From NCBI GenBank assembly GCA_964016885.1, contig OZ024758.1:29884001-29948000 (forward strand): 64,000 nt of DNA. Reading direction: 5' to 3'. Positions 1 to 64,000 of this stretch are shown here, one piece after another (position 1 is the stretch's first letter; each line of letters starts with the position of its first letter). The DNA comes from Eledone cirrhosa. Its lineage: Eukaryota. The translations under genes were made by a program, and so were the position numbers. The notes under the pieces were generated by a model. It was given only the letters and a program-made list of their open reading frames with translations. It was not told the origin of the DNA and searched no databases.

Positions 1-62
1 TCGGCTGTCAGAGTGATTTGTGTAATAACTTCCAAGTTAATTGCAGACAATTCTTTTTACAG

Positions 63-166
63 TTGCTCCATTGCCGGAGGACATCACATTGTCTCTTGAA
101 AAATATACAACAGCTAACAATGCCAGAACAAAGCTGATTCAACCTCTTAGTTGTTTGTCAACAATT
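63..166 (+). CDS. Candidate internal exon of an unidentified host gene (VAPLPEDITLSLEKYTTANNARTKLIQPLSCLSTI)
   Basis: Acceptor ttctttttacag ending at 62, donor gtgagg at 167, open non-repetitive frame. No homology recognised. Confidence 0.4.
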
Positions 167-169
167 GTG

Positions 170-497
170 AGGGGGGGGGGTCATGGTGGTGGGTTGATGG
201 GGTTGGTGGTGACGTTGGAGGTGGTCATAGTGGTGATGTTGGAGCTGGTCGTAGTAGTGGTGATGTTGGAGGTGGTGGTAGTGGTGATGGCGGTCATGAT
301 GGTGGTGGTGGAGGTGATCATAGTAGTGGTGATGGTGGTGGTGATGTTGGAGGTGGTGGTGGTGATGGTGGTGGTGGTGGTGGCGGTGGTGGTGATGTTG
401 GAGGTGATCATAGTAGTGGTGGTGATGTTGGAGGTCGTCGTGGTGTTGGTGGTGGTGATGGTTGTGACAATGGTGGTGGTGGTGGAGATGGGGATGA
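170..497. repeat. (GGT)n/(GAT)-rich degenerate trinucleotide repeat
   Basis: Runs of ggtggt/ggtgat. They explain the poly-V, poly-G and poly-T ORFs. Confidence 0.9.
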
Positions 498-709
498 TAA
501 AGAGTTTCTTAATTAATTCTTTTCTTTTTCCGGCTGATTTTATTCATATTTCCTGTTTTTATGATTTGTTGAAGTGGTATAAGTAACTTGCTTTAACCCT
601 TTTAATACCAATCCTGCCATAACCACCCATTTCAAACAATTCCTATATAAATTTATATCTTCCAACATGATATTATATAAGAACATATTTTAAGTTATAT
701 TAGGAACGA

Positions 710-895
710 GGGCAGTGGATTGGCAGTATCGGTAGAAGGTCGGACGCCATGCTTTCCAGCATAGTTACATCCCTTTATGATCTGAGTTCAAATCCCGCCG
801 AGGTTGACTTTGCCTTTCATCCTTACGGGGTCGATAAAATAAAGTACCAGTAATGCACTGGGTAATTGCTGGCCTTGTGCCTAAAGTAGAAACAA
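710..895 (+). mobile_element. tRNA-derived SINE (family 1), full copy with 15-bp TSD
   Basis: A-box-like TGGCAGTATCGG and B-box GAGTTCAAATCC. TSD TTATATTAGGAACGA at 695-709 and 896-910. More than 10 related copies in the window. Confidence 0.9.
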
Positions 896-1304
896 TTATA
901 TTAGGAACGAAATAATTTGATTATATCCCTTAGTATTGGAGCTGTGATCTCTCAATTTGGAGAAGTAGCGGCTCTACCTGCAGTGACTCTCCAACAGGTA
1001 GGAGACCCAGGGGTAGGCACCAAGCAAGATGGTTGGATAACATCCATGAGCTAGGTTGGTGATGCTTGGGGACTCCGCCTCCACGACCCTTTCATGGATA
1101 AGTGGGTGAAGAAGAAGAAGAGTATATCCTTCAAAATTCTGCATTACTTAATTGAAAGAGAGTAGATTTTGTTATAAATACGGTAACGAAACGGTTAAGA
1201 TTTCAATAAACTGATTCTGATCTTAAACTGTCTTTTGTATGGCCCTGGTAGAAACCATACAGCCCTAGACTTCAGTGGTACACGGTATTTAATCTTGTTC
1301 TTCT

Positions 1305-1600
1305 ATGTTCAAGTCTCCATTGCCAAGGGTACAACTGTAAACCTGTCGGAGAGTGACTAGTATTTGACGAGTTTGACCTCCTCACCCCGACATGCAGCAG
1401 AACCTGGGTTAGTCACCAACTGCACCATGTTGTGGCTGCAGAAAGTGTCGGTGCAAGTGGCATCCCAGATGAGGGGTTTACCACCGTGGAACAGGAAGAT
1501 GGTCATGCCATCTGGCCTTTTGCCGTCCCCTCGGTCCAGCCCCACCGGCTCGAGCTGGGAAGGGAAGGGAAGCCTGCAGCGTCCAAGCCATGCTTTATGA
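1305..1600 (-). pseudogene. Fragment of a restriction-like endonuclease domain from a CRE-type non-LTR retrotransposon
   Basis: Translation GDGKRPDGMT...LIWDATCTDT...EEVKLVKY* matches the RPD..D..K..KY RLE motif. In-frame stop. Confidence 0.7.
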
Positions 1601-2442
1601 CCTCATTGCTTAATAACAACAATAAATAGTAAATGAATAGTCTTTATCCCAGTCTCTATTTCTTGTTTATTTGCAATGATTAAAGAAAGTGAATCTGAAT
1701 TACGTACTTATCTTTAGCCCTTCTATTGACATATTTCTGATGGAATATACTGCCTATGTATTTCAATTAATTTTGAAAATAACCAAAAATTTGATACCTG
1801 CTGGAAGGAGTGTTTGAGGACTCTGTCCCCACATGACCCTCTCAGTGGGCAAAGAAGACCAAAAATGTTTCATTAGTAAACTGAAATTTAAAACATTACT
1901 TTAAAAAATTTCTCATGTTAAACTATGATGGAAGGTTTTAATATAAGGATAAACATTTTAACATGAATAGTTTTCTATCATGAATCCAGGGTAGTTTCAC
2001 ATTATTTAGTATAAAAAAAGGTTAATTTAATATATCGCTGTTCTATAGATTTGTAGCTCTGTCAATGTCTTCACCACCACCATCACCTTCTTTCTTCTTT
2101 CTTCTTCTTAGAAGATTGTGAGGGCAGTCCTCAAACATTCCTTCCAGAGGGTCCTGTCAGAAGCAACTATCTCCAAATGATCTGACTGGATCCCCAAGCA
2201 AGACCAGCCAAGCTCACGGATATTATCCAACCATCTTGCTCGGGACCAACTCCTGGGTCTTCTACCAGTTGGTTTTGCTCATAAAATATGTCCCGTGATT
2301 CTTTCATAAGACATTCTAACCACATGCCCATAGTATCAGAACTGTGATCTCATAATTCTGAGAAGTAGTGGCTTTACCTGAAACTGTTTTAATGGTATAG
2401 GCGTTAATGAGTGGGAGGGGAATGGGATAGAGTTAGACAAGA

Positions 2443-2657
2443 CAAAAAATAATTTGATGATAAGGGGTGAAAGTTATTTCTTTGAGGGCAATAATGGCTT
2501 TTTGTGGCTAGGTGGTATCATCATCATCATCATCGTTTAATGTCCATTTTTCCATGCTGCTGCTGCTGATGATGATGATGATACCAGCTAGCCATAAAAA
2601 GCCATTATAATCTTCAAAGAAATCCCTTTCACCCCTAATCATCAAATTATATTTTTG
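2443..2657. repeat. Imperfect fold-back inverted repeat around an (ATC)n/LINE-tail/(GAT)n core
   Basis: aatttgatgataaggggtgaaag...ggctaggtggtatc is mirrored by gataccagctagcc...ctttcacccctaatcatcaaatt. Confidence 0.8.
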
Positions 2658-2759
2658 ACAAATGCCAAGCAATAGAATACATTTTGTTTCCAGCTGAATT
2701 TACTGTTGTGATGAAGAAGAAATAAGAATGTCTTGACACCATATTAATTCTCTCCTTAA

Positions 2760-3863
2760 CCCTTTTGCATTTGCATAACATTTACATTATTCTATATATA
2801 CTATTGTATTGTCACAGTAAAGGCTTTACCTTACATAATATCTCACATAACATTAACATTACTCTATATATACTATTGTATTGTCACAGTAAAGGCTTTA
2901 CCTTACATAATATCTCACATAACATTAACATTACTCTATATATACTATTGTATTGTCACAGTAAAGGCTTTACCTTACATAATATCTCACATAACATTTA
3001 CATTACTCTATATATACTATTGTATTGTCACAGTAAAGGCTTTACCTTACATAATATCTCACATAACATTTACATTACTCTATATATACTATTGTATTGT
3101 CACAGTAAAGGCTTTACCTTACATAATATCTCACATAACATTAACATTACTCTATATATACTATTGTATTGTCACAGTAAAGGCTTTACCTTACATAATA
3201 TCTCACATAACATTAACATTACTCTATATATACTATTGTATTGTCACAGTAAAGGCTTTACCTTACATAATATCTCACATAACATTTACATTACTCTATA
3301 TATACTATTGTATTGTCACAGTAAAGGCTTTACCTTACATAATATCTCACATAACATTAACATTACTCTATATATACTATTGTATTGTCACAGTAAAGGC
3401 TTTACCTTACATAATATCTCACATAACATTTACATTACTCTATATATACTATTGTATTGTCACAGTAAAGGCTTTACCTCACATATTTATCTCACATAAC
3501 ATTTACATTACTCTATATATACTATTGTATTGTCACAGTAAAGGCTTTACCTCACATATTTATCTCACATAACATTTACATTACTCTATATATACTATTG
3601 TATTGTCACAGTAAAGGCTTTACCTTACATAATATCTCACTTAACATTTACATTACTCTATATATACTATTGTATTGTCACAGTAAAGGCTTTACCTCAC
3701 ATAATATCTCACATAACATTTACATTACTCTATATATACTATTGTATTGTCACAGTAAAGGCTTTACCTTACATAATATCTCACATAACATTTACATTAC
3801 TCTATATATACTATTGTATTGTCACAGTAAAGGCTTTACCTCACATAATATCTCACATAACAT
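2760..3863 (+). repeat. 72-bp tandem array (about 15 units) starting at a TTAA|CCCTT piggyBac-like left terminus
   Basis: Unit ACTCTATATATACTATTGTATTGTCACAGTAAAGGCTTTACCTTACATAATATCTCACATAACATTTACATT (period 72). TTAA at 2756-2759. Confidence 0.95.
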
Positions 3864-4074
3864 CTCGTATACGAGAGACGTGTGTTGACGTGTGTGAACA
3901 AGCTCGGCTACCGAGTCGGATTTACTTACTCAAAAAGTGAGTTTTGATTAATTTTGTTATACTGTAATATACGTTAACCCCTTGCCTTGGTCGTCAAACT
4001 TTGAGTTTATTTATTTTCGCCCCTTTTTGGGGCGAATTTTCCAGTTAAAAATTTATTACGGCAAACTAATAGAA

Positions 4075-5816
4075 ATGGACGGAATTTTCACATCTCATCC
4101 TAACGTGAAAGCCACGCCCCCTAAGAAAGGTGATACAGAGAAGCTAGAAGCACAAGGCTCTAAGTCTTCCCTCCTCACTTCTGCAAAAGAAACATGGAAC
4201 ACGGAATTAAAAGAAAAATTTGTAGAAATGGGTGAAAACCCAGAAAGTCACATAAACGCAGACAAAAACATCAATGACAATAACAGCAATAGTCACAACA
4301 CCAACCAAGGAAAAAATAACGATAACACCAAACAAAGTGAACCCACTACTGGTACCTCCTTTGCACAGGCGGTCCGGAAAACACAAACCTGCAAGCAACT
4401 GGACATTACAACTCTGAGAGAAAAGATGAAGGAAGCGAAACAGTATGTAACTTTCAAAGAAGGAGGAGACTTCACAATCACCTCCCCACAAGAAATCAAA
4501 AGAGACACGACGCTAAGAACGATATCTTTCAGAACAATTTCCAACATAACAAGGAAACCAACTCAATTATCCCAAAAAGAGATTGAGCTGGTCCTAAAAA
4601 ATGTGTGGAGTGATATATCGTTCATACAAAAAGGGCCACTCTATGGGAATATAACGGTCCTAATGAAGGATCAATTGACGGCCAGGAAATACTCTGTGGC
4701 ACCAATTGTTTCCAAGATATATACATTTTTCCCCACATATTTAGGGAAAAGAACGCAGAAGATAAGGGTCTCCGGAATCCGGCCAAATGCATGCATTTCC
4801 TGGGTACTAACAGGATTTTTAGAAGACGAGGACGGAATCCTCTCAGTAGGAGAAGTCACCACAGACGTTTTCGGCGGTTTGAGCGTGGAGGTTCTGGTCC
4901 AAATGAGACCAGAACGAATCGCTAGAATACCACAGAGGGTGTCCCTCGATGGAGAAACATTTATATATATTTCAGCCGAGGGTAGGAGGCCCATATGTTA
5001 CTACTGTTCAAGCAGGGGTCATCTAAGGGCTGCTTGTCCTCAATTGACAAAAAAAAGGCTCTTTTGCCTACACCCCACACACCACCACCGCCACCACCAC
5101 CACCACCACCACCTCCACCACCACCACCACAACAACAACAAAAACAACAGGGAAAAATAACACAAGACACGGCCCCACCCAAAACAACTCCCAAAACACA
5201 CACAAATACAACAAAACCCCAAAATACACCACTACCCGACAGCACGGACGAGGACCCAGCGGAAACGGCACCTAGTGACGAAGAGGGGGAACCCTTTCAA
5301 CCTGTAAAAAGGAAAAAAAGAAAGCACCACTCGAACATAAACGAAACAAACACACAACCACCAACAAAAACAAAACAAACAGAACAAACAAAATCCGCCC
5401 CACCCCAAAACATAACACATACAACAAAACGTAAGCACACACAAGAACAACAAACAAACACAACACAAATAAAACAGTATACATACATTAACACAAATAA
5501 CAAAGAACTAGTAAAAACAATACACAAAGACCCTTTGGTGGAAACTGAAGGGCAATTCTTTGCAAGCGCGGCCAACAAACCGCATTTAAAAATGATAAGA
5601 CTCCCAATGGACACCTATGCAAAACTAAGAGAGAACTTTCCTGAGGACGTGGGGAAAACATGTACTCGACCCTATAACCGCGTCCTCTTGAAACGTTTCC
5701 CCACCCACACCTCACCAAACACCCCCACTCCACCACAGAACAACACCCCACCAAACAACCCCTCCAATACGCCCATGGATATTGTGCAACCTGCTCCTCA
5801 GGAGCCGAACAGGTAG
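4075..5816 (+). pseudogene. Tx1 ORF1, copy 1, frameshifted in an A-run
   Basis: Same as ORF1 of copy 2 except A8 (5049-5056) versus A9, which splits it into two ORFs. Could be a homopolymer sequencing error. Confidence 0.8.
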
Positions 5817-5837
5817 GTCCTTCCTCTTTTAACCAAC

Positions 5838-8800
5838 ATGGCTGATATAAGAGTTGGGTTTCTGAATGTACGTGGCCTGGGACTGTCTTGGAAACAAGGC
5901 AAACTTTTAAACGATCTCAGGTCACATAGAATGGATGTAATGGCTATTTGCGAGTCCAGGATCAGCAGCGAGCACCAACTGGCGCCCCTCTTCGACGACT
6001 TTGAGATCTTCGCATCTCTCTGTCAACCGGGGGGTGGGGGTGGAGTTGTCGTTCTGCTGCGAAAACACCTGGGCCTCGCCATACAGAAGGTGCACCTGGA
6101 CCCGGAGGGTCGACTGGTGGTTTTAGACGTCGGCAGTAGTGAAAGTGGAGCCCTTAGACTAATAGCTGTGTACGCCCCTTTTTGGGCAGCGCGGCCGGAA
6201 TACTTCCAACGTCTGGAAACTTTTCTGGGAACGTCCCGCTCCTTGCTTTTAGTGGGGGACTGGAATGGTATCCTGGATGCACGTTGGGACTATGTAGGGG
6301 CATGTGCCAATAGAGGGGGGTGTAAAAGCCTCAAAAGGTTAATCGGCCGATTTGACCTGGCCGATAGATATCGACTAGATTTTCCGACTGTACCACTATG
6401 GACGTGGACCAATCGCAGTGGAACATCTAGGTCGTACCTAGATAGGGTCCTAGTTAGAGAGAACGATAGGGACACATTTAGCTGTCCAAAAATGTTCATG
6501 GTTGACTATTCGGATCACAAGTTAGTGACCTGCATAGCCAACCTTGATAGAACCCATAGACAGGGACCCGGTTACTGGAAGCTGAACTTGTCCTTACCGA
6601 GAAGCAAAGCTTACAGTAAACGGATTAGCACGTTAGTTAAGCAGAATTTGACAGGGGCAATTGTCAACAACAGGTGGTGGAGCTCTCTTAAGAGAGCAAT
6701 TAGAATAGAATCGATAGGTTTTAGTCAGGAATTAGCAAGGGATAGGAACAAGACGGAAAGGGAATTAGTAGATAGAGTAGAAGAGGCGATTAGGAGTGGC
6801 AATGTAGCCGGCGTGCTGGCATCAAGAATGGCCTTAGACCAGTTCTTTGAGGTGAAGCATGAAGGCTGCGTTGTCAGGAGTAAAATACGTGCTCTGGGTA
6901 ATGAGGGAGCCAAAGCTGTAAGCTGGGCCCGAGTGACAGAGGCAAAAAGTGGGAACAAGTCCACGATTCGGTCTTTGAAGGACCAGGATGGGCGTGTGAT
7001 CCTTGAACCTGGGCAGATGTGTGCGGCCTTTCAGCGGCACTTTGCACGACTGTTCGAGAGGGGCGGCGCGCCGGGTGAGACTATGGATTTCAATCCATAC
7101 CTCGACGGTCTGCCGCGCCTCTCGGACGCGGAGGCGAAGTCCTGCGAAAGGACGATTTCAGCTGCTGAGATAGGGGCGGCGCTGAGCCAATGCGGCAAAC
7201 GCAAATCCCCGGGTCTCGATGGTCTACCATACGAGCTATATGTAGCGATGCCGGACTTGTTCTCCGATATCCTCGAAGCGGTCTACTGCAACTGGCAGCA
7301 GAACGGGAGAATTCCCAGTTCTGTGACCAAGGGCGTAGTTACGCTGGTGAGGAAGGATGAGAACAAGGGGGATGACATAAGTAACTTCAGGCCCATAACT
7401 CTGCTAAATACAGAGTTAAAGATTTTGGCCAAGGTGTTAGCGAAGAGGTTGGCGCTTGTCGTTGGAAACCTGGTGGGAGAAGCGCAGACATGCGCAATCC
7501 CGTCCAGGTCCATTCACGACAATCTCCACCTTATGCGATACATCATAGAGAGGGTAGGGAATGAACCCGGCTTTGGTGGGGCCCTGATCAACTTGGATCA
7601 ATCTAAAGCTTTCGATAGGGTTGACCATCGTTACCTGGATGCGGTGCTCGCGGCGGCAGGCTTCGGACCCGTTTTCAGGGGTTGGATTGCTGCGATGCAC
7701 AGCAGCAACGTCTGCTCAAGGGTCAAGGTGAACGGCCACCTCTCGGAGCCGTTCCAAATCATGCGATCCATCCGACAGGGATGCCCTCTCTCCTCCCTAC
7801 TGTATGTGCTGGCTCTTGAGCCACTACTGCGGAAGTTGGAGCGGTTGCAGGGCATCCCTTTGGAACCGGGATTGCAGAAAGCGGCGTCGGCCTACGCCGA
7901 TGACGTGACAGTAATGGTGTCGAAAACCTCGCAAATCGGTGAGATCGGCACCTTACTGGAGGAATATGAAAGGTTTACAGGAGCCAAGCTGAACCGGGAC
8001 AAGTCCGTCGGTTTGCAACTCGGAACATGGAGAGGCAAACCGATGCCCTCCAACGACGTCGTCGGACGCTGGACGGAGGGCCCGGTGAAGCTGCTTGGGG
8101 TCTGGTTCGGACCAGACCTCCAGGTGGAGAAAAACTGGAACGAGGTAACGGCCAGGGTGTTTGCACTCACCCAGAAGTGGGCCCAGTGCAAACTATCCCT
8201 GAAAGGTCGAGCGGAGGTGGCGAATACTTATATAGCATCCGTCATCTACTACCGCTTGACCGTCGTGCCTTGCCCAGTGAAAAGACTCGCCAAAATGGAG
8301 TGCGCGCTGTTCCAATTTCTTTGGAACAAGCGGACCCCTTTGGTGAGGAGATCCATCTGCTGTCAACACCCTTCGAAAGGAGGGCTGGGGATGCCGTGGC
8401 TACAGATGCGTAAACACGCATTAAGGCTACGGCACCTCCAGGTATTCCTCACCGGTCAACCGGTGTGGGCCCCGTTTGTGAGGCGAGCCTTTCCCAGACT
8501 CGTCTCGCTCACCGAGCTGCAATCCTGGGTCAAGCAAAGACCGAGAAAAGTGGGCGACTGGCACATTGAATGTGCCCAGGCGCTCACGGCCCTCTGGAAA
8601 GCGGACCCGGCAATCAGTGGAGACTCCACCTCGACATTCTATAGAGGGTTGGTACGCAGCAGGTGCGACGATGCTCTCGGAGAAGCTCTAGGCATGGAGG
8701 AAGATGAACTGGCCAGTCTGTTCGGTAGGACGTTTGGCCCTGGACCGATGGACAACTTCCAAAAGTCCCTGGCTTGGCAGTGCTACCGAGGGGCTCTACC

Positions 8801-9275
8801 CGTTCGAGACAAGCTCCACAGGCATGGGAGCCTGGGTAGAGATCCTTTGAATAAGATCTGTCCGAGATGCGTGCATGATGACGAAACCGTTGCGCACGCA
8901 TTCGTACACTGCCCAGGCATTGCTGACCTGTGGGGCTATGTGGAACGACTACTGTCGAGGGTGGGACCAATCCGGTTGACCACCGAGTCCATTGTCACGA
9001 TCAAACCGCCTCCCCCTTTCAAAAACGAAGGAGAGGCGGTTTTTCTCTGTGTGGTAGCCATGGCTAAAGAAGTTGTATGGTGGACGAGGCTGAAAGGGCT
9101 GAGGTCAGACACCTTTCTCTCCGGCCAACAACTGGTCCCCTTTTTCAAATACCATTTTAAAAGAAGGATCAGAATGGAGAGAGAGGTGCTCTACCCCAGC
9201 AAGTTTTATGAAAGGTGGGTGAAAGTAGGGAGAATGGCCAGAGTGAATGGGTCTTCTCTCTATATCAGCCTGTAG
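5838..9275 (+). CDS. Tx1 ORF2: AP endonuclease, reverse transcriptase and C-terminal zinc finger (1145 aa)
   Basis: APE motifs LNVRGL, VYAP, GDWN, YLDR, SDH. GYWKLN linker. RT motifs SPGLDG, FRPITLLN, DQSKAFD, QGCPLS, YADD. C-terminal CPRC..ETVAHAFVHC. Confidence 0.96.
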   Translation: MADIRVGFLNVRGLGLSWKQGKLLNDLRSHRMDVMAICESRISSEHQLAPLFDDFEIFASLCQPGGGGGVVVLLRKHLGLAIQKVHLDPEGRLVVLDVGSSESGALRLIAVYAPFWAARPEYFQRLETFLGTSRSLLLVGDWNGILDARWDYVGACANRGGCKSLKRLIGRFDLADRYRLDFPTVPLWTWTNRSGTSRSYLDRVLVRENDRDTFSCPKMFMVDYSDHKLVTCIANLDRTHRQGPGYWKLNLSLPRSKAYSKRISTLVKQNLTGAIVNNRWWSSLKRAIRIESIGFSQELARDRNKTERELVDRVEEAIRSGNVAGVLASRMALDQFFEVKHEGCVVRSKIRALGNEGAKAVSWARVTEAKSGNKSTIRSLKDQDGRVILEPGQMCAAFQRHFARLFERGGAPGETMDFNPYLDGLPRLSDAEAKSCERTISAAEIGAALSQCGKRKSPGLDGLPYELYVAMPDLFSDILEAVYCNWQQNGRIPSSVTKGVVTLVRKDENKGDDISNFRPITLLNTELKILAKVLAKRLALVVGNLVGEAQTCAIPSRSIHDNLHLMRYIIERVGNEPGFGGALINLDQSKAFDRVDHRYLDAVLAAAGFGPVFRGWIAAMHSSNVCSRVKVNGHLSEPFQIMRSIRQGCPLSSLLYVLALEPLLRKLERLQGIPLEPGLQKAASAYADDVTVMVSKTSQIGEIGTLLEEYERFTGAKLNRDKSVGLQLGTWRGKPMPSNDVVGRWTEGPVKLLGVWFGPDLQVEKNWNEVTARVFALTQKWAQCKLSLKGRAEVANTYIASVIYYRLTVVPCPVKRLAKMECALFQFLWNKRTPLVRRSICCQHPSKGGLGMPWLQMRKHALRLRHLQVFLTGQPVWAPFVRRAFPRLVSLTELQSWVKQRPRKVGDWHIECAQALTALWKADPAISGDSTSTFYRGLVRSRCDDALGEALGMEEDELASLFGRTFGPGPMDNFQKSLAWQCYRGALPVRDKLHRHGSLGRDPLNKICPRCVHDDETVAHAFVHCPGIADLWGYVERLLSRVGPIRLTTESIVTIKPPPPFKNEGEAVFLCVVAMAKEVVWWTRLKGLRSDTFLSGQQLVPFFKYHFKRRIRMEREVLYPSKFYERWVKVGRMARVNGSSLYISL

Positions 9276-9512
9276 GTGAAAGAAGAGGAAAAAGCGGAGA
9301 CGAGGGAAGCACCTACTCTTTGTGCTCCTGAGGAGAAGGGTTACACATTTTTTCCGGGGTGTGTGCGACCCATGTTAATGCCCCCTCCCTATTGAGGACT
9401 TCGTTTGTTGTTGTTATTTCATTGTTATATTTTTGTACTCGTTAATTATATGTAAACTTCCCCCCTTGTATCTGTCCCTACCTTTTGTGCCCTAGTGGCA
9501 AATAAAGAAACC

Positions 9513-10443
9513 ACTCTATATATACTATTGTATTGTCACAGTAAAGGCTTTACCTTACATAATATCTCACATAACATTTACATTACTCTATATATACTAT
9601 TGTATTGTCACAGTAAAGGCTTTACCTTACATAATATCTCACATAACATTTACATTACTCTATATATACTATTGTATTGTCACAGTAAAGGCTTTACCTT
9701 ACATAATATCTCACATAACATTAACATTACTCTATATATACTATTGTATTGTCACAGTAAAGGCTTTACCTTACATAATATCTCACATAACATTAACATT
9801 ACTCTATATATACTATTGTATTGTCACAGTAAAGGCTTTACCTTACATAATATCTCACATAACATTTACATTACTCTATATATACTATTGTATTGTCACA
9901 GTAAAGGCTTTACCTTACATAATATCTCACATAACATTAACATTACTCTATATATACTATTGTATTGTCACAGTAAAGGCTTTACCTTACATAATATCTC
10001 ACATAACATTTACATTACTCTATATATACTATTGTATTGTCACAGTAAAGGCTTTACCTCACATATTTATCTCACATAACATTTACATTACTCTATATAT
10101 ACTATTGTATTGTCACAGTAAAGGCTTTACCTCACATATTTATCTCACATAACATTTACATTACTCTATATATACTATTGTATTGTCACAGTAAAGGCTT
10201 TACCTTACATAATATCTCACTTAACATTTACATTACTCTATATATACTATTGTATTGTCACAGTAAAGGCTTTACCTCACATAATATCTCACATAACATT
10301 TACATTACTCTATATATACTATTGTATTGTCACAGTAAAGGCTTTACCTTACATAATATCTCACATAACATTTACATTACTCTATATATACTATTGTATT
10401 GTCACAGTAAAGGCTTTACCTCACATAATATCTCACATAACAT
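9513..10443 (+). repeat. 72-bp tandem array (13 units) between the two Tx1 copies
   Basis: Same unit. The order of variant units matches 2933-3863 (offset 6580). Confidence 0.95.
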
Positions 10444-10654
10444 CTCGTATACGAGAGACGTGTGTTGACGTGTGTGAACAAGCTCGGCTACCGAGTCGGA
10501 TTTACTTACTCAAAAAGTGAGTTTTGATTAATTTTGTTATACTGTAATATACGTTAACCCCTTGCCTTGGTCGTCAAACTTTGAGTTTATTTATTTTCGC
10601 CCCTTTTTGGGGCGAATTTTCCAGTTAAAAATTTATTACGGCAAACTAATAGAA

Positions 10655-12397
10655 ATGGACGGAATTTTCACATCTCATCCTAACGTGAAAGCCACGCCCC
10701 CTAAGAAAGGTGATACAGAGAAGCTAGAAGCACAAGGCTCTAAGTCTTCCCTCCTCACTTCTGCAAAAGAAACATGGAACACGGAATTAAAAGAAAAATT
10801 TGTAGAAATGGGTGAAAACCCAGAAAGTCACATAAACGCAGACAAAAACATCAATGACAATAACAGCAATAGTCACAACACCAACCAAGGAAAAAATAAC
10901 GATAACACCAAACAAAGTGAACCCACTACTGGTACCTCCTTTGCACAGGCGGTCCGGAAAACACAAACCTGCAAGCAACTGGACATTACAACTCTGAGAG
11001 AAAAGATGAAGGAAGCGAAACAGTATGTAACTTTCAAAGAAGGAGGAGACTTCACAATCACCTCCCCACAAGAAATCAAAAGAGACACGACGCTAAGAAC
11101 GATATCTTTCAGAACAATTTCCAACATAACAAGGAAACCAACTCAATTATCCCAAAAAGAGATTGAGCTGGTCCTAAAAAATGTGTGGAGTGATATATCG
11201 TTCATACAAAAAGGGCCACTCTATGGGAATATAACGGTCCTAATGAAGGATCAATTGACGGCCAGGAAATACTCTGTGGCACCAATTGTTTCCAAGATAT
11301 ATACATTTTTCCCCACATATTTAGGGAAAAGAACGCAGAAGATAAGGGTCTCCGGAATCCGGCCAAATGCATGCATTTCCTGGGTACTAACAGGATTTTT
11401 AGAAGACGAGGACGGAATCCTCTCAGTAGGAGAAGTCACCACAGACGTTTTCGGCGGTTTGAGCGTGGAGGTTCTGGTCCAAATGAGACCAGAACGAATC
11501 GCTAGAATACCACAGAGGGTGTCCCTCGATGGAGAAACATTTATATATATTTCAGCCGAGGGTAGGAGGCCCATATGTTACTACTGTTCAAGCAGGGGTC
11601 ATCTAAGGGCTGCTTGTCCTCAATTGACAAAAAAAAAGGCTCTTTTGCCTACACCCCACACACCACCACCGCCACCACCACCACCACCACCACCTCCACC
11701 ACCACCACCACAACAACAACAAAAACAACAGGGAAAAATAACACAAGACACGGCCCCACCCAAAACAACTCCCAAAACACACACAAATACAACAAAACCC
11801 CAAAATACACCACTACCCGACAGCACGGACGAGGACCCAGCGGAAACGGCACCTAGTGACGAAGAGGGGGAACCCTTCCAACCTGTAAAAAGGAAAAAAA
11901 GAAAGCACCACTCGAACATAAACGAAACAAACACACAACCACCAACAAAAACAAAACAAACAGAACAAACAAAATCCGCCCCACCCCAAAACATAACACA
12001 TACAACAAAACGTAAGCACACACAAGAACAACAAACAAACACAACACAAATAAAACAGTATACATACATTAACACAAATAACAAAGAACTAGTAAAAACA
12101 ATACACAAAGACCCTTTGGTGGAAACTGAAGGGCAATTCTTTGCAAGCGCGGCCAACAAACCGCATTTAAAAATGATAAGACTCCCAATGGACACCTATG
12201 CAAAACTAAGAGAGAACTTTCCTGAGGACGTGGGGAAAACATGTACTCGACCCTATAACCGCGTCCTCTTGAAACGTTTCCCCACCCACACCTCACCAAA
12301 CACCCCCACTCCACCACAGAACAACACCCCACCAAACAACCCCTCCAATACGCCCATGGATATTGTGCAACCTGCTCCTCAGGAGCCGAACAGGTAG
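10655..12397 (+). CDS. Tx1 ORF1 nucleic-acid-binding protein (about 580 aa) with CCHC zinc knuckle and Pro/Gln/Thr-rich tail
   Basis: First ATG at 10655 (MDGIFTSH). CYYCSSRGHLRAAC fits CX2CX4HX4C. Basic cluster KRKKRK. Stop lies 21 nt before the ORF2 ATG. Confidence 0.9.
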   Translation: MDGIFTSHPNVKATPPKKGDTEKLEAQGSKSSLLTSAKETWNTELKEKFVEMGENPESHINADKNINDNNSNSHNTNQGKNNDNTKQSEPTTGTSFAQAVRKTQTCKQLDITTLREKMKEAKQYVTFKEGGDFTITSPQEIKRDTTLRTISFRTISNITRKPTQLSQKEIELVLKNVWSDISFIQKGPLYGNITVLMKDQLTARKYSVAPIVSKIYTFFPTYLGKRTQKIRVSGIRPNACISWVLTGFLEDEDGILSVGEVTTDVFGGLSVEVLVQMRPERIARIPQRVSLDGETFIYISAEGRRPICYYCSSRGHLRAACPQLTKKKALLPTPHTPPPPPPPPPPPPPPPPQQQQKQQGKITQDTAPPKTTPKTHTNTTKPQNTPLPDSTDEDPAETAPSDEEGEPFQPVKRKKRKHHSNINETNTQPPTKTKQTEQTKSAPPQNITHTTKRKHTQEQQTNTTQIKQYTYINTNNKELVKTIHKDPLVETEGQFFASAANKPHLKMIRLPMDTYAKLRENFPEDVGKTCTRPYNRVLLKRFPTHTSPNTPTPPQNNTPPNNPSNTPMDIVQPAPQEPNR

Positions 12398-12418
12398 GTC
12401 CTTCCTCTTTTAACCAAC

Positions 12419-15400
12419 ATGGCTGATATAAGAGTTGGGTTTCTGAATGTACGTGGCCTGGGACTGTCTTGGAAACAAGGCAAACTTTTAAACGATCTCA
12501 GGTCACATAGAATGGATGTAATGGCTATTTGCGAGTCCAGGATCAGCAGCGAGCACCAACTGGCGCCCCTCTTCGACGACTTTGAGATCTTCGCATCTCT
12601 CTGTCAACCGGGGGGTGGGGGTGGAGTTGTCGTTCTGCTGCGAAAACACCTGGGCCTCGCCATACAGAAGGTGCACCTGGACCCGGAGGGTCGACTGGTG
12701 GTTTTAGACGTCGGCAGTAGTGAAAGTGGAGCCCTTAGACTAATAGCTGTGTACGCCCCTTTTTGGGCAGCGCGGCCGGAATACTTCCAACGTCTGGAAA
12801 CTTTTCTGGGAACGTCCCGCTCCTTGCTTTTAGTGGGGGACTGGAATGGTATCCTGGATGCACGTTGGGACTATGTAGGGGCATGTGCCAATAGAGGGGG
12901 GTGTAAAAGCCTCAAAAGGTTAATCGGCCGATTTGACCTGGCCGATAGATATCGACTAGATTTTCCGACTGTACCACTATGGACGTGGACCAATCGCAGT
13001 GGAACATCTAGGTCGTACCTAGATAGGGTCCTAGTTAGAGAGAACGATAGGGACACATTTAGCTGTCCAAAAATGTTCATGGTTGACTATTCGGATCACA
13101 AGTTAGTGACCTGCATAGCCAACCTTGATAGAACCCATAGACAGGGACCCGGTTACTGGAAGCTGAACTTGTCCTTACCGAGAAGCAAAGCTTACAGTAA
13201 ACGGATTAGCACGTTAGTTAAGCAGAATTTGACAGGGGCAATTGTCAACAACAGGTGGTGGAGCTCTCTTAAGAGAGCAATTAGAATAGAATCGATAGGT
13301 TTTAGTCAGGAATTAGCAAGGGATAGGAACAAGACGGAAAGGGAATTAGTAGATAGAGTAGAAGAGGCGATTAGGAGTGGCAATGTAGCCGGCGTGCTGG
13401 CATCAAGAATGGCCTTAGACCAGTTCTTTGAGGTGAAGCATGAAGGCTGCGTTGTCAGGAGTAAAATACGTGCTCTGGGTAATGAGGGAGCCAAAGCTGT
13501 AAGCTGGGCCCGAGTGACAGAGGCAAAAAGTGGGAACAAGTCCACGATTCGGTCTTTGAAGGACCAGGATGGGCGTGTGATCCTTGAACCTGGGCAGATG
13601 TGTGCGGCCTTTCAGCGGCACTTTGCACGACTGTTCGAGAGGGGCGGCGCGCCGGGTGAGACTATGGATTTCAATCCATACCTCGACGGTCTGCCGCGCC
13701 TCTCGGACGCGGAGGCGAAGTCCTGCGAAAGGACGATTTCAGCTGCTGAGATAGGGGCGGCGCTGAGCCAATGCGGCAAACGCAAATCCCCGGGTCTCGA
13801 TGGTCTACCATACGAGCTATATGTAGCGATGCCGGACTTGTTCTCCGATATCCTCGAAGCGGTCTACTGCAACTGGCAGCAGAACGGGAGAATTCCCAGT
13901 TCTGTGACCAAGGGCGTAGTTACGCTGGTGAGGAAGGATGAGAACAAGGGGGATGACATAAGTAACTTCAGGCCCATAACTCTGCTAAATACAGAGTTAA
14001 AGATTTTGGCCAAGGTGTTAGCGAAGAGGTTGGCGCTTGTCGTTGGAAACCTGGTGGGAGAAGCGCAGACATGCGCAATCCCGTCCAGGTCCATTCACGA
14101 CAATCTCCACCTTATGCGATACATCATAGAGAGGGTAGGGAATGAACCCGGCTTTGGTGGGGCCCTGATCAACTTGGATCAATCTAAAGCTTTCGATAGG
14201 GTTGACCATCGTTACCTGGATGCGGTGCTCGCGGCGGCAGGCTTCGGACCCGTTTTCAGGGGTTGGATTGCTGCGATGCACAGCAGCAACGTCTGCTCAA
14301 GGGTCAAGGTGAACGGCCACCTCTCGGAGCCGTTCCAAATCATGCGATCCATCCGACAGGGATGCCCTCTCTCCTCCCTACTGTATGTGCTGGCTCTTGA
14401 GCCACTACTGCGGAAGTTGGAGCGGTTGCAGGGCATCCCTTTGGAACCGGGATTGCAGAAAGCGGCGTCGGCCTACGCCGATGACGTGACAGTAATGGTG
14501 TCGAAAACCTCGCAAATCGGTGAGATCGGCACCTTACTGGAGGAATATGAAAGGTTTACAGGAGCCAAGCTGAACCGGGACAAGTCCGTCGGTTTGCAAC
14601 TCGGAACATGGAGAGGCAAACCGATGCCCTCCAACGACGTCGTCGGACGCTGGACGGAGGGCCCGGTGAAGCTGCTTGGGGTCTGGTTCGGACCAGACCT
14701 CCAGGTGGAGAAAAACTGGAACGAGGTAACGGCCAGGGTGTTTGCACTCACCCAGAAGTGGGCCCAGTGCAAACTATCCCTGAAAGGTCGAGCGGAGGTG
14801 GCGAATACTTATATAGCATCCGTCATCTACTACCGCTTGACCGTCGTGCCTTGCCCAGTGAAAAGACTCGCCAAAATGGAGTGCGCGCTGTTCCAATTTC
14901 TTTGGAACAAGCGGACCCCTTTGGTGAGGAGATCCATCTGCTGTCAACACCCTTCGAAAGGAGGGCTGGGGATGCCGTGGCTACAGATGCGTAAACACGC
15001 ATTAAGGCTACGGCACCTCCAGGTATTCCTCACCGGTCAACCGGTGTGGGCCCCGTTTGTGAGGCGAGCCTTTCCCAGACTCGTCTCGCTCACCGAGCTG
15101 CAATCCTGGGTCAAGCAAAGACCGAGAAAAGTGGGCGACTGGCACATTGAATGTGCCCAGGCGCTCACGGCCCTCTGGAAAGCGGACCCGGCAATCAGTG
15201 GAGACTCCACCTCGACATTCTATAGAGGGTTGGTACGCAGCAGGTGCGACGATGCTCTCGGAGAAGCTCTAGGCATGGAGGAAGATGAACTGGCCAGTCT
15301 GTTCGGTAGGACGTTTGGCCCTGGACCGATGGACAACTTCCAAAAGTCCCTGGCTTGGCAGTGCTACCGAGGGGCTCTACCCGTTCGAGACAAGCTCCAC

Positions 15401-15856
15401 AGGCATGGGAGCCTGGGTAGAGATCCTTTGAATAAGATCTGTCCGAGATGCGTGCATGATGACGAAACCGTTGCGCACGCATTCGTACACTGCCCAGGCA
15501 TTGCTGACCTGTGGGGCTATGTGGAACGACTACTGTCGAGGGTGGGACCAATCCGGTTGACCACCGAGTCCATTGTCACGATCAAACCGCCTCCCCCTTT
15601 CAAAAACGAAGGAGAGGCGGTTTTTCTCTGTGTGGTAGCCATGGCTAAAGAAGTTGTATGGTGGACGAGGCTGAAAGGGCTGAGGTCAGACACCTTTCTC
15701 TCCGGCCAACAACTGGTCCCCTTTTTCAAATACCATTTTAAAAGAAGGATCAGAATGGAGAGAGAGGTGCTCTACCCCAGCAAGTTTTATGAAAGGTGGG
15801 TGAAAGTAGGGAGAATGGCCAGAGTGAATGGGTCTTCTCTCTATATCAGCCTGTAG
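12419..15856 (+). CDS. Tx1 ORF2: AP endonuclease, reverse transcriptase and zinc finger (1145 aa)
   Basis: Protein matches that of 5838-9275. Confidence 0.96.
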   Translation: MADIRVGFLNVRGLGLSWKQGKLLNDLRSHRMDVMAICESRISSEHQLAPLFDDFEIFASLCQPGGGGGVVVLLRKHLGLAIQKVHLDPEGRLVVLDVGSSESGALRLIAVYAPFWAARPEYFQRLETFLGTSRSLLLVGDWNGILDARWDYVGACANRGGCKSLKRLIGRFDLADRYRLDFPTVPLWTWTNRSGTSRSYLDRVLVRENDRDTFSCPKMFMVDYSDHKLVTCIANLDRTHRQGPGYWKLNLSLPRSKAYSKRISTLVKQNLTGAIVNNRWWSSLKRAIRIESIGFSQELARDRNKTERELVDRVEEAIRSGNVAGVLASRMALDQFFEVKHEGCVVRSKIRALGNEGAKAVSWARVTEAKSGNKSTIRSLKDQDGRVILEPGQMCAAFQRHFARLFERGGAPGETMDFNPYLDGLPRLSDAEAKSCERTISAAEIGAALSQCGKRKSPGLDGLPYELYVAMPDLFSDILEAVYCNWQQNGRIPSSVTKGVVTLVRKDENKGDDISNFRPITLLNTELKILAKVLAKRLALVVGNLVGEAQTCAIPSRSIHDNLHLMRYIIERVGNEPGFGGALINLDQSKAFDRVDHRYLDAVLAAAGFGPVFRGWIAAMHSSNVCSRVKVNGHLSEPFQIMRSIRQGCPLSSLLYVLALEPLLRKLERLQGIPLEPGLQKAASAYADDVTVMVSKTSQIGEIGTLLEEYERFTGAKLNRDKSVGLQLGTWRGKPMPSNDVVGRWTEGPVKLLGVWFGPDLQVEKNWNEVTARVFALTQKWAQCKLSLKGRAEVANTYIASVIYYRLTVVPCPVKRLAKMECALFQFLWNKRTPLVRRSICCQHPSKGGLGMPWLQMRKHALRLRHLQVFLTGQPVWAPFVRRAFPRLVSLTELQSWVKQRPRKVGDWHIECAQALTALWKADPAISGDSTSTFYRGLVRSRCDDALGEALGMEEDELASLFGRTFGPGPMDNFQKSLAWQCYRGALPVRDKLHRHGSLGRDPLNKICPRCVHDDETVAHAFVHCPGIADLWGYVERLLSRVGPIRLTTESIVTIKPPPPFKNEGEAVFLCVVAMAKEVVWWTRLKGLRSDTFLSGQQLVPFFKYHFKRRIRMEREVLYPSKFYERWVKVGRMARVNGSSLYISL

Positions 15857-16093
15857 GTGAAAGAAGAGGAAAAAGCGGAGACGAGGGAAGCACCTACTCT
15901 TTGTGCTCCTGAGGAGAAGGGTTACACATTTTTTCCGGGGTGTGTGCGACCCATGTTAATGCCCCCTCCCTATTGAGGACTTCGTTTGTTGTTGTTATTT
16001 CATTGTTATATTTTTGTACTCGTTAATTATATGTAAACTTCCCCCCTTGTATCTGTCCCTACCTTTTGTGCCCTAGTGGCAAATAAAGAAACC

Positions 16094-16697
16094 ACTCTAT
16101 ATATACTATTGTATTGTCACAGTAAAGGCTTTACCTTACATAATATCTCACTTAACATTTACATTACTCTATATATACTATTGTATTGTCACAGTAAAGG
16201 CTTTACCTTACATAATATCTCACATAACATTTACATTACTCTATATATACTATTGTATTTTCACAGTAAAGGCTTTACCTTACATAATATCTCATAACAT
16301 TTACATTACTCTATATATACTATTGTATTGTCACAGTAAAGGCTTTACCTTACATAATATCTCACATAACATTTACATTACTCTATATATACTATTGTAT
16401 TGTCACAGTAAAGGCTTTACCTTACATAATATCTCACATAACATTTACATTACTCTATATATACTATTGTATTGTCACAGTAAAGGCTTTACCTCACATA
16501 ATATCTCACATAACATTTACATTACTCTATATATACTATTGTATTGTCACAGTAAAGGCTTTACCTTACATAATATCTCACATAACATTTACATTACTCT
16601 ATATATACTATTGTATTTTCACAGTAAAGGCTTTACCTCACATAATATCTCACATAACATTTACATTACTCTATATATACTATTGTATTTTCACAGT
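16094..16697 (+). repeat. 72-bp tandem array (about 8 units), right part; MITE right end absent
   Basis: Same unit. Terminal units carry the TTTTCAC/CCTCAC variants. Confidence 0.93.
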
Positions 16698-16888
16698 CTA
16701 TGTAATGTGAAACCACTGGTCTATGTAAAGTGAAACCACTGGTCTATGTAATGTGCAGCCACTGGTCTATGTAAAGTGAAACTGGTCTATGTGAAGTGAA
16801 GCCACTGGTCTATGTAATGTGAAACTGGTCTATGTGAACTGATACCACCTGTCTATGTAATGTGAAACTGGTCTATGTGAAGTGAAAT
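16696..16888. repeat. 20-23-bp minisatellite (GGTCTATGTAATGTGAAACCACT)
   Basis: About 9 visible imperfect copies abutting the 72-bp array. Confidence 0.85.
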
Positions 16889-17095
16889 TGTTCTAGCTGA
16901 ATTGATATGTTGAGAGTTTACTTCTTACTCTATTATATTCACCAAATGGAAAAAGAAAAAAAAAACTCCTTTGAAGATTCATTCTTCTTGTGTATATAAT
17001 ATCATCATCATCATCAACTTCCATTTTTCCACACTGCATGTTACACAATGATGATGATAGTGATATCATACATGCAGGATATATATATATATATA

Positions 17096-17603
17096 TCATC
17101 ATCATCATTTTACGTCCACTTTTCCCTGCTTGCAAGGGTGGGATGGGTCCTATTCAGCAGAACATCTCTCCACTTGTCACGGTCCTTCGTCATCTCCTCC
17201 GTGAGCTTCAGCGATCTGAGGTCTGCTCTCACCACCTCTGCCCATGTTTTTTGTGGTCTTCCTCTACTGCGTCTTCCTTCTACTGGGATTTCTTGGCACT
17301 TCTTTACCCAGCGGTCATCCTCCATGCACATCACATGTCCATACCATCTCAGCCTTCTCACCTGCACACCACAACTTATCCCTCTTATACCCAGTTTCTT
17401 TCTCAACTCGTCTATGCTTTGTCGTTCACGCACATTGACATTACACATCCAACGGAGCATACTTGCTTCATTTCTCTCCAGCCGTCGCATATCCTTTGCA
17501 GTTGCTGCCCATGTCAGCATCGCGCATCAGCATCATATAACCGTCCTTTCGTACGCAGGGAGAAACCCTTCTTTGTCAACAGAGGGAGCAGCTCCCTAAA
17601 CTT
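17096..17603 (-). mobile_element. RTE-clade LINE 3' fragment (family B), (GAT)n tail
   Basis: [15 protein letters not shown]...RRLRWYGHV...RGRPQKTW followed by the tail. Confidence 0.9.
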
Positions 17604-17765
17604 TTAGCGTATTTGTAAGATCCTTAATTATATGTTCCTCTGTATTTATTGTGAAAGCTGGAACCCAGACATTGAATAGACTGATTGTTCTGTAACAAAA
17701 AAGCTTTTTATATAAATTCTTTTGTTTTTAGTGTCCTCATCATCATTTAATGTCTGTTATATATA

Positions 17766-20150
17766 TCTAATATATATTTGTGAAATGTGTGGTGGTTGAA
17801 ATTCAGTTGTGCACGGTTAAATGGTAGTAGACGTGGTCGGACGGACATGAAAATTTACACACCTATGTAAAAAGTGCCAAGGAAGCAAATAGACAAGGTT
17901 TCAAATCTCTAACTTGAAAAATGTGGTCCCTAGGGCCCCAAAACGGTCTATTTACTATTGCTTTCGGTGAGTTATTTCCCCCTGTTCTAATACTTCGATG
18001 AGTTATTTTCCGTAGTCGCTTTCAATATTCATTATCTTATTTACAATTTCATACAAATTTTTAAACTCATCAGTTTTTTCATAACATATCAAACACAACG
18101 TTCTTTCGCTGTTAACATACAGTACCATTTTATGAAATCGATTCTGCAGTACCATTTTACGAAATGCCAAACCGAAAACGGTCACTGTTTTCCATCAAAA
18201 GAAATAAAACCCTTAAATTGCGAAGAAGGGACGCGTGTTCTCAGGTACGTTTTTTCCGATATCATTTTTATTTTAATTCTAATACATGTTAACCACCACT
18301 AACAGTAAGTAGTATTTTTCAAAGTCAAATGAAAAGTTTAAAGAATACATGCATGTAAACTTAATGAATGGGATCTATAAGCCGTTTGGTTGCCGAGTTA
18401 ATTAATTCAGTTTTTTTAAAAATATTCATTGTCTTATTTCAAATAACATATCAAAGACAATGTTATTTCGCTGTTAATAAACTGTTGCCTTCTACAGTAC
18501 GTTTCATTTTCATTTTTCAATTACAGTTGCTCTATATTAAATTTAAATACTTCTATAACGATCATACAGTACTGTTTTATGAAATCGATTCTGCAGTAGA
18601 ATTTTACGAAATGCCAAACCGAAAAAGGTCACTGTTTTCTAACAAAAGAAATAAAACCCTTACATTGCGAACCCCCTGTTCTAATACTGGGGTTAGTTAT
18701 TTCCCCCTCTTCTAATAAACGTCTAATATATAGAGGCCCCTCTTGCTGACCAGGGCAATCAAAGTGTAAACTATCATACAAACCTTCATAATCTGCATTT
18801 TTAAACTTGCATATCATCGACATTGCTATTTCGCTGTTAATATACCTGCAGAATAAATCGTGGACACTCTAAAGAATACCTTCTCTCTGAGTGCTGTTTA
18901 ATCATTTGGGACGAGGCTACAATGAGTCACAAGGCAGCGTTTGAGGCTCTAGACCGAACTCTCAAGGACTTGCGTCGAAATTCACACGTAATGGGTGGAG
19001 CGACAGTACTGATGGCTGGCGATTTTCGGCAGACTCTTCCTGTAATCACTAGAGGCACTAGAGCTGACAAAGTTAACGCATGCATCAAGTCTTCCTACCT
19101 ATGTCCAGAAACTAAACCTGACTACTAACATGAGAGTGCATGTGCATGGCGATGCAGAATCTGAGGATTTCTCAAAACAGCTACTGGAAGTTGGTAATGG
19201 AACTACACCTGGAATCGATGAACAGCACATCCGTCTGCCGTTTGGAAACTTTGTATCAAGCATAGAGGAATTAATGTCATCTGTTTTCCCCGACCTCGAC
19301 GCACGATTCCTTGATCACAACTGGCTGCAAGGGAGAGCTATTTTAGCATCACATAATGCCACCATTGACGCAATGAATCAACACCTGCTTGATCAGATTC
19401 CAGGAGGTGAAGTCTCCTTCAAGTCAATTGACACCAACAAAAACGCGGACGACGCCGTCAACTATCCGATTGAATTCCTCAACAGTCAACAACCTCCCGG
19501 ACTTCCACCTCATGACCTTAGACTGAAGGTTGGTGTTCCAGTTATGCTGCTAAGAAACGTGGAACCACCAGAACTATGCAACGGGACGCGTCTGATCATC
19601 AAAAAAATTGGGACACGAATTCTTACGACAAAAATTCTGAGCGGACCGTCTGCTGGCGGGACAAAGTTATTATCCCCCATAAGCCTTAGTCCCTCTGACG
19701 TCTCATTTGATTTTACGAGACGGCAGTTTCCCGTAAAACTCTTCTTTGCAATGAGTATCAACAAGGCACAGGGAGAGTCGCTGCGAGTAGTTGGCCTAAA
19801 TCTGACACAGCAGGTATTTACCCACCGTCAACTATACGTCGGGTGCTCACGCGTCAGCAGTCCACACAATCTCTACATTTGTGGTAATCCGGGTAATACC
19901 AGGAACGTTGTCTACAAAGAAGCACTGCAACAACACCTTTGAAGCTTCCGCCATACCTCTTCCGTCGCCACTCAACGTCTCTCAACACTTTTCACGTCAC
20001 TCCACTCCTCATTGTACGCCGTCCAGCCCCAACTGCATATTTCTATTTTTTTTCCTGATACTGCTTCTTTATAATAAACTTTCAATAATATTTTTCAAAT
20101 TATTAACTTAATAAAAAGTGGCCCCGGGTGCAACCGGGCTCAGCTGCTAG
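17766..20150 (+). mobile_element. Internally deleted Helitron
   Basis: A|TC start at 17766. 3' hairpin CCCGG-gtgcaa-CCGGG, then CTAG|T at 20147-20150. Contains a Pif1 helicase relic. Confidence 0.8.
18870..19942 (+). pseudogene. Pif1-family helicase C-terminal half of a Helitron RepHel, frameshifted near 19125
   Basis: IIWDEATMSHKAAFEALDRTL, GDFRQTLPV, CNGTRL, RRQFPVKL, INKAQG, QLYVGCSRV. Confidence 0.9.
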
Positions 20151-20351
20151 TATATATATATATATAATATACTTAAAATTATCTTTTATTATATATGTCC
20201 AACTTATGCAAGCTTGGTAAAGCAACCATAAAAACAATAATTATATATATATATATCTAGCTTTAATTATAGTCTATGTTATTATGTTATTTTATAAAAT
20301 AATACAGGGAAATATCTAATAAACATTGCACAATGTTTTTATAGATTCCTT

Positions 20352-20598
20352 GAAAATTTAGCAGCTAGAAATAGCTTTTTCCATATTTTTAACTAAAGTG
20401 ATTTTAGCCTGATAGTGGGTTTTAAAACCCTCTAAAAAAGGGAAAAGGATGAGCATTGATGTACAAGGGAGTTGAACCCACATCTTTGAACCAATACTCG
20501 GCCTTTTCCATTTTTTAAAGGGTTTTAAACTCCACTATCAGGCTAAAATTTCTTTAGTAAAAAATACGGCAAAAACTTCTATTTCTACTAAATTTCAA
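20352..20598. repeat. Fold-back inverted repeat (arms about 100 bp)
   Basis: ttttagcctgatagtgggttttaaaaccct is mirrored by agggttttaaactccactatcaggctaaaa. Confidence 0.8.
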
Positions 20599-20942
20599 AT
20601 TTCACTCGCTGTTCCAAAACAAACTTGTTTAACAACTAGATTTTTTATGCTCACCATTCACCTGACACTGAATTTCTATCACAAGAAGAGCAATCATTAT
20701 TTTTGTTTATCAAGCAAACAACTGTCTCTTAATAATGTATCAGAATTAACAAATGTCTGTAAGATTATTTGCTTTTGTATTATGATTAAATATCTAAAGT
20801 AACAGCTCTCTAAATAGTCAACTATGTTGACCTTATTCTTAGTAAAAAAATAATCAATACATATGTTTTTATACATCAAATCTTGCTTGCACACACACAC
20901 ATGCATTGATATACACACACACACACATACACTTATATGCTT

Positions 20943-21203
20943 ATGAGATGGTATGGCCATGTGATGCGCATGGATGATGACTGCTGGGTAAAGAAGTGCC
21001 AAGAAATCCCAGTAGGAGGAAGACGCAGTAGAGGAAGAACACGAAAAACATGGGCAGAGGTGGTGACAGCAGACCTCAGATTGTTGAAGCTCACAGAGGA
21101 GATGACGAAGGGCCGTGACAAGTGGAGAGATGCTGTGCTGAATAAGACCCGTCCCACCCTTGCAAGCAGGGAAAAGTGGACATAAAATGATGATGATGAT
21201 GAT
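20943..21203 (+). mobile_element. RTE family B 3' fragment
   Basis: RWYGHVMRM...[12 protein letters not shown] plus a (GAT)n tail. Confidence 0.9.
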
Positions 21204-22317
21204 ACACATATGTATGCATGCACACTTACATGCTCTGTATCTTTCAAAAAATATTTATTATATTTTTATATAACTAACAAGGATTTCTTTATTATTAACT
21301 AACAATAATTCCTTTATTAATGATAATAAGGATTCCTTTATTAATTAGAATTTTTTTCAACATGAATGATATATAAACTTTGAAGACCGTATGTAACTGA
21401 ATAATCAGAAAATGACAAAAATTTAGGTCCTATCTAGATATCATCTCTTCAACTATATTTAGTTATTTCTACTGATGCCTGCTTGCCTTCTTGTGTGACA
21501 TAAAAACAAACAAAATTAGTGGTGGATTTGAGAGAAGGTCTTAGTGATTCTTCTCTATAAATAACTGCATTGACTATAAAGAACCTCCATCCCCCACTAC
21601 ACACATACATGTACATCCTTATGAGATAACAATGCATTTGACATGACAATGATATTCCATTTCATTCTTTTGTTTAGTTTTTTATCCGTATATTAATAAT
21701 ATACATTCCTATTTTTTTGTAACCCCCTTCTCTCCATCACTTACTTATCTCGCTCATAATACAAAGGACTGCATACATGAATTCATACATGTTTATGTAA
21801 GATTGTTGTTGTTGTTGTTTTCTTCTGTCTCACTAATATTTCATACAAAGTTTGTATCACTATAATTGGTATTCATTACTTTGAAACTTGTACAACCCTA
21901 AGACCTCTTACCTAAGCTATGTTAAATAGGTCTCAGTTACTTGCCACTGACAAGCTGTATTATCTCTAACTAGTACTGTTTTAGGGAACAAACACATGTA
22001 GCATGAACATCTTTGTAATGTTTCAAAATGTCCTCTCTTTTTTTGTAACAAACTCTGAATAGAAGCAAAGTGTATCGTTTGACGGTTTTATTCTTATAAG
22101 TTTTGATTGAGAAATGCAGCTAGTTGCAATAAAAGCTAAAGGATCAATATTTGTGTTTTGTAATGCATTGTTTTTGACAAAGACACTTTTGATAGCTCAT
22201 TCTATGCAGCTGTATATGCAATAAGAAGCTATAAAGGTTACTGGCGTATACAGCTTGTTGGTATATGAGTATTCTGTTACTTTGGAATTTACTATCATCA
22301 TCATTATTATTATAGGC

Positions 22318-23130
22318 AGGGTAGTGGATTGGCAGAATTGTTAGAGCGGGAGACAAAATTCTTTGCAATATTTGTTCCAGTTCTTTACATTCTGAGTTTA
22401 AATCCAGCCGAGTTAGCTTTGCCTTTCATCCTTACGGGGTCAATAAAATAAAGTACCAGTAATGTACTGGGGTCAATTTAATCAACTTTCCCCTCCTGCA
22501 AAGTTGCTGGCTTTGTGCCTATAGTAGAAATCATTGTGTTGTAGTTAGGGTTAGGGTTAGGGTTAGGGTTAGGGTGGTGGATTGGCAGAATTGTTAGAGT
22601 GCCAGACAAAACTCTTTGCAATAGTTCCAGCTCTTTACATTCTAAGTTCAAATTCTGCCAGGGGCAGTTTTGCCTTTCATCCATCTCAGGTGGGGAGTTG
22701 ATAAAATAAAGTACCAGTCAAATATTGGGGTTGATTTAATCGACTTTCCACCCCCCTCCTCAAATTGCTGGCTTTGTGCCTGAATTAGAAACCATTATTA
22801 TTAGAGGGTCGGACGCCATGCTTTCCAGCATAGTTACGTCCCTTTATGATCTGAGTTCAAATCCCGCCGAGGTTGACTTTGCCTTTCATCCTTACGGGGT
22901 CGATAAAATAAAGTACCAGTAATGCACTGAGTAATTGCTGGCCTTGTGCCTAAAGTAGAAACATTATTATTATTGGTTGATTGGAAGATTTAGTAGATCA
23001 GTGGATGAAATACCATTGCAGTATTTGATCTGACTCTTTACATCCTCAGTTCAAATACCGCTGGAGTCAACATTGCCTTTCATTCTTTTGAGGTCGATAA
23101 AAAAAATACCAGTCTAATACTGGGGTTGAT
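22318..23130 (+). mobile_element. Cluster of four head-to-tail family-1 SINE copies
   Basis: Copies near 22318, 22571, 22803 and 22980 share GAGTTCAAAT...GCCTTTCATCC...GATAAAATAAAGTACCAGT. Confidence 0.85.
22545..22574 (+). repeat. (TTAGGG)5 interstitial telomere-type repeat
   Basis: Five perfect TTAGGG units between two SINE copies. Confidence 0.9.
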
Positions 23131-23239
23131 TCTTCCTCTATATATCTTTTTCATTTTCTCTATCCTTCTCTGGAAGAAATCTGCTGTATTCAGACCTGGA
23201 GAGGAGATGGGCTCTGTTAGCTTTAAAAATGCCCTAGAA

Positions 23240-23585
23240 GTACCAGTTAAGTACTGGGGTTGATATAATTGTCTTTAACTGTCCCTTAAATTGCTGGCCT
23301 TTCATCCTTTTGTGGTTGATAAAATACAGTACCAGTTAAGTACTGGGGTTAATATAATTGTTTTTAACTGTCCCTTAAATTGCTGGCCTTTCATCCTTTT
23401 GTGGTTGATAAAATACAGTACCAGTTAAGTACTGGGGTTAATATAATTGTTTTTAACTGTCCCTTAAATTGCTGGCCTTTCATCCTTTTGTGGTTGATAA
23501 AATACAGTACTAGTTACGTACTGGGGTTGATATAATTGTCTTTAACTGTCCCTTAAATTGCTGGCCAATGTTAGAAAGAATTATT
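23240..23585 (+). repeat. About 89-bp tandem repeat (about 3.7 copies) derived from the SINE 3' half
   Basis: Unit GTACCAGTTAAGTACTGGGG...TTGCTGGCCTTTCATCC...GATAAAATACA. Confidence 0.85.
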
Positions 23586-23661
23586 AATATTAGAAACTCA
23601 TTTCTACTGACTTTAGCTAGATTTTAACTCAGACGGCAAAGAGCTTAAAAAAATTCCTTAA

Positions 23662-23869
23662 CCCTCTAGCATTGAAACCGGTTATATCCGGCCAGAATTC
23701 TCTCACTTCTTTCAGTTCAAACTGGCTGTGACTGGCTGCTTATACTGATGTTAAGGTATTGTTCTCAAAACAAATAATATTAAAATCTCATAGATATGAT
23801 ATTATGTGAGATAAATCCTTTACCGTGAAAATATAATAGTAAATATAGAGTAATGTAAATGCTAAAGGG
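23662..23869 (-). mobile_element. piggyBac-like MITE, 208-bp unexpanded form of the 72-bp-array element
   Basis: TTAA|CCCTCTAGCATT ... AATGCTAAAGGG|TTGA (TIR 11/12). The reverse complement holds one copy of the array unit plus the unique right arm seen at 26240-26376. Confidence 0.85.
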
Positions 23870-24614
23870 TTGAAGTATTTTTTCTGACGCTGTAATGATT
23901 CTGCCAATTTACTTACTGGCAAACTTTAAGAAATGTAGTTCATTAAACTATTTGACTGGTAATTAATTTATGGCGTTCTTCCCCTCACCTGAAGGATGAC
24001 AGGTAAAGTCAACACCTGCATAATTTGAAACAGCAGGATGGAATTAGATATTATTAAGTAGGTAGTTTGTAGTTCTATCCTTCACTCTATCTACTACTTC
24101 ACTCCTTAATTATTAGTATTTCTACCAATATGAGACAAGTAATCTTCAAACAATTAATTAATCCATTCATTACTATATTTCTAAGGGAAGACACTGCCTA
24201 TTTTAATTAATTTTGAAAATATAATCAAGAATTCGGAGAGATTTAGTAATAACTTTCTCAATACTAAACTAGTGTTTGGAACATAACTTAACTGAGTTCT
24301 TACATAGAATTATGGTGGAAAGATTTTAGATACTTCTAAAAGCACCCAGTAGATGCTGTAAAGTGGTTGGTGTTAGGAAGGAGCAGGGCCCTTCAGTTTG
24401 TGTCAAAAGACATGACAACTTCTCCTCTGTACTTGATATGACTGTTTGTAAGCAGAATACAGACCCTTGGTCTGCCTGGGAAGTCTTGCTTCAGTACCGA
24501 CTTGTTCTTTGTAGACCCATGCAACTCTTGCTAGCAGGGAAAGTGGATGTTAAATGATGATCATGATGATGATAATGATAAGCACTTTCAAATAAAAATA
24601 ACTCAATATTATAA

Positions 24615-24890
24615 AAGGGTGATGTGTTGTTTCCTTGAGCAAGACACTTTATTTCACATTGCTCCAGTTTACTCAGTTGTAGAAATGAGATGATAGGGAC
24701 TGGGGTCCCTATCATTCCACTGCAAAGTGGTCGTGGAGGTGCCACGGCAAAAAAGCACCCAGCACTCGCTGTAAATGAGGTTGGTGTTAGGAAGGGCATC
24801 CAGCTGTAGAAATCAAGCCAGAATCAGTTCCCGTCCCACCCTTGCAAGCAGGGAAAAGTGGACGTAAAATGATGATGATGATGATGATGA
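24615..24890 (+). mobile_element. tRNA-SINE family 2, 5'-truncated, with RTE-derived 3' end
   Basis: Reverse complement of the 34015-34343 copy. Ends CCCACCCTTGCAAGCAGGGAAAAGTGGACGTAAAA(TGA)n like RTE family B. Confidence 0.85.
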
Positions 24891-25006
24891 AAGCCAGTTT
24901 CAGGTGGTTTGGTATTGAGATAGAATTGGTTTCAATTTCTGATCATAAAAAACACTGTGCTGAGATGATATACACCCAGTGATAAGTGCAACAAAACAAG
25001 CAGCTA

Positions 25007-25194
25007 CAGGTAAAATTCCGTTATAACGAATACCATTATAATGAATTTTTCAGTATAATGAAATTTTTTTCAATCCCAAAGGTAACAACAAACAAACGCT
25101 CAATTTGTTTTGGTCAATCTCGTTATAAAGAATTTTTTGTGACAACAAATTTTTTTTATACCCCGTGAATTTTGTTATAACTGAATTTCAATTC
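25007..25194. mobile_element. Degenerate pogo/Tigger-like MITE
   Basis: caggtaaaattccgttataacgaa ... tttgttataactgaatttc inverted ends with repeated gttataa motifs. Confidence 0.5.
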
Positions 25195-25365
25195 TAGGCC
25201 CTTCATCCCTGGTCAACTGAATGTATAAACTACCTCTCGTTCTTAATAGAGTTGACAAATTATGCTATTTTCACAAATTATGTTACTAAACTTGACTTGT
25301 TTACCACTTTGACAAGTATATATGAACTTTCAAATGAAATTCAGTTTGTATTTTTCACATCTTAA

Positions 25366-26376
25366 CCCTTTAGCATTCACATTACTATATATATACTATT
25401 ATATTTTCATGGTAAAGGCTTTACCTCACATAATATCTCACATAACATTCACATTACTATATATATACTATTATATTTTCATGATAAAGGTTTTACCTCA
25501 CATAATATCTCACATAACATTCACATTACTATATATATACTATTGTATTTTCACAGTAAAGGCTTTACCTCACATAATATCTCACATAACATTTACATTA
25601 CTCTATATATACTATTGTATTTTCACAGTAAAGGCTTTACCTAACATAATATCTCACATAACATTTACATTACTCTATATATACTATTGTATTTTCACAG
25701 TAAGGGCTTTACCCCACATAATATCTCACATAACATTCACATTACTCTATATATACTATTGTATTTTCATGGTAAAGGCTTTACCTCACATAATATCTCA
25801 CATAACATTTACATTACTCTATATATACTATTGTATTTTCACAGTAAAGGCTTTACCTCACATAATATCTCACATAACATTTACATTACTCTATATATAC
25901 TATTGTATTTTCACAGTAAAGGCTTTACCTCACATAATATCTCACATAACATTTACATTACTCTATATATACTATTGTATTTTCACAGTAAGGGCTTTAC
26001 CCCACATAATATCTCACATAACATTTACATTACTCTATATATACTATTGTATTTTCACAGTAAAGGCTTTACCTCACATAATATCTCACATAGCATTTAC
26101 ATTACTCTATATATACTATTGTATTTTCATGGTAAAGGCTTTACCTCACATAATATCTCACATAACATTTACATTACTCTATATATACTATTGTATTTTC
26201 ACAGTAAAGGCTTTACCTCACATAATATCTTACATAATATCGAATCTATGAGATTTTGAAAGTATTTATTTTCAGAACAATACGTTAACATCAGTTTGAG
26301 TGACCAGTTACAGCCAGTTTCAACAGAAAGAGGTAGAGAATTCTGGCCCGTTTTGGCTGGTTTGAACATTAAAGGG
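25366..26376 (+). mobile_element. Complete piggyBac-like MITE with about 12 internal 72-bp units
   Basis: TTAA (25362-25365) CCCTTTAGCATTCA ... TGAACATTAAAGGG TTAA (26377-26380). Confidence 0.9.
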
Positions 26377-26619
26377 TTAAAACATAATCTTTTGTGGTGC
26401 ATCTACTTACACTTCGTGGCACCAAGTAGGAGAAACCCTTGTCTACATAACAACTCAACAAAACATACACAAAGTCAGCCATTGGAGCAGATTGGGACCA
26501 TAGCCACCACATCTACATTATTCATTCAACTTGCTAGACATAGCAATCAAATCTCCCTAAAATCACACTCTACTGTCTTATAAAAAAGGATGACATATTG
26601 AATAATGCAGTTCTATATA

Positions 26620-26802
26620 TAATTGTTTCTACTTTTGGCACAAGGCCGGCAATTTCCCCAGTGCATTACTGGTACTTTATTTTATCGACCCCGTAAGGAT
26701 GAAAGGCAAAGTTAACCTCGGCGAGATTCGAACTCAGAATGGCAAGGGCCATAACTCTATGCGTCAAAGCATGGCGTCCGACCCTCTACTGATACCGCCA
26801 AT
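26620..26802 (-). mobile_element. Family-1 SINE
   Basis: Reverse complement of 710-895. Confidence 0.85.
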
Positions 26803-26831
26803 AATATTAATGTTTGGTATATAGAGCTTAC

Positions 26832-26885
26832 CAAGGACAAAATGGCAGTAAACTTATAAGATATATATTGGATATTGGAGAGAGA
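26832..26885 (-). CDS. Candidate 54-bp exon (SLSNIQYISYKFTAILSL)
   Basis: Minus-strand acceptor acatcttctag, donor G|gtaagc, open phase-0 frame. Confidence 0.3.
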
Positions 26886-26919
26886 CTAGAAGATGTATAA
26901 ACTTACACATTGTTCCTTA

Positions 26920-28540
26920 TATAGTTAACTGTTATACAGTTAACAGTATATAGTTATATAGTTCACAGTATATAGTTATACAGTTAACAGTATATAGTTA
27001 TATAGTTCACAGTATATAGTTATACAGTTAACAGTATATAGTTATACAGTTAACAGTATATAGTTATATAGTTAACAGTATACAGTTAACAGTATATAGT
27101 TATACAGTTAACAGTATATAGTTATACAGTTAACAGTATATAGTTATATAGTTCACAGTATATAGTTATACAGTTAACAGTATATAGTTATATAGTTCAC
27201 AGTATATAGTTATACAGTTAACAGTATATAGTTATACAGTTAACAGTATACAGTTAACAGTATATAGTTATATAGTTCACAGTATATAGTTATACAGTTA
27301 ACAGTATACAGTTAACAGTATATAGTTATACAGTTAACAGTATATAGTTTTACAGTTAACAGTATATAGTTATACAGTTAACAGTATATAGTTAACAGTA
27401 TATAGTTATACAGTTCACAGTATATGGTTATACAGTTAACAGTATATAGTTATACAGTTAACAGTATATAGTTATACAGTTAACAGTATATAGTTATACA
27501 GTTAATAGTATATAGTTATATAGTTCACAGTATATAGTTATACAGTTAACAGTATATAGTTATATAGTTCACAGTATATAGTTATACAGTTAACAGTATA
27601 TAGTTATACAGTTAACAGTATACAGTTAACAGTATATAGTTCACAGTATATAGTTATACAGTTAACAGTATACAGTTAACAGTATATAATTATATAGTTC
27701 ACAGTATATAGTTATACAGTTAACAGTATATAGTTTTACAGTTAACAGTATATAGTTATACAGTTAACAGTATATAGTTATACAGTTAACAGTATATAGT
27801 TATACAGTTAACAGTATATAGTTATATAGTTCACAGTATATAGTTATACAGTTAACAGTATATAGTTAACAGTATATAGTTATACAGTTAACAGTATATA
27901 GTTATACAGTTAACAGTATATAGTTATACAGTTAACAGTATATAGTTATACAGTTAACAGTATATAGTTATACAGTTAGCAGTATATAGTTATACAGTTA
28001 ACAGTATATAGTTATACAGTTAACAGTTATACAGTTAACAGTATATAGTTATACAGTTAACATTATACAGTTAACATTATATAGTTATACAGTTAACAGT
28101 ATATAGTTATACATTATACAGTTAACAGTATATAGTTATACAGTTAACAGTATATAGTTATACAGTTCACAGTATATAGTTATACAGTTAACAGTATATA
28201 GTTATACAGTTAACAGTATATAGTTATACAGTTCACAGTATATAGTTATACAGTTAACAGTATATAGTTATACAGTTAACAGTATATAGTTATACAGTTA
28301 ACAGTATATAGTTATACAGTTAACAGTATATAGTTATACAGTTAACAGTATATAGTTATACAGTTAACAGTATATAGTTATACAGTTAACAGTATACAGT
28401 TAACAGTATATAGTTTTACAGTTAACAGTATATAGTTACAGTTAACGGTATATAGTTATACAGTTAACAGTATACAGTTCACAGTATATAGTTATACAGT
28501 TAACATTATATAGTTAATAGTTATACAGTATTCAGTTAAC
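26920..28540. repeat. 22-bp minisatellite (CAGTTAACAGTATATAGTTATA)n, about 70 copies
   Basis: Direct inspection. Built from 7-8-bp subunits. Confidence 0.95.
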
Positions 28541-28914
28541 TACAGAATGGAGGAATGTCTAACATGTACCCCCCCCCCCCATGTAAATGGCTGGCAAAAT
28601 GGCAAAAGAGATATTTGAGTCACATGACAACAGTGATGATGATGATGACATATTGTTGTTCAGCAGACTACTGAGGTCTGCTTTATCAGGTGTGTGCGTG
28701 TGTGTATGCGTGTGTTTGAAAATGTGTATGTGTGAGTATATTTGTGTGGGTGTTTGTGTGTATGCGTGTATTTGAATATGTATTTGTGTGGGTGTGTGTA
28801 TTTGTGTGGGTGTATGTGTGTGTGTGTATATCTGGGTGCATGTGTGTGTGTACACTTCCTATGGAGAGTGTTTATGGTGAACTGAATTTTCAGGCTTTGA
28901 TTTCCGGTTGAAAT

Positions 28915-29484
28915 AAATGTTAGTTTCAACATTAGAGATGACATAGTTTATGTCTGGCCAGGAAATATATACATACATATATACACATATACATATACAC
29001 TCACATGTACATATAAATGTTAGTTTCACCATTAGAGATGACATAGTTTATGTCTGGCCAGGAAATATATACATACATATATACACATATACATATACAC
29101 TCACATGTACATATAAATGTTAGTTTCACCATTAGAGATGACATAGTTTATGTCTGGCCAGGAAATATATACATACATATATACACATATACATATACAC
29201 TCACATGTACATATAAATGTTAGTTTCACCATTAGAGATGACATAGTTTATGTCTGGCCAGGAAATATATACATACATATATACACATATACATATACAC
29301 TCACATGTACATATAAATGTTAGTTTCACCATTAGAGATGACATAGTTTATGTCTGGCCAGGAAATATATACATACATATATACACATATACATATACAC
29401 TCACATGTACATATAAATGTTAGTTTCACCATTAGAGATGACATAGTTTATGTCTGGCCAGGAAATATATACATACATATATAC
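28915..29484. repeat. 100-bp tandem array, left part
   Basis: TCACATGTAC recurs at 29001, 29101, 29201, 29301 and 29401. Confidence 0.95.
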
Positions 29485-31984
29485 GATCTGTAACACTAAC
29501 TTCAAAAAACGTGACAATCACCTGATCACCTATAGATCCGGGGAACACACAAGCCAGGTAGATTATATCCTTACCAGAAGACGTGACAGAGTGTCTGTTG
29601 TAAACACTAAATCCCTCCCCCATGAAGAATGCACCTCCCAACATAGACTGATAATTAGCGACCTCATAGTCAGGTCGAGACGTACTCGACAGCAGAAGAG
29701 GACTATCCTCAGGAGAAAAATATGGAAGCTAAAGGACCCCACAGCCAAAAATAAATTTCAAAACATATTACTTGATGCTTTCGACAGTAAGGAAGAACAC
29801 TTAGAGTCGGACAATATAGAGGGACAGTGGGAATTTCTGAAAGCAAACCTGCTGTTGGCCACAGACGAAGTCTGTGGCTGGAGCAGGCCTGTAGGCAGGA
29901 GGAGAGTAACATGGTGGTGGAACAGTAAGGTGGAGGAGTCAGTTAAGGCCAAAAAGCAGGCTTGGAAAGTATGGCGGGATGGGGGAAGTAGAGTAGACTA
30001 TCAAGTGGCCAGGAGGGAAGCTAGGAGAGAAGTGTACTTAGCAAGAAGGGAAGCTGAGGAAAGAAAGTTCAAGCATGTCCTACAACGCGATGACCAAAAA
30101 CGTGAGGTGTTCAGGATTGCTAGGCAATGCGTCAAGGAAAACCGTGATATTGTCGGGGAGAAGTGTGTACTTAACGATGATGGCATACTTGCCATCACCG
30201 ACACTGATAAGAAGGCAGCTTGGAAGTGTCACTATGAAAGGCTACTAAATGAGGAGAATAAATGGGAGAAAGACAGTCTCCCCCATGTCGACCCAATAGA
30301 GGGACCAGCAGTGTTAGTCGAGGGGAGTATAATAAGTAAGGCAATCAAGGATATGAAGACAGGTAAGGCGGCTGGGCCTTCGGAAATAGTTGCTGAGATG
30401 CTGAAGGCATCTGGCACGGTGGGACACACCATGGTCACCCGCATAGTTAACCAAGTCGTACAGAATGGGGTTGTTCCGAAGGACTGGCATAGCAGCATCA
30501 TCGTTAACTGTTATAAGGGTAAAGGAGACGCCCTAGATAGGAGTAACTATAGAGGCATTAAATTAATCGACCAGGTCATGAAGGTCACAGAAAAAGTAAT
30601 AGCGCAACTAATCAGAGAGAGAATTGACCTAGATGAAATGCAGTTCGGGTTTGTGTCAGGCAAAAGTACCACAGACGCTCTTTTCATAGTACGACAACTA
30701 CAGGAGAAGTACCTAGCTAAAGGTAAACCCCTCTACTTAGCTTTTGTCGACTTGGAGAAAGCCTTCGACAGAGTCCCCCGCTCCATTATCTGGTGGGCTC
30801 TTAGAAAACTAGGCGTTGACGAATGGCTTGTGAGGGCTATACAAGCCATGTATAAAGAAACAGTCAGCAAGGTTAGAATTAACAACGAATATAGTGAAGA
30901 GTTTAGCGTAAAAGTTGGCGTCCATCAGGGCTCTGTTCTCAGCCCCCTACTATTTATTATTGCCCTTCAGGCTATAACAGAGGAGTTCAAGACAGGCTGC
31001 CCATGGGAACTCCTATACGCAGACGACCTGACACTCATAGCGGAATCAATGGCCGAGCTAGAGAAGAAATTCCAAACATGGAAGCACGGCCTAGAGTCAA
31101 AAGGACTTAAAATTAACCTGGCTAAGACCAAAGTTCTAGTTTGTAGGAAAGAAAACAAGGCGGCGGTCCCTTCTGGGAAAAGGTCGTGCTCGGTGTGTAG
31201 GAAAGGCGTAGGTAGAAACTCCATTTTGTGTCCTAAATGCAAAGTATGGGTGCATAAAAGATGTAGTGGGATCACAGGTAAGCTAACTAAGAACATAGAT
31301 TTTACATGTGGCCGGTGTTCTGGTGCAATAAGTAGCAGCAAGTGCCCACACAATACTAGCTCTTTCAATTGCGCAGAGGGTTCTATAGAAATAGTGGACA
31401 GCTTCCGTTACCTGGGCGATAAAATCAGCAGTGGGGGAGGGTGCTCTGAAAGTACTGTAGCTAGAGTCAGAACTGGTTGGAAAAAGTTCAGAGAGCTTAT
31501 ACCACTATTAGCTGCTAAAGGGTTCTCCCTAAAAATGAAAGGCAGGTTGTACGATGCCTGCATACGAACAGCAATGTTGCATGGCAGTGAGACCTGGGCA
31601 TTGTGTGCAGAGGATATACGCAGACTAGAGAGGAACGAAGCTTGCATGCTCCGCTGGATGTGTAACAGTAATATACGTGAACGGCAAAGCATAAACGAAC
31701 TAAGGAAAAAATTAGAGATAAGAGGGATCAGATGTTGTTTACTCGAGAGAAGGCTACGTTGGTATGGACACGTGATGCGCATGAAAGTCGATAGCTGTAT
31801 AACAAAGTGCAGGGCAATAAAGATAGACGGTAGCCACGGAATAGGCAGACCTAGAAAAACCTGGGACGAGCTGATAAACTCCGACCTCACACACTTACAC
31901 CTCTCCAAGACAATGTCACTGGACCGAGACCTTTGGCGGTACTCAGTAACAGAGAAGACCCGCCTTGCCAGTAGGCACCTCTAA
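29485..31984 (+). CDS. RTE ORF, lacking its N-terminus: end of APE, RT, and an embedded PHD-like finger
   Basis: SQVDYIL, QHRLI, TWWWN, NYRGIKL, QFGF, FVDLEKAFD, VHQGSVLSP, LYADD. The ORF-track ATG at 29450 comes from the satellite. Confidence 0.85.
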
Positions 31985-32340
31985 CAAAATACACCCCGTC
32001 CCACCACCACCACCCCCACCCCATCCACACCACCCCGTCCTATGTAAAGTTATGTTGGTGCCGCGCCATCCGGGCCGAAACAAATGAGATCGTGTAGGTG
32101 TCACGACAAAAAAACACACAGTCCACGCTGTAATGTGGCCGTGTAGGCAACACGGTAAAAACCTCCCAGACCCACACTGTAAATGTGGTTGGTGTTAGGA
32201 AGGGCATCCAACTGTAGAAAACCTGCCAGACAGTCCTATGCGAGCAAGACAATCACTCTTGCCTCAAGTGGGACTACCCCCGTCCAAACCCATGCAAGCG
32301 TGGAACACGGACGTTAAACGTTGATGATGATGATGATGAT
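29485..32340 (+). mobile_element. 5'-truncated RTE-clade LINE (family A) inserted in the 100-bp array
   Basis: Open frame to 31984, 3'UTR, (GAT)n tail. The array resumes in register at ATAC. Confidence 0.93.
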
Positions 32341-33440
32341 ACACATATACATATACACTCACATGTACATATAAATGTTAGTTTCACCATTAGAGATGAC
32401 ATAGTTTATGTCTGGCCAGGAAATATATACATACATATATACACATATACATATACACTCACATGTACATATAAATGTTAGTTTCACCATTAGAGATGAC
32501 ATAGTTTATGTCTGGCCAGGAAATATATACATACATATATACACATATACATATACACTCACATGTACATATAAATGTTAGTTTCAACATTAAAGATGAC
32601 ATAGTTTATGTCTGGCCAGGAAATATATACATACATATATACACATATACATATACACTCACATGTACATATAAATGTTAGTTTCAACATTAAAGATGAC
32701 ATAGTTTATGTCTGGCCAGGAAATATATACATACATATATACACATATACATATACACTCACATGTACATATAAATGTTAGTTTCAACATTAGAGATGAC
32801 ATAGTTTATGTCTGGCCAGGAAATATATATATATACATATATATACTCACATGTACATATAAATGTTAGTTTCACCATTAGAGATGACATAGTTTATGTC
32901 TGGCCAGGAAATATATACACATATACATATACACTCACATGTACATATAAATGTTAGCTTCACCATTAGAGATGACATAGTTTATGTCTGGCCAGGAAAT
33001 ATATATATACATATATATACTTATACACTCACATGTACATATAAATGTTAGTTTCAACATTAGAGATGACATAGTTTATGTCTGGCCAGGAAATATATAT
33101 ATACATATATACACATATACATATACACTCACATGTACATATAAATGTTAGTTTCACCATTAGAGATGACATAGTTTATGTCTGGCCAGGAAATATATAC
33201 ACATATACATATACACTCACATGTACATATAAATGTTAGTTTCACCATTAGAGATGACATAGTTTATGTCTGGCCAGGAAATATATATATACATATATAC
33301 ACATATACTTATACACTCACATGTACATATAAATGTTAGTTTCACCATTAGAGATGACATAGTTTATGTCTGGCCAGGAAATATATACATACATATATAC
33401 ACATATATATATACATACATATATACACTCACATGTACAT
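32341..33440. repeat. 100-bp tandem array, right part, decaying into AC/AT-rich simple repeat up to about 33862
   Basis: Same unit with a variable microsatellite portion. Confidence 0.93.
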
Positions 33441-34014
33441 ACATATATACATACACATATACACTCATGTACATACACATATATACACTCATATACACAC
33501 TCACATATATACATACATATATACACTCACATGTACATACATATATACACACACACATATACACTCATATGTACATACACATATATACACTCACATGTAC
33601 ATACACATATATACACTCACATGTACATACACATATACACTCACATGCGCATACACATATATACACACACATATACACTCATATGTACATACACATATAT
33701 ACACTGACATGTACATACACATATATACACTCACATGTACATACACATATATATACACTCACATATACACTCATATGTACATACACATATACACACACAT
33801 GTACACACACATACACACATATACACTCACATGTACACACACACACATATATACACACACATGTTGAAAATAGTATGGAGCACCAGAGTTGAGTGAAATA
33901 ATTCTATTGTCAGTCAACCTTTATAAACTCCTTCAGAATCTGGTGCGACGAATAAGATTTATTAAAATCGTTGCTCTGGCAACCAGCTCGAGGCACGATC
34001 ATTTCATTTTTTTT

Positions 34015-34343
34015 TTCATTTTACGTCCACTTTTCCCTGCTTGCAAGGGTGGGATGGGAACTGATTCTGGCTTGATTTCTACAGCTGGATGCCCTTCCTA
34101 ACACCAACCTCATTTACAGTGAGTGCTGGGTGCTTTTTTGCCGTGGCACCTCCACGACCACTTTGCAGTGGAATGATAGGGACCCCAGTCCCTATCATCT
34201 CATTTCTACAGCTGAGTAAACTGGAGCAATGTGAAATAAAGTGTCTTGCTCAAGGAAACAACACATCACCCGGTCTGAGAATTGAACTCACAATCTTTCG
34301 ATTGCAAGGCCAATGCTCTAACCACTAAGCCATGTGCCTCCAT
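34015..34343 (-). mobile_element. tRNA-SINE family 2, full length
   Basis: Minus strand: head TGGCTTAGTGGTTAGAGCA...GAGTTCAATTC, core TCCTTGAGCAAGACACTT, RTE-like 3' end. Confidence 0.9.
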
Positions 34344-34476
34344 AGATCTTATGTGATATTATACTCTGCTCTATAAGAGTATCGAGTGCTCAAACGGCCT
34401 ACCACTTACGGACGCTTTAAGCATCCCACACCAATTATATATATAAAAAATTAGAATTGGTGCTCTGAAATAGCGA

Positions 34477-34758
34477 TATATATATGAATGTATATATAGT
34501 GTATTTTGCAATACACTGTATGCTTAATTAAAAGCATTTCGAAGACCTTATGCTATTGTTTTAGAGTAGTGACAGTCTCACTTACTTTAAATTTTCAGCA
34601 AAAACAGAGCTCTGTCAGCTTTATCTCCCCTGTTTGCTGAAAATTTAAAGTAAGTGAGACTGTCACTACTCTAAAACAATAGCGTAAGGTCTTCGAAATA
34701 CTTTTAATTAAGCATACGGTGTATTGCAAAATACACTATATATACATTCATATATATA
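34477..34758. repeat. Near-perfect fold-back inverted repeat (arms about 130 bp, loop about 20 bp)
   Basis: The arms are reverse complements with only a few mismatches. Confidence 0.9.
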
Positions 34759-34979
34759 AATATCATTTTACATCCGCTTCCCCCTTGATAATCATCAGCT
34801 TTTAACAGCTATTTTCCATGCTTGCCTGATATATGTAGAACTTGGCTGGTTGGGTCTCCAACCAGGCCTTGCAATACTCTTAAAGCCAGGGTCTTTTCAC
34901 CATGTTAGCATTGAAGATAGACGTTAAACGATGATGATGATATATATATATATATTATGTATGTATGTATGACCCCTTA

Positions 34980-35373
34980 GCCTTTGTCAAGGCAGAATTC
35001 TAGCAGAAGGAAAACTCTGATATAACATCTGCAACCCTGATGGTATCCAATGATGTTGACTTGTTCTTCTTTTTGGTAAATATCATCTTGGTTAAGAGAG
35101 TGGGACTGGCTTTGTGCAGTGCTTTTGCTCACTATAAAAGCTTCATGGCACAGGCATTGCTTTGTATCTGGAGATCTCTCTGCACTTGTCGTCACATGGT
35201 ACCATGGGCCCAGCACTATGTGTCAATAATTGTCACAAGTGTAGTGTTTGTACCAGAGTTTTCAAGTCGCTGGCTGGACTAAAAAGTCACACTCGTTCAG
35301 CGCATCGGTAGGGGTTCTCCTACATGGATATAAAGTAGTGGCCGTACTCGAAAACGAGTTGGCAGCCACCATG

Positions 35374-35375
<2 letters not shown>
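34980..35375 (+). mobile_element. RTE/BovB-like LINE 3' fragment with terminal C2H2 finger and (ATGT)n tail (second copy at 53464-53720)
   Basis: [23 protein letters not shown], 3' hairpin CTCG-aaaa-CGAG. Near-identical second copy. Confidence 0.7.
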
Positions 35376-35421
<46 letters not shown>

Positions 35422-35589
35422 TATGTATATATATATATGTATATATATATATGTATATATATGTATATATATATATGTATATATATATATGTATATATAT
35501 ATATATGTATGTATGTATATATATGTATGTATGTATATATATGTATGTATGTATATATATGTATGTATGTATATATATGTATGTATGTG

Positions 35590-35652
<63 letters not shown>

Positions 35653-35987
35653 ATCCCGGGTTCAATCGGGGGTAACCACAGTAAATAAGGTACTCAATAC
35701 ATAGCAGAGTATAAAATTTTAATATAGAAATGGCTACTACAGGACTAGAACTGTTTCATTTGAAGGAAATCATCAGGAAAGCCAATTGTCAATGTGATAT
35801 GGTGTTATTTATACATTTTCTGTTGGTATATATATATATATGTATATATATATATGTATATGTATATATATATATGTATATATATATATGTGTATGGCCA
35901 TGTGATGCGTATGGAAGATGACCGTTGGGTGAAGAAGTGCCAAGAAATCCCGGTGGAAGGAAGACACATATATATTTATATATAGTG

Positions 35988-36257
35988 TGTAACATTTTTC
36001 GAAATATTTACTTCTACGTTCACAGATTGATTTTTTTAGTTTCAGAAGATCCCGTTAAGGGTGAAAGCAGCGATTCTTTGCTTAAACTTTAATCTGTTAT
36101 TTTAATATATATATATTCGTGTACAGATATTTTTGCATACACAATAACAAAATATAAACAAACGTATTTATTTCACGAGGCTCGATAAGGATAAATATAT
36201 ATCAAATATATAAGAACCCTAGAGCAAATCCCGAGCAACACCGGGCCATTCTGCTAG
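35988..36257 (+). mobile_element. Non-autonomous Helitron 3' end (a second 3' end at about 36475-36502)
   Basis: CCCG-agcaacac-CGGG hairpin plus CTAG|T. Matches 57913-58093. Confidence 0.75.
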
Positions 36258-37260
36258 TATATCTATATGCCTTTTTTACTTAACCTTATCGTCTTGGCTT
36301 TCGTTGGTTGAACATTTTATTCTCATGCACCCAATTAAGTCAAACCCCTAGTAATCTACGACAAATTTTTTTTATAAGCACAAAATGTAGACACTATCCC
36401 CAGGCTGAGGTATTCCATACTTCTCTGTACTGTTTCAGAAAGGAGGGGTAAACATGCCAGTCTATATTTAGAATCCCAACCAACGCTGGGCCATTCTGCT
36501 AGTGTACATATATATATAAAGCATAGCTATATATAAATATATATATATGGTAAGTAATAATAATTATTATCCAGTTACACACACCCACACACACAAGTAT
36601 TGACATATATATGAGGGAGTCCCGCCATTACCATTTTTGCTCAATGAAGGAATTAATAAAAATCAATTAGTCAGAGCATAATAAAATTATATTGGGTAAA
36701 AGTAAAGAAGATAAATAAATATATATATATGTATATATTTTATACTATTTTCTGATTGTTATTTGATATTCCTCCTTTTCTATTTTATTGTATTGTAGTT
36801 TTTTTTATTTTGGCTTTTTTGTTTTTCTCATTCTTTTCTTCTTTCTTTTGCTCCTTCTTCATCTTCACTTTTTTATCTTCTTTCTGTATCTGACGTCAGA
36901 AATTAGTTAGTGTGGGGTTGAGGTAACATTGGAGGTGGGGCACCAGTAGGGCTGGAATATGATACAAGTTATAGATAAAAACATAGGACAATCTTTCTTC
37001 TTACAGTAGCAGTATTAACCATGAAATAGACCAAAAGGTTAAGTAATGGATTACTGTTTTAAAGCATTAGCATGAAGTTTGAGAAATGCTTGATCAGTGC
37101 ATCACCATCATCATCACCATTATCATTATTGTCATCATCACCACCACCACCACCATCATCATCATTATCATCATCATTGTCATATTCATTTCCCTTTTGT
37201 CTTCCATACATTTGTTGTATGGGTTGTTATGGTTCAAGTCTTTTCTTATGCAGACATTAA

Positions 37261-38892
37261 CCCTCTACCATTCACATTACTCTATATATACTATTGTATT
37301 TTCACAGTAAAGGCTTTACCTCACATAATATCTCACATAACATTTACATTACTCTATATATACTATTGTATTTTCATGGTAAAGGCTTTACCTCACATAA
37401 CATTTACATTACTCTATATTTACTATTGTATTTTCACAGTAAGGGCTTTACCTCACATAATATCTCACATAACATTTACATTACACTATATATACTATTG
37501 TATTTTCATGGTAAAGGCTTTACCTCACATAACATTTACATTACTCTATATATACTATTGTATTTTCACAGTAAGGGCTTTACCTCACATAATATCTCAC
37601 ATAACATTTACATTACTCTATATATACTATTGTATTTTCACAGTAAAGGCTTTACCTCACATAATATCTCACATAACATTTACATTACTCTATATATACT
37701 ATTGTATTTTCACAGTAAAGGCTTTACCTCACATAATATCTCACATAACATTTACATTACTCTATATATACTATTGTATTTTCATGGTAAAGGCTTTACC
37801 TCACATAATATCTCACATAACATTTACATTACTCTATATATACTATTGTATTTTCATGGTAAAGGCTTTACCTCACATAATATCTCACATAACATTTACA
37901 TTACTCTATATATACTATTGTATTTTCATGGTAAAGGCTTTACCTCACATAACATTTACATTACTCTATATATACTATTGTATTTTCACAGTAAGGGCTT
38001 TACCTCACATAATATCTCACATAACATTTACATTACTCTATATATACTATTGTATTTTCACAGTAAAGGCTTTACCTCACATAATATCTCACATAACATT
38101 TACATTACTCTATATATACTATTGTATTGTCACAGTAAGGGCTTTACCTCACATAATATCTCACATAACATTTACATTACTCTATATATACTATTGTATT
38201 GTCACAGTAAGGGCTTTACCTCACATAATATCTCACATAACATTTACATTACTCTATATTTACTATTGTATTTTCACAGTAAAGGCTTTACCTCACATAA
38301 TATCTCACATAACATTTACATTACTCTATATATACTATTGTATTTTCACAGTAAAGGCTTTACCTCACATAATATCTCACATAACATTTACATTACTCTA
38401 TATATACTATTGTATTTTCATGGTAAAGGCTTTACCTCACATAATATCTCACATAACATTTACATTACTCTATATATACTATTGTATTTTCATGGTAAAG
38501 GCTTTACCTCACATAATATCTCACATAACATTTACATTACTCTATATATACTATTGTATTTTCATGGTAAAGGCTTTACCTCACATAACATTTACATTAC
38601 TCTATATATACTATTGTATTTTCACAGTAAGGGCTTTACCTCACATAATATCTCACATAACATTTACATTACTCTATATATACTATTGTATTTTCACAGT
38701 AAAGGCTTTACCTCACATAATATCTCACATAACATTTACATTACTCTATATATACTATTGTATTTTCACAGTAAAGGCTTTACCTCACATAATATCTCAC
38801 ATAACATTTACATTACTCTATATATACTATTGTATTTTCATGGTAAAGGCTTTACCTCACATAATATCTCACATAACATCTACATTACTCTA
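37261..38892 (+). repeat. 72-bp array (about 23 units, a few 60-bp deletion variants) from a MITE left end; right end absent
   Basis: TTAA (37257-37260) CCCTCTACCATTCACATT followed by the units. Confidence 0.93.
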
Positions 38893-39010
38893 ATGTTGAG
38901 TGCTCTAAATCAGTTATAAACATTTATATTTGTTGAATTACCAACAAATTGAATATCCCTTCTGCTTATATATATATATATATATATATATAGTAATATA
39001 TATAGTAATA

Positions 39011-39225
39011 ATTACCACTATAGGCACAAGACCAGCAATTTGGAGGGAGAGGGGAGCGTTAATTAAATCAACACCAGTGTATTACTGGTGCTTTATTTTA
39101 TTGACCCCGTAAAGATGAGAAGCAAAGTTAACCTCAGCAGGATTTGAACTCAGAAAGTAAAGAGCCATAACTCTATGCTGCAAAGCATGGTGTCTGATGC
39201 TCTACCGATACTGCCAATCCACCGC
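39011..39225 (-). mobile_element. Family-1 SINE
   Basis: Reverse-complement similarity to 710-895. Confidence 0.8.
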
Positions 39226-39252
39226 TCTGTATGTATGTATATATATATATAC

Positions 39253-39295
<43 letters not shown>

Positions 39296-39307
39296 TATAT
39301 ATATATA

Positions 39308-39399
<92 letters not shown>

Positions 39400-39487
39400 T
39401 ATATATATATATATATATATGCATATATATATATATATATATATGCATATATATATATATATGCATATATATATATATATATATATA

Positions 39488-39521
<34 letters not shown>

Positions 39522-39546
39522 TATATATATATATATATATGCATAT

Positions 39547-39607
<61 letters not shown>

Positions 39608-39617
39608 TATATATATG

Positions 39618-40353
39618 CATCATCATCATCATCATCATCATTTTACGTCCGCTTTTCCCTGCTTGCAAGGGTGGGACGGGTCTTATTCAGCACAGCATCT
39701 CTCCACTCCTCACGGTCCCTCGTCATCTCCACCGTGAGCTTCAATGATCTGAGGTCTGTTCTCACCACCTCCGCCCATGCTTTTCGTGGTCTACCTCTAC
39801 CACGTCTTCCTTCAACTGGCATTTCCTGGCACTTCTTCACCCATCGGTCATCCTCCATGCGCATCACATGTCCATACCACCTCAGTCTCCTCTCCCGTAC
39901 ACTACATTCTATCCCTCTCAGACACAGTTTCTCTCTCAACACATTTATGCTGGGTCGTTCACGCACATTTACACTGCACATCCAACGGAGCATGCTTGCC
40001 TCATTTCTCTCCAGCCGTCGCATATCTTCTGCGGTAGCTGCCCATGTCTCACTACCATGCAGCATCGCGCTCCTCACACAGGCATCATACAACCGGCCTT
40101 TCGTACGCAGAGAGAAACCCTTCTTCGTCAACAGAGGAAGCAGCTCCCTAAACTTCTTCCAACCCGTCCTTATTCTAGATACTATGGCCTCGGAACACCC
40201 TCCTCCCATGCTAATCTGATCTCCTAGGTACCGGAAGCTATCCACCACTTCTATAGCGCCCTCCCGCATTTGAAAAATGTGTCTATCAGTGCGACTTCTA
40301 CTGTCTAATTTCCCTGTACATCTACTGCATACATATTTCTCCCTACCTGTTAG
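39618..40353 (-). mobile_element. RTE family B 3' fragment within (AT)n tracts
   Basis: YVCSRC...[10 protein letters not shown]...[10 protein letters not shown]...TLASREKRT*. Confidence 0.92.
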
Positions 40354-40409
40354 TATGCATATATATATATATGCATATATATATATATATATATATATAA
40401 ATATATATA

Positions 40410-40445
<36 letters not shown>

Positions 40446-40453
40446 TATATATA

Positions 40454-40489
<36 letters not shown>

Positions 40490-40509
40490 TATATGCATAT
40501 ATATATGCA

Positions 40510-40608
<99 letters not shown>

Positions 40609-40683
40609 GCATATATATATATATGTATATATATATATGCATATATATATATATGTATATATATATGCATATATATGTATATA

Positions 40684-40728
<45 letters not shown>

Positions 40729-40788
40729 GCATATATATATATATGTATATATATATGCATATATATATATATATGTATATATATATGC

Positions 40789-40868
<80 letters not shown>

Positions 40869-40882
40869 GTATATATATATGC

Positions 40883-40964
<82 letters not shown>

Positions 40965-41049
40965 GTATATATATATGCATATATATATATATGTATATAT
41001 ATATGCATATATATATATATATGTATATATATATGCATATATATATATG

Positions 41050-41098
<49 letters not shown>

Positions 41099-41168
41099 AT
41101 ATATATATGCATATATATATATATGTATATATATATGCATATATATATATATATGTATATATATATGC

Positions 41169-41218
<50 letters not shown>

Positions 41219-41235
41219 GTATATATATATGTATA
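40354..41235. repeat. Long interrupted (AT)n microsatellite (similar tracts at 35375-35650, 39226-39617, 41492-41875, 43770-44030, 46515-47110, 54032-54637)
   Basis: (AT)n punctuated by GC or GT. Confidence 0.97.
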
Positions 41236-41491
41236 TCATCATCATCATCATCATCAACGGTTAACGTCTGTGTTCCACGCTTGCATGGGTTTGGACGGGG
41301 GTAGTCCCACTTGAGGCAAGAGTGATTGTCTTGCTCGCATAGGACTGTCTGGCAGGTTTTCTACAGTTGGATGCCCTTCCTAACACCAACCACATTTACA
41401 GTGTGGGTCTGGGAGGTTTTTACCGTGTTGCCTACACGGCCACATTACAGCGTGGACTGTGTGTTTTTTGTCGTGACACCTACACGATCTC
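41236..41491 (-). mobile_element. RTE family A 3'UTR fragment
   Basis: Reverse complement of about 32085-32340. Confidence 0.9.
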
Positions 41492-41506
41492 ATATATATG
41501 TATATA

Positions 41507-41581
<75 letters not shown>

Positions 41582-41590
41582 GTATATATG

Positions 41591-41623
<33 letters not shown>

Positions 41624-41624
41624 G

Positions 41625-41657
<33 letters not shown>

Positions 41658-41658
41658 G

Positions 41659-41691
<33 letters not shown>

Positions 41692-41692
41692 G

Positions 41693-41775
<83 letters not shown>

Positions 41776-41839
41776 GCATATATATATATATATATGTATA
41801 TATATATGCATATATATATATATATGTATATATATATGC

Positions 41840-41872
<33 letters not shown>

Positions 41873-42009
41873 TATTGTTATACTTAGGGAGGGTCATGTT
41901 GCCAATAAGAAACACACGCACCAGTTGCTTTCACTTCAATTTATTATAATAGATTTATAAATTTCCGGTTGGTTGGTTGGTTCCACAACTAGATAGTTGT
42001 TTATATATT

Positions 42010-42052
42010 GTCAAAGTTCTTTCGTCACACATTCTGTGACCTCTTCAGTGAC
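42010..42052 (-). ncRNA. Minimal type-I hammerhead-like motif in the PLE 3' repeat (copies at 43235-43277 + and 59234-59276 +)
   Basis: GUCA CUGAAGA G GUCACA-gaaug-UGUGAC GAAA GAAC UU UGAC: core, 6-bp stem II, 4-bp stem I. Confidence 0.6.
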
Positions 42053-42255
42053 TGGGGATTCTTTTCTTTGTTTTTGTGCCTCTCCTTTGTTCTGTCCTAC
42101 ACGCCATTTTGTTTCTGTGTGTGTGTTGTGTGCTCAGTCTGCGCATGCACCACATCCAGGTGTCTGTGTGTGTTTATATTCGTTTATTTATTTGTTTATT
42201 TACATGTTACAGGTTGGTTGTTTGTTCTATGTGTGTGTGTGTTTTCATTTTGTCC

Positions 42256-43025
42256 TTAATTGTAAGTTGTCATGTTGCTGTTCCACTCATATTTTCTATT
42301 TAATTTTGGTTGTAATTCTTTTATGTTTATTGCCTCTGTGATTTGTCTAAACATTGCGTCTTTTCTGTGTGTAGATTCTATTTTTATTTCAATGTTCTCT
42401 AATTTACCCTTGTGTTCTATTTTAGCATGTTGGTAGAGTACAGATGATTCTTTACTATCTTGAAGGTCTCGCCAGTGTTCATTTATCCGTTCCCCTACAC
42501 TACGAGCTGTCTCACCTATGTACACTATATTTTTGTCTCTACATTGTCCTTCAGTATATCTTATGCTTTATACTACATTTCTAGTTTTACAGTTAATATG
42601 GGGGCTTAATTTACAGGTTATACATTTCTTATCTATACAGGGGGGGTCTTTGAAAAGGGTATGTCTTGCTAATAAGTGTTTTTATGGAGGTACCTGGTAT
42701 TTCTACTATCTTAATATTGAGTTTATGTTTATCTAGGGCCCTTCTAAATTTGTAAGCTAATTCACCTCTAGGGGTTGTATCGATGAACATTACACTCTGG
42801 TATTTATTGCTATCATACCATGAGTTTATTCTATTAGCCTTATTCCTAGTTCTTTCTATTCTATTCCAAAATTTGCTCCTATACAAGGGGCAGGTTCCAT
42901 TTGTGTCATTATTTACCATTTTTTCCCATTTGGTTCTGGCTCCTTTATACACTCTGATTTTATCTCTCTGATTGTAACCAGAGAAATGCATACGGTGGAT
43001 GAAGTGTTGTATGTGTCTTTCTAGT
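42256..43025 (-). pseudogene. PLE C-terminal region with GIY-YIG endonuclease
   Basis: YIGETARSVGERINEH...SVLYQHA...RQITEAINIKELQPKLNRKYEW, preceded by RMHFSGY...VMFIDTTPRGEL. Frameshifted near 42630. Confidence 0.85.
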
Positions 43026-43485
43026 TCAATTAAGGACAAAATGAAAACACACACGTACATAGAACAAACAACCAACCTGTAACATGTAAATAAACAAATA
43101 AATAAACGAATATAAACACACACAGACACCTGGATGTGGCGCATGCGCAGACTGAGCACACAACACACACACAGAAACAAAATGGCGTAGGACAGAACAA
43201 AGGAGAGGCACAAAAACAAAGAAAAGAATCCCCAGTCACTGAAGAGGTCACAGAATGTGTGAAGAAAGAACTTTGACAATATATAAACAACTATCTGGTT
43301 GTGGAACCAACCAACTAACCGGAAATTTATAAATTCCTAAATTTATAAATCTATTATAATAAATTGAAGTGAAAGCAACTGGTGCGTGTGTTTCTTATTG
43401 GCAACATGACCCTCCCAAAGTATAACAATATCGGTTTCAACACACGTTTTCAGATAAAAAATCTTGCTAAACAAATTCAGAAACG

Positions 43486-43519
<34 letters not shown>

Positions 43520-43521
<2 letters not shown>

Positions 43522-43770
43522 TTCCTAACACCAACCTCATTTACAGTGAGTGCTGGGTGCTTTTTTCCCGTGGCACCTCCACGACCACTTTGCAGTGGAA
43601 TGATATGGACCCCAGTCCCTATCATCTCATTTCTACAGCTGAGTAAACTGGAGTAATGTGAAATAAAGTGTCTTGCTCAAGGAAACAACACATCACCTGG
43701 TCTGAGAATTGAACTCACAACCTTTCGATTGCAAGGCCAATGCTCTAACCACTAAGCCATGTGCCTCCAT
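43520..43770 (-). mobile_element. tRNA-SINE family 2, 3'-truncated
   Basis: Matches 34092-34343. Confidence 0.88.
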
Positions 43771-44030
43771 GTATATATATATATATATATATATATGCAT
43801 ATATATATATATACATATGCATATATATATATATATATATATGCATATATATATATATATATGCATATATATATATATATATCATGATGATGATAATGAT
43901 GATGATTCATATATATATATGCATATATATATATATGCATATATATATATGCATATATATATATATATATTCATATATATATATGCATATATATATATAT
44001 ATGCTTATAAATATATATATGCATATATAT

Positions 44031-44752
44031 ATCATCATCATCATCATCATCATCATCAACGTTTAACGTCCGTGTTCCACGCTTGCATGGGTTTGGACGG
44101 GGGTAGTCCCACTTGAGGCAAGAGTGATTGTCTTGCTGGTATAGGACTGTCTGGCAGGTTTTCTACAGTTGGATGCCCTTCCTAACACCAACCACATTTA
44201 CAGTGTGGGTCTGGGAGGTTTTTACCGTGTTGCCTACACGGCCACATTACAGCGTGGACTGTGTGTTCTTTTGTCGTGACACCTACACGATCTCATTTGT
44301 TTCGGCCTGGATGGCGCGACACCAACATAACTTTACATAGAACGGGGTGGTGTGGATGGGGTGGGGGTGGTGGTGGTGGGACGGGGTGTATTTTGTTAGA
44401 GATGCCTACTGGCTGTAGTAGGTTTTACTATGTATTTAGGTAAGGCGGGTCTTCTCTGTTACTGAGTACCGCCAAAGGTCTCGGTCCAGTGACATTGTCT
44501 TGGAGAGGTGTAAGTGTGTGAGGTCGGAGTTTATCAGCTCGTCCCAGGTTTTTCTAGGTCTGCCTATTCCGTGGCTACAGTCTATCTTTATTGCCCTGCA
44601 CTTTGTTATACAGCTATCGACTTTCATGCGCATCACGTGTCCATACCAACGTAGCCTTCTCTCGAGTAAACAACATCTGATCCCTCTTATTTCTAATTTT
44701 TTCCTTAGTTCGTTTATGCTTTGCCGTTCACGTATATTACTGTTACACATCC
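44031..44752 (-). mobile_element. RTE family A 3' fragment
   Basis: [10 protein letters not shown]...EKTRLT plus 3'UTR and tail. Confidence 0.92.
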
Positions 44753-44990
44753 ATATATATATATATAAGCATATATATATGCATATATATATATATATAT
44801 GCTTATATATATATATATATATGCTTATATATATATATATGCATATATATATGCTTATATATATATATATGCATATATATATGCTTATATATATATATAT
44901 ATGCTTATATATATATATATATATATATTAGAAAGTGAGGTTTTTTTTACAAATTAAAAAATAACCGAGGTTTCCTACACGAGTGAAAGT

Positions 44991-45303
44991 ATAAAGAAAA
45001 TGAGATGAAATCGAAAATGCAACTGGAGTTTTATTTTTTTTTAAATATATATATTTATTTGGTTCCTTTACCGGTTTTGCAGTTCTTCTGCTTTTCAAAA
45101 GTAGAGTTGAGATGGAGGGTCTGTGGTTTTTCTCACATCTCACATCTCACATCTGATGTGAGAAAAACCATAGACCCTCCATCTCAACTCTACTTTTGAA
45201 AAGCAGAAGAACTGCAAAACCGGTAAAGGAACCAAATAAATATATATATTTTTTTAAAAAATAAGACTCTAGTTGCATTTTCCATTTCATCTCTTTTTCT
45301 TTA
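44991..45303. repeat. Near-perfect fold-back inverted repeat (arms about 150 bp) centred on (TCACATC)3
   Basis: ggttcctttaccggttttgcagttcttctgc is mirrored by gcagaagaactgcaaaaccggtaaaggaacc. Confidence 0.9.
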
Positions 45304-45353
45304 TATATATATATATATATATATATATGCTTATATATATATATATATATGCT

Positions 45354-45380
<27 letters not shown>

Positions 45381-45385
<5 letters not shown>

Positions 45386-46385
45386 GTTCAGAGAGCTTAT
45401 ACCACTATTAGCCGCTAGAGGGTTCTCCCTAAAAATGAAAGGCAGGTTATACGATGCCTGCATACGAACAGCAATGCTGCATGGCAGTGAGACCTGGGCA
45501 TTGTGTGCAGAGGATATACGCAGACTAGAGAGGAACGAAGCTTGCATGCTCCGCTGGATGTGCAATAGTAATATACGTGAACGGCAAAGCATAAACGAAC
45601 TAAGGAAAAAATTAGAAATAAGAGGGATCAGATGTTGTTTACTCGAGAGAAGGCTACGTTGGTACGGTCACGTGATGCGCATGAAAGACGACAGCTGTAT
45701 AACAAAGTGCAGGGCAATAAAGATAGACGGTAGCCACGGAGTAGGCAGACCCAGAAAAACATGGGACGAGCTGATAATTTCCGACCTCACACGCTTACAC
45801 CTCTCCAAGACAATGTCACTGGACCGAGACCTTTGGCGGTACTCAGTAATAGAGAAGACCCGCCTTACCTAAATACAAAGTAAAAACCTACTACAGTCAG
45901 TAGGCACCTCTATCAAAACACACCCCCGTCCCACCACCTCCACCTCCACCCCACCCACACCGCCCCTTTCAATGTAAAGTTATGTTGGCCCCACAACATC
46001 CAGGCCGAAACAAATGAGATCGTGTAGGTGTCACGACAAAAAACACACAGTCCACGCTGTAAATGTGGCCGTGTAGGCAACACGGTAAAAACCTCCCAGC
46101 CCCACACTGTAAATGTGGTTGGTGTTAGGAAGGGCATCCAGCTGTAGAAAACCCGCCAGACAGTCCACGCTGTAATGTGGCCGTGTAGGCAACACGGTAA
46201 AAACCTCCCAGCCCCACACTGTAAATGTGGTTGGTGTTAGGAAGGGCATCCAACTGTAGAAAACCCGCCAGACAGTCCTATGCGAGCAAGACAACCACTC
46301 TTGCCTCAAGTGGGAAAACCCCCGTCCAAACCCATGCAAGCGTGGAACACGGACGCTAAACCTGATGATGATGATGATGATGATG
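45381..46385 (+). mobile_element. RTE family A 3' fragment with an internal duplication of about 113 bp in the 3'UTR
   Basis: KKFRELIPLL...EKTRLT. The segment CAGTCCACGCTG...ACCCGCCAGA occurs twice. Confidence 0.92.
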
Positions 46386-46524
46386 ATATAATATAATTTA
46401 GATTTTACACTCAATGGGGTCATTTACAATTATTTTAGCTCTAAGAATCATTTCTGAGCAGTATAAATTAATATATGATAAACACTTACGCGTTTTTGTT
46501 GTAATTGACAATGAATATATATAA

Positions 46525-46569
<45 letters not shown>

Positions 46570-46719
46570 TATATATATATGCATATGCATATCCACTGAA
46601 ACATCTGTGACCCGTAGTAGACAACTGAAGGGAAAATGTCTATTTCTTGTTTGTTTCCCTTCACTTTCTAACACTCGTTATCAGTAACCATGCAGCCTCT
46701 CAATCCATATATCTATCTA

Positions 46720-46757
<38 letters not shown>

Positions 46758-46762
46758 TATAG

Positions 46763-46851
<89 letters not shown>

Positions 46852-46918
46852 TATATATATATATATATGCAAGCAGGAAAAAAGCGGACGTAAAATGAAA
46901 TGATGATATATATATATA

Positions 46919-46982
<64 letters not shown>

Positions 46983-47549
46983 TATATATATAATATTATA
47001 TATATATATATATAAATATAATATTATATATATATAATTATATATATATATATATAAATATAATATATATATATATAATATATATATTTATATAATATAT
47101 TTATATATACCGATATTTCTATGCATCAGAACACACATCCTACTTACAAACCACTTAAATAAGGTCGCAGCACTCTTATACCTCTTCACTTATATTCTTA
47201 TTTTTTTATAATGATGTTATATATTTATTTTATAATTTAATAGAATTGCAGACAGTAAATCAGTTGACAGTTGTAGAATTAGCATTGCAAATGTTGATGG
47301 AAATATGAAAGAAAAAAAGATAAAAAAGGATAAATCAAGCAATGAACAAAGTGGGGAAGGGGTAAAGAAGGGCAGATCTGATTGTATTGGAAAGTAGGAG
47401 AAAGGGATATAAATGCCATAAATGAGAGGAAAATGAAGGACTATGTGGCCATTGTAGGGAGAAGGTGATAGGCTTTATGCCTGGAGCGGTGTGGCGTTTG
47501 AACTGCACTCTGTGGACACAAAACTGCAAAGGCATTTCTGCAGACAATG

Positions 47550-50420
47550 GCCAGTGACACCCACTGCAACTGCCACCCCACCTCATGGGGCTCCTCCTCA
47601 GACAGCCAGTGACACCCACTGCAACTGCCACCCCACCTCATGGGGCTCCTCCTCAGACAGCCAGTGACACCCACTGCAACTGCCACCCCACCTCGTGGGG
47701 CTCCTTCCTCAGACAACCAGTGACACCCACTGCAACTGCCACCCCACCCCATGGGGCTCCTTCCTCAGACAGCCAGTGACACCCACTGCAACTGCCACCC
47801 CACCTCATGGGGCTCCTTCCTCAGACAGCCAGTGACACCCACTGCAACTGCCACCCCACCTCATGGGGCTCCTTCCTCAGACAGCCAGTGACACCCACTG
47901 CAACTGCCACCCCACCTCGTGGGGCTCCTTCCTCAGACAGCCAGTGACACCCACTGCAACTGCCACCCCACCTGATGGGGCTCCTTTCTCAGACAGCCAG
48001 TGACACCCACTGCCACCCCACCTCATGGGGCTCCTTCCTCAGACAGCCAGTGACACCCACTGCAACTGCCACCCCACCTCATGGGGCTCCTTCCTCAGAC
48101 AGCCAGTGACACCGACTGCAACTGCCACCCCACCTCATGGGGCTCCTTCCTCAGACAGCTAGTGACACCCACTGCAACTGCCACCCCACCTGATGGGGCT
48201 CCTTTCTCAGACAGCCAGTGACACCCACTGCCACCCCACCTCATGGGGCTCCTTCCTCAGACAGCTAGTGACACCCACTGCAACTGCCACCCCACCTCAT
48301 GGGGCTCCTTCCTCAGACAACCAGTGACACCCACTGCAACTGCCACCCCACCTGATGGGGCTCCTTTCTCAGACAGCTAGTGACACCCACTGCCACCCCA
48401 CCTCATGGGGCTCCTTCCTCAGACAGCCAGTGACACCCACTGCAACTGCCACCCCACCTCATGGGGCTCCTTCCTCAGACAGCCAGTGACACCCACTGCA
48501 ACTGCCACCCCACCTCATGGGGCTCCTTCCTCAGACAGCCAGTGACACCAACTGCCACCCCACCTCATGGGGCTCCTTCCTCAGACAGCCAGTGACACCC
48601 ACTGCAACTGCCACCCCACCTCATGGGGCTCCTTCCTCAGACAGCTAGTGACACCCACTGCAACTGCCACCCCACCTGATGGGGCTCCTTTCTCAGACAG
48701 CCAGTGACACCCACTGCCACCCCACCTCATGGGGCTCCTTCCTCAGACAGCTAGTGACACCCACTGCAACTGCCACCCCACCTCATGGGGCTCCTTCCTC
48801 AGACAACCAGTGACACCCACTGCAACTGCCACCCCACCTGATGGGGCTCCTTTCTCAGACAGCTAGTGACACCCACTGCCACCCCACCTCATGGGGCTCC
48901 TTTCTCAGACAGCTAGTGACACCCACTGCCACCCCACCTCATGGGGCTCCTTCCTCAGACAACCAGTGACACCCACTGCAACTGCCACCCCACCCCATGG
49001 GGCTCCTTCCTCAGACAACCAGTGACACCAACTGCCACCCCACTTCATGGGGCTCCTTCCTCAGACAGCCAGTGACACCCACTGCCACTCCACCTCATGG
49101 GGCTCCTTCCTCAGACAGCCAGTGACACCCACTGCAACTGCCACCCCACCTCATGGGGCTCCTTCCTCAGACAGCCAGTGACACCCACTGCAACTGCCAC
49201 CCCACCTCATGGGGCTCCTTCCTCAGACAGCTAGTGACACCCACTGCCACCCCACTTCATGGGGCTCCTTCCTCAGACAACCAGTGACACCCACTGCAAC
49301 TGCCACCCCACCCCATGGGGCTCCTTCCTCAGACAGCCAGTGACACCCACTGCCACCCCACTTCATGGGGCTCCTTCCTCAGACAGCCAGTGACACCCAC
49401 TGCCACCCCACCTCATGGGGCTCCTTCCTCAGACAGCCAGTGACACCCACTGCAACTGCCACCCCACTTCATGGGGCTCCTTCCTCAGACAGCCAGTGAC
49501 ACCCACTGCCACCCCACCTCATGGGGCTCCTTCCTCAGACAGCCAGTGACACCCACTGCAACTACCACCCCACCTCATGGGGCTCCTTCCTCAGACAGCC
49601 AGTGACACCCACTGCAACTGCCACCCCACCTCGTGGGGCTCCTTCCTCAGACAGCCAGTGACACCCACTGCAACTGCCACCCCACCTCATGGGGCTCCTT
49701 CCTCAGACAACCAGTGACACCCACTGTAACTGCCACCCCACCCCATGGGGCTCCTTCCTCAGACAGCCAGTGACACCCACTGCAACTGCCACCCCACCTC
49801 ATGGGGCTCCTTCCTCAGACAGCCAGTGACACCCACTGCCACCCCACTTCATGGGGCTCCTTCCTCAGACAGCCAGTGACACCCACTGCAACTGCCACCC
49901 CACCTCATGGGGCTCCTTCCTCAGACAGCCAGTGACACCCACTGCCACCCCACTTCATGGGGCTCCTTCCTCAGACAGCCAGTGACACCCACTGCAACTG
50001 CCACCCCACCTCATGGGGCTCCTTCCTCAGACAACCAGTGACACCCACTGCAACTGCCACCCCACCTCATGGGGCTCCTTCCTCAGACAGCCAGTGATAC
50101 CCACTGCAACTGCCACCCCACCTCATGGGGCTCCTTCCTCAGACAGCCAGTGACACCCACTGCAACTGCCACCCCACCTCATGGGGCTCCTTCCTCAGAC
50201 AACCAGTGACACCCACTGCAACTGCCACCCCACCTCATGGGGCTCCTTCCTCAGACAGCTAGTGACACCCACTGCAACTGCCACCCCACCTCATGGGGCT
50301 CCTTCCTCAGACAGCCAGTGATACCCACTGCAACTGCCACCCCACCTCATGGGGCTCCTTCCTCAGACAACCAGTGACACCCACTGCAACTGCCACCCCA
50401 CCCCATGGGGTTCCTTCTTC
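47550..50420. repeat. GC-rich 56-bp minisatellite (about 52 copies, with 50-bp variants)
   Basis: Unit GCCAGTGACACCCACTGCAACTGCCACCCCACCTCATGGGGCTCCTTCCTCAGACA. Confidence 0.97.
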
Positions 50421-50959
50421 TGACAAGCTGCTGATGATTTATGAAAGGGAACCTATTACAGTATAATCGTTACCTAATGCAATAATTTATACATCACCTG
50501 TACCTGCTCAGCATGTTGCTAATATAATTCCTCAAGCATTGCATTTTAATATCAATCATTAGTTACACTCATCACAGGTGTGATGAGGTGCTGTATATCA
50601 CTGCAGTGGTTGTGTTTCCAATTGGAACAATTTATTCTTATTTAATTGTATATATTTACAAACAAAAAGACAGAAAGAAAAGTGGGGGTCGGTGGGTAAA
50701 ACAGGAAGGAGGCAAGCTCTATATATTTGACTGGACAAGATGGTGAAACTGTTGCCATGAAGAACAGCCAGAGATACCTGTTACATCAGCCATTCCACCT
50801 CAGGGTTTATGGCTGAAGCAATGAAGTTGGCGCTGGTGAGAAAGTGCTGCAGCATGTGACATCTCAGATGTGTGGATTATCCCCTTCATTGTCCAGCCCT
50901 TGAAAGCAGGGAAAAGCGGACATAAAATGATGATGATGATGATGATGATATGGGGAAAA

Positions 50960-52200
50960 GATTATCCCATCTGGTGTTTACCCATACCATGGTTGAGGCT
51001 GACGGGCTGCAGTTGTGATGAGAAACTGCCTTTATAGAGGCTCCTCCTGATGATGTTCAAGGCAGCATGCTGAGGGACATGACAGGGCATACACACACAG
51101 AGGTCAAGGTGTAGGGCTGCTCCAATGCAGATGTAATCATCATGAAGAAGGGTACCAGTTGATGAAAAGAGCACTGAATTGAGCTAAGTGCTACTGTTTG
51201 ACTGCGAGGTAAACAGGAAGTGAGTGAGGCAGTGTTGATCAAGAGGCAACTTGATCCCTGCCGGTTGAATTGTATTTGATGTCATCCCAGTTGCGCTGGT
51301 AACCTGCATACTAGGGGACAATGAGCCCGTTGTTAACCCAGACAGCCATTGCTGACATGAGTTCCTGGCCTACATTAGGTTCTGATGTTTTATGAAGGAC
51401 CTCTTTGATGAGGACACGACTGGAAACGATAGAGGAAAAGTAGACCATCAGTGCTGGGCCGGATGTTGAGAGATGACTGTGACTACAGAACCTCAGGAGG
51501 AGTTTCATCTGCTACCAGTCTTTGTCATTGAAACAAGTGGCATTGAGTTCATTAAGATGTCCTGTGTGGTGATGACATGGCACACTACAGAGAAAAGAGG
51601 AATTTGTAGTGACGAAGCAGTTCTTAAGGAGAACGGGCATGGGATGCAAGTTTATGAAGTGCTGTCTACCAGTCATCCTCACCAAGTCAACTTGTTTGGC
51701 TTTCAGGCACTTGTATGGCTTTTGGGAGAATTGCAGCATCAAGAATGTAAACATTATCTTTTGAGATCGACTGCTGTGTATGGTGTCATTATATTAAAAT
51801 TTGCCATAACTCACTCATTACCTCTGACTTGGACAATGTTGAGTGAGAGGAGTGTAGGGCTATAATGGTGTTCTGACGAGGGTCAACAACAGACTCAACA
51901 GAACCACCCAATGTTGCATCAGACCAGATACCAGATGTTGAACAGTGACTGGATTGAGTTGGTAATGTCATCAGCAACCAATGTAAAGTGAAACGGATCT
52001 AGAAATGGACCGACGCCCTTACAGGGCACCTGTGGTGACTGTAACAATATTGTCAACAGCAATGAACATGTTAGGTGTGCTGTAAGAGAGATGTGTATTG
52101 AAAGGGCCCATCTCTGGCATAACTCAAAGATGTGGTCCCACCTAAAGCTATTAAAAATGCTTCACATGTCCAGGTTTACTGAAAGCCCAATCAACTGTCT
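50960..52200 (-). pseudogene. Heavily decayed non-LTR retrotransposon RT region
   Basis: Minus-strand remnants PQVPCKGVGPFL and LVADDIT near 51960-52035. Many stops, higher GC than the flanks. Confidence 0.45.
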
Positions 52201-52224
52201 GGCTGTGTGAGCAACTGAATTTAA

Positions 52225-52652
52225 CCCTTTAGCATTCACATTACTCTATATATACTATTGTATTTTCATGGTAAAGGCTTTACCTCACATAATACCTCAC
52301 ATAACATTTACATTACTCTATATATACTATTGTATTTTCATGGTAAAGGCTTTACCTCACATAATACCTCACATAACATTTACATTACTCTATATATACT
52401 ATTATATTTTCATGGTAAAGGCTTTACCTCACATAATACCTCACATAACATTCACATTACTCTATATATACTATTGTATTTTCATGGTAAAGGCTTTACC
52501 TCACATAATTATCTCGCATAATATTGAATCTATGAGATTTTGAAAGTATTTATTTTGAGAACAATACCTTAACATCAGTTTGAGTGACCAGTTACAGCCA
52601 GTTTCAACAGAAAGAGGTAGAGAATTCTGGCCGGTTTTGGCCAGTTTGAACA
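52225..52652 (+). mobile_element. piggyBac-like MITE with about 4 units; last bases of the right TIR replaced by an RTE fragment
   Basis: TTAA (52221-52224) CCCTTTAGCATTCA, units, then a right arm matching 26240-26368. Confidence 0.88.
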
Positions 52653-52854
52653 CTTTCCTTTCAACTCCTTCATTAATTACACTAACATTACACATTCAGC
52701 AAAGCATGCTTGCCTCATTTTTTCCCAGACTCCACAGGTTTAAATACACACATCAGCAAAATAAACACATACATGTGTACACACATACTTATTTATTTAA
52801 TCAATTTAAACATCTATATAGAGCTAGTGAGCCATGACAGACTATATATATATA

Positions 52855-53051
52855 TCATCATCATCATCATTTTACGTCCGCTTTTACCTGCTTGGAAGGG
52901 TTGGACGGGTCCTATTCAGTACAGCATCTCTCCACCCGTCACAGTCCTTCGTCATCTCCTCGGTGAGTTTCAACGATCTGATGTCTGCTCTCACCACTTC
53001 CGTCCATATTTTTCGTGGTCTTCCTCTACTGAGTCTTCCTTCTACTGGGAT
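52855..53051 (-). mobile_element. RTE family B 3' fragment
   Basis: IPVEGRLSRGRPRKIW...TRPTLPSR plus tail. Confidence 0.85.
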
Positions 53052-53068
53052 ATATATATATACACACA

Positions 53069-53275
53069 CATTAAAATATGTTACCAGACACATATTTACA
53101 TCATAACTTAATTTACAATTGTTTCATCCTCGTGGGACACATTTGAATCAATCATTTGATTTTTTGTGCACTCGAAAAGATGAACTTGTTGATTGATTCT
53201 GATGTGTCCCACAAAGATGAAACAATTGTAAATTAAATTATGATGTAAATAAGCGTTTGGTAACATATTTTAATG
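53069..53275. repeat. Fold-back inverted repeat whose arms carry a degenerate hammerhead-like motif
   Basis: Arms about 85 bp. Right arm UUGAUU CUGAUGU GUCCCACAAAGAU GAAA CAAUUG UA AAUUAA (53193-53236). Confidence 0.75.
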
Positions 53276-53717
53276 GATACCTTGCTCTACGTGTGAATAA
53301 TCTAACACAGTAGGAGTTCATGTCATTTAAAAAAAAATTATATGTAGGTGTGTGTACAGTTTATTATAATAAATTATCATATTTTGAGGTGATATAAATT
53401 TTTCACCACTTTTTATATTTGTGTATATATCTTTGTATGTTTGTATGTATGTATGTATGTATGCTATAAAAGCTTCACGGCACAGGCATTGCTTTATATC
53501 TGGAGATCTCTCTGCACTTGTCGTCACATGGTACCATGGGCCCAGCACTATGTGTCAATAATTGTCACAAGTGTAGTGTTTGTACCAGAGTTTTCAAGTG
53601 GCTGGCTGGACTAAAAAGTCACACTCGTTCAGCGCATCGGTAGGGGTTCCCCTACATGGATATAAAGTAGTGGCCGTACTCGAAAACGAGTTGGCAGCTA
53701 CCATGTATGTATGTATG

Positions 53718-53764
<47 letters not shown>

Positions 53765-53765
<1 letters not shown>

Positions 53766-54031
53766 ATTGTTTCTACTTTTGGCACAAGGCCAGCAATTAC
53801 CCAGTACATTACTGGTACTTTATTTTATCGACCCCGTAAGGATGAAAGGCAAAGTTGACCTCGGCGGGATTTGAACTCAGAATGAAAAGAGCCCCGTAAC
53901 ACACACAAAAGCCGTAACATACACAAATCCCGCAGAGGTCAACTTTGCCTTTCATCCTTACGGGGTCGATAAAATAAAGTACCAGTAATGTTCTGGGTAA
54001 TTGCTGGCCTTGTGCCTAAAGTAGAAACAAT
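53765..54031. mobile_element. Inverted (tails outward) pair of family-1 SINE 3' halves
   Basis: 53765-53885 (-) and 53925-54031 (+), separated by about 40 bp. Confidence 0.88.
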
Positions 54032-54238
54032 TATATATATATATATATAATGTGTGTATGTATGTATGTATGTGTGTGTGTATATATATATATATATAAT
54101 GTGTGTATGTATGTATGTATGTATGTGTGTGTATATATATATATAATGTGTATGTATGTATGTGTGTGTATATATATATATATATAATGTGTGTATGTAT
54201 GTATGTATGTGTGTGTATATATATATATAATGTATGTA

Positions 54239-54271
<33 letters not shown>

Positions 54272-54290
54272 GTGTGTATGTATGTATGTA

Positions 54291-54322
<32 letters not shown>

Positions 54323-54980
54323 ATGTATGTATGTATGTATGTATGTGTGTATATATATATAATGTGTGTATGTATGTATGTATGTGTGTATATATATATA
54401 TATATAATGTGTGTATGTATGTGTGTGTGTATATATATATTTATATATAATGTATGTATGTGTGTGTGTATATATTTATATAATGTATGTATGTATGTAT
54501 GTATGTGTGTATATATATATATATATATAATGTGTGTATGTATGTATGTGTGTGTATATATATATTTATATATAATGTATGTATGTATGTATGTGTGTGT
54601 GTGTATATATATATATATAATGTGTGTATGTATGTATAGAGGGAGTAGAGAAGGGTTCACTGGAATGAAAGTTGAAGGGCAGATGGAGGTAGGAGGGGGG
54701 AAGAAGAGGAGCAAGGAAGAGTTTAAAGCAGGAGTGGAGGTGGTGGAGGAAGGTTTCTTTAGGTTAGGCATGGTGGGTGAGGAGGCGAGAGGAAGGTGAT
54801 AGAGGGCAAGTACTCTGGAGGGAGAGAGAGAAAGAAGATTTATTTAGAGAGAAAAAGTGGTAGAGGAGGGTGAAAAAAGATTAGAGCAGGAGCAGTTGAA
54901 AGGTCCCGTAATTTGAAGACTGTAATCTGTGGGTGTTCCAAGGATCCAGGTAGCTAGTTATGTATATATAGTATATGTAC

Positions 54981-55070
54981 TTATAGCTTTTATGGAGTGA
55001 ATCAATCATTATTTTTATAGAAAATTCTAACCTCCTTCCTTTATAGAAATATTTGTAGGTGATTCCATTA
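54981..55070 (-). CDS. Candidate 90-bp symmetric exon (NGITYKYFYKGRRLEFSIKIMIDSLHKSY)
   Basis: Strong acceptor tcttttcttttgtttacatctcctctcag, donor AA|gtacat, phase 2-2, open frame. Confidence 0.4.
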
Positions 55071-56044
55071 CTGAGAGGAGATGTAAACAAAAGAAAAGAC
55101 ATATTTATAGAAATAGCTGTTATAATGTCTTGCCAACTATTCTTTCTTATATTTTTAATTGCAAATAATTATGCTACATTATTTCATGGTTTAGTTGTGT
55201 AAATGTCATGATATTTAATGATAAAGGTGCATGGTTTAAGGGTGTTAAACTCATGAACCTAAGATCATGAGTTTGATTATGTTGGTTGTTACATCCTTGA
55301 TCAAGAAGCTTTATTTCATGTTGCTTCAGATCACTGAGGTCCTGTTAATGAAATGGCCAACCTTGTTATACAATGTGTCATGCTGAATCTCGCTGAGAAC
55401 TATTCATGTATTGAACAAGATATGGCAGCCTTTCTATGGCTAGATGCTCTTCCTGACACCTTATTTTAAGTATGGTATTATATGGCACTGATGTTTGTCA
55501 AACCACTGCAAGACATTGTTTATGGTTGGTATAGACAACTGTTACCACAAGCTATATAAACAGTGTCAATATGACATTAGAAGTGACACACACGCCTGTG
55601 GGAACTTCATTATTGATGGAAAGATTTAGGGAAGACATGTCAGAAAAAAACAAAATCTACAATTGAAAAGCTTCAAGTAAACTTAGTGTAGACCCAAATC
55701 TTAGTGAGTGAGAAAATAGAGAGGCTGTTGGTGCTGTCAAGAAAATGGTCAGATTGAAATTGCAGAAACGGAGAAGATAGAGACTCAACACAGTGTAAAC
55801 TATAAGTGTACAAGTGATGTAACATGACCACAGGTTAACAGAAACAGTTTCTTTCTAAACTAAAGAAAGTTCCATAGAGGTATAATGGTATAATGGTATA
55901 CTTGTAGAAGAATGTAAATGACATTATTGCCAAGAATATGGTACAAGTGAATGCAAATATTCTTTCTTTGATGACAAGACAGATTTTATAATGTTTATGT
56001 AATAAATACCACAAGTTTTTAAATATTTATAGGGAATAATAATA

Positions 56045-56241
56045 ATTGTTTCTGAATTAGGCGCAAGGCCAGTAATTTTGGGGGTGGGGAATGTGTGACT
56101 GGTACTCTATTTTATCGACCCCGTAAGGATGAAAGGCAAAGTTAGCCTCGGCGGGATTTGAACTCAGATCATAAAGGGCTGTAACTCTATGCTGCAAAGC
56201 ATGGCGTCCAACTCTCTACCAATATTGACAATCCACCGCCC
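56045..56241 (-). mobile_element. Family-1 SINE with TSD
   Basis: TTATAGGGAATAATAATAA on both sides. Confidence 0.88.
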
Positions 56242-56427
56242 TTATAGGGAATAATAATAATAATTATAATTTAACATCTGTTATTCCATGCTGGTATGGG
56301 TTGTCATGTTTTGGGGTTAGATCGGTCAGGTAGTCATGCCTTGCTTATATAGGGGGCATAACGATTTTTGAGATGTTGAGGTGGGACATGGTGCAAAGGT
56401 TAGGAACCACTGGTGTGTGTATATATA

Positions 56428-56528
56428 GAGGGTGTCTTAAAAAATTCTATACAGACTTTGATTACCTGTACAGGCAAGATTTATTAGAATGCTGTTGAAG
56501 TGTGTATACATCTTTTGGGGACACCCTG
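56428..56528. mobile_element. Short Tc1/mariner-type MITE
   Basis: TA|GAGGGTGTC ... GACACCCTG|TA. Confidence 0.55.
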
Positions 56529-56532
56529 TATA

Positions 56533-56846
56533 TCTATATATCTAAAACAAAGAATGTCTTTGTCTGTTTGACTCCCTAAAATTCGAGAACCACCCAACCG
56601 ATTGTTTTCAAACTTTACACATATAATACTTATGGCCCTGTGAGTGTTTTGAGCAAAAATATTTCAAATTTTCAATGCCCCTAGGGGCCACATTAGGCGA
56701 TTTAGCGATCTCTCTCTATAATTCTTAGTCTTTCTTTTTAGATAGATACATAGATATAATGTTGCGCCCTTATAATATCTGTCTGTATGTCTGGCTGTCT
56801 GCATTACGACATTATGACGCGGTGTGTGTATATATGTATATATATA

Positions 56847-56889
<43 letters not shown>

Positions 56890-58093
56890 GTACTAGCAGA
56901 GGTATTAAATAGGGTATTAAATAGCAGTTGTGTATACCATTTATGTCAATACTTCAGTGCTACTTCGAAAACTATACTTTTACAAAATCATCGGCTTTTT
57001 CCAAAAGGGGGTTCCTGCCCCCAGGGGTCCCCTACTCAATATGTGCCAATTCTGAGAGTTCACATTCATCTGTAGGACAAACGTAGCCCATGTGTCAAGT
57101 TTTGTGAAAATTGGTTGCGAACTCCAGAAGTTATGACGTTTTGTTGCATTGCACTGCAGTGCTTCAGTCGACTCCAAGGAAGTGGTTAAAGGGGGTTATC
57201 TGCCGGGAGGCCCTATAATCAATATCTGGAAAAATGAAAGTGCCCATGACCATCCGGAGTACATAAGTAACCTATGTCTTAAGTTTGGTGAAAATACTGT
57301 AGAAATGCATAAGGTTTATACATACGTGCGCGCGTGTGGGTGTGTATGTATTTGAGTGTGCGTATGTATGTGTATGTCCGTCGGGGCATACGTATGTACT
57401 GGCCTAAATCTTCACTATTTACTTTTACTATTTTAATAACCTCTGTCATTTTCGTTTTCAATTTTATTTACATCATTCTTAAACTCCGGGGCTCAAAATC
57501 ATTCTGTTGTTTTAAATATAATATTAGTCTAATGACTCCATTTATACCATAAACTTGGTCTTGTCTTTGCATGAAATTGTTCTTCTCGCTCCACATAACG
57601 ACGTATTATCCTCGCCTTTTTTCCGTTCATTGCCAGGGAACGTCTTCACGAACCAAAACATCGTCTTCTTGTTTTCGTTCGGTAGCAACGTTTCTCGAAA
57701 TATTTACTTCTGCGTTCATAGATTACTCTCAGTTCAATTTGAATGGGAAATTCCTGTTTCATCGATTTTAGCTTGAAAGTCGACCCAACGCCTCCTCGGG
57801 TCATTCTGCATAACTGTGTAAATTTTCGCTGCATTCCACCAAGCCGTTTCGACGTTTATCCGACTACACCTACACATACAACGTCCGACCACTTCAAATT
57901 TATATAGTAGATGTAACATTTTTCGAAATATTTACTTCTGCATTCACAGATTGATTTTTTTAGTTTCAGAAGATCCCGCTAAGGGTGAAAGCAGCGATTC
58001 TTTGCTTAAACTTTAATCTGTTAAGGATATATATATATCAAATATATAAGAATCCTAGAGCAAATCCTGAGCAACGCCGGGCCATTCTGCTAG
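56533..58093 (+). mobile_element. Composite non-autonomous Helitron region (includes an opposite-strand Helitron-like piece from about 56893)
   Basis: TC start in AT context. 3' CCTG-agcaacgc-CGGG hairpin plus CTAG|T at 58090-58093. Internal reverse CTAG end at 56893. Confidence 0.55.
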
Positions 58094-58641
58094 TCTATAC
58101 TAAACTTATTTTCCAACTAAATGTGTAGAGCTGGAAGTAAACAAATCTTACAATTTATCGATGCTTTTGGATATTTGAAATGTGAAAAGATTGAAATCCA
58201 AACAAAATGGCTATTATAACTGTTTAATGTCTAGTTTCCATGTTTGCACAGGTTAGCAGGGTTCTCGTGTTATGAGGCTTGACAGGTTAGGTGACCAGGT
58301 TTTGTTCATACAATCCATTTTTGGCTTGATTTTCTATAGCTTGATGCCCTTCTTAAACGCTAACCACATTTCAGTGTGAACTGGGAGCTTTTTTTTTCAG
58401 GAGCATATATTAATAGAAATTCTGGTTAAAGTATTCCCTAGAGACATTGGAATATTAGAGGGTTTACTTCAAAACAGAAACAGTTGAACTTTATAATGCT
58501 ATACGAACCTTCAGGAATGTAATACTACCTCATTGTTGCCATGAGCACTATCTTCAGCTTTCTCTCTTGACAAGACACAAAATTGTTTATTTATATACAA
58601 ACTTCTAAGGAATTATCCTGAACTATATATAATGTAATATA

Positions 58642-58854
58642 CAGGGTGATCACAAAAACACTCCGAGCTTGGTTATCGCATTAATGTTTGCTGAGCAACA
58701 AAAGAGGCACACATCGAGTGTCTGTGATATCAACCAATACCACATGAAACTTTATTAATTTATGTAATTGTAGCCACCAATATTGTAATAATATTCATTT
58801 ATGTTTTCATATTATAAGTATTTGAAATCAAGGTGTGTTTTTGTAGTGATCCTG
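58642..58854. mobile_element. Tc1/mariner-type MITE
   Basis: TA|CAGGGTGATCACAAAAACAC ... GTGTTTTTGTAGTGATCCTG|TA. Confidence 0.6.
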
Positions 58855-59171
58855 TATATTCATGTTGTAAAGTGGTTGGTGATCAGAAGGGCATCCAGCA
58901 TGCTGATTTGATGTTTCCTCTATCACGTGTACCTACATTTGTCAATACTTCCCTAGTACACTCAGCTCACCCTGTAAGGTGGTAGTGCTGGTGCCATGGA
59001 GAAAAGCAACCAGCCCACCCTCTATGATGGTAGTGTCAAATTCACGATAAAATGTTCCCAGTACGCTCTGTATGTGGTTGGCAGTAGGAAGGGCATCCCA
59101 CCACAGAAACCAAACCCCAAATGGAATATATGAGCAAAACATGGTCATCTGACTTTATATATATATATATA

Positions 59172-59428
59172 AAAACAAGATGGCGTAGGACAGAACAAAG
59201 GAGAGGCACAAAAAACAAAGAAAAGAACCCCCAGTCACTGAAGAGGTCACAGAATGTGTGACGAAAGAACTTTGACAATATATAAACAACCATCTGGTTG
59301 TGGAACCAACCAACCAACCAGAAATTTATAAATTCCTAAATTTATAAATTTATTATAATAAATTGAAGTAAAAGCAACTGGTGCGTGTGTTTCTTATTGG
59401 CAACATGACCCTCCCAAAGTATAAGAAT
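59172..59428 (+). mobile_element. Solo PLE 3' repeat fragment
   Basis: Matches 43175-43430. Confidence 0.9.
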
Positions 59429-59587
59429 ATATATATATTTATTAAAATAACAGATTAAAGTTTAAGCAAAGAATCGCTGCTTTCACCCTTAACGGGATCT
59501 TCTGCTCTACGGTTTTTATATATTTGATATATATTTAACCTTATCGAGCCCTCTTTGGATTTTAGTCTTCAAATTTATTATTATTAT

Positions 59588-59660
<73 letters not shown>

Positions 59661-59703
59661 TTTTGCGAGGTTTTTGATATGAAATTGTGTGTCGAAACAA
59701 ATG

Positions 59704-60006
59704 TTGTTATACTTGGGGAGACTAAATAAAGATGCAACGAGAGGAAACAATATCACCACTGACGATGTTGCAGATGTGCAACGAAAGAACTTTGATAAAC
59801 TATATATATGTGTTTGTGTCTATATTGTATCTGTATTATTTTTGACCGTTGGTCAGTCAATGGCAACATTGAGGACCGAATAAATTAGATTACCGATATA
59901 AAAGACACAGAAGCGAAAAGCGAAAACCAACCAAACAGTGAGTGTGTTCTGTTATTAATTCTGGCAATATTATTACAACAATATGACCCTCCCCAAGTAT
60001 AACAAT
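59704..60006 (+). mobile_element. About 300-bp PLE-related mini element with short inverted end and hammerhead-like motif
   Basis: TTGTTATACTTGGGGAG ... CTCCCCAAGTATAACAA. Motif CUGACGA U GUUGCA-gaug-UGCAAC GAAA GAACUU UGA at 59752-59796. Confidence 0.7.
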
Positions 60007-60225
60007 ATATATATATATTTATATATATTTATATATATTGTTATACAAACTTTATATTGTTATAAAACCTGCGACATTGTTTGCATGCAATGATGTAGAC
60101 CAGTTCTTCTTTTTGAGCAAATGCATTCGATGTTGAGAGAGTGGGAATGGCTCCGTGCAAAGCCTTTCCTCACTTAAAAAAAAGCTTCAATCACAGACAT
60201 CGCTTGATATGTGACATTATTTGCG

Positions 60226-60405
60226 TGAATTGGCAGTATCGGTAGAGGGTCGGACGCCATCCTTTGACGCATAGTTACGTCCCTTTACAGTCTGAGTTCA
60301 AATCCCGCCGAGGTTAACTTTGCCTTTCATCCTTACGGGGTCGATAAAATAAAGTACCAGTAATGTACTGGGTAATTGCTGGCCTTGTGCCTATAGTAGA
60401 AACAA
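60226..60405 (+). mobile_element. Family-1 SINE with TSD ATTATTTGCG
   Basis: Matches 710-895. Flanking direct repeat. Confidence 0.88.
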
Positions 60406-60867
60406 TTATTTGCGATGCAAGGCATTGCTGGCCATAGGCAAATCCCTGTAGCAGGGCCGTGATGCTCCTCATGCTTTAGTATCAAGCGATGACATTACTC
60501 GAATGTATATAATGAATGTGGCAAAGAATGTCGATCTGTAGCAGGACTGAAACGGCATGTGAAGGTTCACGGGCAACCTGATGCCAGGGAGATCCATAGT
60601 TGCCAATGAGTGCAAGTCTCTAACAGGCTTGAAAAGCATCGCACATGTGAAGTTGACAAGCAATTGCAATACAATAGCAGCCGTCATGTATGTCTGTATA
60701 CACACAATAGGCATTTACAGTTTCCATTTATCAAATTTTACACATAGGTTGTGTGTGTGTGTGTTTGTGTGTGTATGTGTGTGTGTATATATCTATATTT
60801 CTATATAACGAGCACATGTCATCCAATATTCCTATTGAAGTAATGCACAGTATATGAGGCAGATTGT

Positions 60868-61257
60868 ATCATCATCACCATCATCACCGTTTTACGTCCG
60901 TTCTTCCACGCTAGCATGGGTTAGACGGATTGTCCTGTTGTGGGCAGTGTCCAGTCGGCTGACCTTGTCTTGCTCATACGGGAACTGATTCTGGCTTGAT
61001 TTCTACAGCTGGATGCCCTTCCTAACACCAACCTCATTTACAGTGAGTGCTGGGTGATTTTTTCCCGTGGCACCTCCACGTCCACTTTGCAGTGGAATGA
61101 TAGGGACCCCAGTCCTATCATCTCATTTCTACAGCTGAGTAAACTGGAGCAATGTGAAATAAAGTGTCTTGTTCAAGGAAACAACACATCACCCAGTCTG
61201 AGAATTGAACTCACAACCTTTCGATTGCAAGCCCAATGCTCTAACCACTAAGCCATG
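60868..61257 (-). mobile_element. tRNA-SINE family 2 variant with a different RTE tail
   Basis: 60980-61257 matches the 34015 copy. The tail differs. Confidence 0.85.
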
Positions 61258-61597
61258 GTGCAGTATATTGGAATTCACATCATAAGGACAGTGAAGTGAA
61301 TTTGTTATCCAATCAGATATCTCCTCACCCCTATACCTTCAAACTTACACATAATGTAATTATTATATATTGAGGCCATTGATTTTTTTAAAAACATACC
61401 ATTACTGTACTTATTTTATCGCCTTTGTGTGTCATCTATCATAGAAACCATAGTTGCAATGACATAGGCAAGAGGCCATTTGTGTGATATACAACAATGT
61501 CGTTTGATTGATATGAGAATTGTTAAGAGTGTCATCAATTGTTAGTAGAAATCTAATATATATATATATATATATTCATTTTCTACTAGCAATACAA

Positions 61598-61684
61598 GGG
61601 GTCCGACGAGCCGCAGATTATAGAGTCGGGTAAGATTGATACAGATTGAACCTTGAGCTGATCAGTGGCGAAACGCGCGTCACC
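61598..61684 (+). ncRNA. Hammerhead-like motif with long stem II
   Basis: GGU CCGACGA GCCGC...GUGGC GAAA CGCGCG UC ACC. The core has a U4-to-C change. Confidence 0.5.
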
Positions 61685-61863
61685 AACCAATAAATGTAAT
61701 GAAGGAGTAACCAATCGTCCTTGTTATCTTTTCACTATAATACACTCACTCTAGCTCTACACCTCGACACTGAAGTGAACCTAAACATCGAGTGTTCACC
61801 CGGGTGAACCTACAGTAACTCCAAGTTACACTCCCTAGATATATATATATATATAATCTAAAG

Positions 61864-62356
61864 CAGAGGTTCTCAAAGTGGGTACTACTGTCCCCCGGGG
61901 GTGGTAAGAAGGTCCAGAAGGGTGGTAGAGATGGCATAATAGTATATTAAATATCAAATGATACATATTATATATGGGAGCCCGTACATGGACACACTAG
62001 AAGAGGAAGACCAACGTTAACGTATGTTGATGCCCTAAGGACAGACACTGGTCTGTTGGAGACGCAGGACATGGCAGCGATAATGAGGGACAGACTGCTG
62101 GAGAGAACTCGTCCATGGATCTCGGGAATTTTACCCGCCTTAGAATAGAATAGAATTATATATAAATATAGTAAAATCAAAAATATATTTATTTATACAG
62201 AGTATATATTATTTATTATATATAAATTAACGATTTTATTTATTATATATTATTTACAACTTGTGTGTAGAAAGATCTCTCTGGAAATAGGGTTGGGGTG
62301 AGGGCTGGGGGTATTACTTGGCCGTGAGGGGGGGGGCAAACTTTTGAGAACCTCTG
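61864..62356. mobile_element. hAT (Charlie-like) MITE with a nested LINE 3' fragment (about 61972-62160)
   Basis: TIR CAGAGGTTCTCAAA / TTTGAGAACCTCTG. Flanks ATCTAAAG / ATCTAGAT. The insert encodes WEPVHGHTRRGRP. Confidence 0.8.
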
Positions 62357-62683
62357 ATCTAGATTGTATTTCCATGGAAAATAATTTGTTTCTTTGGAAA
62401 ATGTTAGTTTTAACATCTATACCCATACACAAAACTGCACTCGTGTCTGTGTGTGTGTGTGTGTGCACGTACGTGTTTGTATGTGTGTGTGCACATACGC
62501 GTTAGTATGTGTGTGTGCACATACGCGTTAGTATGTGTGTGTGTGCACGTGTGTGGTTGATTTGTTGTCCATAAAACAGAACAAGAGATGGCCACCTCTA
62601 TGTAGGAAAGGTCACAACAGGATTGCAGTGTTTTTCACACTGAAGAGAAATGTAGCAACATCAGCTGTTAAAAGTACTGTTAT

Positions 62684-62717
<34 letters not shown>

Positions 62718-63271
62718 ACTTTAAAACTGTTAATGTTGATATGTTGGTATTTGGGGTACTTATGCAATATTTATCACTTATAGCAAAAATATAATAAGGA
62801 TTTCTTATATTGGCACAATATCAAATGCTTTGGTGAATGTTTGCAATGGATTATGAACGAGGCTTTGCTATTTATCACCCTGATGATGACGACGACGACG
62901 TTTTCTTTATTAACCACGAAAATAATAATTGTTTCTACTTTTGGCACAAGGCTAGCAATTACCCAGTACATTACTGGTACTTTATTTTATCGACCCCGTA
63001 AGGATGAAAGGCAAAGTTGACCTCGGCGGGATTGAGGATGAGGGGATGAGTAAGTATATTACAGAATTGGCAAACAGCAGGCCTTAGATTGCATATTTAA
63101 ATATTGGCTTAGAAAACTACTAAAAATAGCATACAATATAATAGTTTCTACTTTTGGCACAAGACCAGCAATTATCACAGTATATTACTGGTACTTTATT
63201 TTATCGATCCCCGTAAGGATGAAAGGCCAAGTTAACCAATATAATGGACCAAATAGTAGTCTCCTTTAGTG

Positions 63272-63608
63272 CAGAGGTTCTCAAACTTTTTGGTCCCCCT
63301 CCCCCTCGCGGCCATGTAATAACCCCACCCCACCCCACCCCCTATTTCTAGAGAGACCTGTCTACATGCAAATTGTAAATAATATATAATAAAATCGTTA
63401 ATTTATATATAATAAATAATATAATATATACTATGTATAAATAAATATATATTTTTTATTTTACTATATTTATATATATGTGTATCATTTGATATTTAAT
63501 ATACTATTATATCATCTCTACCTCCCCCTTAAGCCCCAGCATCCCCTGGGCCTTCTCACACCCCCCTCCCTCTCCAAAGGGTAGTAGTGCCCACTTTGAG
63601 AACCTCTG
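63272..63608. mobile_element. hAT MITE, same family, opposite orientation
   Basis: Same TIRs. 8-bp TSD CTTTAGTG / CTTCAGTG. Confidence 0.88.
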
Positions 63609-64000
63609 CTTCAGTGCTAAGTATATTTGAGGGTTCTTAACAAATCCCAGTTTGTTTCAGTTACCTTACGCAACATTTTAGTCCATGATATGCAGTTGCA
63701 TATGAGAATATTCTTTTTAATCTTGTCTAGCAAGCCTCTGCATGGCTGCTTTGACCTGCTAGAAATAGCCAATTTCTCTTCAAATGACACCCTACAGCAA
63801 AGTCCCCTTTCGGTCACGAATGACCAAGGGATTTGCATGAAGAAAGTTCCCCTCCGAAGCACAAGTCCGGGCAAGGTTGTTTGTGGAAGACTAGCATTCG
63901 GCCATTGCATACCAGTCTCCCTTCTCCGTGACAGCAATGTTGTCTAAGGGAAAGGTGCAAAAGTCGATGCAGCTTGGCACCAGTGACATCACAACTCATT

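Follow-up and report, generated by a model that had tools for sequence, protein, structure and literature searches.

We found five related small noncoding elements in the window, that is, in the whole 64-kb stretch of DNA analysed, and we take them, at a probability of about 75%, for copies of a MITE that is likely of the piggyBac type and likely mobilised by a transposase encoded elsewhere. Its left-subterminal 72 bases stand in 4 to 23 tandem repeats, which likely arose by slippage and unequal exchange and not through a dedicated pathway. The family would add a cephalopod, likely piggyBac-type example to the cases already described of a MITE giving rise to tandem repeats, and it brings short, complete, and stranded copies of one MITE close together. 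The original prediction of a MITE-to-satellite pathway held insofar as the arrays come from the left-subterminal segment of a mobile, noncoding element with TIRs and a TTAA target. Its satellite part did not: the left end was retained in 4/4 arrays, the longest uninterrupted array measured 1.6 kb, and, since no array was detached from a left end, no free satellite was seen in the window.

Copies in the window and their insertion sites

Four copies of the family and the sequences that bear on their insertion are given here; the fifth (A), an array split by a LINE, is treated in the last section.

22317 to 22412, minus strand: uninterrupted paralogue of the SINE hosting copy S (empty site), matching the two flanks of S at 33/50 and 34/50
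23612 to 23919, plus strand: SINE copy hosting S
23662 to 23869, minus strand: copy S, 208-bp MITE with one 60-bp unit
25366 to 26376, plus strand: copy B, complete element, TTAA on both sides (25362 to 25365 and 26377 to 26380)
25374 to 26237, plus strand: array of B, 12 x 72 bp
26238 to 26376, plus strand: unique right arm of B, 139 bp, with the right TIR at its end
37261 to 38892, plus strand: copy C, 23 units and a partial unit, no right arm
52225 to 52652, plus strand: copy D, 4 units and the right arm

The family has a core of 208 bp, and the open frames inside the arrays were translated repeats, leaving it no coding capacity. Left ends read TTAA|CCCT, with one of the five at TCAA, and CCCT opened all seven intact ends. 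The arrays at 52225, 37261, and 2760 started at TTAA|CCCT as described, and a scan of the window for the 16-nt terminus returned six sites, matching at 14 to 16 of 16 positions, all of them ends of this family. Both ends were kept in only two of the five copies. Copy B, described earlier as having both ends, TTAA on each side, and about 12 units, bore this out at 12.0 units, with an imperfect TIR (7/7, then 11/14 overall). The right terminus of D is incomplete, its last 8 nt and the TTAA being gone, and a window search located the right arm at B, D, and S only, so that the two longest arrays, at 2760 and 37261, do lack the right end. Two trends read into these copies were not significant: the common strand of the expanded copies (four arrays on one strand, P = 0.125) and the loss of the right end with increasing unit number (P = 0.4).

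Copy S agreed with its description as a 208-bp minus-strand element with TIRs (11/12) and a single, shorter unit (60 bp). It is flanked by TTAA (23658 to 23661) and TTGA (23870 to 23873), likely a target-site duplication. When the uninterrupted paralogue of its host SINE was compared with the flanks of S, 67 of 100 positions matched at a 4-nt overlap, a score reached by none of 100 shuffles (maximum, 55), which supports a 4-bp target duplication for this copy; the value of 4 nt depends on the best-matching paralogue, since the remaining ones gave overlaps of 3, 3, 3, 3, 5, 5, and 7 nt. No empty site for B was found in the window (best candidate, 51/100), and BLAST searches with the flanks of A, C, and D yielded no paired left and right matches. 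The left flanks of the five copies aligned no better than shuffled sequence (scores of 11 to 22, against 22 to 26 for the top 5 of 100 shuffles). The unrelated flanks of the four array loci and the 4-nt overlap at the empty-site paralogue together argue that the element moves as a unit.

The right arm of S was 79.5 to 81% identical to those of B and D, which were 95.4% identical to each other, and its 60-bp unit is free of the 12-bp duplication, which in B and D is found even in the last unit. Judged by these comparisons, S is a sister subfamily, about 80% identical to B and D, and not their ancestor. The proposed ladder of 1, 4, 12, 23, and 36 units was not supported in that form: the first four counts were found (in S, D, B, and C, respectively), but the one-unit copy belongs to a diverged subfamily, and the 36 proved to be a duplicated, LINE-split array of about 23.5 units. 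Five copies per 64 kb is a count for this window. An Rfam scan of the 64 kb gave one match, tRNA-like and unconnected with the family, and bacterial and archaeal genomes contained no exact match to a 32-nt pattern of the unit.

The 72-bp unit and the growth of the arrays

The unit consists of a 60-bp segment plus a 12-bp tandem duplication and starts inside the left TIR. Its junction 13-mer occurred 58 times and, as had been proposed, corresponds to the TIR-adjacent sequence, whose terminal G is kept at a single junction, at 26091. Deletion units of 60 and 11 bp were bounded by short direct repeats; copy C is composed of 19 units of 72 bp and 4 of 60 bp, with a higher-order period of 420 bp. 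The palindrome ascribed to every unit was exact in 66 of the 75 array units, broken in 9, and broken at two of its six pairs in S. It occupies element bp 47 to 59, is absent from the right arms (3/3), and, with an inverted TIR-like motif, spans bp 44 to 59 in an array unit of B. A two-unit stretch folded at a z of -2.6, which was due solely to the palindromes of the two units pairing with each other. A hairpin at the left end was rejected as a driver of growth, the fold being no better than that of shuffles in all four left ends (z, -0.03 to -1.28).

Among 52 units of 72 bp, the mean number of differences between units was 1.05 within A, 1.78 within C, and 1.33 within D, compared to 2.8 to 5.7 between arrays. 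By this measure, homogenisation showed within A, C, and D and not within B (3.61 within B, above the 2.78 between B and C), and two exact unit types were common to B and C. We suggest that a one-unit ancestor duplicated bp ~7 to 78 at a 2-nt microhomology, growth having run, we infer, from one unit to n. A multi-unit progenitor would then have spread, since unit variants segregating in B also segregate in C, after which arrays would have expanded and contracted in place and deletions may have removed right ends, leaving stranded copies.

Two other origins of the arrays were weighed against this one. An existing 72-bp minisatellite could have been captured by the MITE instead of being generated from it, as the accessible text proposes for miDNA4 (PMC12628747), and unrelated minisatellites abound in the window; we hold this to be highly improbable, because the unit contains the inner part of the left TIR, all four arrays begin at the left end of the element with no free array in the window, and the terminal G is still present at one junction. 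The unit could also have been amplified as a transposase-binding module, a TIR-like core plus palindrome, with extra modules altering mobility or titrating transposase and copy number under transposon-level selection. The unit does start inside the TIR, and the left half of the palindrome falls within the inverted TIR-like motif (bp 44 to 54; 9/11, P = 0.012), which matched at 12/16 with TTAA included (P = 0.011) and at 14/20 to the right end of S (P = 0.006), all by post hoc shuffles; the available part of one study describes three left-end-only motif-plus-palindrome modules in piggyBat, the third of them inhibitory (PMC11707139). However, a perfect palindrome with 6-bp arms appeared in 10 to 14% of shuffled units, it is broken in S and in 9 of the 75 array units, the left ends fold no better than shuffles, the commonest unit variant matched the TIR at only 7/11 (P = 0.61), and bp 47 to 59 is not where the piggyBac site lies, which the accessible text puts at bp 17 to 33 (PMC7351741). 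Such selection seems unlikely to us, and we retain slippage and unequal exchange. By analogy with the left-only modules of piggyBat, the palindrome may still be a transposase-binding motif, and if it binds transposase, the copies would form a natural titration series of subterminal site number against piggyBac activity, a question that piggyBat raises in the accessible part of PMC11707139.

Transposon class and comparison with known systems

TTAA was present on both sides of B and on the left of A, C, and D, and TTAA/TTGA at S. The termini of piggyBac elements begin with CC, and their TIRs are short. The MITE is likely of the piggyBac type, an assignment that draws solely on TTAA and the CC termini, as no transposase with matching ends was found. 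Transposase domains were absent from the 150 ORFs scanned, out of 158 selected from the 332 ORFs of at least 60 aa in the window; the scan omitted 8 of the 158, low-complexity ORFs, and ORFs inside arrays or LINEs. Kolobok/T2-MITE was ruled out by the termini, CCCT here against the RR (AGGRR) ends given in the accessible text of PMC6004289.

As far as the available parts of the papers describe them, the same process of array formation from a MITE is known for miDNA4 and Xmix/Xstir (PMC12628747) and for the clam MITE DTC84 (PMC3879986), and the comparisons that follow have the same scope. In miDNA4 of Xenopus tropicalis (Scalvenzi and Pollet; reviewed in PMC12628747, PMC9659126) the unit likewise occurs as a monomer or in arrays of variable length, with microhomology-driven change and long arrays losing their terminal repeats; that element, however, belongs to Tc1/mariner and its repeat is proposed to be captured, whereas the present family targets TTAA, its unit overlaps the left TIR, and no detached satellite was seen. 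Xmix (a T2-MITE of Kolobok) and Xstir of Xenopus (PMC6004289, PMC12628747) share a TTAA target, tandem amplification of an internal segment, and MITE, array, and composite forms, but Xmix ends in AGGRR, in contrast to CCCT and a left-subterminal unit of 72 bp. DTC84 of Donax trunculus (PMC3879986), also a mollusc MITE, resembles the present one in having core repeats in variable number, each with a palindrome close to its junction, and variants tied to position; it differs in its maximum of five repeats, its microsatellite, and its AA target, compared to up to 23 units, TTAA, and terminal TIRs here; a DTC84/pearl-like nature was not borne out, given TTAA in place of AA and no microsatellite in B or D. 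The ends of piggyBac and piggyBat (PMC7351741, PMC11707139) also combine a TTAA target with asymmetry and subterminal palindromes, and piggyBat carries its module three times, at the left end only; their sites, known from footprinting and structure, start no more than ~35 bp from the tip, unlike the palindrome at bp 47 to 59, a putative site. We found no description of this MITE, or of a MITE-targeting Tx1, in cephalopods, in literature coverage without most subscription papers and Repbase, which is hence not proof of being undescribed.

The split array and its nested LINE

Copy A comprises three blocks separated by two copies of a LINE that the original prediction had missed.

2760 to 3863, plus strand: copy A block 1, with the left end, an 11-bp remnant unit, and 15 units
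3864 to 9512, plus strand: LINE copy 1, L1/Tx1 group, 5649 bp
9513 to 10443, plus strand: copy A block 2, 13 units, identical to 2933 to 3863 (931 bp)
10444 to 16093, plus strand: LINE copy 2, 5650 bp
16094 to 16697, plus strand: copy A block 3, 8.4 units, no right arm, adjoining a 23-bp minisatellite
2933 to 16093, plus strand: tandem duplication, 2933 to 9512 repeated as 9513 to 16093, with 2 differences in ~6580 bp

The apparent 36 units were the sum of 15.1, 12.9, and 8.4, interrupted by the two 5.65-kb LINE copies, and nested LINE duplications can, by this example, inflate unit counts. The LINE copies differed at 2 of 5650 positions, by one homopolymer-length change and one substitution, a synonymous transition, and both showed the same unit phase at both junctions. 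The two copies agree over 931 identical bases upstream and 58 downstream of the LINE; the identical block and the near-identical LINEs imply that locus A held about 23.5 units beforehand. A full-length L1/Tx1-group LINE would have inserted into the array, where 7 nt of target (modulo 72) were lost; the array blocks on either side of it then likely underwent unequal exchange, which duplicated 13 units together with the LINE. The first unit after LINE 2 has a private variant that does not recur after LINE 1. We rejected a target duplication of 4 units at the LINE, because units 12 to 15 are not repeated in the variant pattern that follows LINE 2.

In LINE 1, ORF1 runs from 4075, with a frameshift in an A-run near 5049, and ORF2 (5838 to 9275) is intact; in LINE 2, ORF1 (10655 to 12397) has a CCHC knuckle, and ORF2 (12419 to 15856) encodes an APE endonuclease, an RT, and a zf-RVT. 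The 3' end of LINE 2 has AATAAA 12 nt from the end and no poly(A). Domain matches were to RVT_1 (E = 1.7e-27), Exo_endo_phos (2.1e-12), and zf-RVT (2.3e-6), and the best PDB match was human L1 ORF2p (E = 3.2e-53, versus 2.9e-23 for R2). The separate ORF1 and an ORF2 with APE endonuclease, RT, and C-terminal zinc motif place the LINE in the L1 group. A CCHC zinc knuckle in ORF1 is a feature of the Tx1 clade; the zf-CCHC match of ORF1 (E = 0.0069) was below the Pfam cut-off, and its atlas neighbours, at 0.90 to 0.92, had zf-CCHC and RNA-binding domains. The RT matches included no labelled Tx1 reference, and of 42 stretches in bacterial and archaeal genomes fitting an ORF2 peptide pattern, none was confirmed.

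Tx1D carries internal tandem repeats, which are targeted by Tx1L. If the LINE were likewise a sequence-specific Tx1-type element targeting the 72-bp unit, a further target-primed event, located in unit 3 and resolved against the copy already in place, would have produced the 931-bp direct repeat and the longer array. The full-length, intact LINE sits in an array, arrays cover 7.9% of the de-duplicated window, and the window has no other copy or truncated fragment of the LINE; the duplication breakpoint lies within 58 bp of the 3' junction of the LINE, as the target-primed model predicts; the single substitution between the copies is synonymous; and the missing poly(A), the AATAAA so close to the end, and a nick outside an L1-like T-tract fit as well. 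The accessible text of PMC4494074 adds that many Tx1 families are target specific, DNA transposons being among the targets, under a criterion of >20% of insertions in one target. Against this, there is only one independent insertion site, and unequal exchange would equally hand on an identical phase to both copies; a 100-bp minisatellite has one block on each side of an unrelated RT ORF (29447 to 31984), so that a LINE within an array is no sign of targeting in this region; and the endonuclease hairpin loop has 9 residues as in L1, versus 11 in Tx1L, a length that is not diagnostic. Tx1L in Tx1D, a non-autonomous piggyBac of Xenopus laevis (PMC4494074, PMC1950540, PMC6719617, in their available parts), is also an APE-RT LINE nested in a non-autonomous TTAA element, but its specificity is shown biochemically, whereas the LINE here, which differs in loop length, has its one site and no recognisable short target duplication and is, by its domains, a putative Tx1 member. 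Targeting is thus doubtful in our view, and slightly more doubtful is an octopod counterpart of Tx1L/Tx1D in which the LINE targets a piggyBac-MITE unit, the MITE multiplies landing sites, and LINE events duplicate array blocks, a two-parasite loop growing a minisatellite. That the second LINE and 13 units are an assembly error, a false tandem duplication in a repeat, we also consider rather unlikely: only 2 differences in 6.58 kb and two breakpoints inside the tandem array would suit it, but the synonymous transition and the private variant after LINE 2 are what a real crossover would give, and they are compatible with a haplotype stitch too. Unequal exchange remains our preferred account of the duplication.

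Were the LINE specific for the unit, it would offer for testing an intact APE retrotransposon that is site specific, with a target of 72 bp, and molluscs would have their own parallel to Tx1L/Tx1D.

The breakpoint of the duplication was confined to the first 58 of the 604 bp after the LINE, which under random unequal exchange is about a 10% event, a point against that account.

Members of the MITE family and their mobility

The 64-kb window is AT-rich animal DNA dense in repeats, in which the named relative closest to one retrotransposon ORF belongs to Argonauta hians, an octopod (68% identity, RT region), making an octopod host likely. The TTAA-flanked MITE family was represented there by five copies, four of them with arrays of a 72-bp left-subterminal unit (A to D) and one short (S).

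Copies of the MITE family within the window
2760 (start): copy A, array without the right arm
23662-23869, minus strand: copy S, 208 bp, TIR 11/12, flanking tetranucleotides TTAA and TTGA
25366-26376: copy B, 12 units of 72 bp and a right arm (the unique right part) of 139 bp, TTAA on both flanks
37261-38892: copy C, 23 units, without the right arm
52225-52652: copy D, 4 units plus the right arm, the final 8 nt and TTAA missing

The TIR of copy B is imperfect (7/7, 11/14). The 8-mer TTAACCCT occurred 7 times in the window versus 1.9 expected, with six of the seven occurrences being family ends, and a scan with the 16-nt terminus returned six sites with 14 to 16 matches, every one a family end. 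This concentration is far beyond chance, and the MITE family with its expanding 72-bp unit is real. Another TTAA|CCCT start, at 593-910, had no kinship to the family past the first few bases, and the SINE just 3' of it lies between exact 15-bp direct repeats (695-709 and 896-910). A self-inverted sequence of about 200 bp (2444-2655, 77.5%) lies some 100 bp 5' of copy A, and repeated and inverted motifs directly upstream of copy B (25010-25190) resemble, by eye, another MITE.

The family is mobile as a unit, as three findings indicate: no relationship links the left flanks of its five copies (local alignment scores of 11 to 22, while shuffles attain 22 to 26), TTAA lies on both sides of copy B, and copy S sits inside a SINE, interrupting its sequence. 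With the self-locus masked, the best SINE paralogue (22412, minus strand) matched the two flanks of S at 33/50 and 34/50 positions, the two matches overlapping by exactly 4 nt, a score attained by 0/100 shuffles. As counter-evidence, seven other paralogues gave overlaps of 3 to 7 nt, two further matches gave 9 and -19, and no empty site for copy B was found in the window.

The termini of piggyBac elements begin with CC. Since TTAA is also described as the piggyBac target (PMC7351741), the target and the CC termini together point to piggyBac as the class of the family. Kolobok, said to require RR ends (PMC6004289), was rejected, as the family termini do not fit. None of the 150 ORFs scanned, out of 158 selected from the 332 of at least 60 aa in the window, contained a transposase domain.

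Structure and growth of the arrays

The unit extends from the left TIR interior to about bp 78-80, with a segment of 60 bp extended by a tandem duplication of 12 bp, the segment end being joined to the TIR interior across a 2-nt microhomology; the single junction said to retain the terminal G (26091) was confirmed. Copy C contains four 60-bp units without the 12-bp repeat and shows a higher-order period of 420 bp, and the first unit of array A is an 11-bp remnant. Copy S turned out not to be the plain one-unit state it had been taken for: it lacks the 12-bp duplication, which is present in B and D even in the last unit, and its right arm has 79.5% and 81% identity to those of B and D, compared with 95.4% between the latter two.

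Unit divergence was determined for 52 units of 72 bp, with block 2 of A excluded as a copy, along with the 60-, 70-, and 73-bp units and terminal partial units. The mean number of differences within an array was 1.05 (A), 1.78 (C), 1.33 (D), and 3.61 (B), and between arrays it ranged from 2.8 to 5.7. Two variants, one a linked pair of bases and the other disrupting the palindrome, segregate in both B and C, which also have two exact unit types in common, suggesting that the mobile progenitor already had several units or that conversion has acted between the loci. Such features are the marks of slippage and unequal exchange, the probable drivers of array growth.

Since the left end is kept in all four arrays and the longest unbroken one measures 1.6 kb, the arrays are a minisatellite within a transposon and not a free satellite, the stage that had been proposed. 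Copies A and C do lack the right arm, as claimed for the two longest arrays, but a link of this loss to length (2/2 long versus 1/3 short) had a P value of 0.4; nor did the location of all four arrays on one strand (P = 0.125) bear out the claimed clustering. A 23-bp minisatellite (16696-16905) adjoins the end of array A at the expected place of the right arm and has a 9-nt word in common with the LINE 3' junction, possibly by chance. Many kinds of sequence have expanded tandemly in this region, among them 89-bp units derived from a SINE fragment (23239-23566), a 1.6-kb array of 22 bp (26931-28540), and a GC-rich 2.9-kb array of 56 bp (47550-50425).

The LINE nested in copy A

The 36-unit array of the original prediction is not contiguous, but consists of blocks of 15.1, 12.9, and 8.4 units with two 5.65-kb LINE inserts between them (3864-9512 and 10444-16093). 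In each insert, ORF1 (frameshifted in copy 1) has a CCHC knuckle (E=0.0069, below the Pfam cut-off) and the intact ORF2 of 1145 aa encodes APE endonuclease, RT, and zf-RVT domains, with L1 ORF2p as the closest match in a PDB comparison (E=3.2e-53), ahead of R2. The LINE ends 12 nt past AATAAA with no poly(A), and 7 nt of the unit, modulo 72, are absent at the insertion site. Its 5' junction opens with a perfect 14-nt palindrome (3863-3876, 10443-10456), perhaps a fold-back trace left by integration. We provisionally place it in the L1/Tx1 group; in O. vulgaris, L1-Tx1 is represented by 13 families with recent activity and piggyBac by 6 (PMC13282606).

The two inserts differ at 2/5650 positions (the length of an A-run and a synonymous T/C), block 2 repeats without change the 931 bp preceding insert 1, and identity downstream of the inserts lasts 58 bp. 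Thus, 2933-9512 is repeated in tandem as 9513-16093, which would leave locus A with about 23.5 units before the duplication. The simplest cause is unequal exchange between the array blocks flanking the LINE; less probably, another round of target priming, resolved against the copy already in place, a mechanism from L1 work, produced the repeat. We consider an assembly error unlikely.

That the LINE targets the unit is plausible from precedent, as Xenopus Tx1L inserts into Tx1D, a non-autonomous piggyBac, in a nesting like that of copy A, and Mariner and Harbinger elements are the targets of crocodilian Tx1 families (PMC4494074). In favour of targeting are the lack of other copies or fragments of the LINE in the window, where arrays make up 7.9% of the de-duplicated sequence, and a duplication breakpoint within the first 58 of 604 bp 3' of the LINE; however, there is just one independent insertion site, and another RT ORF (29447-31984) likewise has a 100-bp minisatellite on both sides. 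Also against targeting, the endonuclease loop has 9 residues, as in L1, versus 11 in Tx1L and 11 to 13 in 15 of the 17 scored relatives. Targeting by analogy with Tx1L seems to us improbable. The RT ORF at 29447-31984, of 845 aa and with a PHD finger, makes 28913-33415 a second LINE-in-array case, the minisatellite blocks on its two sides being of one kind; 3' fragments of similar elements are dispersed across the window.

The palindrome and known relatives

The palindrome GTAAAG-G-CTTTAC, proposed to occur in every unit, was exact in 66 of the 75 array units, not in all. It occupies bp 47-59 of the element, and when the unit was shuffled, a perfect palindrome with 6-bp arms arose in 14% of cases with mononucleotide and 10% with dinucleotide composition kept. 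The left half of the palindrome belongs to an inverted TIR-like motif. Scored post hoc, the motif matched at 9/11 positions (P=0.012) in the unit that opens the arrays of B and D, at 8/11 (P=0.09) in S, and at 7/11 (P=0.61) in the most frequent unit. No half-site was found in the three right arms. piggyBac is described with a CRD-bound palindrome at both ends, the left one at bp 17-33 (PMC7351741), but in piggyBat, three modules, one of them inhibitory, are reported at the left end only (PMC11707139), so that transposase binding to the palindrome is possible.

The growth of arrays from MITEs is already known, and the family adds a further example. In the miDNA4 model, a MITE unit is likewise present as a monomer or in variable arrays, the long ones losing their ends, and Xmix/Xstir represents the model with the same TTAA target (PMC12628747, PMC9659126). 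DTC84 is a case from a mollusc in which every repeat carries a palindrome (PMC3879986); general background is given in PMC6947457, PMC10294476, and PMC6719617. No description of the element was found in the literature covered, Repbase and most subscription papers lying outside it. Among other remnants in the window were PIF1 helicase fragments in two frames (18841-19942), likely from a Helitron, a weak GIY-YIG match (42259-42567, minus strand; E=5e-4), likely Penelope-like, and the sole Rfam tRNA match (61193-61258, minus strand; 34.7 bits), possibly a SINE head.
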